NCBI RefSeq assembly: GCF_000143415.4 | Contig: NW_003314374.1 | Location: forward strand, 331,225-395,224 | Length of the DNA stretch: 64,000 bases | Source of the DNA: Selaginella moellendorffii | Lineage: Eukaryota; Plantae; Lycopodiophyta | Direction of reading: 5' to 3' | Shown: positions 1 through 64,000 of the stretch, in pieces | Numbering within the stretch: position 1 is the first letter of the stretch | Layout: each line of letters opens with the position of its first letter | Notes under the pieces: generated by a model | What the model saw: only the letters and a program-made list of their open reading frames with translations | Told to the model about the DNA's origin: nothing | The model's database searches: none | Position numbers and translations under genes: made by a program

Positions 1-512
1 CGGGTCGTCGTAGAAAGCGTCCTGCGTGCCATTGCCATGGTGGACATCAAAGTCGATGATAAAAACTCTCTTGAGGCCATGAGCGCGCTGTGTGTGCCTA
101 GCTGCGATGGCCACATTGCTGAAAACGCAGAATCCCATGGGCCCTGCCGGGACTGCGTGGTGGTCTGGAGGTCAGATCAAAGCAAATCCAATGGGGGCCT
201 TGGACCAGCCACACTCATCTGGAAAAAGTAAAGAATTACAAACACAAAGCAACGAAGAAAAAAAGCATCCAAAGCTCTATAAGAGCCTTTGGATTACCAG
301 GGAGTCGACCAGAGCTAAGCTTTCACCTGCTGCAAGCATGGATTCTTCATACGTCTTTAAGGCATTGTTAAAAATCTTGTAGCAAGTATAAGAAAACTAG
401 AACTTCTTTTCAAGGATTGAAGCATACCATGGAAGTAGCATAAGTTGGACCACTTCCTTTGATGAAGATGAGACCATCTGCAGTGGCTTTCCCCATTGCT
501 TGTATCCATACA
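1..512 (-). pseudogene. HDA14: HDA14-like histone deacetylase pseudogene fragment (runs off the left edge of the window)
   Basis: Reverse-complement copy of about 4889-5390, introns included. It encodes GPMGFCVF and [20 protein letters not shown], but has CGA>TGA in LIRPPGHH, a G>D change and a CAG>CAA acceptor mutation. Confidence 0.9.
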
Positions 513-829
513 CTTTGGACTTGCTAGCTAGTTCAAAGATTCATCCAATGTTCTATGTGAGCAAGTTTAAAGTTTGTTTGCACTTTGGTGATGTTGTGGA
601 CAAGTCCATTATTCAGGTCCTAAAGACTGATGTTGAGAAGGCTGGTTTGGCTAATATTTTTACTTAAAGATTGGTGAAAACATGCCAAAAGACAACTATA
701 GAATTGTCAGTTCAATAGAATGGTTATTCCATGGATGAAGCTATATGGGAAATTGAGGATGACATGAAGAAAGTGTTTATGAGTTTTGGTTATGACTTAG
801 ATGACATTTCTGAGGAAGAGGAAAATTAA
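506..829 (+). mobile_element. Degenerate chromovirus (Ty3/gypsy) integrase C-terminus with chromodomain
   Basis: Reads PYTLDLLASSKIHPMFYVSKFK...ELSVQ*NGYSMDEAIWEIEDDM: an IHPVFHVS-like motif and a chromodomain-like WxGY..EATWE motif, with in-frame stops. Confidence 0.75.
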
Positions 830-913
830 ATTTTATAGCCGTATGTAAGGAACCAACTCCCCAAGGTGTCGAAGGCTAAAGAATCCTCGAAATCATGATA
901 AAGATTTCATCAA

Positions 914-1212
914 ATGAGACCAAGTCCAAGATTAAGTTCGAAACCAACTCTAAGGCCAAATTCGAGACCAACTCTAAGGCCAAGTTTGAGACCGAGTCCG
1001 AGATCGAGTCCAAGACCGACTCTTAGACCAAGTTCGAGACCAAATTCGAGACCAAGTTCGAGGCCAAGTCTAAGATCCGATATCGGGTCTGAGACCGAGT
1101 TTGAGATTGAGTCCGAGACAGAGTCCAAGATCGGGTCTGAGATCGAGTCCAAGACCGAGTTCGAAGTCAAGTCCGAAATCAAGTCCGAGATCAAGTTTGA
1201 GATCGAGTTTGA
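914..1212. repeat. Degenerate 12-bp tandem repeat (GAGACCGAGTCC/GAGACCAAGTTC) related to the LTR-embedded arrays
   Basis: Clear 12-bp periodicity. The G-rich module that follows (1213-1320) matches the reverse complement of about 20765-20885. Confidence 0.85.
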
Positions 1213-3599
1213 ATATTAATATAGGTCATGGGGTGAAACCCCAAAGCATGTGTCTCCCAGGGGGGGGGGAGGGGGGGCATTGCAAGGGGTTCCAAAAGTA
1301 TAGTAGGGATAGTGAGGTTTAGGAACCAATCTTGAAGGAACTCTTCAATGGTGCTTCTAAACTGACTTGAGGTTGAAATTGGGGCCAAGGGGCCTTGGGT
1401 GGGAGTGAGCATGGACTCAGGTGGTGCTGGAGGGGCCACCCAAGGAAGTGCTCAAGAGCAACTTTCACTCCCGAAAGGGAAATCGACTGCAATGCTCCCA
1501 GCTCATGTGGAGTGGTGCCCCATTTGAGTACCTTGCAGCTCATTGGTCCTCGCCCTTCCTAGGGGCTTGGGCCTTGGGGGGGGGGGGGGCGGGGTTGAGG
1601 TACCCATATTGGTTAGGCCACAATGTTTCCTTGCGGCATTCTGAAGCAAGTGTTACACCCAAGGCTCGGGATTTAGAGGGTCCCATAATCAAGTTTTGTT
1701 GTACCAAGGGATGTTAAAAACCTGGAGGCTTGGTATGCTTGGCTGCTTGTGCTTGCGGAAAGTGTAGCTAAACCTTAAGTCCAGTCTAACCTAAAAAAGG
1801 GGATTGGGAGAGATTTAAGAATCTATGGATGGATAGCTAACGCTCTATTGTTCGTGCAGTGAATAGCTGAAACCAAGTAGAACCAAGTAGGAGCTGGTAC
1901 AATAGGCGGGAACCTGGCAAGGGAACTCAGCTAAAGCCAAGATAGTGTTAGTTAGATAGACGAAGTAAGCTGGCAAATTGGAAAGGAAAACTTTTGTGGC
2001 TTACAATTTGGTATTAGAGCATTTTCCTCGAAGCACAAGATAAAGGGATTTGTTCGCAGAAAATGAATATTCTGGTCCTCAAAATATTCCCTATTTTCCT
2101 TGTATAAAACCCTTGCCCCACAAGGGGGGGTGGGGTGCATTTTGCAAAGAGCATTGAAGCATTTCTTGTGTTTGAGTGAGAGTTGAAGGAAGAACCCATT
2201 GTGCAACACTTTCGGAGGTGTCATTTCTTTTTTTTTCTTTTGGCCGCAGACTTTGGGAATCAATTTCTTGTTCGTCTTGTGGTGGTTTTTTTTTAATCTT
2301 GGGCGTGTTGGATAGGTCTGGAGCACCTCTTTCCAGCAAGCTATGGAGCTCGTCAAGCTATGCAGTATTTGAAGAGATACAATGTTTCTTGGCTCGGTCA
2401 GATGAATATTTTGGGGTTTTCACTTTCTCGCCTAGATCCTCGACCTAATTTCCTAAGGTAGTGCATTTGGGCTTATAGATCTAGTCTAAATTTTCAAGTA
2501 GTGGTGATTCTTGGCACTAGATTTGGGCAAATGGACAACATGCAAAAGGATTTTCTTCTCCGGCTAAATTGGGTCATCTTTGTAGTAGGAATTTGTGCTC
2601 CTCCAGGCTTTGTTTTGGATGCTATTTGGTTCTAGAGATGCTCATGGTCCTAGGCTTTCTAAAAATACCAACAGCGCCTTAATATCAATCTACATCACGG
2701 ACATGCATATGTTTTTTTCACAATGTTGGCATTCTGGGTTACCTCTTCATGAATTTTGGGGAATATTGAGGTGGCTTCTTTCTAAATTCCTACGATAGAG
2801 GGTAGACGGGGCTGAGCCCTTTTCAATGAGCCCACCAACATTCAAAATGGAGAATGATCGAGACTAGAGGACTTATTTTTCTCTTTTGGGTTAAACTTTG
2901 TTGGGGGTTCCTTGGGAACGAAGCAATCTTTAAAAACAGGTAGCCATAGGAATAGGAACAAGAGGAGCAGGAACAAGAGTTGGCATAGGAATAAAGATAG
3001 TAGGAACAGGCACAGGGATAGGAGTTGGTGTTGGAGCAGGCGCAGGAGTAAGAGTGAGAGTAGGTGGTTACCGGTTACAGGTCCCAGTTACTTGTTACCA
3101 ATTACCAGTTACTCTAGTGGCTACTTTGACAATTACCCCACAGGTCAATGGTTATGTGTGCTTGAGGCCTACATCTTTATTTTCACCCTTATTCCTCTTC
3201 GTCACAGGCATTTTGAGCAACTTTGCGCAACTTGAGCACTTGTTACTCCTGTCAACCCAGTTGCTTTGACTGGACATTTGCAGTATTTAGGGTATTTGAT
3301 GCCAGTATAAACTAAACATACGACAAATTAGCACCCTTTTACCATAACTCGAGGCCCTAAGGTACAAAGTAAACTTTCTAACATTTAAAGGCAACTTAGG
3401 TATGGCATTGCACCTTCTTGGGCCAAGTCCTTGTCATCCTCGAACAAATTTCAGTGACTTAGATCTACGATCTATGGCGCAGCCACCTTGAGCTCAACCT
3501 CAACTCCATGTTCTGCAGAAGGGGAGTGATCTACTAACCTTCTCAAGTGTTAGAACAATCTCTCCAACATCACATATCAATCACTTTGATTACTATTAC

Positions 3600-3861
3600 A
3601 CCACAAACATAATCATCGACGATGATTGTATGTGCCGCGACTTCTTGCAATCTCTTAAAGGCAAAACAACAATTTGGGCAGATTCTCTCCTCTTAAAGGA
3701 CTGGACAGACTTCTAGACACTACTTGTTTCTTTTAGAAAACGCTTTGTTGAAGAAAAACCCACAAATTGGCTACTTGTCGACCTCTTTTCGTTCCAGCAA
3801 GATGCTCACGAGTCTATTCCTGACTACATCACACAGTTTCGAGCTTACTGGAAGCAATGTA
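3600..3861 (+). mobile_element. Retrotransposon gag-domain fragment
   Basis: IIDDDCMCRDFLQSLKGKTTIWADSL...DF*TLLVSFRKRF...QQDAHESIPDYITQF matches the Retrotrans_gag pattern (SLxGxAxxW, FxxRF, QxxxEsvxdY), with a stop. Confidence 0.7.
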
Positions 3862-3862
3862 A

Positions 3863-4340
3863 CATTCATGTGAAACAAGGTGACAAAGCCAGCGAGATGA
3901 GAGTAGTCTCTTTTGTCAAATATATGAAGCTCGCCAGTGTCCTCTGGAAGAGATTCCCACACGTAAGAAATGTGTGGCTTTCCACGGAAATGCAGGTAAG
4001 AAAGCCATTGACAAAGATTTGAAATCACAAAACTTTTGCGTGGTTTAGAACATCATGGATAAATCCAAGGAGTACAAAGGCTGGAAGTTTTGTTACAGTG
4101 ATGTTCCAAGGCAAGTTGGAACGATCAGGATGGCGGAGTATATGGCGTTGCTTGGAGACAAGCAAGCCTTCGACACAGCCTTTATAAACTTGGTCATGGC
4201 GGCCGAGTGTGATCTCTTTGTGGGAGTGTTGGGCTCGACTTGAAGCTATATAATTGACGACTTGAGGATGACCAGCGGCAAACTTAAGGCTGGCTTCCTC
4301 AGTGTTAACTCTATCAATGGCCTACTTCGAAATAAAACTT
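3863..4340 (+). pseudogene. 5'-truncated GT23/alpha-1,6-fucosyltransferase-like pseudogene (At5g28910-like)
   Basis: IHVKQGDKASEMRVVSF...WLSTEMQ|intron|...DKSKEYKGWKFCYSDVPRQVG...NLVMAAECDLFVGVLGST*SYIIDDLRMTSGKLKAGFLSVN. The conserved W codon is TGA and the 5' part is replaced by gag DNA. Confidence 0.8.
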
Positions 4341-4380
4341 TTTCTTTAACATAGATATCTTGAAACATTTTAGGTTGGGC

Positions 4381-6003
4381 ATGTCGAGTGAGTGGGGCAT
4401 GGTTTCTTGCGCGTTCCGAGTCCTCGCAGGATTGAGTTTACGTTCTTGTCACAAGGCCGCGGCGTTTGCAGCAACTGTGAGTGAAGATTTACGTATCTTG
4501 TACTGCTCAGCTCCTGCTCGGGGCCACAATCAAGTGAGTAATAAGTTCTAGTTCGACCGATTTCCTGTTTTCACGAATATGGATCTGATTTCCAGGAGGG
4601 TCATCCGGAGAGCATGCCAGAGTTCCCGCGATCCTACGCGAGCTGGATCGAGCTCAGCTTACTCCTGAGGTAAGAAAACATAGTGTATTGTGCAGATATA
4701 CAACATTTTTCACTCTTTGGCTTGAAATATTTTTTTCCCTATAGAAGCGTGGAAAGGAGATTTTTCGGCTGACAAACTTTATGCCTGCCTCCACCGCAGT
4801 GCACTCCATGTCCTATGTCCATGGCCTGGAAAAGATAAGCTTCTTATACTTCTAGTCTGGGGCGATGAAAAAATGTTGATGTGGTGTTGTGTGCATACAG
4901 GCAATGGGGAAAGCCGCTGCGGATGGTCTCATCTTCATTGAAGGAAGTGGTCAAACTTACGCTACTTCCACGGTATGCTTCAATCCCTGAAAAGAAGTTC
5001 TAGTTTTCTTATACTTGCTACAAGCTTTTAACAATGCCTGAAAGACGTACGAAGAATCCATGCTCGCAGCGGGTGGAAGCTTAGCTCTGGTCGACTCCCT
5101 GGTAATCCAAAGGCTCTGATAGAACTTCGGATGGTTTTTCTCTTCGTTGCTTTGTGTTTGTAATTCTTCACTTTTTCCAGATGAGTGTGGCTGGTCCAAG
5201 GCCTCCAATTGGATTTGCTTTGATCCGACCTCCAGGCCACCACGCAGTCCCGGCAGGCCCCTGCGTTTTCGGCAATGTGGCCATCGCAGCTAGGCACGCA
5301 CAGCGCGCTCACGGCCTCAAGAGAGTTTTTATCATCGACTTTGATGTCCACCATGGCAATGGCACGCAGGACGCTTTCTATGACGACCCGGACGTCTTCT
5401 TCTGCTCTACACACCAGGCAAGTTGAATCACAAATCAATAAGAATGCTGACAGAGTTCACAGGATGGAAGCTATCCAGGAACAGGGAAAATGCGTCAGGT
5501 TGGCACAAGGGATGGCGAAGGAACCACGTTAATTCTGCCATTACCAGGTGGTTCTGGGCATGCAGCCATGCTTACTGCTCTCGAAGAAGTCATCGTTCCA
5601 AGCTGCCTCAAGTTTAAGCCCGATATTCTACTTGTTTCTGCCGGGTAAAATGTCTCTTGCTGTGACTTTTTCTCATTTGCAAATGTGTGTTTCATGTAGA
5701 TATGACGCTCATGTTTTGGACCCTTTGGCCAGCCTTCAGTTCACCACTGCAACTTACTACCATTTGGCATCGACGATCAAGCAGCTTGCACGGGAGGTTT
5801 GCAACGGGAGCTGCGTTTTCTTTCTGGAAGGTGGCTACAACCTGGACGCTCTGTCGCTCAGTGTTGCTGACACATTTCGTGGCTTGCTGGATGACGAGGA
5901 GAGTCGCGCAAAACTGACGGATGATCCGGCTGTTTTGTATGAGGAGCCTCTTGTGGGAGTGAGGCGGGCAATTACCGAGATTAAGGCCATACATTCTCTA
6001 TAA
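4381..6003 (+). pseudogene. HDA14: HDA14-like (plastid class II) histone deacetylase, 8 exons, probably a pseudogene
   Basis: Motifs [28 protein letters not shown] and FFLEGGY. Lesions: a 74-nt exon 2 (4596-4669) with a frameshift in HPES.ARVPAI, the exon 3 donor mutated to ATAAGC, and a 9-bp deletion of MGF from GPMGFC. GC-AG intron at 5418-5462. Confidence 0.88.
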
Positions 6004-6061
6004 TAAAACGGATCTGGCGATTACGATTAAGATTGAAAAGGTTTTGAACAAAGTTGATTGA

Positions 6062-7495
6062 TCACGATAGCCTGTATCCCAGCTCGCACTCGCATTTCTC
6101 GATGTTTGCCAGCATGAACTGATCTGGGTACCTGTGGTAGCACGGCTCCATTGTCTCCCTCGGCAAGCAACCCAAGCTCTTCTCCTTGTCACACACAAAT
6201 TGCAGGGGCCGCACGCCCGCAAGCCCCGCCGCAGCGTATCCAAACGTTGACGGCGGGCTCGTCAGCAAGACATCGCTCATCGACAGCAAATAGATCTCCA
6301 TTACCGCTTTCGCGTCGTGATCCCAGTTCCCAGTGTGCTGCTCCCCCTCGCCGCTAGGCTGATGGAAGGTAACTATTGTCCCATCGGAGAGATCGTAACT
6401 CAGCATCTTCGCTCTGAGGGCCTCTGAGTACTGTGGATTGAGCGATGCCATGAGCACAAGCAGCCTCTTCTTCTTGGAGGATTTCGCTTCAAGAGCTTGT
6501 TCCTTGGCGGGTTCCCTGGTGATCTTGGGAAGTATTTTCTGTTGCACCAGGCAGTCGAAGGCATCCTCTGCGAGATTGGGCGGCGAGAACCAGATGTGAG
6601 TTCGCAGCTGGACTCCAAGTAGATGCTCGGCCTCCGCTAGATACGCATCGTAGTATCTCCTAGTCATGTCCCACACCGATTCCACGGGGTACAGGAGATA
6701 CCTCACCAGGAGATGGAAGACGGCCTCCTGCTGTGGAAACCACTCCTGGAGCTTGGCCCTGAAAGCCGGAACGATGAAGAGCGCCGTGGCAAAGTACTGG
6801 TCGGACGAGAGAACGATCCATCGCGTGTCGGTGCGAAGCGCGCGCTGGTGCTCCCCGCAGAAGAAGGACTTGTCCTCGTCCTTGTAGATGTTGTAGAGAT
6901 CGGCAAAGACGACCTCTGGGAACATCACGTCAAGGCTGCAGTTGAGGGATCCCACCAGGCTTCCAATCCGGATGGAGTCGTTGTGCGGCACGGACTCTGC
7001 GAGGTGCTTCCAGCTCGGAGGCAGCAGCCAGGAGCTGGATGGAAACGGCTCGCAGAAGAGCGTGTCGATGTTCTGCTTCCTCGCGATGAGCAGCACCCTG
7101 TCGGTGAGCAGCGCGTAGAGGAAAGTCGAGACGAGGGTGATCATCTTGTTGCCGATTCCCTGGTCGCCAGGGACGAAGACGAGGAACTTGCAGCTGGAGC
7201 TGCAGGATTTGTGCGGATCCTTGGAATCGGGCGCGCACCTCGCGTGCAGGGCCTCGTACTCGAGGATCTTCTTGTGGAGGGGCTGTGAAGCGCGGAAGCT
7301 GGGAAACTTGTGTCGAGTGTATGAAGTGTATTCGGCCCTGCTCCTGCACGAATCGTCATTTACGTTGGCGCGAGAGTAGTACCCCAGGCTCGATGATTGC
7401 GTCTTCGTCTTGGGCGAGTTCCGTGATAGCAACAGCAATGCAGTGGTGGTGAAGACGAGTGTCACAAACAATAAGGGCCTATAACTCTTTGTCAT
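6062..7495 (-). CDS. GT37 galactoside 2-alpha-L-fucosyltransferase (xyloglucan FUT family), intronless
   Basis: N-terminal TM anchor. Motifs GIGNKMITLVSTFLYALLTDRVLL, LFCEPFPSSSWLLP, FHLLVRYLLYP, GVQLR, EIYLLSMSDVLLTSPPSTFGY and MEPCYH. ATG at 7495. Confidence 0.93.
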   Translation of the reverse strand: MTKSYRPLLFVTLVFTTTALLLLSRNSPKTKTQSSSLGYYSRANVNDDSCRSRAEYTSYTRHKFPSFRASQPLHKKILEYEALHARCAPDSKDPHKSCSSSCKFLVFVPGDQGIGNKMITLVSTFLYALLTDRVLLIARKQNIDTLFCEPFPSSSWLLPPSWKHLAESVPHNDSIRIGSLVGSLNCSLDVMFPEVVFADLYNIYKDEDKSFFCGEHQRALRTDTRWIVLSSDQYFATALFIVPAFRAKLQEWFPQQEAVFHLLVRYLLYPVESVWDMTRRYYDAYLAEAEHLLGVQLRTHIWFSPPNLAEDAFDCLVQQKILPKITREPAKEQALEAKSSKKKRLLVLMASLNPQYSEALRAKMLSYDLSDGTIVTFHQPSGEGEQHTGNWDHDAKAVMEIYLLSMSDVLLTSPPSTFGYAAAGLAGVRPLQFVCDKEKSLGCLPRETMEPCYHRYPDQFMLANIEKCECELGYRLS

Positions 7496-7721
7496 CGTAT
7501 AGATAGATGACAAAGAGTAAAACTATTACTTGGGCAGCTAACTGCATTTCTCCAGAATGAATGGATCAAGTTAATATATTCAATAAGCACCGAACTCTTG
7601 AAGAAAAATTAACAACCAGGAATATAAGTTGATTACCAATCGCCACCCACCACACTACACTTCAATGAAGAATATAGGTTACCTTTAACTCTAGAATTAG
7701 GGCTGATTCAAAACTAACCGT

Positions 7722-9499
7722 TTAAAACAATTTGCCTTTAAATTCATTTTCCCCCACTCTTTGGGCTTGCGGCTTGCGGCCGGACATTTTCATCATTGGA
7801 GGCAGTTGCGGCGAGATGAGAGATTTCACGAGCTGTGATCCTTCTCTACCAAACGAATTCACGCACCTTCGCCCGAAACAGGAGGAGTTTTTAGTTTCGA
7901 TTTCCAGCGAGAGAACGAGGAACACTAACCTCGAGTAGTAGTCACTGCATTGGACGTAAAGGCCTGGACTGGTCTTCCGCGCTTCTGGGAGTTCCCTGTG
8001 CTCTTGCGGTCCTAGATTTGTATTCATCGCAGCTGTGCTCTCGATGCACGCACCGTCAAATCGCATGTTGTCTTCTTCGAGATTTGCCTGACAAGTAATA
8101 GGAAAGTTTTAGAATAAAGGAAAGTTTGCACTAGCCCACCTGTTTGCCTCTCGACACAAAGCTTGTCGCCCTTTGGAACACGCTCGATCCAGCCCGACGT
8201 AAGAAACCATTGGGAGGTGGTTTTGATGCGTTCTGCAAGAAAGGCCTTTAGGAAAACTAGTTCAGAAAATAGAGTTCGATATGAACCTCATCGGTCCGTC
8301 GACTTAGATCAGGCTCGGAGATGCTGCAAGCAGGAACTTTGCTGGCGTTCGTTTGATCTTCCATGGTATGGATGTGGACGAATTGTGCCTTGCTATTTTC
8401 GGGGTGGGAATAGAGCTCATTACATAGCCGAATGTATTCGAGAGAATGCGCCCGGCAAATTGGGTGTATGTTCTCTTTCCATCCTACACACGACGTTTTA
8501 GACAGAGTTTAGCCGGCATCAAAATAAGCACCTGTAAGTTCTGTACAAGGCGACTTTCCAAATCCATCGCAATCAACTCGAGGCTGGGATCCTTGTTCAT
8601 TTGCTTGAGTGCTTTCAGAAAAGCTCGAGTATACCTGTAAGATAAGCATGTCTTACGTGAGTTTTCCTGCTTTTGCTCCTAACTTACGCACTACCTCAAA
8701 GCTTCTTCCGTTTGTCCAGCCTCTGCGAGCATAGTTGCATACACTATTTTGTACGGTTGGAAACACACTAGTGTAAATTGGGGATATCCTTTCGTTTTCA
8801 CGTACTCGTATAGCTCCGTCCTCTGCATGAAGCATTTCGTTATAGTATTCGTATGTGACAATAGGAAGAAACCTTGAACGCGAACGGTGTGAAAAATGTT
8901 CTCAGGTACTTTCAATGGTCTGCACCTAATCCTTCTGTCACTGAAAAATGCTTCAGGATTTTGGTCGACCAAAAGATAGCACAAGTGCACTGCCGCCACC
9001 TGCGAGAAATATTAGATACTATCAAAATATTCATACAAACATAAACCAAACCTGTTCTTTCTGACCCCATAATGTGTCACCCAGTTGAGTGATCACGTCA
9101 TCGTTCCCAGAAGTCCGGTTTGTGGCCATTAGAGCAAGGTGCTCATGCCAATGGTCAAGAATGCCGCTTCCCTGATCAACTCGTAATTAAGTAGGCAACG
9201 ATTTTCCATAAATACACAGCATTACTTGATTGCCGTTCTCTCCAAATACATCCTCCGACTGGCTGCTCATAAGCAAGCTGAAAGTTCATAATGGACCTGG
9301 AGCCAATTGATGATATGCCATTTTTGAGATGGTATCAGAATATTATTAAAATTCAAAGCTGATTTGATAATGAAGCACGAAACTGTTTAATCTCACCTTG
9401 TCCCCTAGCTGAGATGCAAGAACAAGAGCTAGTCCCCACAATTGGCTGCCTTGTGCACACTTGAAGAGGTGTGGATACTCCTCTTTACTGGAAATCTAT
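7722..9499 (-). pseudogene. SEC16: SEC16 (MAG5-like) COPII scaffold pseudogene, 3' half, interrupted by an LTR
   Basis: Exons encode CAQGSQLWGLALVLASQLGDK, GPL*TFSLL (stop), EHLALMATNRT...QLGDTLWG, RTELYEYVK...FQPYKIVYATMLAEAG and SISEPDL. The homology ends at the LTR at 9500. The 3' boundary is approximate. Confidence 0.82.
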
Positions 9500-9754
9500 T
9501 GTTAGTAAAAAAACAAAAGAGAAAAGGGCCCAATCTCCAAGGGCTGAGAAGAAGGATGAATGAAAAAATGTTGTTTATTGATAAGAAAATGATGAATGGA
9601 GATAGGGATCCACAATTCAGATTCCCCCCTTTGAAAGGTTGGCAATTATAACTACCAACATATGCTATATGCTATGCATTATCTAATCTATGGCTCCGAT
9701 GCAGCCCTGGGTTCAAGGTCAAAGTCCCCTGAACCTGGGATTTTAGTTGATACA
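9500..9754 (-). repeat. 3' LTR (about 255 bp, TG...CA) of the minus-strand gypsy element
   Basis: On the minus strand the PPT AGGGGAGTAGAG directly precedes TGTATCAAC. The unit contains AATAAA and ends ...ACTAACA at the SEC16 junction. Confidence 0.8.
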
Positions 9755-9769
9755 CTCTACTCCCCTAAC

Positions 9770-11735
9770 AAAACTAGACACCGTCCTCGGTGCAAATGTA
9801 GTCACTTTCCATCGCTTGTTGCTGCTGCTGCTCAAGTTGATAGAGGTGATGCTTCTGCTGCTGGAGTGTAAGCTTGTGGTTGGGGACACTGTCTGGTGGA
9901 TCTCTCCCATCTTCCTGGAGCTCGGCTATCTCGGCCAGGAGGGCGGTATGATCATCCTCAAGCTTCCTGTAGCAAGTGTTGAGCTCTTTGTACTTGAATT
10001 TGTAGGTGAGTTCTTGAGCTGGTATGGGGTATGGGGTTGATGGCTGCTTGGAGATGATTTTCCTGATGTCCTGGAGGTCAGTGCGAATCTACTTCATCAC
10101 CTCGAGCTGAGTGTCTAGTTGAAGGGCTTGTAGAACTCTTTCTTGATTGCTCCCCGGGTGTATATGAAGGAGTCTTGCCTGAGAAGGTGCTGTATGATGT
10201 CCCTTGGTGTTGGGAAGTGGTTTGCTTGGTCGTGAAGCTCGCGGTGCATGCCTTGATCGAGGGCTTTGAATAACTTCTGGGTACAGTAGCTCTGGTCACG
10301 GAGTTTATCCTCGTATTCCTTCCTGATCTCATCGTAATCATGGCGTACCTGACTCTGTGGCTGAGGCATGGCTGCTGCTGCTGCTGCTGCTCCTGCTCCT
10401 GCTCCATGATCCTGGTGTTTCTCGCTAGGGTTCGCTGTGTTCTTGCCGGGAGTTGAAGTTGCAGGAGGCTTAATCTGCTTCGTTGGATGGGGTGACGTGG
10501 TCAGGCTGGATTCTTTGAGGTAGTTGGAGAGGAGCTTTTCAGTTTGATGCTGGATGAACAGCCCAGATGTGGCGCTGAAATTAATTTATCCGTTGGCAAA
10601 TTTTCCGCTTGGAATTTTGTTGAAGGGGCAGAAGTTTTGTTAATGCTAGTCGTGGCATTTGCTGGAGGAGGCATGGTTCCATGTTCTGCAAGTGATTGGC
10701 GAAGGTAGTCAATGTTTTCTTTTGTGGAACGTGTCGAGGAGGTTGGGGCGGTGAGAATGTTGTTTTCAGCTGGTGGAGAAACAGAGTTCTGGGCGAGCAG
10801 CTGACGTTTTCCTTTGGCGATGTTGATGTGTTTGTGAGAAGAAGTCGGTTTTGGGGCTGATTCGAGTGGATGCGGGCTCTGGGGTGAGTGTGGAAGCTGG
10901 TGTGAGTTGTCTTCATTGTCGCTGATGATGAGGTGCTCTTGGATCAGCGGTTTTGGAGCTGGATTCGCTGGTGTTTTGCATGTGAGGCAGTGGCAAATTG
11001 GAGTTGAATCATTGGAGTGTTTGTTGCTGGTGTTGCTGGAGTGGGTTGAGCCTGATTGTTGAGATGCTGGCTTCGGTTTCTTGCTGGGAGTTGCTCCTTC
11101 TGATTCTGACTGTTCTTTGGAGCTGTCGCTTTGTTCTGCAGAGTTCGTTTGGGTTGTCCATGGCTGCTTGTTGGGAAGAGCTTGGTGTGGAGCTACCAGC
11201 AGTGGGAACATTACTGTTCGCATGGTCTTTTTGTTGAGTGTGGTGAGGATGGCACGGTCAAGATGCTTGAGAAGGAGCTCGTGGAGATGATGAGCTTTGT
11301 AGACTTCTGCTGTGCGCTTGCCGATGGTGCGATCTGTTGGGCGAAGTTCGTAGTAGAGGAGGAGGGCTTTGAGGCCTCGATGTCCTCCCATGTGAGCTCA
11401 CTGGTAATCTCTCGATTGGCCTTGATGATTTGCTGTGGAACTTCTCCTGAGAATTTTAGCAGTCCCTTGTTGGAGATTTTGAAAACGGAGGCGATTCTTG
11501 CTGGGCTGAGGGTGATCTTGTTGGTGCCGTCGGTTATGGTGCTGTTCTTGGGGTGGAAGGAGGCGGCCAGCTTCCTTGCCAATTTTTTATCAGAGTGTGT
11601 TGAAAAGGCCTTGTGGAGGAGCTCGAATCCATGGTCCTTGAGCCAGGTGGTTGTGTCGTTGCTGGGAAGCCTAGGAATATGGTGTATGATGTATCTGAGG
11701 TGCTGGGGTGGATGAGCTGGTATCTTTCTCTTCAT
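9770..11735 (-). pseudogene. Frameshifted extra ORF between the integrase and the PPT
   Basis: Overlapping ORFs 11211-11735, 10501-11391 and 10115-10369, in the same sense as pol. The N-terminus (LAASFHPKNSTITDGTNKITLSPARIASVFKI) resembles the accessory 'plant transposon protein' domains of Athila-type elements. Confidence 0.6.
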
Positions 11736-14700
11736 TTTCTGTGATCAAAGTGCTCGCCCCGTTAGGGTTTGTGAGACCCATAATTGTTGATCGTGTGGCG
11801 CTCGATTGCTGGTGATGAACGGTGGAGATTTGTTGACCAAATTGATCTGGTTGGACTTGTTTGATTGAAGATCAATGGTGGAGATTGCTGATGAAGTTAA
11901 CTCAAGTTCAACTGTTGATATCTGCTGAGGTGGTGTTGATCCAACGGTAGCTTGGGACACAGATTTTTGTTATTGTTTGTTGCTGAAGTTGGTGGAAGAG
12001 TTCGTGGACTTGAGTTGTGTCGAACTGAGTTGAGTTAAAGTTTGTCTACTGGGGTGATTGTCGATTGTTGGTTTTGGGGTGTTTGTTGGTTTGAGTCAGA
12101 AATTTGCTGAGGTGCTGATGTTGAACATGTCGACGTGATATGGTCGAAGGTTATTAAGGTTGACGATCTCAGTGAATTCTTCGGCAAGTGTGCTGACTTT
12201 GGCGGTGCCGTTGGGGTAGAGTGTAATGATCCTTGCCAGTTGGTATGGAGTTTTCGGCCGAGTTTGCCAATGGGTCCTTGGTACCAAAGAGCATGATCAT
12301 TGATGCTGTATTTCAGAATGTTGTGCTGGGATGCTTGTTGGTCATGTCAAGCTTTTCTTTGTTTTTAGATGGCGTGAAGTGTCCAGAGGGCATTGATCAA
12401 AGTTCGTTGAGACGTTCGAGTTGCTGAAGCCGTTCTTGAATTGCATGTTGTGTGTCGAGATTATACTTGACGGTGACTCGCATGCTTGGGACGATGAATT
12501 CGATTGGCATGATGGCTTCTGTTCTGAAGGTGAGTTTGAATGGCGTCATTTCGGTGGTGACTTTATATGCAGTTCGATAGGCCCAAAGTACGTTGAGAAG
12601 TTTGTCGTCCCAGTCTTTGCTAGAATCATTGATGACTTTTCTTGAGGATGGTCTTCAGTGTTTTTTTCGTTGCTTCTGCTTGACCGTTGCCTTGAGGATA
12701 GTATGGTGTTGATGTTTTGTGTCAAATTTTGAACTTGGTGGCAAGATGTTTGATCGTTTGTTGATGAAGTGGGTGCTTTTGTTAGTGACGAGTTCGAGTG
12801 GTGTTCCAAAACAAGTGATGATATTTTCGTAGATGAAGGTTGCTGTTGCTTTGGCTCTGGCATCTTAGAGAGGTATTGATTCAGCCCACTTGGTAGTCTA
12901 ATCGGTGGCGACGACGATGTACTGATGGGTGCTGACTGATGGGTGCTGACTTGGGGTCTGACGAAGTCAAGTCCCCATTTCTAAAATGGTGCCATCAGGA
13001 ATGTTGGGTTGAGTTGTTGAGTCTGAGTTTTCGGTGGTAATCAGTGTCGTTGACATGTGTCGCAGCATTTGGAGAATTCTTCAGTGTCATGCCAGAGTGT
13101 TGGCCACTAGAGGCCGGCTTGAAGAATCTTCCAAGTTGTGGTGTCGGCAGCGAAGTGTCCACTGGAAGGTCCATTGTGAGCTTCCTTGATGATTTGAGTT
13201 GTGCTTGGCAGCTTGATGCATCGGCAAAGAATGTTGTCAATGCCGAGTTTGTAGAGAGTGCCTCCGATGACTGAGTATCAGCGGGTTTTAGCAACAAAAG
13301 TCTTCGTTTGGTCAGACATGGTGTACTGATCTGGAACTTTTGCTGAGTTTAGGTAACTGAAGATGTCGTCGAGCCAGGTTGCCGGTATGGAAACTCAGAA
13401 TAGGTTTGAGTCAGGTAAGTCGTTAGTGAGTCTTTCGGGTTTGTTGCCAGTGGTGATCCAGCTGAGATAGTCTGCTTGCTTGTGATTTTTTCTGGGTTTG
13501 TAGACGATCTCGAAGTTGTATTCTTGTAGTAAAAGGAACCATCTTGATATTCAACCAGATAGTATTGGCTTGTTGATGAGGTAAGGAGTGCCTTGTGGTC
13601 AACAAAAAGGATGACTTTGGTTGACAGTTGTAGTGTTGGAAATTCTGAAGTGAGTAGATCATGCCAAGAGCTTCTTTCTCAGTGGTGGTGTAATTTCGTT
13701 CAGCTGGGTTGAGTAGTTGGCTAGCGTAGTAGATCAGTTGATCTCAGTTGTCGTGTTGAGTTTGGCTGAGAATTGCACCAGTGGCGACGTTAGAAGTGTC
13801 GACATGAATATGGAACTCTTGTGTCCAATCGGGCTTGGCAAGGATTGGTGCTGTTGTGAGTTTGAGTCGGAGAGTGTCAAATGCTTGTTGCTGTTTGAAT
13901 GTCCATGTCCATTGGGCATCTTGCTTTAGGCCTTTGGTGAGTGGTTTGGCAATGTGAGCATACTTGTGGATGAAGCGTCAGTGATATCTGACTTTGCCGA
14001 GGAAGCATCGAAGTTCTTTCTGATTCTTTGGTGGTTTGAGTTTGGAGATGACGTCGACTTTGTCCTTATTGATGAGAATGCCATCTTTGCAGACAACGTG
14101 GCCAAGAAGTACTCCAGATTTGACGAAGAAAGTGCATTTGTCGGGGTTGAGTGCTATGTTGTTCTCCTCACACTTGTCGAGGCATTTCTCGAGGCATTCA
14201 AGATGTCGATCTTCCAAGCTAAAAACACTAAAGTTGTCTATGAAGACTTTCATGAAATCAGTGAGGTAGTCTTGGAAAGTGTTGGTGACGAGCCTTTGGA
14301 AGGTGAATGGGGCATTGGAGAGTCCAAAAGGCATTTGTCGGTAAGCATAGGCTCCCCATGGACTGATGAATGCTGTCTTGTGCTGATCTTCTTCGGTGAT
14401 GTGAATTCGGTTGTAGCCAGAGAAACCGTTGAGGAAGGAGTACATCTCATGTCCAGCAATTGCGTCAAGAACTTCGTTGGTAAATGGTATCGGGAAGACA
14501 TCTTTTTCTGTGGCGTCATTGAGCTGTTTATAGTTGATATAGATTCGAAGTTTGCCATTTTTCTTCGGCACAACCACCAATGGGGAAAGCCAGATTGGAT
14601 TCTGAATCAGGTAGATGTACTTGACTTGGAGAAGCTTGTTGAGTTCTTTCTTTACTTGTTCCATCAGATTCAGATTCATCCAGTAGGCTGCTTGTCTTCT

Positions 14701-17700
14701 TGGTTTTGAGTTTGGAAGAAGGGTGATGATGTGAAGGCTGAGTTTTGGTAAAACTCCCTTAAGGTCTTAGTAACTCCAAGAGAACAAGTGTTTCTTCTTT
14801 TGGAGAAGTTGGATACCTTTGTCTCAAAAAATTGCCGAGATGTCAGTGGCAAGTACAATGTAGTGTTTGTTGCCGTCATCGGCAAGGCTGACTTTTTTGA
14901 GTTTTTGGTCAGCTGGGGAATGTAGGCGACTTTGTTGTGGTTGTTGACTGTGAATGCTAGTGGCGCTTTGAGTTTTGTATCTTGAGTGACTGGATTTTTC
15001 AGTGCTGATGTAATTGGTGGTCGTTCTCGTTGGAAGTCGGCGACGATTCGGAACAGGTCGATCTTAGCCAAAGGTTCAAGATCAGGGTAGGCTTTGAGGA
15101 TTTGTTATCCTTCATAGTCGTTGAGGCCATCTTCGAGATTATATTCTTCCAAGTCAATAGGTCGGTTGTGGCTGGACAGCGATTTGGTCGCTTTTGTCGA
15201 CACGGTTGTCGGGCCATCCAGTCCTCGAAGGATAAGATTGTCATTGGGCCAGTCTTGATAAACTCGTGCAGTTCGGAGCCAAGGTCAACTGAGGAGAATC
15301 GAGTATCCATCGGTCTGCTCTAGTAGTTTGAGGATGACATAGTTGACTGGTATTTCGATGCATTGAATGGTGGTGTTGACTTTGTAGATGATGCCTTTGG
15401 GTTGAACAAATCGGTGGTCGGCCATTCAGACATTAAAAGGTGCCGAGTGGATTGGGCCAATGTTGAGTTGTTGAACAAGACTTTCTTCAATAATATTGAT
15501 GCTGGAGCTGCCGTCAATTATGGCTGGCAAACAGGTGTTTGTCGAGTCATAGGTCAATTATCGGAACATCATTGTCGCAATCACCTGGTTGAATCTTGGT
15601 TCGAAATGTGTCGACAGCTGTCCGTGTTAGGTTGATTTTGGTGAGTCTGTCAAAGTGTTGGTTGGTGCAGATGTCAGATTAGTGAACTGTTTGGTGAGGT
15701 AGGGTGAAATCTTCAGCAGTTGGCCGACAGTGATCTGAATATTTTGGTTGAGGATAGTCTCTGCTACTTCTTGGATTTCCTCGAAGTTTGCCAAATTGTG
15801 TTCTGGTGTCGGTGTCGATGTCAGACGATTTGTCTGTCAGTTTTCTGGTATTGAGTCTCAAGCTGGTGATGGTTGAGCTTCATTGTCAGAGTCTAAAATC
15901 ACTAACTCAGGTGGTGGTAGAGCGAGTTGCTGTTGTATCTTGGCGGCTAACTTCTACTTCTTTTTCCAATCCTGGAGTTTTGTCGAGCTCTCCGGGCCAT
16001 TCTCTTCACGATCTCTGGAATCACTGTCTGGTTGTTGTTGTTTTTCTGCTCGAATTTGTGCTCGGGTTTGTACTGCCATGACTTGAAGATCAGAGTCATC
16101 ATTGTCAGCATAAGGTAGTTCATCGGTCTCGACCATCCTTGTTGTTGGTGGTCGTTGCTGGTTCTGATCTTGTTGTCGAGGAGGTGGTGGACCAAGCCTC
16201 GGCAGACTGCTTTGGTTTTGAAGTCGAGGTTGCCATGGCCAGTTGTTGTAGTTGCCTTGGTAGCCCTGGTCTTGATAACCTTTTCCTTGGTATCTTCGGT
16301 TCTGGTATCTTGGGTATTGTTGGTATCCTTGGTTGTAGTTGTCTTGGTTTGCCGGGTAGTTCCAGTTCGGCGGGTATTGTCGATAGTTGTTATTGCAGTC
16401 ATTGTTGTAATTGTTGTAGTTGTTGTAGCGAGGTTGATCATTCCATTGTCGACTCTGTTGTTGGAAGTTGTTTCTCGGTGGTCTCCAGTTTATCAGAGGT
16501 GGTGCTAGGTAGTTGTCGAAGTATTGATTTGGATATGGTTGTCGAAATTGCTGTCAGGGATAGTTTGAGACTTGTCAAACTTCTGGAGAATTTCAAAATC
16601 TACAAGTCTTGGCATCATGACCTTCTTTGGCACAGATCTGGCATTTGGAGATTTGGAGCTTGCAGTCACTTGCTGGATGTCCTTTGTTCTTGCACATAGT
16701 ACACCAAATTCTAGATTGAAATTTGTTGATGTCAGCCTTGGCTTTTCCCTTGAGCTTATCAATTGTTTTCTTGAGTTTCTGAAGTTTTGACTTGGTACTC
16801 TCTCCGAGTTCATCATCAAAGTCGTCGTTGGAACTGATGTTAGAATCTGAGTTATCCGTGTCGTCGACTTGTGCTGTCATTTGTCAAGCTTGAACATCTT
16901 GAAGGGCTCTTGCTAGTTCGAGGTAAGTGGTGACGTTGATGTGTGTTGCTGCTTCTCGGAGGGATTGTTGGAGGCCTTGCATGTACCATTGGTAAAGTAA
17001 AGTTTTGGTGGCACTGTTGCCGCATTTACTAGCATGTCGAGTGAAGGTTTGAGTGTAATCGTCGATGGATTGACCAGACTTCTACTTGAGTTTTTGGATC
17101 TTGTGAAGTCATTGGCTTTGAGTGAGGGAAGACTTGAATCGGTCTACGAGCTTGAGTGTGAGGTCATCGAAACTTGTATTTGAGGAAGCTTTTGAGCCCA
17201 TTCGTTGGCTCTCTTTCAAAGGGTACATTGGAAGTAGTATGGGAGTTCGGTCATCTAGCTGTTGATGCAGATTGCTTCTCGGAACTGTTCGACATGTTTC
17301 TCAACATCTTCTAACTTCAGACCATGAAATAGTGGATAAGAGACATGTCTTCTGACAGGTATGTTAGCGATGGCAGTAGTGACTACCATTTGCTGTTGGT
17401 AGTAATGGTGGTATTGTCGAGGTTGTTTTGTCGGATTCTCACCGTGGAGTCCGAAGGTGATTCAGAGCAAGGGGTTGTCAGGGTTGACAGCAAAGTCAGT
17501 GTAGGAGGAAGCTGGGGAATTGTTGTTGTTGTTTAGTGGACCCTCCTCTGTCTTTTCTTCTGTGTTGGGACTGTTTTCGGGTGTGTCGTTAGTGTTAGGT
17601 TGCTTGCCAGTGTTGATTTCCGGAAGATGCTGCTCAAACTTGTTGTCGACGTACTTGTCGGAGTCCTAATGCCTCCTTGATGTATACGGCTGTGGAAAAT

Positions 17701-17778
17701 GGACTAGGAGCTTGAGCAGGATTCCCTAGAAAGGGTGAACTCGTCCTTAGGACAAGGACTTTGTTGGGGGGGAAGAAT

Positions 17779-18301
17779 TGTTAGGTGCCAACTTTGACTA
17801 CGTGGTCAACGTCAGTCAAAGGGAGGCTCAAGGGTATATTAAGGCATGTTAGGGTAAAGGACTTAACCTACCCTAGGGCTCATAGTGGAGTGGCGGCGCA
17901 GTGGAGTTTTTGAGGTAGCTTGGGGGTGGTTGGGTCGTGAGGAACCTCAAGAGGTGGCGTAGCATAGTCTAGGGCAGCTAGATCTCTGTCTTTTTGTGGC
18001 GGATCATAACAAAGGTATCGGAGCCCAGTTCGATTCTCGTGGCTGACGAGTGGGGTAGGAATATTCTGAAGGAATATTCAACATGGTGGATCTAGAGGGA
18101 GAACCAAGGTTTGGTAGACCCTAAGAGAAGGACCATGGTGACCAGAGGGTGGCCTAAGTATGATCGTGGACGATCATTCCCTGACAAGGGGGAGGATTGT
18201 TAGGCACCAGGTCAGAATAATAAGATAAGGAAAGGGCCCTACAATCAAATGATCACCCCTTTAGCCAGTTGGTTTAGGGTGTAAGGGATAGAATCCTAAC
18301 A
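17779..18301 (+). mobile_element. TRIM-like unit: LTR, Met-PBS, 186-bp non-coding interior, PPT, start of a second LTR
   Basis: TGTTAGG...ATAACA (17779-18011), then AGGTATCGGAGCC (close to the TGGTATCAGAGCC iMet PBS), PPT AAGGGGGAGGAT (18186-18197) and TGTTAGGCACCA. Confidence 0.6.
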
Positions 18302-18359
18302 AACCACTAGAACGACAACTTCCTTTTGACATTTACATCACAACGGGTATAGAGGTTAG

Positions 18360-21300
18360 GAGACTGAGAAGAAGTACGTGGATGCAAAAAAAGAAGCAGT
18401 GGCTGTTGTTTACACCTTGGAGCGATTTTGTCACTTTCTCACTGGAGCCTGTATCCATTTCCACGTCTATTTTAATGTGCTAACCGTTCTTTTACAACGA
18501 CCAGTTCACAGTCTTTGTACTTTATCTTGGATTGTGACCATCCAAGAGTTCCAGCCAACTTTTCACATGCGGCACAACTGTGTGATGGATCCGAGCGAGT
18601 TCTTGGTTGCTGAAGCTACTTCCTTTGTAGTCCCAGCAGTATTACAGGACATTGTAGTGTACCTGGATTCAGCTCAGTTCCTAGCAGATTCCTCACTAGT
18701 GCAACAAAAGGCATTGGAGATTCGAGCACGGGGGTTTTGCCTTCTCAATAGACACCTTTACAGGAGAACTTCTCAGAAGGTTTTGTTGCGGTGTGTGGGG
18801 GAACATGAGGTCCCTGAGCTCCTTTGCGCTTTCCACTCTTGTGCAAGGCATTTCTCGGGACGGGTCACAACACAACTCCTCTTGTGCCATGGCTACTTTT
18901 GGCCTCGGATTCACCAGGATAGCTTGGCCTATGCAAAGGCATGTGAGCAATGCCAACAGTTCAACCCCCGGAGCCATATTCCACATCTTCCTTTCTAGCT
19001 CATTACTTCTCTAGGTCCCTTTTTCTAGTGGGGACTTGACTTCGTCGGCCCGATAAACCCACCGAGCTCAAAAGGATAGCAATACATCATCGTGGCGACG
19101 GACTATTTCACAAAATGGGTTGAGGCCACCCCTTTGCAACAGGCAGATCAACAGTCTACAACAAAGTTTTTCTACGAGTACATCATTTGCCGATTCGGAG
19201 TTCTTGCTATTTTGGTTTCCGATTGTGGCAATGGCTTCCTTGAATAGGTGATGCAGCATTTTCTCCAGTAGCTACAGGTCAAGCACGTGAAGAGCAGCAG
19301 TTATTATCCTGAGTGCAATGGTCAGGTGGAGTCCAACAACAAGATAATGAAGACAGTCACCTCAAAGCTTGTGGAGGATCACCCAAAGTGTTGGCATGAA
19401 CACTTGGTTATGGTGTTGTGGGCCTTTTGGACGTCCTTCAAGACATCCATCTCTACAACCCCATTCTCCCTTGTCTATGGGACAGAGGCCATGCTTCCAG
19501 TGGAGATCCAAGTGCCATCGCTCTCACTTTCACTTCGATATGCAGCAGCAATGCAACTTAGCAATGAGGACAAGCTTCATACACGTGACTTGGCTGTTCT
19601 TGCCTTGGAAGAACAGCGATGATCCATATCGGAACATCTCCTTCGAGGCAAGCAGAAGATCAAGTCAATCATTGATCACTAGTGGTCTCCTGAACCATTC
19701 GAGGATGGCAATCTTGTTCTACTCAAGGAGTTCACGCCACCTTCGAAGTTCTTTGGCCCCTACTTTGTTTGTGACACATCGGAGGTGGAGCATACGTGCT
19801 AGTTAATGCTGAGGGACGTGAGCTCCCACACGCTCACAACCACTCTCACCTCAAACGCTTCATCCGGTGAGGCATTCCTCTTCTCTTCTTTTTCTTTTTC
19901 TTTCTTTCTTTCACTTTACTTTCATGGCTCTTTTTCTTTCTTTTACGGGGTGTTTCTCCGTTGGACTATGGCCCATACCTTGGATTTTGTGTTCATGGTG
20001 CATTGCCATTTGTATGGAGGTTCCTTGCTTGGCTTGGTCTATGTTCCAGGTTCTTTGGCCCTTCCCTTACCATTACTACACTCCACACATTCCTCTCACC
20101 CATTCCATATCATCTACACTCACAATTCCATCACCAATCACTTCCAACAACATTGCCCACACTTATCTTTACTTTAGCATCCTTAAGATGCCCGTAGACA
20201 TGGGGAATAGCCTTCCCCAATATCACGTTTACAATCCCCACTAAGTCCCTTTTTTGTCCATGGCCGTGTTTGCCAACACTACCACTAGGATAAGGCCCAT
20301 AGGCCTGACCACTAAGTCCTACTATCCTCTGGGACTTCCTCACCACATGACCATATCCTTGGTCACTACACAAGAGGACCACTCCTCTTCCTTTCCATAA
20401 TCTAGGACTTTAGGACAATATTTCGGAACACCTGGCCCTATGCCAGCCTTTTGGGTACTCTCCCCACCTTCTGCCTTTGGGTGCTATAGCCATGGGCTTA
20501 AAATGAGGTTTCGTTGAGCCATGCCATGTATCCAAGTAGATAGTGCCACCCACACTTGGATTGGGAGCATCGACTATTCGATCTCCTAGGGGAACTAGAG
20601 CCAGCTCTTGAACACTTCACTAAGCTACCCCGCTTGTCAGTTCGTATTCACTCTAGCCTTGAACTTCCCAACGGTCATCTCATCACCCAACAGTTGGGTA
20701 TAGCCTTCTTGGGCCAAATTAGCCTTTCCTGGCCAAACTAACTCCACTAGAGTCCAACCCCCACACTCTCCCTACTATACTTTTGGAACCCCCTACAACC
20801 CCCTACACCCCTCCCCCCCCTGCCCCCTCCCTCCTCCCTGGGGGACGATTGCTTTAGCCTTTGACCTAACAGCTTGTATTAATATTTGGACTCAGACTCG
20901 GACTCGGACTTGACTCGGTCTTAGTCTCGGTCTTGGACTTAGTCTCGATCTCGGTCTCGGTCTCAGTTCTATCTCGGGTCCATCTCGAACTCCATCTCAG
21001 GTCTATCTCGAATCCATCTCAGACTCTATCTCGAACTCCATCTTGAACTCCATTTTAGGTCCATTTCAGACTCCATCTCAGACTCCATTTCGGACTCCAT
21101 CTCGAGTCCATCTCAAACTCCATCTCGAACTCCATCTTGGGTCCATCTTAGACTCTATCTCGAGTCCATCTTGGACTTCATCTCGAGTCTATCTCAGACT
21201 CCATCTCGAACTCCATCTTGGGTCCATCTCGGACTCCATCTCGGGCCCTTCCACATGTCATATGTTGGTCCTCTTGTGTTCTTTTTATAAAGACTCACTT

Positions 21301-21477
21301 ATTGGTTGCTTCATGCTTCTTCCTCGAGCACTTCATTGGGAGTTCCACTCCCGCTCTCAACTTTTCAAGTCGAAACTTTTAGTCCAAACGTGTTACACTC
21401 ATTTGGCTTTCGCTTTAGCCACTACCACATAACACTCTTTTAGCTCCACTTTGGGGCTTAGGGATTTGTGTCTCACA
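18360..21477 (+). mobile_element. 5'-truncated degenerate Ty3/gypsy element: RNase H tail, integrase and long terminal region
   Basis: EAVAVVYTLERFCHFL, GYFWPRI...CEQCQ, WGLDFVGP, ATDYFTKWVEA, YYPECNGQVE and TPFSLVYGTEAMLPVEI. The terminal region ends ...GTCTCACA at 21477. Confidence 0.85.
20890..21245. repeat. 11/12-bp tandem array (GGACTCCATCTC / GGGTCCATCTC) within an LTR
   Basis: Periodicity is directly visible. Confidence 0.9.
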
Positions 21478-23887
21478 ATCCTAAGGGTGTTAATGTGTGG
21501 CCAAGGATGACCACTCTTAGGCAAATGGCCCAATCTTTGAGAGATGGGGTTGTGATGCAGATGGTCTTAGACTACTGATGTGGCAGGGGTGAATGGGTAT
21601 AGCTTTAACATAACAAGCTGATATGTTGGTGGTACCTTTGGGTGTCGATCAAAGAATTAAACACGTAGAGCATTTGGACCAAGTGCCAAGGTTAAGTGAC
21701 ATAGATGCCATTCATTGGGCTAAACTTATGGAGTTCGTGAGTGAGACTCCTCTAAGTGGACAAAAGTATAGCTTAGTGGTTAAAGTAGAATGGACAAATT
21801 AATCATTTATAACATAGTGAATGAGATAAGGACACCTAGTCTTAGTTGTTATAAACCTTTGGATAAAAGGGCTGGCTTAGGCTCTATCAACTGAGAAGGT
21901 TAACTCTGCATTTTTCCCTTGTTTTTTAGAGATTTGTGTGGTTTGTGAGTTGGAAGAAGTGCAAAAGGAAGTGAAGTAGCATGCTAGAGCCTCAGAGGGG
22001 AGATGTAATTGAAGTTGGTAAAGTTCAAGTGGTTTTAAAGTTGAGAAGTTATTGGCAATTACCTTGCATGTAGTAAGGATTTCAAAGATGAAGATTTTAG
22101 GAAGGTTGAAGAGCTCAATGAGGGCTTTCTAACGAGTTCAAGATCAAGAAGGTTGGACATGTGAATTAGAAGATATTTTGAATTAAAGTTGCAAGAGTGA
22201 AGCTTGTGGAGAACCTTCATTAGCAAAACTTCTAGTGTTAAAGCTGGAATATTTCATATAGGAATATCCTGTAGCTCTGATATATAAAAGATAAAAATAA
22301 AGATCAGTGTAATTAAAAATTAAAAAATGAAAAGAATTAATACAATTTAGAATTACAAGCATATATACAGTAGCCTAGGAATATTCTGGGAGGTTCCAAA
22401 TGAGATATCCTAGAATCTTCCTAAGTATTTAGGAGGGTGTATAGGAGGTCACAAAAGCAGTTATTTAGGAGTGGAAGAGGTGTGTAGAATGGTGCGACAG
22501 CATGAAATCCCTAGACATGATCCACATGTAGATCGTGTCACTTGCAATCTGAGAGTGTGTTGGATAGTAGAGAGACTAAGCATTCAATTAGAGCAGACTA
22601 TGATGACTTACTGCCCCACCTACAGTCAAGTGTGGTATCGACTGATAAGAGAAATCCTGGAAGAACTCCTGAACCCAGCTATCACTAAGCTGATTGATGC
22701 CTAGATGTACCCTGTTTCAATCAATAAAAGTTCTAGAGAGACAAACTTGGTGCTTGGGTGTGTTTGAGTTGAGTGAGTGAGTGAAGTTGGACTACAGACA
22801 CACTGCCAAGTGTGGGGGATGCCCCCGAGATCATGGTTAATAACTTAAAGGTCCAAAAATCCTAGTATCTATTAGTAAATAACAAGTGTCAAGGTGAGAT
22901 CACTAAGTGATTTTATGGATAAATAAGGATAAAATCTTTGTGAAGTTAAGGAATAAAGTTTTTAGTTCAAAGTGTTGATTTGAACTATTGGTAATGGTAT
23001 AACTTGGTCAATGTGACCAAATGGGGAAGACACCTAACTGTGACAATGCAATAGTATTGTGAGTTCAAGAAAATAATCTCTAAGGAAGAATCCATAAATG
23101 GGTCATAAGGATGGTCTATGGATAGATCCCACAACAAAAAATGCTAAGGAAACTTACTAGGGGTGAACACTTCTTAGACTTGGCAAAATAGAAGATTTAC
23201 TATAGAACTAAAAGGATATCTCAAGGATGGAGGTAGAGATTCTATATTGTGTGATGTAACAATCAAATGATAGAAGCAAAAGACTAATAGCCAATAATGA
23301 ACCATAAAAATCATTGGAAAGAATCCAAATGACAATTTAAGCAAAGAACTATCAAATGGTGGATGTTAACGGATTGTGGGAAAGGAAATATGTATCCAAG
23401 GATAGATTTCCTTAACACTCTAATATGGTAAAGGTGAAAGTTCTAAAAGATGGAATAGTAAGATAGCCAAATAATATAGCCATAAACAATTATAACACAA
23501 ATTATAAATAAGTGGAACTTAATGCTTAGAGTGGTAGGAAATAGAAGAAAGGATGATTGTTGCGAATGTGACTTCAGGTATTGAAAGTTACCTGTCAGTT
23601 GGTCCTTTCGGATATTCTTTGGGAAGTGGGATTGAGATAAAAAAGGTATCTCTAATAAGTTTAGCAAGAAATAAACTAATCAAGAGAGAGAACCACCACA
23701 AGTTGTCTAATGAGTTTTTAAGTTGGAGAGACTATGATGGGCAAAACATGGTGAGCCTTTGGTGTCAAACCATTGATGAATATTAATTTAGTGCTAAGGA
23801 CAAAAATGGTAATCTATAATAGGGTTACTTTATAAAATGGTTTATTGTTCAATGAGGATATCAAACTTCATCTATGAGTGGTAGAGT

Positions 23888-25040
23888 TGTGAGACACAAA
23901 TTTTTAAGCCCAAAAATGGAGTAAAAAAGGTGCCATATGGTAGTTATCAAAGTGGAAGTCTAACAAGCGTAACATATTTGGACCAAAATCTCCAACTTTG
24001 AAAGTTAAAAGCGGGAATGGAATTCCAAACAAAGTGCTTGAAGAATGAGCATGAAGCAATTGGTGAATGAGTCTCTAAAAAGGGACATAAGGGTTGATAC
24101 ATAGCAAGTGTCGGGACACATAAAAATGTTAGGAACAAGTCCAAAAAAGATTCTGAGAAGGAGTTCGAGATGGAGTCTAGGATGAACCCAAGATGGGACT
24201 TGAGATAGACCTAAAATGGAGTCTAAAATGAAGTCTGATATAGATTTGAGATGGACTTAAGATGGAGTCCAAAATGGAGTCCGAGATGGACCTGAGATAG
24301 AGTCCAAGATGGACTCAAGATGGAGTCCAAAGTTGAGTCTGAGATAGACTTGAGATTGAGTTTGAGATTGAATTTGAGATGGACTTAAGATGGAGTTTGA
24401 GGTCGAAGCCGAGACCAAGACCGAAACTGGCAGAATGTGGGGAAAGTACCCATAAAGCTTGTATAAGGCCAAAGTATTTTGAAATATTATCCCAAAGTCT
24501 CAAATTATGGAAAGAAAGAGGAGCAATCCTTTTGTATAGTGACCAAAGGCATGGTCATGTGGCGAGGAAGCCTTAGAGGTTAGGCCTTCAAGTCCTAACC
24601 TAATAGCAGTGTTGGTGAGCATAGTCATGGATGGAAAAGGATTTGGTAGAGACTAAAGAAGGGATATTGTGGAAGAGCGTTCCCCATATTTTTTGGCATC
24701 CTAAGGATGTTAAGAGGTGGTCTTGGGATGATCACTCATGAATAAAGGGTTTAGTCTTTGAGAGATAGGACTACAGTATAAGTGGTCTTGAACTATTAAT
24801 GAGACAAGGGTGAATAAACATGGCCTTAGCATAATGGGCTAATAAGTCAATAATACTTTTGGGTTGTCTATCATAAAATTTGACATATGGAGCAATTGAA
24901 CCAAATGCAAAAGGTAAGTGGCATAGATGTCATTCACGGGGCTAATATGTCCCCAAGGCTGGAATAGAACTTATAAAGGTTGTGAGTGAAACTCTTCCAA
25001 ATAGTCAATCACGTAAAATGGAGCGAAATGGAATTTGGCT
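23888..25040 (-). mobile_element. LTR-family copy with the 12-bp array at about 24150-24425
   Basis: Begins TGTGAGACACAAAT, the reverse complement of the 21477 terminus. Colinear similarity to 20160-21477 and 58719-60150. Confidence 0.75.
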
Positions 25041-25409
25041 CAATTTCAATATGCCGGTGGCGTAATGCAAGGATATAATACTAAGTGACTAAAATAGAAT
25101 GCAAAATTTAATTGCTTATAGTCTCCTATCTAAACTTCCTCATAAGTTAAATTATGAGGTGAGATCATGTTAAAGCTAAGGATAAAACCAATTTACTATT
25201 GTCTATTTCATGCAGAGGAATAAGAGGTTTAACAATAAGTCAGGGAGTTATTTAAATTTGGATTTATTTAGCCAAGTAAGTCTTAATTTGGCATATTAGT
25301 CTTGCTGGTTTAATATAAATATGTATTAACTACCATATATTGAATAAAAAGATAATAAAGGATAAGATGTCAATGCTATACATTGATGATATTTTAAATA
25401 AGTTTAGTT

Positions 25410-26845
25410 GTGAATGTGACTATGGGTATCGAAAGTTATTAATTGGCAAGTCTTTTCAGATATTTTTTCTTTACTACCACAACAACATGGCAAAAGGTCA
25501 ATATTGCTAATTTCCTTTTTAGCCCCTCTTGTTCAAGTGTTAGTAAACTACTCTTAGCATCTATACTTAGTTAGATAAACATAATGTAAAAACTTCTATG
25601 TGTTTCTTGTTAAGCAAACTTGGCCTAACTCTTAGTTCTCTTTTGCTCTATCTTGTATTAGCTTAACAAAAACCCTCACGTATTGAGTATAATACATCAA
25701 TATCATTACTTAGCTTACCATAGCTTACTATATCTATCAAACACCTTCACTATCATGCTTCATGTGTTGGTCCCATTCGGTCCTATTAGCTATTTATGGA
25801 AAGTGTCTAAATTTGTGAGTTAAGCTGTGAGTTAGGCATAAATACAGAATGTAAAGTTTGTTTTGAACATGATAGTGTTGTTTCCGCATCCAAATTTGCA
25901 ATCTAATGTTATTCCATATTTAGTAAATTTTTATAATTGTCCCAAAGACTAACTTCTAAGACTGGGGTGAAAATTTGGGGGGGGGGGCGGGGGGGCACTG
26001 TAGGGGTTCCAAGTGTATAATAAGGATAGTGGGTAGGTCGTCCATGACCGACTAACATAAAGCATAATTTAGCCCTATTTGCATGTTTATCTTTGTCTTA
26101 TATCTGGATTGGGTCTAAACCCAAGCTCCATACCATGCTAGCTGATGGTTGATTCTGGCATTAGAATATTAAATGTTTGAAGATTATTTCAATATCATTC
26201 CGTACTCTTATCCCTTCACTCTTTAGGCTAAATGCTTAAGAGTCACTTTATGCTCCAATTCTTTTGCTACTTAGTTGCATATTTAGGAGTATGGCTCTGT
26301 CATAAATGTGACTACAGGTATTGAAAGTTATCGGCTAGTCCTTTCAAATATTCTTCTCTTACTACCATGATGACAAAGGGTCAATATTGTTGGACCCTTT
26401 ATCAATCCTCTTGTTCAAGTGTTAGTAAACTTGATTTAGCATCTATACTTGGCCAAACAAGTATAAAAAAGGAGTGTCTATTAGCCAAATATACTTTGCT
26501 TAATTTGTTAGTTCTCTTTTGCTTTAATAATAACGTTTGCAATAATGAGTTTGGTCCCTCAATATTCACTAGATAATAGTTTACTGTGTCTACTAAACAC
26601 TCTTGCTATTATGCTTTTTGTATTGATCTTGTTTGATCCCATTGCTATTTATAAAAAGTGTCTAGATTTGTTAATGGTCCTATAGCTATTTATGGAAAGT
26701 GTCTAAATTTGCTATTTTGGCATATCTACAAAATGTAGAAATTGTGTTGAACACAATGGTGTTGTTTCTACTTCCAAATTCACAATCTAGTACCTTTTTA
26801 TATTTGGTAAGTTTTATATTTGTCCCAGAGACTAACTCCTAATAT
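25410..26845. repeat. Two diverged direct repeats of about 550 bp (25410-25962 and 26303-26845)
   Basis: Shared blocks AATGTGACTA..GGTAT.GAAAGTTA, CTCTTGTTCAAGTGTTAGTAAACT and AGCTATTTATGGAAAGTGTCTAAATTTG. Confidence 0.8.
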
Positions 26846-27139
26846 TAAAGGTGACTAAGGGTAAAATCCCAAAGCATATGTTTCTGCATATAACATGTGG
26901 CACATTGAGGTTTAGGTTCCACTTTATGATTAACTTATGGTAAATCACTATAGAATAAAGGGTGAAAACCAAGCTCCATCCCTTCATTTAGTGGTCTAAG
27001 GTTTTGAAACTTGAGTTTTACTCAACTGCTATTGAACACATAGCATGTGGCACATAAAGGGTTTATGTTCTATTTTGTGGTTATTCTATAGTAAAACACC
27101 ATAAGATAAAGGGAGAAAACCATATGTGTTAACCAAGTG

Positions 27140-27760
27140 TGCTATATTGGTGAAGTTTGAGTGTTTACCAAGATTGATCTAAAGAGTGGATATTATCAAA
27201 TTGCAATAGATAATGTGTCTATCTCTAAGATAACATTGACCTAGAGTTTCAAGTATTTTGAGTTCACATTTATATGATACGGTTTAAAAAATGCACTAGC
27301 CATATTTACTTAGTTGATTATAAAGGTGTTTAAGCATTATTTACATAGATTTTTTTAGATAATTTTTTATTTTTTTTTGCAAGAATATGAAGGATCATAA
27401 AGTGTACTTGTGAAAAGTTCTCTTATTACTATATGACAATAAACTTACACAAAGAGTAAATATGAATTTGCAAAGTCATATTAAGCCACATTGTGATATC
27501 TAAGGGTGTCAAGATAGATCTAAGGAAGATGGTTGTGATAAAAAATTGAATTATATTAACTTCAATATTGAATTATGTAGTTTCATTGGTATAACTAGTT
27601 ACTATTGACATTTCTAGTGCAAGTTTGCAAAGATAACTATCTTTTGATATGTAAAAATATGTTATTTAAATGGAAGAAGCCATAGGAGGATAGTTTTGTA
27701 GAATTGAAATGATTATTAAGCAATGCTTCAGTTCTTTGTATTGTTGATCACAATTTTTAT
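27140..27760 (+). mobile_element. Highly eroded Ty3/gypsy RT remnant
   Basis: VFTKIDLKSGYYQIAI...YFEFTFI*YGLKNALAIF in an AT-rich region with many stops. Confidence 0.7.
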
Positions 27761-28464
27761 TGAAAGAATTTAAAGGTCAATATCTTTGAGTATTGCAAAT
27801 CATATAAGCTTTATCAAGGAGAAGTTAGAAGGGTTTTTGCAACCTTTACTTATTCTTTAACCCATTTATGTAATATCTCTATAAACTTCATCACTTATTT
27901 GCCATAAATATAGAGGCAAAAGAAGCTAGTGTAGATCATAATGGATCAATTAACAAAATATATGTTATTGTTAGCTTTTTAGAAGATTGTTCAAACTTGG
28001 CAGATTTATATCTTCTATTAGTGCAATTTAATTATAACAATAATTAGCATAGTGGAATTAAGTTAAATCCTTATTTTGCCATATTTAGAAAGCATCTCTA
28101 ACATAGAATTGAAATTGCATTTGAACAAGGATATTTAAGATAAATTTGACTCAAAGTCAACTAATTGACTACAGAACTTGATGAGATTTTGGTTGATTGC
28201 CAATTCTGAAAATATAAAATAAGAGATTTTATCTTTGTGTAAATGACCCTTCCATCAAGTGAGTGATGGAACACATTAATGCTGTTGTGGAAAGGCCAAA
28301 GTAATAAACTTTTTTATAAACAAACTCGTCCATGGAGCATGGGAAGAGCTCATTACAATTTAATGTCACCCTCAATTATTGGGGTGACATTAAACTTGTT
28401 TGCGCCTTCATAGTAAAACAATTGCCAGCAAGTTCGTAATTAGGGTTCTTGAGAGGAGTGAAAA

Positions 28465-30230
28465 ATGGGGCCCCTGGGATCGTCGCTGGCGTCTCAGTTT
28501 TGGAATGAGGAGGTGGAATCCACGCGCTCGCTGGAGGCGTGCGTCCGCTCGCTCCCGCGCGAGCCGCCGCCGCTGGCCATGGTGCGCGGCAGCAAAATCT
28601 CGCGCTCGCAGCAGCTGCTGCTGCTCCAGAGGCTCCTCCGCTTGCCCTTTGCACCGTCGCTTGCTCCGGATTGTGATTGCCCTAGCGGGATTGTGCTGGA
28701 TCGCGTGGTTGCCAGCACTGGTGGAACGAATTGGTAAGGCTTAGGCTCTTTTTTTCTCTCTATTTTCTTTGCTAGTTTCGTTCAGTAGAATGTCCACTGT
28801 CCTTTGCCAAACGACGATGAAGAGGAACTAAATTATAATTCAGGTGGGCGACTCTAACGGGGCGACTGCGAGTCCAGAGACTGTTTGCGAAGCGTCCCGA
28901 AGCTAAGTTGGAGCTGAATGGTTTCTCCGAAGCAGCGGCAGAGAAGCAGCAGCAGCGTGATGGCAAGTGGACGCATGCCAAGCGTCTTCTTGACAAATCG
29001 CTCTACGCATTGTGCATGCGAACAAAGCTTCTGCTTGGTCCCTCCACGTCGTTAAGCATCAAGGCCGAGATGGACTCGCTAGAGGACTGGGGTTCGAGCG
29101 AGGTTCCTATGAGAGTTCACTCCAAGCTCCTTCACAAGGTACGCGGGCTCATTTTTTCCTGGTTTTCCTCTGAGCCAAGTTTTTCCAGGTTGGTTGGTCG
29201 CTCGAGTCGAGATAAGAACCAGTTTTGATGCTCTCGTATTGTGGATGCCTGCAGCTCAAGAAGCACGATTTATCACTGGAGGCTGCATGGCACGAACGTT
29301 ACATGGACAGAGAAGCTCGTTACTGGGACGTTCCACAGGCTGTCTCACTCGACATTGCGTCCGTGGGATTGAGCTCGGGCTTGTACTACAGGCTTGGTGT
29401 CCACCATAGCTCGGGACAGTCGCAGAATTGCTGCGGAGGGGCCGGAAAGGAGATTCCATGGGGGGCAATGCCTGGAACTTGTGCTCAAGCAGCTGTATCT
29501 TATGGGAAGGAGATTGATATCTGGAAGGAAGACGATGCTCACTTTGGTCGGAAGCTTCACAAGCCTTACAATCTTCTAGCTGCTCGTCCACATATCACAC
29601 TTTCTGGAGTTGTCGGTAAGTCTCCTCCGAGAGGAACGGAGTTGTTATCTTTTTTATACAGGTGGTGTGGTGAATGCAAGCCTTGGACAGAGAAAGCAGC
29701 CTCTCAACGCTGCGAATCCTTCGCTGGTGAAATCAAATGGCGATCGCTCCGTCTCGGCCGATGCATTTGGCTCGCTGGGAGTGACGGCACAGTTCGGTCT
29801 CTTTCAGAGGTTTCTCCTCGATCACACCAAGTTTGCTGCTAGAGTTGATATTGGAGGAGCTTCTTCCACGGTTTCCGCAAGGACTTTGAGCGCAAAGTCA
29901 TCATCGCCTTCTCTTGCCGATGGACAGAATGGAATTACGTTCGCTCTTACTATGCAGCAGCAGGTTTGCTCGTCTTTGTTCCTTGTCTTTGTTTTTTTGT
30001 CTGAGGACACTTTTCTTGTGTTTGCTTCTCAGGTGCTCGGACCTCTTCGTGCTCGTGTGGATTCCAGATTCTCCCCGGATCTCTCGACGTGGAACGCTCG
30101 CCCAGCTCTCCAAGAGGTAACATATGGCTTAGATTGCTCCTTGGAGTCTCTAGGTGCTGCGAAGCTTGTAGTTTGGTACTGTCCGACACGCTCGGAAGGT
30201 ATGGCAGAAATTCGTTTACTTGAGATATGA
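28465..30230 (+). CDS. TGD4: TRIGALACTOSYLDIACYLGLYCEROL 4-like chloroplast outer-envelope lipid transport protein
   Basis: FWNEEVESTRSLEACVRSLPREPPPLAMVRGSKISRSQQ, LEAAW..RYMD...RYWDVP, GLYYRLGVHH and GAAKLVVWYCP...EGMAEIRLLE. Five exons: 28465-28733, 28844-29138, 29255-29615, 29662-29963, 30033-30230. Confidence 0.88.
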
Positions 30231-30440
30231 AAGTTGGATTGGCGTGGTGGCGATGATTCCCGACGCCAAGACGACGAATTTTCAGAGCGCTCTAACCGAG
30301 AAGAAGGTTTGTTTGTAATCGATAAGTAAAGCTCTTTCCTTGTCTCGGGAAAATTTTCGAAGAACACCAGGAAAAAAATGAGTCTTGAAAATATAACTTT
30401 GAATGTTTCTGTTTATTTGCTACAATATTATAAATTCATC

Positions 30441-31919
30441 TCAGTATTTGAGATGGTCTCTAAGCTTCCGCACGGCCGCTTTCAACGTATCCTCATCCTT
30501 GCAAAAGGCAAACCTCACCAAATGCTTGCCATCCTGTGGATCTTCGTAGAAACCACTGGGAGGAATCGCTGCCACTCCCACCTTGTGGACCAGATGCATG
30601 CAAAACTCCATGTCGTCTTTGAAGCCAAACGGAGTATGATCCACCATGACGAAGTACGTCCCCTGCGGCTCATAAACCTTGAATCCCACCTCCTTGAGCC
30701 CCTGGACGAGGATATCCTTCCTGGCGATGTAAGCGCTCCTCAGATCCTGGTAGTAAGACTCTGGAGCCTCGAGCGCTGCCACAGCACCCCATTGCAGCGG
30801 AGTGGCCGTCGAGAAAGTGATGTTGGAGTGAGCTTGCCGGATGCCATAGCTGAGATGCGGAGGAGCGATCGCCCAGCCAACTTTCCAGCCCGTGAACGAG
30901 TACGTCTTCCCCATGGAGCTCATCGTCACGGTCCTCTCGAACATCCCTTTGATCGACGCGAGGGAGACGTGCTCGCCATCGAAAACCAGCCTGCTATACA
31001 CCTCGTCCGTGAATGCCAAGACGTCGTGCTCCACGCACAAGGACGCGATGAGCTCCAGCTCCCCCCGGGAGAAAACTTTGCCGGTCGGGTTGTGAGGGGT
31101 GTTGACGAGGATCGCTCGGGTTTTGCTCGTGAATGCCGCGCGGAGCTCGTCCTCTGGCACTGCGAATCCATTCTCCGGCCTGAGCACCACCGTCTTCATC
31201 TTTGCGCCAACCATCGCTGTGACTACCTGGTAGACGTCGAAGAAAGGAGCAAACATGATGATCTCGTCGCCCGGATCGAGCAAGCCCAGAATCGTGGAAG
31301 AGATGGCCTCCGTGCAGCCGCAAGTCACCGTGATCTCGGTGTCGGGATCCACTTTCAAGCCAGTGTCCTTCTCAAACCTCCTGGAGATGGCGGCATTGAG
31401 CTCTGGAACTCCAAACCCCCGCGCGTACTGGTTTCTTCCCACTGTCCGGAGCGCCTGGATCGCGGCCTCGCGGATGAAATCCGGGCCATCGAAGTTGGGG
31501 AATCCCTGCCCGAGATTGATCGCCTGGTGCGTGAGCGCCAGGGAGCTCATGAGCGTGAAGACCGTGGGCTGGAACTGCTCCAGCCGCTTGGAAACCTGGA
31601 AAATCTCGCCAGAATCTCATCACAACCATATCGATTGAGTGGAGTGGCAAAATCTCACCTGGAGAGGGCGAGAGATCACGGCAGAGGCAGCGGCAGCGGC
31701 AGCGGCGACGCCATTCCCCACCACCTCGTCCTTCTGCGCAGTGGCCGCCATTCTCACGCCGCCGGATCGCGGCGGCGACAATGGAGGAGGAGGATCTCCA
31801 ATGGCGTGCGCGTGACCTAGAGATGAAGCTCGCAGCAATGGCTGGCTATGGCGGACGCCGAATATTCCCGCTAGTGATGAAGAGAGCTCCATTAGAGTCC
31901 TTCTAGGACTCCTCCTCAT
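30441..31919 (-). CDS. PLP-dependent class I/II aminotransferase (kynurenine/methionine aminotransferase-like) with a transit peptide
   Basis: INLGQGFPNFDGP, NTPHNPTGKVF, DEVY, SMGKTYSFTGWKVGW and VRFAFCK. One intron at about 31596-31658. Start at ATG 31919 or 31892. Confidence 0.93.
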
Positions 31920-31951
31920 CCCCTCTTCTTCCAAGAACCCAGTATAAAGAA

Positions 31952-33730
31952 ATGGCGATTCTAGATCCAGGAAGAACAAACCTCTCGCGATTCCGGGAAG
32001 AACAGAGCTCCTCCTCCTCCAATTCCAGCCCCGGTGGCGATGACGCCGTGGAATCCTTCGCGCAGCAGCTAAAATCCTCGGCCAGATCCCAAAATCTTGG
32101 CGAGGGCCGGCGAGTCCACTCCCGGATCCTCGAATCCGAGCACTCCGGCAATCGCTACCTGGAAAATCTCCTCATCGACATGTATGGCAAGTGTGGCAGC
32201 GTGGAGAACGCGCGCCAGGTCTTCAACTCGATCGCTCGCCCCAATCCCTTCTCCTGGACGATCATGATCCAGGCCTACGCACACAACGGGTATCTGTCCG
32301 AGGCGCGATCGATGTTCTACGCGCTCCGGGATCCCTCGATCGTGGCGTGGAACACGATCATCTCCGCGCACGCCCAGCTAGGGTTCCTCCGCGAGGCGCG
32401 CGATCTGTTCGATCGAATGCCGGAGAAGGACGTGGTATCGTGGAACGCGATGATCGCAGCGTATGCCCAAAATGGGCATCTGGGATCCGCGAGAGCGATG
32501 TTTGATTCGATGCCGCGGAAGAACGTTGTGTCGTGGAACACGATCATCACTGCGCTCGCGGAGAATGACGAATTGGAAGAAGCCCTAGCGATTTTTGAGA
32601 AGATGCCACAGAGAAACACAGTCTCCTGGAACGCTATCATTGCAGCACTTGCCAGGAGTGGGCATTTGGCGGAAGCGCGGGAATTGACGGCCAGGATGCC
32701 CCGTCCGGACGTGGTCGCACGGACGGCTGTGATTGCAGCATACGGCGAGAGCGGGCAGCTCATAGCTGCCCGGAGCTTGTTCGAGGAGACGGCTGAGATG
32801 TGCCAGGGGGACGTGATCCTGTGGACCACGATGATCGCCGCATATGCCCAGCACGGGTATCTCCAAGATGCCAGAGAGCTCTTTGATCGCATGCCTCACA
32901 GGAACGTAGTGTCGTGGTCCGTGATGGTCGCAGCTTATGCCAAGTTTGGGCGTGTGGAAGAGGCCAGATTTATGTTTGATCGAGTTTCTCGAAAGGATAT
33001 CATCGCATGGAACACGATGATCCAAGCCTATGCACAGAACGGGTATTGGATCGACGCAAAGAGTGTTTTTGATAGTATGCCACAGAAGGATTCCTTCTCC
33101 TGGAACGCTGTGATGAACGCTTACATACTCAGCGGCCAGTTCGAGGACGCCGAGGATTTCTTCCAGGAGATGCCGCAGCGGGACGTCGTGTCTTGGAACT
33201 CGCGGATTGCTGCTTTCTCTCTGCGTGGAAAGCTTGAGCAAGCGAAGGTGGTGTTCGAGAGGATGCCGGAGATGACTTTGGTTTCGTGGACGAGCATCGT
33301 TGGAGCGTTCGCGCAGGCGGGACGAGGGAGTGTTTCGCTGGATCTGTTCCGGAGGATGGAGCAACAGGGCGTGATGGCGGACGAGTTTAGTCTGGTCACC
33401 TTGCTCACGGCTTGCAGCCACTCGGGGTTGACGGAGGAAGCGTGCACAAACTTTGTGGCGATGACTGTGGATCGAGGCTTGAGTCCCGGCGTGGAGCACT
33501 ACTGCTGCATGGTTGATGCTCTTGGGCGAGCAGGGAGGCTCAAAGATGCTCAAGAGCTCGTTGACAACATGCCTTTCGTCGTGGATAGTATGCCATGGTC
33601 GATCCTGCTGGGTGCCACTCGGGTTCAAGGCGATTCTTGGCTAGGAGCCAACGTTGCTAGCAACGTTGAGCCGCAGAGATCGTCGCTCTATATGCTGCTC
33701 ACGAGCACCATCTCGTCGTCAAGTAGCTGA
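31952..33730 (+). CDS. PLS-class PPR protein rich in 31-aa short repeats, with a truncated E domain and no DYW
   Basis: About 14 repeats of VSWNAMIAAYAQNG.L..AR.MFD.MP, then ACSHSGL and EHYCCMVDALGRAG. Confidence 0.95.
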   Translation: MAILDPGRTNLSRFREEQSSSSSNSSPGGDDAVESFAQQLKSSARSQNLGEGRRVHSRILESEHSGNRYLENLLIDMYGKCGSVENARQVFNSIARPNPFSWTIMIQAYAHNGYLSEARSMFYALRDPSIVAWNTIISAHAQLGFLREARDLFDRMPEKDVVSWNAMIAAYAQNGHLGSARAMFDSMPRKNVVSWNTIITALAENDELEEALAIFEKMPQRNTVSWNAIIAALARSGHLAEARELTARMPRPDVVARTAVIAAYGESGQLIAARSLFEETAEMCQGDVILWTTMIAAYAQHGYLQDARELFDRMPHRNVVSWSVMVAAYAKFGRVEEARFMFDRVSRKDIIAWNTMIQAYAQNGYWIDAKSVFDSMPQKDSFSWNAVMNAYILSGQFEDAEDFFQEMPQRDVVSWNSRIAAFSLRGKLEQAKVVFERMPEMTLVSWTSIVGAFAQAGRGSVSLDLFRRMEQQGVMADEFSLVTLLTACSHSGLTEEACTNFVAMTVDRGLSPGVEHYCCMVDALGRAGRLKDAQELVDNMPFVVDSMPWSILLGATRVQGDSWLGANVASNVEPQRSSLYMLLTSTISSSSS

Positions 33731-33753
33731 AAAGAGTGACTTTGTTCCTGCTG

Positions 33754-36516
33754 TTACCAGAAATCTTCGCACGAACAAGCTCCTCCTCTGAAATGGTGAA
33801 ACCTGTAAGCGTCTCTCACCACGATCTCCCGTCCCACAAGCCCGGAGATGAACTTGGTGGCACTGTGACAGTCGCTGCAGACTCTCAAGTTCTTCATGAT
33901 CCTGAGCGGCTCCCCCGCAGCAGTCGAGATCAATCCAAAGGCAATGGCCAGTTTCTCACTGTGCTGACAGAGCAGCGATTCTTTCTCTTTAGCTTGCAAG
34001 TCGTATACCACTGCCTTGGTGTCGCAGACAAAGCCCGCTCGTTTCATCTTATCGTTCAATCGTTCCAGCTCCCTGTGTATCTCGCTCGACCGAGGATGGC
34101 TCGTGTCTCCCACTCGAAACTCGTGTATCCGGCCCTTCACTTCGATCCAGCTGAGTCCTGGCTCTTTCTTTGGTCCCAGATCCACCATACTCTTCCTCAC
34201 TGCCGCGGCCTCCGGCCACTTCCCAGCCCCGGCATATAGATTGTGCATCACCAGGTAAGGTCCTGTGGATCCTGGATTCAGCCCGAGAATTCTCTGAGTC
34301 GCCCGGCCACCACGCTCCAAGTCACCGTGGAGCTTACACCCACACAGGAGAGTTATCCACGGGAAGACGCTCTCGTCCCCAAAAGGCAGCCTTTTTACGA
34401 ACTCTTCTGCGTGTTCTAGCCATCCTGCTCTGCTCAAGAGATCTATCACGCAGCTGTAATGCTCTGCCTCGGCTGGAAGCCCATAGTCGACGTGCATGTT
34501 GAGGAAGTAGCTGTAGCCTTGGGCAACCAGTCCTGCATGGCTACATGAGGAGAGAACGCCAATCAGAGTGACGCTACCTGTGTCGATTCCTTCGAGCTGC
34601 ATTGTCTGAAAGAGCTCAACGCCACGAACGCCATTGCCGTGCTGAGCATTCGCTGCAATCGCCGAGTTCCAGGAGACTTGGTTCTGCACGGGCATGACTC
34701 GGAAGAATTTCGCTACTTCTTCCAAGCTGCCACACTTTCCTAGAGCACAAAGCAAGCCGTTAGCTACTTCCACATTTCCGAGGAACCCAGTCTCGGATAA
34801 ACAAGCTTGTACCAGTTTTGCAGCTCGGATCGACGCGAGATTGCCAGAGGCGTTCAAAACCGCAGTGAAGGTGACATCGTTAGGAGTAACACCTTCCAGG
34901 AGGATACTTCTGAAAATGCGGAGTGCTTCTCTGTTAAGACCGAGTTGGCTGTGGACTCCCACCATAGCGGTCCACGAGATGACGTTCCGAGTAGTCATGG
35001 CGTCAAAAATCTCTCGAGCATCCTCCAAGCTTCCCAATCTTGCATACATACTCACCAAAGCATTCTGCACAGGAATTTTGCGTGTCAGCTCGCTCTCTGT
35101 CAGCAAAGAATGAATCCACTTACCTTTTTCCAAAGATCCACAAGCGTTGAAAACTGTCACCAGGCTCACAGTGTCAATACTTACTCCCCCGAGCAGCATA
35201 AGCCTGAAGATAGTGAACGCTGCTTCAAGCTGCTCGTTCTCCACGTACAGCGATAGAACCGTGTTCCACATCATGATACTCGGCTGGTCACGATCTTGTC
35301 CGAGAAGCAAGCCGCTACTAAATGCCGACTTCGGACTCCTACATCTGCTATACATGTTCATGATCGCGGTGCCCGTCACAACATCCGCCGATTCGATTCC
35401 ACAGTCACCTTCAGCTGCAAGAGTTCTCAGAAAATCCCCGTGTTTCAGGTGAGCTGCCAAAAAACACGCATTAAGAATAGCAACATAAGTTATCCTGCTC
35501 GGGAGCTCACCTACGAGTAGCATCTCCCTGAAACACTTGAAAGCCTTGTCGTGGAAACCATTGCAGGCACTGGCCGTGAGCATAGCGTTCCAGGACACAA
35601 CATCCCGCTCTTGGATCCTCTCGAAAATCTCTTCCGCGTCGTCAACTTTCCCAAACTTTCCATACATGTTTACCAAGGCTGTTTGCACGACCGTATCAGC
35701 ATCGCCACCCAGCTCCCTGGCAAACGCATGGATTCGAAGACCCTCGGAGAAATCTCTAGAGTGGCAGCACGCGTTTAACGCAGCAACACAAGTGCCTTTG
35801 CTGGGAGTGACACCGTCGAGCCTCATTTGTCGACAGAGCTCCAGAGCCTCATCTCCTTGCTCGTGAACAACGAGCAGCGAGATCATCGCGTTCCACACTG
35901 CCGCGTCTCGGACAAGAATCCTGTCGAAAAGACCCCGAGCACTGTCCAAGTCTCCACACTTCCCATAAGCATTCATCACCGCAGTAGCCACGATCACATC
36001 CAGCTCGAGAGATCCACAAGCTTCCACTCGAGCTCGAATAGTATCCACTTCCCAGGGGTGGCCGCAAGCACCGAGAATCGCAACGTAAGTAACGTCGTTG
36101 GGCATCACTCCCTGTAGCTGCATTTCCCGGAAGAGATGGAATGCCTCCTTGGGATGCCCACTCCGGGCATTCACGCCGATGAGAGACGTCCAAGCAACCA
36201 CGCTCTTGTCTTGGATCCCCTGGAACACCGCCCTGGCCTCTTCTGGGCTGCCGCATTTGCAATACATGGCGAGCAGCCTGGCGCCGAGAAAATCGCCTAC
36301 CTCGATCCCGTTCCGGAGAATCAACCCGTGAATCCTCCTGCCCTGCGCGAGATCGTGGAGCCTAGCGCACTTGTGGATCAGAGCGGCGAAGGTAGAAGCA
36401 TCGGCCGATCCATCGTCGAAATATTTGAGCTCGTCGGTCCGATGCTGCGGCGCGGATGTCGAGAAGCTCACCGGATCGATACGAGGCTTCCTCCTGCCAA
36501 GAAATCGCCGCGTCAT
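33754..36516 (-). CDS. PLS-DYW PPR protein (organellar C-to-U RNA editing factor)
   Basis: PLS repeats, PG box PGLSWIEV, HSEKLA, CSDCH and a C-terminal DFW. Intronless, 920 aa. Confidence 0.97.
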   Translation of the reverse strand: MTRRFLGRRKPRIDPVSFSTSAPQHRTDELKYFDDGSADASTFAALIHKCARLHDLAQGRRIHGLILRNGIEVGDFLGARLLAMYCKCGSPEEARAVFQGIQDKSVVAWTSLIGVNARSGHPKEAFHLFREMQLQGVMPNDVTYVAILGACGHPWEVDTIRARVEACGSLELDVIVATAVMNAYGKCGDLDSARGLFDRILVRDAAVWNAMISLLVVHEQGDEALELCRQMRLDGVTPSKGTCVAALNACCHSRDFSEGLRIHAFARELGGDADTVVQTALVNMYGKFGKVDDAEEIFERIQERDVVSWNAMLTASACNGFHDKAFKCFREMLLVGELPSRITYVAILNACFLAAHLKHGDFLRTLAAEGDCGIESADVVTGTAIMNMYSRCRSPKSAFSSGLLLGQDRDQPSIMMWNTVLSLYVENEQLEAAFTIFRLMLLGGVSIDTVSLVTVFNACGSLEKGKWIHSLLTESELTRKIPVQNALVSMYARLGSLEDAREIFDAMTTRNVISWTAMVGVHSQLGLNREALRIFRSILLEGVTPNDVTFTAVLNASGNLASIRAAKLVQACLSETGFLGNVEVANGLLCALGKCGSLEEVAKFFRVMPVQNQVSWNSAIAANAQHGNGVRGVELFQTMQLEGIDTGSVTLIGVLSSCSHAGLVAQGYSYFLNMHVDYGLPAEAEHYSCVIDLLSRAGWLEHAEEFVKRLPFGDESVFPWITLLCGCKLHGDLERGGRATQRILGLNPGSTGPYLVMHNLYAGAGKWPEAAAVRKSMVDLGPKKEPGLSWIEVKGRIHEFRVGDTSHPRSSEIHRELERLNDKMKRAGFVCDTKAVVYDLQAKEKESLLCQHSEKLAIAFGLISTAAGEPLRIMKNLRVCSDCHSATKFISGLVGREIVVRDAYRFHHFRGGACSCEDFW

Positions 36517-36703
36517 GCCGGGGCGGCAGCGCTGTCTCCATCGCCAGTGCTCGAAATGCCCATAAACCCTAGAACTCAGAAAGATTCTAAAGAATATTCT
36601 CTAAAAAGAACCAATGGGAAGACGCCACTGTTTTATTCCACTTGGCAATGCGGGTTTTATCATCTTGCTTTGGAGAAAGTAGGGTTTATCATCTATCAGA
36701 GCG

Positions 36704-37375
36704 ATGGGCAGTGCCGGTGCCGGTGCCGGTGCCGGTGGCGATCGAAATGGCGAGCTTGTGACGGTGAAGGGGCTGGCGCTTGACAGGTACATGGGCCGCT
36801 GGTATGAGATCGCCAAGATCCCTACTCGATTCCAGCCCAAGGCCGGGATCAACACGCGCGCGACCTACACGCTCAAACCGGACGGCAGCGTCGACGTGCT
36901 CAACGAGACCTGGGTAAATGGGAAGCTGAATCACATCAGCGGCGTGGCCTGGAAGGTCGATCCCAAGAGCGAGGACGCCAAATTCCTCGTCAGGTTTTGG
37001 GTGCCTCCGTTCTTGCCAGTGTTTCCAGTCACTGGGGATTACTGGGTGATGGCGATTGGGGATGACTACGAGTGGGCGCTCGTCGGCCAGCCCTCTCGAA
37101 GCCTCTTGTGGGTAAGTTCCTTGATGTTCTTAGGAGATTCAGTTCCTTGATGTTCTTACTTTCGTTCTTGTGGAAAGGTTTTGGGCAGGGAGCCAGCGCT
37201 GAGCGATGAGATCTACTCCAGGCTAATGGAACTGGCCAAGGAGCAGGGATACGATACCAGTGCCGTGGAGAAATCCAAGCACGATGAAATCTCCGAGACG
37301 GCACAGGGAGAGGAGCGAGCTCCCAAGAAGGATAGTGGATTTTGGTGGCTCAAGACACTCTTTGGCAAGTACTGA
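36704..37375 (+). CDS. TIL: Temperature-induced lipocalin
   Basis: RYMGRWYEIA, NTRATYTL, VLNETW, VRFWVPPFLP...VTGDYWV, ALVGQPSR and a C-terminal GFWWLKTLFGK. Intron at 37112-37178. Confidence 0.95.
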
Positions 37376-37466
37376 GATCAATCTATCTCACACGATCTTC
37401 TATACAAGAAACAGCGAGCTCTTCTAGATTGATAAATCATAAAGTCGCGAACATAGATTGTATTTT

Positions 37467-37894
37467 CTACTTGAATAAATAGTAGCAGCCTCCATAGCCT
37501 GCGAAGCAAAGTACCGTGTAAATCCAATGATCAAATCAATAGTAGTAGCAGGAGACTTAGACTTACTGGGATCAGTCGAAGAGATCAAGGCAGTGTTATC
37601 AAAGTAACAGTTGTAGTCATAGCGAGCTTTCATCTGGAAGTAATAGTTGTAGACCCAGGAGGCATGCGCGTGGATGTTATCGGGATAGACGCAATTGCCA
37701 GTGTACTGGATTGCGGAGCAGTCAACCTGTGAGCACGCATAATCGAGGCCCTTTTGGAGCGAATCCGGAGGAACTGCTGGGTTTGCAACGCACCAGACCT
37801 TTCCATTCACAACGCGGCCGCTTGGCTGTGGGGCTGCAGCGCGAGCAAGCAGCACAGACACTGCGAAACTCAGAAAAAACGCGACAACTTTCAT
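37467..37894 (-). CDS. Secreted X8 (CBM43, callose-binding) single-domain protein
   Basis: Signal peptide, then WCVA, LQKGLDYACSQVDCSAIQ..G.C..P and HASWVYNYYFQ. An intron in DPS gives the C-terminus DPSYGGCYYLFK*. Confidence 0.9.
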
Positions 37895-38246
37895 CGTTGA
37901 CGGGATGATCGAAACTCAAGAAAGCTTGGCTTAAAAAACTGTATATATTTAGAGGCTTTTGTTGTGTGTGCCACTCGTATTTTCTGTAAACCCCAGAAAA
38001 AAGTGAGTGGCTCATAGTATATGTATTGTGCTGTATTTTAAATCCCACATTCACTATTTTTATTATCATAAACTTTGCGATGAATACGATTTGATGCATC
38101 GAGGTCTGTAGCTTGCAAGTTTCGTCCAAGCCACTGGAAAAGAAAAGCTAGACGAACAGCATGAGATCACAATGAATATCATCCAAGATTATCCTTGCAA
38201 GCTCTATATGATGTTGTGATCCAAACCAAGAACATGCATGCTAAGT

Positions 38247-39314
38247 TTACATAAACTGGATGAAAGCAGGAGCTTGTACACCAGCCAAGCTAAAAACCAC
38301 GCTCAGCCTTCCCGTTTCTACGTTCCTGGAAAGAACGTTTACCTTGTTCGAGTTTTGAAGCCCAACCACGACCATCTCCCCGGACGAATCAAGGGCAAAA
38401 TGGCGAGGAAACGAACCACCGACTCGATCCAGCCCCAGCCAGGTAAGGCCACCATCACCCTCAGCGTCTACTCCAAACACCGCGATGGTATCCTCGTCGT
38501 TACCACGGTTGGACGCATACAAATACCTCCCGTCTGGCGAAAGAGCCACTTCCGCCGCTAGGCACGCGCTCTTGTTCGCTACGCTATCATCCAGAGTGGA
38601 CCAGCTCTGGATCAAACGCAGTGCTCCATTCCCCGGATCATAAGAGAGCTGGCTCACGGTGTTTGCGAGCTCGTTGAGCACGTATGCGAATCGCTCGTCG
38701 CGGGAGAAGATCATATGCCGAGGACCCGAGCCAGGCTCGAGTGAAACCTCCGGAGTCGCGGCCTCGTCGAGCTCCCCAGTCGAGACGTTGAGAACTCGGA
38801 CGTGGATCTCATCGGTGCCGAGATCACAAACGAAGACAAACTTTCCCGAGGAGTCCGTGATGATCTGGTGGGGATGAGGACAGTCTTGCCGGGGATTGTT
38901 CCTCGGCTCCGTGAGGCCTGGAACCTTGATCAGCGAAACCGGCTGCTGGTGATGACCCAAGAGCACACCATCGGAGCCATGGTTGACCTGGAGAACGCCA
39001 TAGCTGCCACCCCTGTAGTTCGCAAACAAGATCCACTTACCGCTGGGGTGGACGATGATCGCAGCCGGGACCGAGCCACAAGGGATGGGGTGGCCGAGAC
39101 GAGAGAGGTGTGGAGAGAAGGAGAATGCCTCGACAGCGCCACTCTCCACTTCGTTGACAGCGTAGATAACGTTGCCCAAGTGGGGATGCCTGGCCAGAAA
39201 AGTGGGATTGGTACCTGATGGAAACGAGGCGATAGAGTGGAGCTGATGTTTCTCCAGCGCTAAGAGGTGGATTTCGTCGCTATAGCCGCCGACCAACAAG
39301 AGCTGCTTCGCCAT
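38247..39314 (-). CDS. Beta-propeller lactonase, bacterial/fungal-type 6-phosphogluconolactonase (Pgl/YbhE, cycloisomerase-2 family)
   Basis: ANY.GGS, HPHQ, DLGTD, GSGPRH, YVLNEL, SPDGRYLYASNRG and FPRHF motifs. The CDS has no introns; ATG at 39314. Confidence 0.9.
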   Translation of the reverse strand: MAKQLLLVGGYSDEIHLLALEKHQLHSIASFPSGTNPTFLARHPHLGNVIYAVNEVESGAVEAFSFSPHLSRLGHPIPCGSVPAAIIVHPSGKWILFANYRGGSYGVLQVNHGSDGVLLGHHQQPVSLIKVPGLTEPRNNPRQDCPHPHQIITDSSGKFVFVCDLGTDEIHVRVLNVSTGELDEAATPEVSLEPGSGPRHMIFSRDERFAYVLNELANTVSQLSYDPGNGALRLIQSWSTLDDSVANKSACLAAEVALSPDGRYLYASNRGNDEDTIAVFGVDAEGDGGLTWLGLDRVGGSFPRHFALDSSGEMVVVGLQNSNKVNVLSRNVETGRLSVVFSLAGVQAPAFIQFM

Positions 39315-39379
39315 CTTCTGTGAAAAAGAAAGGTAGAGAGTGGCAAATGCTCTCCCCAATCATAAGCCTACTAGCCCAT

Positions 39380-39451
39380 TGCTCCCAGTGAGGATTGAAC
39401 TCACGACCTCTCGCTTACGAAGCGAGCGCACTACCAGTATGCTATGGAAGC
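39380..39451 (-). tRNA. tRNA-Thr(CGU), copy 1
   Basis: GCTTCCA acceptor stem, anticodon arm CTCGC-TTCGTAA-GCGAG, T arm GTGAG-TTCAATC-CTCAC. The D loop reads ACTGGTA, whereas copy 2 has the canonical AGTGGTA. Confidence 0.92.
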
Positions 39452-40418
39452 CTTACCGATGAAACACCTCAAAACAAGCATATTCTAAACTTAGATATTT
39501 CCAATTTGCTAACGACAATGGTCTTACATTGTTAACTTAGTGTATGTTGTATTTAAGAAAGAAAGTTTATAAATTATACAAAATTAACTTAAATTAGTTA
39601 AAGGTAATCTTAATGATGGAATAGAGTTTAAAAGAAAAAGGAACTCCATGCTTTGCACACATGGCGCGAATGGGCATTTGGAAAAGGCACTGGATATCTG
39701 GCTCATCGCCACGAAATCTCTTTGACAAGAATGACATTGAAAATGCAAACTTCTTCGATTTACAATAGGACTATGAAGACTAAGCACCTCTCTGCCGGCC
39801 GCCTTCAAGAAGCATGAGCCTCTTCCAGGAGCCCGACGAGACTTGGTCTCATGGACCAGGCGGAAGAATTCCATAGGATCAGCCTGGAGAGCGCGATGAT
39901 CACATCGTCTTTGCGAGCGTGCTCACAGTTGGTGAAAGTCTCTGGAAAATCTCTCAGTAAGTCTTCTTGTCGATGCGTTGACAAGGCCGAGGAGCTCATC
40001 CACTCTCGCTGCTGGCTGCTTGCCAGAGACCTGCCAAGAGACTCTCGGCGCTGGGATTCTTTCGAATTTCTAGACGCTCAGCAAAGTAAATACAAATATA
40101 TGATTGCTGTTATTGCACCAAACATGCAATTGGAAAGAGAACTAGATGGACAAAGCCAAAGAAGAAGAAGATCAATAAGTCTTGATGTTCTGTAGTGCCA
40201 AAAACATAAAATGAAACACTTAGATATTAGGAATGCGATAGATAGCAGAAGAGATCCTGGGCCAAGATGCTGAGAACACAACTTGAAAGAAGCATGAAGG
40301 CACTGGACACGATGGAACAAAAAACAAACAAGGGCGAGATAAATTTTTGAGAAGATAGGAAACATAAAATGCTAAAAGTTACCTGTGGAGAATGGAAGAG
40401 CTTCCTGCCCAGTGTCCT

Positions 40419-40630
40419 TCATAAGATACGTGATCTGCATGTGGACTTTTGAAAAGAATGTTGACGAAATGTTTTTGACGAATGCCGACGAAAAGCTGGC
40501 AAAGTTTTGGATTCTCCGGCAGCTCCTTTCCGGGAATAAATCTGCTGGTCTATCCCCGACGACTGTAAGAAAGCGCTTCCAAGAGCTTGAATTGTGTCCT
40601 GAAACTCGTCCACTATAAGAAGCCGTCATT
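40419..40630 (-). pseudogene. UvrD/SRS2-type SF1 helicase fragment
   Basis: LLIVDEFQDT (motif II), then LTVVGD and QQIYSRKGA (motif III) split across reading frames. Confidence 0.65.
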
Positions 40631-41219
40631 TAATGGTGGAAGGATTAAAAAAATCCTTCCACCAAACGAAAATGAGTTAGTTTGAAGAAACTGATGGTAA
40701 CTTTGTAAAACCTACAAACCTGATAGATGATGCCCGTAGATGAAGGATGCTCAGTCTCAGGTTTCTGAGTTTGTGGAGATCGTGCATAGTGAATTGTGTA
40801 GGCATGTAGCTTCTGCCGGGGTTGGATACAGGCAAGGATTGTCTAGCAGATCCTGTTGGAGCTCTGACCGCCTGGCAAATATGCCTGGGTTTAATAAGCT
40901 TGAATTATTGTCCTGGGAAATTTCCGTTTCCTCACTTCCACAGCTGGGCAACTGAAATGTTATTCATAAAACCATCCCAACCTTATCAATAGTACACCAG
41001 CTGGAGGCATAGTACCACTAGGATAGCTACATGCACGCTAAATTCATCTTCTTCAGAGGTCCAAGCCATTGTTCTTTTTCTTCTTCTTTCCTCTTTCCTT
41101 GGCTCGTGAACTCCCTCGAGTTCCTACGCATCTCTGCAACAACGGCACTGGTTTGATCAATGCATCCTCTCTCTTTCGGTTTTGATTTTGAAACGTTGCC
41201 TTTGGTGATTTACCAACAG

Positions 41220-41659
41220 AGGAATCTCATACGAAGCTCAAGGGCGAGAACAATTACTTTGCACTGGTAATCTACTACACCGAAGGTTCCTTGACGCTCG
41301 AAGTCAAAAACTCGTGGCTCAACTATGGGAAATGGGTTCGTTCCACGAACGATTTCACGGAGATTAGATCTCCCAATGGTCTCACCATGAAGGCGTGGGG
41401 CGAATACCACATCACTGCCTCTGGCAGGAACTGGTCTCCCACTGGTACCGAGGGCTCTTTTGATATTTACACAAGCGATGGCCAGAAGGTAGTGTATGTC
41501 TACTGGGACGTTTCTTATGGTGGAACGGCGGAATGGAAGAAAACCGCTCATGATAGCCGGTTCAAGGTGACGGCCAGAAGGATTGGAGAATCTCGTCTGG
41601 ATGTGACTATGGTCATCAAATATATTGGCACTGAGGCCACTGAAGAAGCTATTGCTTAA
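41220..41659 (+). CDS. Aegerolysin-family protein (terminal exon; upstream exons inferred)
   Basis: LEVKNSWLNYGKW...ASGRNWSPTGTEGSFDIY...KVVYVYWDVSYGG matches the aegerolysin pattern. The frame stays open back to a CAG acceptor at 41219. Confidence 0.8.
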
Positions 41660-42844
41660 AAGTTTGTGTTTGAGAGTGAGCTTCTACGCTTGTCGTGTGA
41701 ACTGTTTTTATAATGCTAAATAATCAGCAACTAGTTTAAACTATTGAAGGTGCAACTCTCGTGACGAAACTGCCTGGCAAGAACATACAATAGAAACAAA
41801 TAAAAGAAGAAGAAGATCTATAAGTTTGGTGTTCTTTTTTATTCTGCCAGAGGTCAGCTCTCGTCTTCTGTTATCTATCACATTCTTCGTTTGAGAAAAA
41901 TGTAAAATTTCCTGGGCACCCTGCCAAGATCAATCAAAGCACAGATAAATCGAGAACACCGCAAAAAATCAAGAATCACAATTGCAAGTGAGTTGTTCAG
42001 ACTTGTTCGTGTGATTGATGACTGCTCCTGGCCACAAACGTAAGATGCTGCTAACTTTTCTGAAATAAGATAGACCAACAAAAGTAGGTATTTTGCCCTT
42101 GTTCCAGTTCCTATTCATGTTCCTTCATATTGCTATAACATTATTGATTTAATGATCGTAGCATACAGTCCTCTTTGCAAATAAAGTTCTGGCCAAATTT
42201 TTGAGTGATTTTCTGGCTTATAAATTTTCGATAATTGAGGAGGTTGCAGCGTCCAGCCACCAGAGATGATACGTGGATTCTCTCACAACGACTTCGAAGA
42301 AAACCAGCACTGGTGATACAAGAAAATCTGCCCAAAATCAGCTTCACGTATTATACCGCAATCATATGACGAAACAAAGATGTCGCATAGAACAAGAAAG
42401 GTCGTGGTGGGAGGACGTTGAGATCCCCTGTGAGAGGATTCAAGAGAATGAAGCTCTTGCCATTGTGCCCAAAGATCAGTCCACGGGCAAGGTTCTGGCA
42501 GTGGCTTTACCTTATCTTTGTCCGAAGGGTTGCATTTATATGGACTTTGCTCACCAGATTGGTATTTGTGATGGAGAGACTTGAACCATGAGATCTTTCC
42601 ACTGCTTGCAAATAGATTTTACGTGGGTGTGTAGAAACGCTGAGAGGCTTTGTCGAGGAAATTACTTTGCCTTGGATTCATGTGAAAGAAGGCTTCCATT
42701 TGCTGCTACAAGGACACGCTTGTGGTTACATTGGGAGTGCTGGATTACAAGATAAAATCTTAGAGCACCCGTGGAAACCGAAATGCTTCCTCCTAATTGT
42801 CAATGAATATAGCTTTTAATTAAAACGAATGGTTGCTACAATCC

Positions 42845-42916
42845 TGCTCCCAATGAGGATTGAACTCACGACCTCTCGCTTACGAAGCGAGCGCACTACC
42901 ACTATGCTATGGAAGC
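42845..42916 (-). tRNA. tRNA-Thr(CGU), copy 2
   Basis: Same cloverleaf as copy 1 with 2 differences. A TTTT terminator lies about 20 nt downstream. Confidence 0.93.
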
Positions 42917-43047
42917 CTTACATTTGAACACCTTTTAACACAAATTAGGGCTCTTTGCAGCTGAATCTCATTACTGGGCGAGTACACAAGAAGGAAATTC
43001 TTAGAAGAAACCGCGCTGTACATAATAGAGAACTTCCTGGGGGGTTT

Positions 43048-43407
43048 CTAGCCATCGTGCTCCTGCTTCTCCTTGGATGCCTTCTCCAGACGATCAGCGA
43101 TCCAGTGCGCGCGCGCCTTGTCCTTCTTCACGATCCGCTCCCACACCTCTGGCTTGGAGGCGTGTCGCCCGCTCTGGAGCTGGATTGTAAAACCCCCATT
43201 ATTCTCGCTCCCGTCCAATTCCACCTCCTGCTTGCCGTGATCTTCCACTTTCGCGGCCTCCTTGCTGCCGTGGTCTTCCAGTTTCACGGCCTCCTTGCTG
43301 CCGTGATCTTCCAGCTTCGCGGCGTCCTTGCCGTGGTCTTGGGTCGCCGCCTCGGCCATGGCCACCAGCGCAATGCAAGAGAATAGGAGAAGAATCTTTG
43401 ACACCAT
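43048..43407 (-). CDS. Small secreted protein with 10-aa repeats (EDHGSKEAAK/L) and an aspartic-protease-prosegment-like C-terminus
   Basis: Signal peptide MVSKILLLFSCIALVAMAEA, four DHG repeats, then GFTIQL...ERIVKKDKARAHWIADRL. Confidence 0.75.
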   Translation of the reverse strand: MVSKILLLFSCIALVAMAEAATQDHGKDAAKLEDHGSKEAVKLEDHGSKEAAKVEDHGKQEVELDGSENNGGFTIQLQSGRHASKPEVWERIVKKDKARAHWIADRLEKASKEKQEHDG

Positions 43408-43570
43408 CCTGAAATGCCGACATTGGGAGAGATTTCAAGAGCCAGATAAGAGATCTAGAGATCTAGAGAGGAAATTTCGCCTCTTACCTCGAGCAAATCG
43501 ATCTCGCTCGCCTCGCCTTCTCCTTTCGCTTTACCCTAAAATATATTCGAGAGTTTTTAGGGTTTTGGCG

Positions 43571-45518
43571 ATGGCGGGGGCGCTGGCGTGTGTCCAATCC
43601 TCGTGGCGTTGCTGCGTAGCTCGCAATATGGTGCGCGGCCGATCGATCAGCTACAGGAGCTTCCATGATGCGATCCCAGCGATCAAGCAGCAGCCATTTG
43701 TCTACAGGCAAGAGGTCTGTCCGAGCGATCGGTCGCGCGTTTCCCAGGATTAATGGCGGCATTTCTCTTGTTTCTTTCTTTCCAGGTCCATGCGCCAATG
43801 TGCTCGATCCGAGACTTGCCGTGTGATTTTCCCGCTACTTCTTCTTCCCAGCCCCAAGCTCAGAGCTCGTCTACATTGTCCAAAGGACGCATTCTTCTCG
43901 TAGATGGAAGCGCTGTTATTTTTCGCGCCTACTACAAAGTCATGGGTAAGAAAGCTTCGTTCTTTTGCTCTATACGTAATTCTTTTCTCCTTTGGCAGCC
44001 AAGGCTCACCATAACTTGATACCAGAGCTAGAATCTGAGGCCGACTGGGTTTTAACAGTTTTCACAGCCTTCACCACAGTAAGTGCCATGCCACCATTGA
44101 ATCTAACGTGATTTTTCCTTTGTTTCCTAGATACTGGGACTGCTCGACTTAAGCCCGTCTCACTTCGCTGTAAGTTTCTCGTTACACAATTCTGTGAGCT
44201 TACTCGAGTGCTTTAGGTTGTTTTCGATCATAAAGGTGGGTTTGCAGACGAGCAACGATGTAAGACGTGTGTGTGTGCATGTCTTTCGTGGTTTCTAAAT
44301 TAGTTTTTGCCATCGGATGGAAAGTGCTAAAGTCATTTTCACAGGTCTGACTTTTCGGCATACGATGTTTCCCGAGTATAAGAAGAATCGTCCACCGACG
44401 CCAGACACGATTTATCAGGGCCTCGATCATCTTAGACCTGCTCTTGTTGCCATGGGGATCAAAGTGATAGAAGTAAGTGAAATCAGTCTCTTTTTTTTTT
44501 CCTTGCAGTGGTGCAAGCCATATTTGTTTGTTGCAGGTTCCGGGCGTTGAAGCCGACGATGTGATCGCGACACTAGCAGTCTCAGCAGCGACTTCAGAGA
44601 TGAAGGTAAAGATGAAGGTTCTTTCTAGTTGTTCTATTAAACGCTTGATAATCTTGTCTGCTCTCACAGGTACGAATCGTTTCACCCGACAAAGATTTCT
44701 TTCAAATATTATCTCCAGATATCCGACTTCTGAGGTTCGTTCCGAAAGGTGCCGGGTATGTTCTTCAGGTTCAGGTATATCTCCTGCTTGACCGTGTTTT
44801 CTCTGTAACAGGATGGTTTCGTTTGGCATGGAAGAGTTCTCAGCAAGATTTGGAAGCTTGGAACCAGCACAGTTTGTGGATGTACTGTCTCTTATAGGCG
44901 ACACATGTGACAATATACCAGGCAAGTACTACCATACGATTGACTCAAGGCTACGCTCCATAACTTGTAACATTGCAGGTATTCCAGGCATTGGCGAGAA
45001 AACTGCAATAGAGCTTATCACAAAGTTTGGTCAGTGTCTTCACTACTAGCAGCGTGATTTTCTTGCATAGCTGATGGACTCTCTAATTTTTCTCAGGGTC
45101 CGTTGAAAATTTGTTACAGCAAAGAGACAAAGTGACTACGAAGAGGGCTCTCAAGGGGCTTCTGGCTGACAAAGGCGAGGCTTTACTTAGCAAACGCCTG
45201 GTATATAATCCAGTTAAGCATTTCTCTATTGCTTACGTCCTGAGTTCCACAAGCAGGTCGCGCTGAGGGCGGATTTACCATCTTACATGCTACCATTTAC
45301 AATGGATGATTTTATCTGGCGCAAAGTTCACGTAAGTCGTGCTGCGTGTTTTCTCTTTTCCATCTCAGTGTTCATGGAATGCTTGCTTCCGTCAGGATGA
45401 TGGCCAGCGGCTGTTTCAACTTCTTAAAGCAATGAGCTCGTTTGTGGACGGCGAAATTCACGTCGAGCTACAGGACCGAATCTTGGGCTTGTGGAAAAAA
45501 CTGGAAACAAAGCCGTGA
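43571..45518 (+). CDS. OEX1: Organellar 5'-3' exonuclease (DNA Pol I N-terminal/FEN family), multi-exon
   Basis: LLVDGSAVIFRAYYK, VVFDH, FRHTMFPEYKKNRPPTPDTI, VPGVEADDVIATLA, SPDKDFFQ and GDTCDNIPGIPGIGEKTA. GC-AG intron at 44922-44978. Confidence 0.9.
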
Positions 45519-45672
45519 GAGCGTCAGGAACGGGTTTACTGAGCAGGAGGGAGCCAATTTTTTGAAGGGAGGCTCCTCGAGCTAGAAAAAGTAGCACACG
45601 ACCAGGACAAGTGTTCATTGGGCATATTCGTTGGGGCTTTGAGCTGGCGGTGATGGCTATGGTACTTCTCAG

Positions 45673-46376
45673 ATGGCCAAGACAAGGGCTTCGAGGTTGA
45701 TGTTGCGAGGTACAGGTTTTAGCTCCACAGCTCCACTGGGTTGTAGGCTCATAGAATGCGGGAATCCTGGAGCAATGGCTAGCTCCAGGAAATGGAAGAA
45801 CAGGTCCAAGACTTCGAGGAAAAGAAGCGTTTTGGTCTTGGGGGCTGTTACACCGGCTGCTGGAGACGCTGGGTGGGATTACAGCGAGAGTTTGCGTCAA
45901 GGCTTGCAGAATGGCAGTAGTGGTGGAAGCTCGAGGATTTATGCAAAGTGGAAATGGTGGGAAAGGAAAAACGAGAGCGCTCTGGACAAGGACGAAGCAT
46001 TACCGCTTCCGATGACTTATCCCAATTCAGAGCCACTTCCGAAGGAGGAGGTGGAGAAGGCGGCCAACTGCGATCCCGAGATAGAGGTACATCACCCCCC
46101 TGGGAAGAGAAAGAACTTACGCTCGAGTTTGTGGCTTGCAGAATTGTAAGAACGTTGTGTACCAGTGGACGGGCGAGTGTAGACGTTGCCAAGGCACCGG
46201 AGTGGTGAGCTTCTATCGGAAGAATGGAAAGGAGGTGATTGGCAACTGCATCTCTTGTCTAGGAATAGGTGCGCGCCTCCATTTCTTCTTTGCTGCTTAG
46301 CTTACGTGAAAACTTCCTTGCAGGATATGTACACAAGCATACCAGCAGAGACGTGGAGCAAGACGAAATATCTTGA
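45673..46376 (+). CDS. Plastid DnaJE-type (DnaJ cysteine-rich zinc finger) protein
   Basis: LPLPMTYP...CDPEIE|[22 protein letters not shown]...CISCLGI|GYV. Introns at 46087-46141 and 46269-46323. Confidence 0.85.
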
Positions 46377-47141
46377 GGCCGAGTTCCACAAATCTTTTCG
46401 CGAAAATGGTCCGTTTCTCTCCCCCGCATTTTTGTTTCCATTCATTCCTGCGAGCAATAAAGCAGCAGCGGTCCGTTAAAAAGAGAGTTGGATCCAAGGA
46501 AGACGCACAAACAGAAAAACTGTGGCGAGAAAACATACTTAGCTGTCAGCTTCCTTTGCCGTGCCAAGATGTGGCCAAAGCTTCGCCACCCATCATCTTT
46601 GCCATTCCATTCGAGCTTGGATTGGATTTGTCTTTAAGCTCTCGGCCGCGAGGATTCAGTTGGAGGAGCTTGAATGCTTGTCCATTGTTGTGGATATCCA
46701 GCTATGAAACCAACAAAACTCCACCCAACTCGAATCAGAGAAAAAGGAAACAACCAACCAAACCTTTGCTCTTTTTGCTTGCGAGTTGCGACGCCCCGCT
46801 GCGCGACAAGGCTCAAATCTGTGAGCTTGATCCTGCAGCAGCAAGAGGGGGTCAAATTGGATATGCATTCCCCGGCTTTGCTGTTTTTGGTACCTCTCGC
46901 GTTTCTGACTTTTGCGGTATGTGCCCATGATTGGCTGCGGCTGTATACACGCACAAAACTCCCGTAAAACTTGCTGGCTTTCGAGCATGTCTGGCATACT
47001 TGTTTTGTCATCTTTCCTTTTGCGTGTTGAACTTTCTGCAGAGCAACGCTGCAAAATCGGCGGATGTCTGTTAGACAAAATAGCAAAAGAAGAAACTAAT
47101 GTGTGTGACTTGAACCTTTAGTGAATGATCTTCTTTTTGCA

Positions 47142-47181
47142 GTTCGCAAAGTTCGCAAAGTTCGCAAAGTTCGCAAAGTTC
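47142..47181. repeat. 9-bp tandem repeat (GTTCGCAAA) x4.5
   Basis: Directly visible, upstream of the bHLH gene. Confidence 0.9.
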
Positions 47182-47858
47182 TGTGCGAGCTGACCTCACT
47201 GGACTAAAAAAACACCATCTTTTGCTTGGTGTCCACGAAACCAACTTCCATAATCCACAAAATCCGCCTGCAAATGATGAGAGTTAGCAGGAGAAAAAGA
47301 AAGGAAATCTTTGCAAAGTCAAATACCACATCCGTTCGTAGAAGTCGGAGGAAAGGACGATGGTTTCGTACTGAACTGAAGCTCCTTTTTCTTCTTCTTT
47401 CTGCTCGGCTTGTAGTTTCTAGCTCGCTCGCTCGCTCGCTCGGAGTCTCGCGGAGAGTCGTAGGACGTTATGCTAAAGGGACAAAAACCAGCGCAGCTGC
47501 CATAATATCCTCCCATAAATGCAAGCCAAATTGCAGTTTTCGTTGATCTTTCGGAGTAACCCCATTATTTCTCTTCTTGTGCTCACCACCAGGCAGCAAA
47601 TGCTCCGGCTGTCATAGCCCCGTAACTCTTTCCCTGGAACCACCTGTTCTTCCTCGTCTCTCCATTTTTTCCTCTCCTGATGTTGCTGTATTACGTCGGG
47701 CAAGTCTTCTCACTTCTCACAATTCTTCTTCTCGCAATTCTTTCCTTGGTTGGTTCCCAGCAGGAGAACGGAAGAAGGCTTCAGCAGCTCCAACAAGATT
47801 TTCGGCCGTGATATGGTAGCTTCCACCTGGAGTGGAATTCTTGCCGCGGCCAGATAGT

Positions 47859-49029
47859 ATGGTCCCCAATTCTTACTTTAGAAGAGATGCAAATCCGGAG
47901 TCCATGTCTGGAGCGCTGAAGATGGAGCACGATGGCCTCTACTGGGGGCAGCAGCAGCAAATTGATCCACTCGGCCAGAACGTCTATCCTGTGCAGGCAT
48001 CTGGAAGTTCTCAAGGAACCAGCATCCAGTTCTCTCCCTCCCCGTCTTCTTCGACTCATCTCCAGGCACTCCGGGACTTTATGTCGCAAGGAAACAGCAC
48101 CGGCAGTGTTCCACTGTATTCGCAGCAGCTAGTGCCACTGCCACCCCCGCTCTTGGTTCCACTGGGAGAAGATCCATCACACTTCAGCAGGTCTGCATTG
48201 CCGGATGTTGATATGCGCGGTCAATACCGGGGAGATGTCTTTGGCAGTGAGAAGACCCCGCACAGAACTCAGCTCCAGCGAGAAAGCCATATCCTTGCCG
48301 AGCGTCAAAGGCGAGAGGAAATGAACGATAAGTTCTCATCCCTCCGAGCAATGCTCCCGAAATCTTCAAAGGTATGTCTGTAGCCTGTAGAATATATGAG
48401 AGGTGGTACAGGGACTAAAAAATCAATTACCTGGCTTTTGCTGCAGAAAGACAAAGCGTCCATAGTCGGGGATACAATAAACTACGTTGTGGACCTCGAG
48501 AAGACGTTGAAACGACTCCAAGCTTGCAGAGCAAAGAGAAAAGGTTGCCACATTCCAAAAGAGAAAAGTTTGAAAAGCTCACCATCATCCGACCCGAAGT
48601 TGGAGGCCTCGAAAACTGACACTGTAAGTATCGATCGGTTCCCAGGCAGCTCTGTTTCGATCATAACAGTCGTGAACTTATGCTGCAGGTCCAGAGATTG
48701 CCAGTCCAGGTCGAAGTTCAAGCGCTGGGAGAGCAGGCAGTAGTAAAACTGGTATGTGGAAAATCGCCTAAGCTTGTTCTGAGAATACTGACAGCATTGG
48801 AGCAATGTAAAGTCGAGGTTCTCCAATCTAATGTCACCACCCTGGGAGATATTGCTGTTCATTTCTTCACAATAGAGGTTAGTACTTGCATAGTCCATGA
48901 ATGAAAAAAAGGGAACTCTTACCAAGTTTTTCAACTCTGCAGCTCACTCCCGGTGTGAGTGCCACAACCGAAGAGCTCATCGCAGCTTTAGAAGCAGCTG
49001 CTGCTGCAATGAACTCCTCAACATCCTGA
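47859..49029 (+). CDS. bHLH transcription factor with a C-terminal ACT-like domain
   Basis: HILAERQRREEMNDKFSSLRAMLPKSSK|KDKASIVGDTINYVVDLE, then VKLVCGKSPKLVLRILTALEQCKVEVLQSNVTT. Three introns. Confidence 0.92.
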
Positions 49030-49047
49030 CCTGATTGTTCTGGCACC

Positions 49048-49500
49048 ATATAACATGTTCATGATCGCGGTGCCCGTCACCACATTCGATTCCACCTTCA
49101 AGAGTTCTCACAATTCCCCATGATTCATTCAAGTGAGCTGCCAAAAATACACGCATTAAGAATACGAACATAAGTTATCCTGCTCGGGAGCTTACCATGA
49201 GTAGCAGCTCCGTGGTGGAAACCACGTTAGCATAGCGTTCCAAGAAACAACATCCCGCTCTTCGAACCCCCGAAAATCTCTTCGTCAACCTTCCCATGCT
49301 TCTTGCGAAACATAAAGGAGCCTTGGACTTTCGAGAGGGTCTAAGAGCGGGAGATTGCCTCATTTGTCGAAAGAGCTTCAGAGCCTCCTCCCTTGCTCGT
49401 GAGCAACCAGCAGCGAGATCATCGCGTTCCATATTGCTGCTCGGACACGAATCCGGTAAAAAACACCCCCGCGCTTTCCATAAGCATTCGCAACGCATCC
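49048..49500 (-). pseudogene. Deleted fragment copied from the PPR-DYW gene (about 35350-35970)
   Basis: Near-identical blocks ACATGTTCATGATCGCGGTGCCCGTCAC, CATAAGTTATCCTGCTCGGGAGCT and CAGCGAGATCATCGCGTTCCA, separated by many small deletions. Confidence 0.88.
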
Positions 49501-49772
49501 TCTTCCCTACACGAGAGTCGAAATATATGAGCGGCGATCCGATATGAAGAAATGGAAGCTCACCCGTCGTCGCTAAACTTTGGAGGCATATTCTCAGCTT
49601 GGTTTATCACTTTCTTCTTTTTTTTTCTTGTGTAATAGCATATGCTGCTCTATTGAATTGATTAGCCTAACTACATGCAAGAAACACAGGCCACTCATGA
49701 TAAGAAAAGAGTAGAACTCAATTTGCTGTACACAAGAACCATATTCTTGAGCTATATACTACAAGGTGACAA

Positions 49773-51262
49773 TCAAGAACTCGGAGGACTCTCTAGAGCA
49801 AACCACCCAAACTTACCCCTTCGAAAATCCAGAAGCAATCTGGTTGCGGCCTGATTGACATCGCCTTGAAACAGCTTTTGCGCCACGAGCTCAAGATAAC
49901 TGCAGAGCGCATCACACCACCTCTTAGCCAAACAAAGCTTCAGACGAGACGGCCTTACTATTCTCCCGAGCAATCTTCCGCGTCTACTCTGTAGCGAGAG
50001 GTCAGCACCTTGGCTCCTGCATGGTTTTGTCAGACGCTATTGCCGAGGAACAAACAGAATCACTGCGAACCTGCTGCTGGCAAACGCTTCAATCTCTCGA
50101 CAAGCACCGCAGCAACTCCTGAAACTTCGTATGATTCTTGTCCGATGTCATTGCATATCGCGAGCTTCACCGCTGCAGCCTGATCGTCGAACTTCATAGG
50201 TAGGATCCCAGGCGAATCTAAAAGGTCTAGACCATCGTGAATCGTCGACCACCTGTGCATGGAACGATGTTGTGCTTATCAAGAATGGAGATCTAAGCTT
50301 TACCTTAGCTGACGGGTTACACCAGGCCGTGGTGCAGCTTCACATATTTTGCGTTTCAAGAGCCGATTGATGATGGAAGACTTGCCGATATTGGGAAAAC
50401 CAACGACTGCTACTCTGACCTGTTCCAAACTATCAGGGGGAAACAAGAGAAAACAAGAGATGCTATGCTCACCGAGCGAGGAAGAAGACCTTTATCCCTT
50501 CGCTTCGAATTTATGGTAGAAGCCACAGAGCCGGCTTGTCGAGTGAGTTTCATAATCCCCTGTAAAGAGAACTCGCTCACAGAGAAATGAAGTGTTCGCA
50601 AAAACTCACCTTTCCTTGCTGGCCATTTGTAAATATGACAGGCATGTCTTTCGAAGCAAAGTATGAAGCCCAAGCGTTTCTATCCGCGGTAGAGATCATG
50701 TCTTCGCGATTGAGAACCAGTATCCTCTTTTTTCCACGGATCCATTTCTCAAGCTTTGGAAATATTTCCGGTTAGTAACATGTGCGAAGGAACTTATAGA
50801 ACACTTACGTCGGGATGACCAGTGGCGGAAGGTATCCTCGCATCTCTTAGCTCCACAACAACGTCGACTAGAAGGAGCTGTTCCTTGAGATCTCTCTCGG
50901 CTTTGGCAATATGTCCAGGATACCACTACACTTCACAGAGGCATTAGAAAGACGATAGAAGAAGGAAAAAGCGAGAAATTCACAAACCTGGACGTATCTT
51001 CCCGTTGTCATGAGCCGATTCATCTCGACATCCACGATCGGCCTCTCGTGCTTGAATGTTCTCACTGCCAGCGACGCTGTAGCCGAAATCCTCGAATAAT
51101 TCCGTAGCGACTGCGATAATTTCACCGATAAAGCTCGCGAATCAACCGCATTCTCACCTTTCTGAGCAGCATCCTCTCTCCCGACCTCCATTTCTCTCCC
51201 CAGAAGCTGCCGCAGCGATCGCGAGTCGCCGAGCACCCTAAATCCGCGCTCACGACCGCCAT
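49773..51262 (-). CDS. RbgA/YlqF circularly permuted GTPase (DAR GTPase 3-like, plastid ribosome biogenesis), multi-exon
   Basis: [54 protein letters not shown] and DFRRGKFG. Confidence 0.92.
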
Positions 51263-51290
51263 AGCCAAAATGAAAAAGATCCCACGGAAT

Positions 51291-51310
51291 AAACCCTAGG
51301 GCTAGGGTTT
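51291..51310. promoter_or_regulatory. Palindromic pair of telo-boxes (AAACCCTAG-GG-CTAGGGTTT) between divergent genes
   Basis: Two AAACCCTA motifs in opposite orientation within the 73-bp gap between the RbgA and SF3B5 start codons. Confidence 0.7.
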
Positions 51311-51335
51311 GTGGTTTTCTTGGGGAGCAAGCACG

Positions 51336-51662
51336 ATGCAGGTAAGTAAGCGCTCGATCTCTCTTCCCATTTCCTCAGCGATTGGTAGCGATTTCTTGCA
51401 GGCCAGCGATCGATTCAACATAAACTCGCAGCTAGAGCATCTCCAGGCCAAGTATGTGGGCACTGGGCACGCCGACCTCAATCGATTCGAGTGGGCGGTG
51501 AACATCCAGCGCGATAGCTATGCCTCGTACATCGGCCACTACCCGCTGCTCGCCTACTTCGCCATCGCCGAGAACGAATCGATCGGGCGCACGCGCTACA
51601 ATTTCACGCAGAGGATGCTCCAGCCCTGTGGATTGCCGCCCGAGAGGGAGGAAGAAGCATAG
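51336..51662 (+). CDS. SF3B5: Splicing factor 3B subunit 5 (SF3b10)
   Basis: MQ|ASDRFNINSQLEHLQAKYVGTGHAD...FEWAVNIQRDSYASY...MLQPCGLPP. Intron at 51342-51401. Confidence 0.96.
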   Translation: MQVSKRSISLPISSAIGSDFLQASDRFNINSQLEHLQAKYVGTGHADLNRFEWAVNIQRDSYASYIGHYPLLAYFAIAENESIGRTRYNFTQRMLQPCGLPPEREEEA

Positions 51663-52068
51663 CTAATGAATCTAGAACTCCCCAGGAGCTCGCAATGCGA
51701 TGGCACAGCGCCATTGTTTGTGATGCCGGGAAGAAGCAGCTATGCCTGGAATATGCTAATACATATCGAACGGTTGTAAACAAAAGGATCGGACGGCTAC
51801 TGTATTGCCATGTGGACGCCATGCTGGCACGATTGGGACCTTGAATTGCGCGGTCGGATGGCACTAGAGCATAGGGGGACCCCCAGCGCCAGAGATTTAT
51901 TTTGGGCGATCGCGAGAGGAATTTCTCCCAGCTCCATCCATCCAGAGGGAAGATCGCAGGGCGCGCGCCGGCAAAGAAATGCTTCCAGTTCTAGCACAGT
52001 GATCTTCCCGAGATGAATGCCGCTCCGGCGGGGCCGAGATTTCACCAGCCGGATGATGCTTGAGGACG

Positions 52069-53382
52069 ATGGAATTCGTAAGTGCCACTGGAAGAGAGGT
52101 TCTTAGCTAGGGTTTAAGCGGATTTCTCTCTTTCAGGTGGGTCGATTCCAGGCGCTGGTGCGAAATGTGGCTGTAGCTCTTGAGAAGCCCAACAAGGAGA
52201 GATCCAAATGCCCGAGATGCAAGGGCTCGGGGTTTCTGGCACAGAGAGCGCCGTGGGATTGGAGCCGTGGGACTGTCTCCAACGATCCTTGCTGGTTCTG
52301 CGAAGGGTTAGTGCTTTACTCTTTCTAGATGAGAATTTGCTCACAGATTCTCTCTGCTAGGATCGGTGTGATGCCTGTTGCTGGTCTCACTGGCTTCTTG
52401 CTCGCAAGAGCATCGCCAGCTTTCCACACTCGAGATATCAAAGCTCCCTCCCAGCTTCCAATCAAGGTGCAACTCTACCTGGGAAAATATCCAGGAACTC
52501 GGCCAAAGTTTTCCACGCACAAGGTTTGTGACAATCCAAAGGCCTTGCTCCACGACTTTTCTCGAGTTCCCGACTGGCTTTGCGGCGAGGAGTTCCAGCA
52601 CCTTGAGACGCCACGAGCACCGAAAACTAGCATGGCAAGCGGTGGAACTCTATCCCCCAGGACCACTCCAGTCACAGGAACACGAAGAGGAAGCTCTAGT
52701 CTTTTCCGCACCAAGTCAAGCACACAACCCCGGCCTGATGGCGGCGTCCCTCGCTTCTCTCGCCAACTTGGGATGGCTTCGAGCACTCCTCGTTCGTCAC
52801 CACCAGCTTACGGGACAAGGAGTCCCTCGTCTTCACCAAAGGAAAGACAGACACCGGTGGTGTTGATACCAGTTCCTTCAACGCTCGAGTCGCCCAAGGA
52901 TACCGTGGAAGCTGAAGACGCAGGAGCGCCGAAGTCTGTTCGCTTCGCTCGAAGAAATCCGAGACACTTCAAGGCACCCAGGAGAGAGAGGAACCGGATC
53001 CGAGAGGAGGCGGAGAAAGAGGCCGTGGAGAGAGCCCGGAGGAGTGTACAATCAGGCCCTGGCGCAACCGAGATGGAAAAACAAGACCAAGCTGGAGCTC
53101 CAAGCTCAGGTAATTGTTTCTACAGATTCATACATTCGTGCACGATCTAACTTGTTTGGTGGCTTTGTTTCCACAGGTCCAACACTTTGGTCCCTTAACG
53201 ATCCGAGCAAGCCATCGTCGAGCTGGGCTTGGGCTTCCAAACTCCCTCTGCCTCCCTGGTTGGAGCCCTGGAAACGATCGTCACTGGGAAAGCATTTCTG
53301 GGTGAATCAGATGGTGTATGGAAGCCTCAAAGACCGCACTGCTGCACCACTCTCCCCAATGCCTAGTAAAGCATTTCTTTAG
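52069..53382 (+). CDS. Uncharacterised protein with an N-terminal DnaJ-type CxxCxGxG pair and an S/P-rich tail
   Basis: Spliced model 52069-52077, 52137-52306, 52361-53109, 53177-53382 gives CPRCKGSG...CWFCEGIG in frame. Confidence 0.6.
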
Positions 53383-54039
53383 AATCCCTTGCTTGTAAGC
53401 TTTCTTGGAAAGAAAGCTTAGTTTTAATCATATGACAGTTTATTCGTCAATTTGAGAGTGGTAGTCAACATCTTTGATTGACGTTCATTGACTTTGATAC
53501 AATTAATAGATGAGAAACATCCACGAGGTCCTGGATTCAATCCGGTAGATTGCCAGGGTACCACACCTCTTTGTGGATTTGTGGATGCTGTCCTTGGTGT
53601 GCAAGACACAACAAACCTGGTCCCTTTTCTTCCATTGCTTGGCAAATTCCTGTGAAGCAATGACACTGTGCCAGGATCTATAAACTCATTGCAGCCTCCC
53701 CAGATCGTCAAGCTTCAGGCCCAGAAAGATCCGGAACAAGATGATCCTCCCCACCCTAGAAAGAAATAGCACCTAAATGGTAACCATTGCTCAGTCTAGT
53801 GGAGAACTTGTGCTTCTAATTTGTCCTATTTTAGTAACTATGTATAGTTTAAATAATTTTTTCACCATATTTATGTATTATTTACTTATTATGTAAAAAT
53901 CTTTTATATAGTGTTTGATTTGTTAAAACACCATAAGTACACACTTTTCACGAAGATGAGCTTCACCATTATTAAAAATAAATTAAAATAAAGTCAATAA
54001 TCTTTTATAAAATAAATATAAATTGATAAAAATTCAGCA

Positions 54040-57000
54040 TGTGAGGGCCAAGTGTACGGGTACAATGTTGTATACTAATATTAGTATAGTGGGATTTTGG
54101 TAGCTGTCAGATTGGTTTCAATCTGGACCATTCGCTCCTGTATATAAACTAGAGTTTTTGGGCTAATTGATATACATATTTCTATATTCCCTTTTCATAT
54201 TCCAAGCACTCACATTGATAGAAATGAGGGGCACTTTTGATTGTCCTTGAGGAGTGCTTGAATTTGAAATTTTGGTTTAGATCTAACTTTTGCATTGTCT
54301 AAATCTAACTTTTTCCATTTCCTTTCTTTTGTTCTTTTCTTTTAGGATTTTGGTTTGGATTTAGCTTTTTGCATTGTCTAGATTTACCATTTCCTTTTAG
54401 CTTTTTGTCATTTCTCTTCTTTTGCTCTTTCTTTTTTATTTGTCTTCATGGCAAATCAGCAATCTCCTCCTTTGACTCTGGAGCAGTAGTTAGTACAATT
54501 GCTTGATGCTATGCATTTGCAATTGAACAACCAAACTCAATTGATGGCAACATTCACAGCACGTGGTACAACTCCTCCTACTTTTGGTCTCAATCCTCGC
54601 GTTTGGCCGGAGTTCTTTTGCGGGAATCCTAGGGATAATGTGTACCATTGGTTCGATCACTTCACGGTGATTGCCACATATCATTCTTAGGATGATGCTT
54701 GACGTTTGTGTGAGTTTCCCACGTGTCTCAAAGGGACGGCATTGTAGTGGTACAATGGTTTGAGCGCAACCACTCGTGGGGATTGGAGTGTTCTTCTGGA
54801 TGTCTTCAAACGTGCCTTCGGACATGCCGATGATTGTGATGACACCTTCCAACAATTGCATTGTTTTTGCTAAGGGTCATCTGAGACGGTGATGCAATTT
54901 GATGTTTGTTTCCGAAGTCTTTTGCTTCGTGCGGAGCCAAATATGTTGGAGTGAATCAAGCTAGAAATGTTGTGGCCAACACTTCATCAAGATCTTGTTG
55001 GACTTGTGCATGCACTTGTTCTCGCCACCCTTGACGATGTTCTTCACTTGGCACAACGTTATGAGACATTGCCTCTTCCACTTCTCGTTGCACGTCCTTC
55101 AGTTCCACTTCCTATAGGTGATGGTCCTGTTCCAATGGAGGTTGATGCTGCTACTGCTCAAGTCCAAGGACAAGGGCGAGGATGTGGTCGTGGCCATGAT
55201 GTTCACTATTGGGCGTGTGATGAAGTTAGTCATACTTATCGGCATTGTTGGCGTTTTCTGGATTGGCAACCTCTATTTCCGGGGTGGAGACCTTGGCGTC
55301 AGCAACGTCCCGTTGGTGCTGCTACAGTGGACGATTTGGACAGCGAGATACATCCAGGAAATGAGGAGTCATGCGAGTAACAGAGGGACCTTGTGTGAAT
55401 AAGTCAGTAACCCGTCCATCTTTCTTTCGGGATGATCATCAAGGGGTTCACTCGGCACCGGTTCATCTAGTGTTTACTTTCCAAGCTCGTTTTTATAACA
55501 AGAAGTCTCCTATTATTTTCTCCATGTTGGTTGATATAGGTTCAAGTTTATTTTCTATTGCTCGACCTGTTGCCACACGTTGCCATCTACACTTGTGTTA
55601 TGCGGCAGAACTAGTTTTCATTCTTTATGGCAATGGCCGTACACATGCATATGCACGGGATGAGGTGGACCTGGTTGTGTGTGTGGGCGATCTCGAGCTT
55701 GAGTTGCAGTCATTGAGGGTGGTGCTGAGTCAAGCTTTTGACTTCATTCTTGGTGTGGATTGGTTGCAGCGGAATCATGCTAAGTGTGATTTTGAGGCTT
55801 CTCCCCCTTGTCTCATACTTCCTTGTCTTTCATCCATTCCTCTCACTTCTGTACCTCTTTGTCCCTCTCCTTCTACCTCTGCTTCCATTACTTTTGTTTC
55901 CCCACTATTTCCTCCTGTGTTTCCATCTTGTTCTGCTCTTCCCTTTTCCGATCCCTCTGATGATCTTTGTGTTGCAGTGGTGGACCGGCTTATGAAGGAG
56001 TATTCTGATCTCTTTGAATTTGACCTATCGTCTGGGGCCAAGATTGCCACATGTCATCCAATTCCAACCAAGGATGCTCGTCCAATCAAGGTTCCTGTTC
56101 GTTATCAGTCACCCATGGAGATCAAGATTTTACGTGCAAATGTCCAGGAGATGTTAGAGAAGGGTGTTATTCAGAAGTCGCGGAGTCCTTGGGCATGTGA
56201 ACCTCATCTTGTGACGAAGCCTGATGGGAGTATTCATTTATGCATCGATTACCATCCGTTAAATGAAGTGACGATCCCAGATGTGTACCTTCTTCCTTAC
56301 ACTGCTGATCTTTTGGATTGTTTGGGGCGAAGTCGTTGGTTCACAAAGCTAGATCTTGTTTTTGGGTACTGGCAAGTACCGATGGCTGAAACAGATATTC
56401 CTAAGACTACTTTTCGTACACCATTTGGTTTGTACGAGTTCTTGGTGATGTCGTTTGGTTTAAACAATGCTCTAGCAACTTTTTAGCGGATGATGGACGA
56501 GGTTCTTTGCGATATGCCGAAGGTGACTGCTGACTTCTGTTGTTCCAGCTTCTCTGGATTTTCTAGACAAGGATTCTGTGTTGTTGGCAGTTGCTGTACT
56601 TGATGTTTAGTGTCCACAAGGCGCAGAGCAAAATCTACCTTCTTTTGATGAGGTTTGCGAGGTTCAAAAGATTGAGCCATGGATTCGAAGGCTTCAAGAT
56701 GGGTTTGAGAATCCTACATCACTTGCTGATGACTTGCCTTTTCGGCATTTACATTCTCAATATCACCTCGAAAACGGCCTTATTTATTTTGTGGGGACAG
56801 ATCTTGACGATCATTTACGGCTGGTGGTGCCTTCTATCTTTATTTCGCAGTTTCTCCATACCTACCATGATTCTCCTATTCTAGGTGGGCATATGAGACA
56901 TCATTGGGTAATTGAGAAGTTGCGCAGGTCTTTCTATTTGCCGGAGATGCGATGTGATATTATCCGGTATGTGCATAGCTGCGTTTAGTGCTAAGTTCGT

Positions 57001-58206
57001 AATACTCCCCTTCTTGCTGCGGAAGGACAGTTGGAGTCAATTGCAGTTTCCCATCTGTTTGAGTTAGTGGCATTTGATCTTATAGGACCTTTTCCACGGT
57101 TGACTACTGGCAATGAGTATGTTATTATTGTTTTTGACTACTTGACTCGTTAGGTGGAAGTTGGTGCTCATGCTAGCGCCTCTGCAATTGCTGTTGGATA
57201 CTTCCTCCTCAATCGAGTGGTGTTCCAGCATTCTTGTCCAGAGCGGATTCTTTCGGATAATGGTCCCGCATTTATGGCTGAGGCATTTAATGTTTTGACA
57301 TCTCGGTTAGGGATACGCCACACTTTCACGAGTGCTTATCATCCACAATCAGACGGTCTAGTGGAACGGCTCATTTGGACATTCAAGGGGATGATTGCGA
57401 AGTATGTGAACTTTCAGCATTCGGATTGGGATGGTTATTTGCCATCTCTTCGGTATGTATATTTCACAGGGGTGCAGAGTTCTATTGGTGCTTCACCATA
57501 TAAACTCCTATATGATCATGATCCAATATTACCAACGGAGCTGGGTTTACTTTCGCGATTGCCACGAGTTGTGGATGCTAGGTCATGGGACCAGTATTTG
57601 ACGAGCATTCTTCCACTTGTCCAAGCAAAGTCTGCCGAACACTTAGGCCATGTACAAGTGGGACAACAATGGTAGTACAACTCCCATCATCGTCCACTTG
57701 CGGAATACAAAGTGGATGATTTGGTGTTAGTCTGTTTTCCCCATCTTATGGTAGGTGGTTTATCTAAGGGGCTTCTTGCGCAGTGGAAAGGACCGTATCG
57801 GGTGTTGCGGCAAGTTAGACCACAAGTTTATGAGGTTTGACATGATGTCCAACAGGCCGATCCTCCAAAGATTGTGCATGTGCAGCAGTTGAAATGCTTC
57901 ATACAAAGGGATTGGGAGTAGTTAATACCACCTACAGATCTGCCGATGCCTCCTCCTGATGTTCCTCCAAATCCTGGCCCATCTACAAGAGAACCTTGAT
58001 AGTCTTCCATTATTCCGAGAGGAGAGGATGATGTGAGGGCCAAGTGTACGGTTACAATATCGTATACTAATATTAGCATAGTGGGATTTTGGTAGCCGTT
58101 AAATTGGTTTCAATCTGGACCACTCACTTCTGTATATAAACTAAGGTTTTTGGGCTAATTGATATGCACATTTCTATATTCTCTTTTCATATTCCAAGCA
58201 CTCCCA
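54040..58206 (+). mobile_element. Full-length but degenerate Ty3/gypsy retrotransposon with 175-bp LTRs, TSD AGCA and an internal RT/RNase H deletion
   Basis: LTRs at 54040-54214 and 58032-58206; PPT GAGAGGAGAGGATGA; gag (GPVPMEVD); protease (MLVDIGS, FILGVDWL); RT (SPWA, DLVFGYWQVP, FGLNNA); integrase (SDNGPAF, YHPQSDGLVER, WKGPYRV). Confidence 0.95.
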
Positions 58207-58718
58207 AGCATAAATTATAGGTTTTAATATAAACAAAATTATTTCAATTCTATTTTATTCATTTAACAATTATTTAGAAAATTTATCATATTAGTTATTT
58301 ATTCTTCAATTATAAAATATAAGTATAAAGAAAAAGTAAAGCTCAAAGATTCACTAAAAATAAATATCCACTAAACTTTATTAAAATTAGAATTAAAATA
58401 TTCTTTAATCTTTATAAAAATTTTTCAAAATCACTCAGATGAACAAACTATAAACTCTTGAATTTGGACTTCTGAGAGGTCACTTAGCCAAATACTATTT
58501 AACTCCAAAGATGCTTAACCCCAAATATACCAAAACTCTTAACTGATTTGAAAAAATATTTTTGTTCATGGGCTTTTTCCTTTTGTATTTGAATCCTATG
58601 GATCATCTTTAAAGATATTTTCTTTGGTTACTTATAATCCATTTGTAAGCTCCTTAACTTAGATTTCTCAAGAGGTCACTCAGCTCAATACTAATTAAAC
58701 CCAAGAACACTTATTCCT

Positions 58719-60150
58719 TAAGCCCCAAAATGAAGCTGAAAAGGTGCTATGTGGTAGTGGCCGAAGAAAAAGCCAAACGAGCATAACACATTTGGACTAA
58801 AAGCTCCGACTTAAAAGGTCGAGAGCGGGAGTGGAACTCTCAACAAAGTGCTTGAAGAACAAGCACGAAGTGAGCAATAATTAAGTCTCTAGAAAAGGGA
58901 CATAGGAAGACCAACACATAACACGTGGAAGTGTTTGAGATGGAGTCCGAGATGGACCTAAGGTGGACTCGAGATGGAGTCCGAGATGGACCCGAGATGA
59001 AGTTCGAGATGGAATCCAAGATGGACCCAAGATGGAGTTTGAGATGGAGTCCGAGATAGACCCGAGATGGAGTCCGAGATGGAGTCCGAGTTGGAGTCCA
59101 AGATGAACCCAAGATGGAGTTCGAGATGGAGTTCGAGATAGACCCGAGATGGAGTCCAAGAAGGATAGCTTGGTGAAGTGTTCAAAAGTCAGCTTTAGTT
59201 CCCTAGGGAGATCAAATGGCAAATGCTCCCAGTCCAAGTGTGGGTGGCACTACCTACTTGGATACCTAGCATGGCTTAACAAAATCTCGCTCTAGGCCCA
59301 CATCTAAAGCACCAAAAGGCGAAAGGTGGGAAGAGTACCCTTGAGGCTCTCATAAGGCTATGGTGTTCCGAAATGTTATTTGAAAGTCCCAGACTGTGAA
59401 AAGGAAGAGGAGCGGTCCTCTAGTGCAATGACTAAGGATACGGTCACATGGTGAGGAAGTCCTAAAGGACAATGGAACTTAGTGGTTGGGTCTAGAGGCC
59501 TTGATTTAATGGCAGTGTTGGTGAACCTGGCCATGGATAGGATGGGACTTGGTGGGGATTGAAAGAGGGATATTGGGGAAGGCTGTTCCCCTTGTCTGTG
59601 GGCATCGTAAGGATGCTAAGGAGTGGATCTAAGATGATCAGTCATAGATGGATGGCCCAGTTTTGGAGAGACAGGACTGTGGTGCAAGTGGTATTGGACC
59701 ATTAGTGCAGCAAAGGTGATTGGGTATGGCCTTAACATAATGGGCTACTATGTCGGTGGTAACACTTGCTTAAGCAACTTGAGTTCCTTTGTATTGTTGA
59801 CAGGAATTTATTTAGATTGACTGGTGTGATAGTTGGCATGAGCGAGTGTTTGTTGGTCTTATTGCATTCATTCAATTTTGTTGATTGTTCCTCAAGTTAA
59901 ATCTGATAGATTTGGATGTTATTTCTTTCGGGTGATACATTCGCCAGCATTCTACTTGAGTGTTAGTCATGGGATTGGACACATGGAGCACTTCAACCAA
60001 ATGCAAAGGTTGAGTGGCAAGGATGCCATTCTTGAGGCTAGCCAGCCCCAAGTCCGGAATAGGACTTATGGAGGTTGTGAGTGAGACTCTTCCAAATGGT
60101 CGGAGGGGTGGTTAAGTGATTAAAGTAGAATGGAAAATTTAGTCACTTAT
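58719..60150 (-). mobile_element. LTR-family copy with the 11/12-bp array at about 58935-59160
   Basis: Reverse-complement colinearity with 20160-21460 and similarity to 23888-25040. Confidence 0.8.
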
Positions 60151-60349
60151 AATTTAACCCCAAATATCCCAAGACCCTTACTCAATCCTAAGATCACTCA
60201 GCCTAGTATTAATCAAACCCAAGAATGCTTAACCCCAAATATCCTAAGATACATACACCCCTATGATATATGCATACTGAAGAAATGGCAAATAACCATT
60301 TCAATCCAAATGCTAAAAGTTTTTATATATTGTGATCATCCCTTTAAAT

Positions 60350-63039
60350 GTTCAAACGAGCTGTTCCACCAAACCGTCTGATTGTGGATGATAAGCACTC
60401 ATGAAACTATGGCATATCCTCAATCGAGATGTCAAAACATGAAATGCCTTAGTCATAAATGCAGGACCATTATCCCATAAAATCCGCTCTGGACAAGAAA
60501 CTTCTTGTAGCCGATCCAACACTTTACAAACATTATGAATGTGTTCCTCCCACATCCCCTCTGAGTGGATCAAAACATCATCAATGAAGTTAGCAATCAC
60601 CTCCAGTATATCGCAAAAAACCTCGTCCATTATCCACTAGAAAGTCACTGGAGCATTGTTCAAACCAAATGCCATCACTAAGAACTGGTACAAACTAAAC
60701 GGTGTATGAAAAACAGTCTTAGGAATATCTGCTTCGGCTATCTGTATTTGCTAGTACCCAGAAACAAGATCTAGCTTGGTAAACTAACGACTTCTCCCCA
60801 AACGATCTAAGAGATCAGCAGTGTGTGGAAGAGGGTACACATCTAGGATTGTCACTTCGTTTAATGGACAATAGTCGATGCAAAAAACGAATACTCTCAT
60901 CAAGCATTATCACAAGATGAGGTTCATATGCCTAAAGACTCCACAACTTTCAAATAACCCTGTTTTCTAACATCTTCTTGATGTTTACACATAAAATCTT
61001 GATCTCTTTGGATGATCAACGACAAATAAAACCTTGTTTGGTGAACATCTCTAGTTGGAATCAGATGACATGTGGCAATCTTGACCTTAGACGATAGGTC
61101 AAATTCAAAGAGATTGACATACTCCTTCATGAGCCGGTCAATTGTTGCAACACAAAAACCATCGGAGGGATGGGAAAAGGGAAGAGTGGAATAAGATGAA
61201 AATATAAGAGGAAGTAATGGGAAGACAAAATAATGAAAGTAGAGGTAGAAGCAAAGGGACAAAAATATACGGAAGTGAGAGGAATGGATGAAATTTAAGT
61301 AAATATGAGATAAAAGGGAGAAGCCTAAAAGTCACACTTGGCATGATTGCATTGCAACTAATCCATACCAAGAATAAGGTTAAAAGCTTGAGTTGGCACC
61401 ACTTGCAATGACTACAACCCAAACTCAAAATTACCCCATATACACAATTAAGTCCGCATCATCCTTTGCACATGCATATGTACAACCCTACCATAAAGAA
61501 TGAAAACTAGCTCCACCACACGACACAAATGTAGATGGCAATGTGTGGCAACAGGTCAAGCAATAGAAGATAAACTCGAATATGTATCAACCAACACAGA
61601 AAGAATAATAAGAGACCTCTTGTTATAAAAACGAGCTTGAAAAGTGAATATTAAATGAACTAGTGCTAAATGAACCCCTCAATGATACATTCAAAAGAAA
61701 GATGAAGGGGTCACTAACTTATTTGCGCAAAGTCCCTCCATTACTCGTGTGACTCTTCATTTCCCAGATGCATCTCAGTGTCTAGATCTTCCACTGCAAC
61801 AGCACCAATAAAATGTTGTTAATGCCAAGGTCTCTATCCAAGAAATGGAGGTCACCAATCCAAAAAACGCTAACAACACTGATAAGTGTGACCAACTTCA
61901 TCACACACCTATAGTGGACATCATGGCCACGACCACATCTTTGTCCTAGTCTTGAACTCGAGCAGTAACAACATCAACCTCCATTGGAACATGACCATCT
62001 CCCACAAGAAGTGGAGCTGAAAGACGTGTAGCAAGAAGTGAAAGAGTAACATCTCATAACGTTGTGTTAAGTGAAAGGCATCATCAAGGGTGGCTAGAGC
62101 AAGTGTATGCACAAGTATTACCAAATCTTAACAAAGGGCTAACCATAACATTCCTAGCTTGATCCGTTTTGATATATTTGGCTTCGCATGAAGTAAGAGG
62201 CTTCGAAAACAAACACCAAATTGCATTACCGACTCATATAGCCTTTAATAAAGACAATGCAATTGTTAGAAGGCATCATCACAATTGTCAGCATGTCCAA
62301 ATATGCATTTGAAAACATCTGGGAGAATACTCCAATCCTCATGAGTGGTTGTGCTTAAACCATTATACTATTGTAGTGTCATCCTTTGGAGACATATGGG
62401 AAACTCATGCAAACATTAAGCATCATCCTAGGAATGATATATGGCAATCACCATGAAGTGATTGAACGAATGATACAAAACATCCCTAGGATTCCCATGG
62501 AAGAACACCAGCCAAACGCAAGGATTAGCAGCAAGAGTAATAAGAGTTGTACCATGCACCATGAATGCTACCATCAATTGAGTTTAGTTATTCAATTGCA
62601 ACCACATAACATTGAGCAATTATAGCAACTGTTAAAGTTGAGTCAAAAGAGGAGAAAGCTACTACTTTGCCATGAAGATGAACAAAAAAGAAAAAGCAAG
62701 AGAGAAGAATTTGAAAAAAAACAATAAAAAAAGAAAGATCTAGACAATGCAAAAGCTAGATCTAAACAAAAATCCCAAAAGCAATAAGAAAAAGAAGATT
62801 TAAACAATGCAAAAGCTAGATTTAAGCTAAACTTCTAAATTCTAACACTCCTTAGGAACAATCACAGCTACCCCTCACCTCCACCAATGTGAGTGCACAG
62901 AGAATGGAAAAAGAATACAATAAATATACATATCAATTAGCCTAAAAACCATAGCTTATATATAGGAATGAGTGATCTACATTGAAATTAATCCAATAGC
63001 TATCAAAATCCCACTATGCTAATATTAGTATATAACATT
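60350..63039 (-). mobile_element. Second, more eroded copy of the 54040-58206 gypsy family (partial 5' LTR, gag, PR, RT, integrase fragment)
   Basis: LTR remnant at 62888-63039, PBS TGGTGGAGGTGAGGGG, and FIDDVLIH joined directly to SCPERILWDNGPAF. Confidence 0.88.
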
Positions 63040-64000
63040 AGAAAAGCAAAAACTCACCTGAATAATCTATCAATTTGTGTAGAGCCATCAATAAGAGCTC
63101 ATAGCCTTAATTTTCATTTTTCAACTTAAACCCAAACAATTCAGTCCTAAATCTCAACTCTCACATCAACATTCAGGACCAAATGGTTTTATGGTGGCTA
63201 ACTTAAAAACCATTTAATGGCGAAATGCTTAGATCTTAGGACATTTTGCCCTAAAATAGATCAAAGAAATGAGGGGTTTTTTGTGTAGTCAACTCCAAAG
63301 CTTCTTTGCTCTCATCAATGAAGATTATCCACTAGGGGATTTACACTTCAACAACTAAACAACATAAAATGGATGTGTTGAAACTTTGTCATTGCTTGTT
63401 GCAAGGTGGCACATGCTTAATCTTGAAGGCAACAACTAAACTCTTATAGCTACTCTAAAAGTCAGTAGAAAGCCAGAAATAATGGTAAGATTTTCAGTGC
63501 ACGATCAAGACTGAAGGCCCATCAATGTCTTTCCTCATCAACATAGGTATGGTTCTCTTATACAGAATTTGACATTATTCTTGCTACTCTAGATGAGGAT
63601 TACATCTTAGTGTTGAGGATCACAGGATCCAGTGATGGATTTTACAATGAATCTAGCAAGGCGAGTGTGTTCACTTTAATGGTTTTTGGTGTTTGGCAGT
63701 CCGGCAATCCACCAACCACATTATAGAATATCCTTGTTTATTCTATAACATAACTAGTAAAATGTAGATTTAAAATTACTTAAAGATTTAAAATTTTATT
63801 TTTATAAATCTTAAATAAAATTATAGAACTCAATTTTTTTTTTATGTTCTGTTGGACGAGCACGTTCCAGTTGATGAGATGGAGATCCTGCGGGTGACCG
63901 GCAGGATACATTGCTTGCCTCACCGCCGAGTTGATTTCATCGTGGTGCGGAATAGCACGACCTCACCGCCACACTGGAATCGCAGTGCCATCTTCCAGGC

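Follow-up and report, generated by a model that had tools for sequence, protein, structure and literature searches.

In Selaginella moellendorffii, a complete tRNA-Thr(CGU) gene (copy 1) lies directly upstream of a lactonase gene and on the same strand. Our preferred, still tentative reading is that it is an ordinary autonomous Pol III gene in the 5' flank of the lactonase, and that the splice signals on either side of it are incidental; we give this reading a probability of about 0.42. The analysis followed up a sequence-only reading of the 64,000-nt stretch of DNA under study (hereafter, the window), which had proposed that the tRNA fits almost exactly inside a 5'UTR intron of the lactonase gene. 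DNA alone does not decide whether these 139 nt are spliced, and a tRNA-bearing intron is possible; between a real intron and incidental signals, we consider it slightly more likely that the intron is not real.

The layout described from the letters was recovered in full by direct read-out, ARAGORN and Rfam: CG/GTAAG, the 72-nt tRNA, a 62-nt trailer, 139 nt in all, and then AAG ATG (Table 1). On the minus strand, GTAAG occupies positions 39456-39452 and abuts the first base of the tRNA (G1, at 39451), while the lactonase start codon is found at 39314-39312, with AAG placed between it and the CAG that ends the trailer. The GT to AG distance around the tRNA is 139 nt, with an A+T content of 50%. 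Downstream of the tRNA, four or more T in a row first occur at 39327-39323, as a T5 run 52 nt away, so that the polypyrimidine tract does hold the first good Pol III T-run, as had been claimed. The downstream ORF had been named a lactonase, and PF10282 matches it with an E value of 6e-81.

The DNA is nuclear: positions 30038-47314 of the window correspond to scaffold GL377678.1 (GCA_000143415.2; locus L001), with 100% identity over 17,277 nt. The start codons of the lactonase and of a divergent aegerolysin gene are separated by 1,124 nt (39315-40438), and the tRNA lies within this interval. Other neighbours include a 920-aa PPR-E-DYW protein, an X8-domain protein and a lipocalin; this gene content, aegerolysin included, is in keeping with a land plant. 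A coding-potential check of the GC-rich block at 39700-40438 gave no Pfam matches, and haplotype SNPs in this block showed no codon periodicity. The block upstream of the tRNA is AT-rich and contains a TATAAA motif, which has no statistical weight in such DNA; the motif could serve as a Pol II TATA box, provided that transcription of the lactonase begins upstream of the tRNA.

Table 1. Features of the tRNA-Thr/lactonase locus, in window coordinates
Feature	Position	Strand	Basis or remark
Lactonase ORF, 355 aa + stop (LOC9660559, RefSeq)	38247..39314	-	PF10282 seven-bladed propeller
Pyrimidine tract + CAG; candidate 3' splice site, Y-Patch-like	39318..39340	-	
Trailer of tRNA copy 1, 62 nt; 3' part of the proposed intron	39318..39379	-	
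tRNA-Thr(CGU) gene, copy 1	39380..39451	-	ARAGORN; Rfam RF00005; 72 nt, complete cloverleaf
5' flank, 18 nt, common to copies 1 and 2	39452..39469	-	BLAST repeat, alignments
Upstream ATG in the would-be exon 1	39479..39481	-	local translation only
TATAAA motif in AT-rich block upstream of copy 1	39566..39571	-	read-out
Aegerolysin gene, divergent from lactonase	40439..41659	+	genes called on locus L001, mapped to the window via the 100% match; ATG confirmed
tRNA-Thr(CGU) gene, copy 2	42845..42916	-	ARAGORN; Rfam 67.2 bits

Copy 1 has the sequence features of a nuclear, type 2 Pol III gene. It scores 65.3 bits against RF00005, far above the gathering score of 29, and ARAGORN calls it Thr with anticodon CGT. 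The cloverleaf is the minimum free energy fold of the tRNA, even when folded within the 139-nt context. Both internal promoter boxes are present, as judged by reading the sequence rather than by a Pol III model score: the B box (GTTCAATCC) is intact, and the A box carries a C at position 15 that is seen in this haplotype only. No CCA is encoded. An oligo-T follows, as expected downstream of a working Pol III gene, with the T5 run as the earliest terminator. We also considered a bacterial or organellar origin for the tRNA (the lactonase looks bacterial) and rejected it on weak grounds, namely the lack of an encoded CCA, the presence of two nuclear copies with common flanks, and a sole further Rfam hit that is antisense noise.

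The second copy of the same tRNA serves as a control for the donor-like GTAAG. A 119-aa ORF stops 132 nt before copy 2, which points towards the 3' terminus of the aegerolysin gene, so that no gene follows it. Copy 2 is nevertheless directly preceded by GTAAG (42917-42921), and a TTTT is found 19 nt downstream of it, as against 52 nt to the terminator of copy 1. Together with their 18-nt 5' flanks, the two copies form a 90-nt repeat with 93% identity by BLAST, and the tRNAs themselves differ by the two SNPs already reported (C15 in copy 1 versus G15 in copy 2, and C65 versus T65). When the flanks are aligned without gaps, GTAAG (-5 to -1) and TTCA (-12 to -9) are identical and the three bases between them differ. 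Both elements hold these positions before the host-less copy in both haplotypes. In the other haplotype, copy 2 has kept the GTAAG flank, its tRNA being broken by a 17-nt internal deletion that leaves it at 28.7 bits, just under the Rfam threshold. Because the same GTAAG precedes a tRNA that has no downstream gene to use it as a donor, we conclude that it is part of the 5' leader of this tRNA lineage. From its conservation, TTCA is likely to be the Pol III start region, with the CA at -10/-9 as a plausible start site.

Comparison with the allelic region (GL377620.1, locus L003; haplotype B), in which gene order is the same, shows that copy 1 is kept in both haplotypes. An intact tRNA-Thr(CGU) scoring 66.5 bits is found at the corresponding place; it has the canonical G15 and carries a C27 to T change of its own, which makes a G-U pair in the anticodon stem. 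Two of the 72 tRNA positions (2.8%) thus differ between the haplotypes, against a synonymous divergence of 0.024 in the lactonase, so that within these small numbers the tRNA shows no sign of constraint beyond that of neutral DNA. The C at position 15 had been suggested to reflect a lower reliance on Pol III. The base itself is present, but it is a SNP private to this haplotype and hence does not point to a lasting decrease in reliance on Pol III. The trailer differs by three SNPs and a 10-nt indel (a deletion in haplotype B), all within its first 35 nt, and the proposed intron is accordingly 129 nt long in haplotype B; no difference is seen in the last 27 nt of the trailer, in the donor or in the 18-nt flank. 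In the AT-rich block farther upstream, 173 aligned nt show a single mismatch. For the lactonase, dN/dS was 0.48 against the other haplotype and 0.30 against its paralog (see below).

In the reading that we favour, Pol III would initiate about 9-10 nt upstream of the tRNA, at the conserved TTCA, and would terminate at the T5 run, which precedes the lactonase ATG by 9-13 nt. The transcript would consist of a leader with GUAAG, the tRNA and a trailer of some 52-57 nt, from which RNase P and RNase Z would free the tRNA. GTAAG would then be a by-product, part of a leader carried by the tRNA family at both loci, and the pyrimidine tract would be the terminator, possibly also acting as a Y Patch or as a short CT-rich leader of the lactonase mRNA. 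This mRNA would begin within the last ~45 nt before the ATG. The tRNA, its boxes, the common leader, the terminator position and the conservation in both haplotypes are observed; the start and stop sites, and the absence of splicing, we infer.

The splice signals are good ones. The 5' splice site (G/GTAAGG), the pyrimidine tract and CAG/A follow the consensus and are comparable to those of 13 local introns from gene models, which a local script reconstructed from CDS-only gene ranges. Six contiguous pairs with U1 are possible at the donor, G/GTAAG, and the acceptor consists of a 20-nt pyrimidine tract followed by CAG. Neither signal is specific to the host gene: GTAAG is common to the host-less copy 2, and the tract contains the tRNA terminator. 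In the window, GTAAG occurs at a frequency of 0.00072 per nt per strand and the acceptor-like pattern at 0.0024. Blind coincidence would rarely produce both signals (roughly 0.7% x 2-15%), an estimate of limited force because GTAAG was inherited with the tRNA flank and a T-run is expected after a Pol III gene. Most local introns measure 47-71 nt, although three longer ones of 192, 209 and 516 nt stand out, and the proposed intron is thus two to three times the usual length.

Upstream start codons bear on splicing from both sides. The trailer contains two, at 39379 and 39363, and splicing would remove both of them. The would-be exon 1 contains another, at 39481, if it is longer than ~22 nt; after the proposed splice this ATG would open a 20-codon uORF that runs across the lactonase ATG in a different frame. 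We enumerated all ATG-to-GT segments within 1.2 kb upstream as candidates for an in-frame coding exon 1, and none was signal-peptide-like or conserved between the haplotypes. Exact look-ups with the lactonase in its unspliced form, the RefSeq proteins (old and new) and the 119-aa protein returned the genome assembly only and no RNA contigs with the lactonase or its neighbour. A word search for partial ORFs in RNA contigs, made with the first 110 aa of the lactonase, likewise returned the genome assembly only.

The strongest argument for the proposed intron comes from a sister gene, which has a genuine acceptor at essentially the same place. S. moellendorffii carries a second lactonase locus, present in two haplotypes (L002 and L004) that encode proteins of 384 and 388 aa, with no tRNA nearby. 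These paralogs (LOC112350430 and LOC112345641) have an annotated 54-nt GT-AG intron, which ends 6 nt ahead of the ATG corresponding by homology to the lactonase start codon in the window. Gene range and protein length together allow a unique solution for the model, in which an 87-nt exon 1 encodes 29 signal-peptide-like residues. The acceptor is a pyrimidine tract followed by TAG, and since the unspliced frame stops at that very TAG, the gene model is credible.

The paralog cannot, however, date the acceptor in the window, because homology stops at both boundaries of the coding sequence: at the nucleotide level (dS 0.235) it spans AAGATG to the stop codon only. A blastn search (word size 7) for the exon 1 or promoter of the paralog in the region upstream of the lactonase in the window gave a best E value of 0.056. 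The bacterial homologues that are closest in local structure begin 3-8 residues before the first conserved strand, and so does the lactonase in the window; with this short N-terminus shared between them, exon 1 of the paralog may be a later gain. Our literature searches on the locus, on the protein accessions and on horizontal transfer of the lactonase found nothing.

How, then, do the possible readings compare? A real 5'UTR intron, in which the 139-nt GT-AG segment is spliced and hosts an autonomous tRNA gene that is made mainly by Pol III, is a possibility that we take seriously and yet lean against. The start of the lactonase mRNA would in that case precede the tRNA, lying for instance ~30 nt downstream of the TATAAA motif, and the tRNA would be a nested gene. 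The strong donor and acceptor point this way, and so does the position of the acceptor 3 nt before the ATG, as 5'UTR introns of plants, including Arabidopsis, tend to end near the start codon (PMC1482700). The paralog adds its own acceptor 6 nt before the homologous ATG, and its exon 1, plausibly a signal-peptide exon, joins the reading frame only through splicing. The haplotypes agree in donor, pyrimidine tract and AG, and the trailer differences spare the whole of its last 27 nt, which include the would-be branch region, whereas the trailer interior has changed. Space also speaks for a hosted tRNA and against a stand-alone one: if the mRNA begins after the tRNA, only 62 nt are left for promoter and leader, with two upstream ATGs inside them, so that a downstream start would limit the 5'UTR to at most 46 nt and would place the Pol II core promoter across tRNA and trailer. 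At least nine sense intronic tRNA genes are moreover known in Arabidopsis, with host introns that are spliced normally (PMC6152437). Against the intron stand the origin of the donor as an inherited tRNA flank, the overlapping out-of-frame uORF that exon 1 would bring, a length that seems atypical among local introns in either haplotype, and an upstream region with neither an in-frame exon nor a homologue of the paralog exon 1; as homology with the paralog ends with the coding sequence, the shared acceptor position may be coincidence. The pyrimidine tract itself can be read differently, being also Y Patch-like on the sense strand. The Y Patch is a direction-sensitive core-promoter element of plants that peaks around start sites, where pyrimidine patches are normal (PMC2094075). 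That tRNA genes lie 1-170 nt from protein-coding genes is common in S. moellendorffii (PMC8166872), and this too suits the stand-alone Pol III gene, as do the far-above-threshold tRNA, its allele with canonical G15 and the leader that it has in common with copy 2.

Two further readings would link the tRNA to the lactonase more closely. We regard it as unlikely that both are carried, unspliced, on one RNA, through transcription by Pol II or through Pol III passing the terminator. The two genes are on the same strand, their 62-nt gap falls within the 1-170 nt of the published candidates from this species (PMC8166872), and the terminator is late and consists of a single T5 run. An unspliced leader would however retain two or three upstream ATGs, and cleavage by RNase P and RNase Z would strip the mRNA of its cap. 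Supplement 15 of PMC8166872 holds no S. moellendorffii entry for GL377678 or for tRNA-Thr, which is a weak negative, as the pipeline behind it filters for host introns and expression. Very improbable, in our view, is the proposal that the tRNA is released mainly from an excised Pol II intron (a 'tRNA-tron'), or that splicing, tRNA processing and Pol III occupancy exclude one another and so couple the output of lactonase and tRNA-Thr(CGU). Here U1 binding would overlap the RNase P site at G1, and the pyrimidine tract would double as the Pol III terminator. The geometry permits this, since position +6 of the 5' splice site is G1 of the tRNA and the T5 run lies within the tract, and there is a precedent in GUT15, a tRNA-like RNA derived from a Pol II intron that inhibits splicing of its host intron (PMC6152437). 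Yet copy 1 is equipped for Pol III in a way that GUT15 is not, with boxes, conserved leader and terminator; its A-box change is a private SNP; copy 2 has the same flank with no host gene; and canonical intronic tRNAs have no effect on host splicing in Arabidopsis (PMC6152437).

If the intron is real, the tRNA would fit its 5'UTR host intron unusually tightly, and the locus would be a compact natural construct in which 139 nt are shared by Pol III, RNase P/Z and the splicing of a Pol II transcript; many tRNA-mRNA co-transcripts have already been reported from this species. Should the intron not be real, the locus is a caution that a tRNA leader and an oligo-T can mimic a textbook intron beside a start codon. 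Either way the class is already known, and the biological consequence is probably small.

All of the readings except the 'tRNA-tron' and its strong coupling are known arrangements; only the latter would be new, and nothing favours it. In Arabidopsis, sense tRNAs are found within introns or UTRs of 19 protein-coding genes, including two cases in a 5'UTR (PMC6152437); examples are At3g12587 with tRNA-Arg(CCG), and AT4G03410 with tRNA-Gln in its 5'UTR (PMC6152437, Table 2). These nested genes resemble copy 1, if its intron is real, in being canonical, in having Pol III signals, and in lying sense-oriented within a Pol II gene or at its 5' end. The difference is one of fit: the putative 139-nt intron barely exceeds the pre-tRNA, its 5' splice site abuts G1 and its pyrimidine tract contains the terminator. 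Also comparable are the 49 dicistronic tRNA-mRNA candidates reported in S. moellendorffii among those of vascular plants (PMC8166872), which share with the lactonase/tRNA-Thr pair the species, the same-strand orientation, a range of gaps that includes 62 nt and a canonical poly-T.

The nearest precedent for a 'tRNA-tron' is GUT15, whose tRNA-like RNA comes from the last intron of an Arabidopsis Pol II lncRNA (PMC6152437) and is likewise a tRNA-shaped RNA within a Pol II intron. GUT15 cannot be transcribed by Pol III and is no true tRNA, whereas copy 1 is a complete tRNA that comes with both internal boxes (A and B), a leader and a terminator, and hence has the autonomous Pol III promoter that a GUT15-type element lacks. 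The tRNA-snoRNA dicistrons of plants (Kruszka et al. 2003), as relayed in PMC8166872 and PMC13578239, are similar in that a tRNA with a delayed or missing terminator is co-transcribed with the next gene. As relayed there, they are short Pol III transcripts with gaps of 1-16 nt, whereas the gene that follows copy 1 is a 1.07-kb protein-coding ORF.

The lactonase upstream of which tRNA-Thr(CGU) copy 1 lies looks like a bacterial acquisition, and the same holds for its counterparts at the other three lactonase loci. Among 5,197 hits, we found close relatives at only four loci, all in S. moellendorffii, which correspond to two paralogs in two haplotypes each: the locus in the window and its allelic region in the other haplotype (L003, GL377620.1), and a second, paralogous locus (L002 and L004). 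The best matches after these are bacterial and metagenomic proteins with 34-43% identity, including examples from Planctomycetota and Gemmataceae. The two paralogs show a dN/dS of 0.30, and both are under purifying selection.

In both of its haplotypes, the paralogous lactonase has an additional 5' exon that encodes 29 signal-peptide-like residues and is connected to the rest of the gene by a 54-nt intron. This paralog would therefore be secreted, whereas that of the window would be cytosolic.

At the other end of the gene, the RefSeq model XP_002990983.2 removes a 209-nt intron, which puts an unrelated tail in place of the last 31 conserved residues of the lactonase. The unspliced ORF retains the C-terminus that the protein has in the other haplotype and that the paralogs and bacterial homologues share; the intron reflects alternative splicing, or else it is an artefact of the model. 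For the PPR-E-E+-DYW gene in the window's haplotype, the RefSeq model gives 905 aa across the identical 2,763-nt range, implying that 45 nt are taken out internally, a removal that the uninterrupted ORF does not need.

Coordinates of the features in the window and in the allelic or paralogous loci
Feature	Location	Strand or orientation	Remark
Lactonase ORF	window 38247-39314	-	
Intron of RefSeq lactonase model	window 38134-38342	-	209 nt, GT-AG; XP_002990983.2
Region with 5' exon and intron of paralogous lactonase	L002:8001-8150, L004:8001-8150		
PPR-E-E+-DYW ORF	window 33754-36516	-	920 aa
Aegerolysin gene	window 40439-41659	+	
MITE-like hairpin	L003:6169-6258		perfect
tRNA-Thr copy 2, pseudogene allele	L003:5126-5180		allelic to window 42845-42916
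12-nt repeat arrays, unit ATCTCGGACTCC	window 20971-21244 and 24188-24401	inverted	~3 kb apart

The other haplotype's tRNA-Thr copy 2 is a pseudogene: a deletion of 17 nt leaves it without the variable loop, the anticodon arm's 3' half and the first T-stem base, and the TTTT terminator region is rearranged as well. Each of the three intact tRNA-Thr copies carries one private change (C15, U27 or U65), so that none of them is the inferred ancestral sequence.

Elsewhere in the window, the two ATCTCGGACTCC arrays, which could be subterminal repeats of a transposon, border an AT-rich block (22-28 kb, GC 0.28-0.40). Strong strand asymmetry extends throughout the 8 kb of positions 10001-18000 (GC skew +0.22 to +0.35, AT skew -0.17 to -0.36), where long ORFs are scarce.

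Divergently adjoining the lactonase, and flanked by the two tRNA-Thr copies, is a gene of the aegerolysin family, which is unusual in plants. The haplotypes are just 86% identical in this region, and its counterpart in the other haplotype contains a MITE-like hairpin, for which MIR1120-type models give weak matches on each strand.
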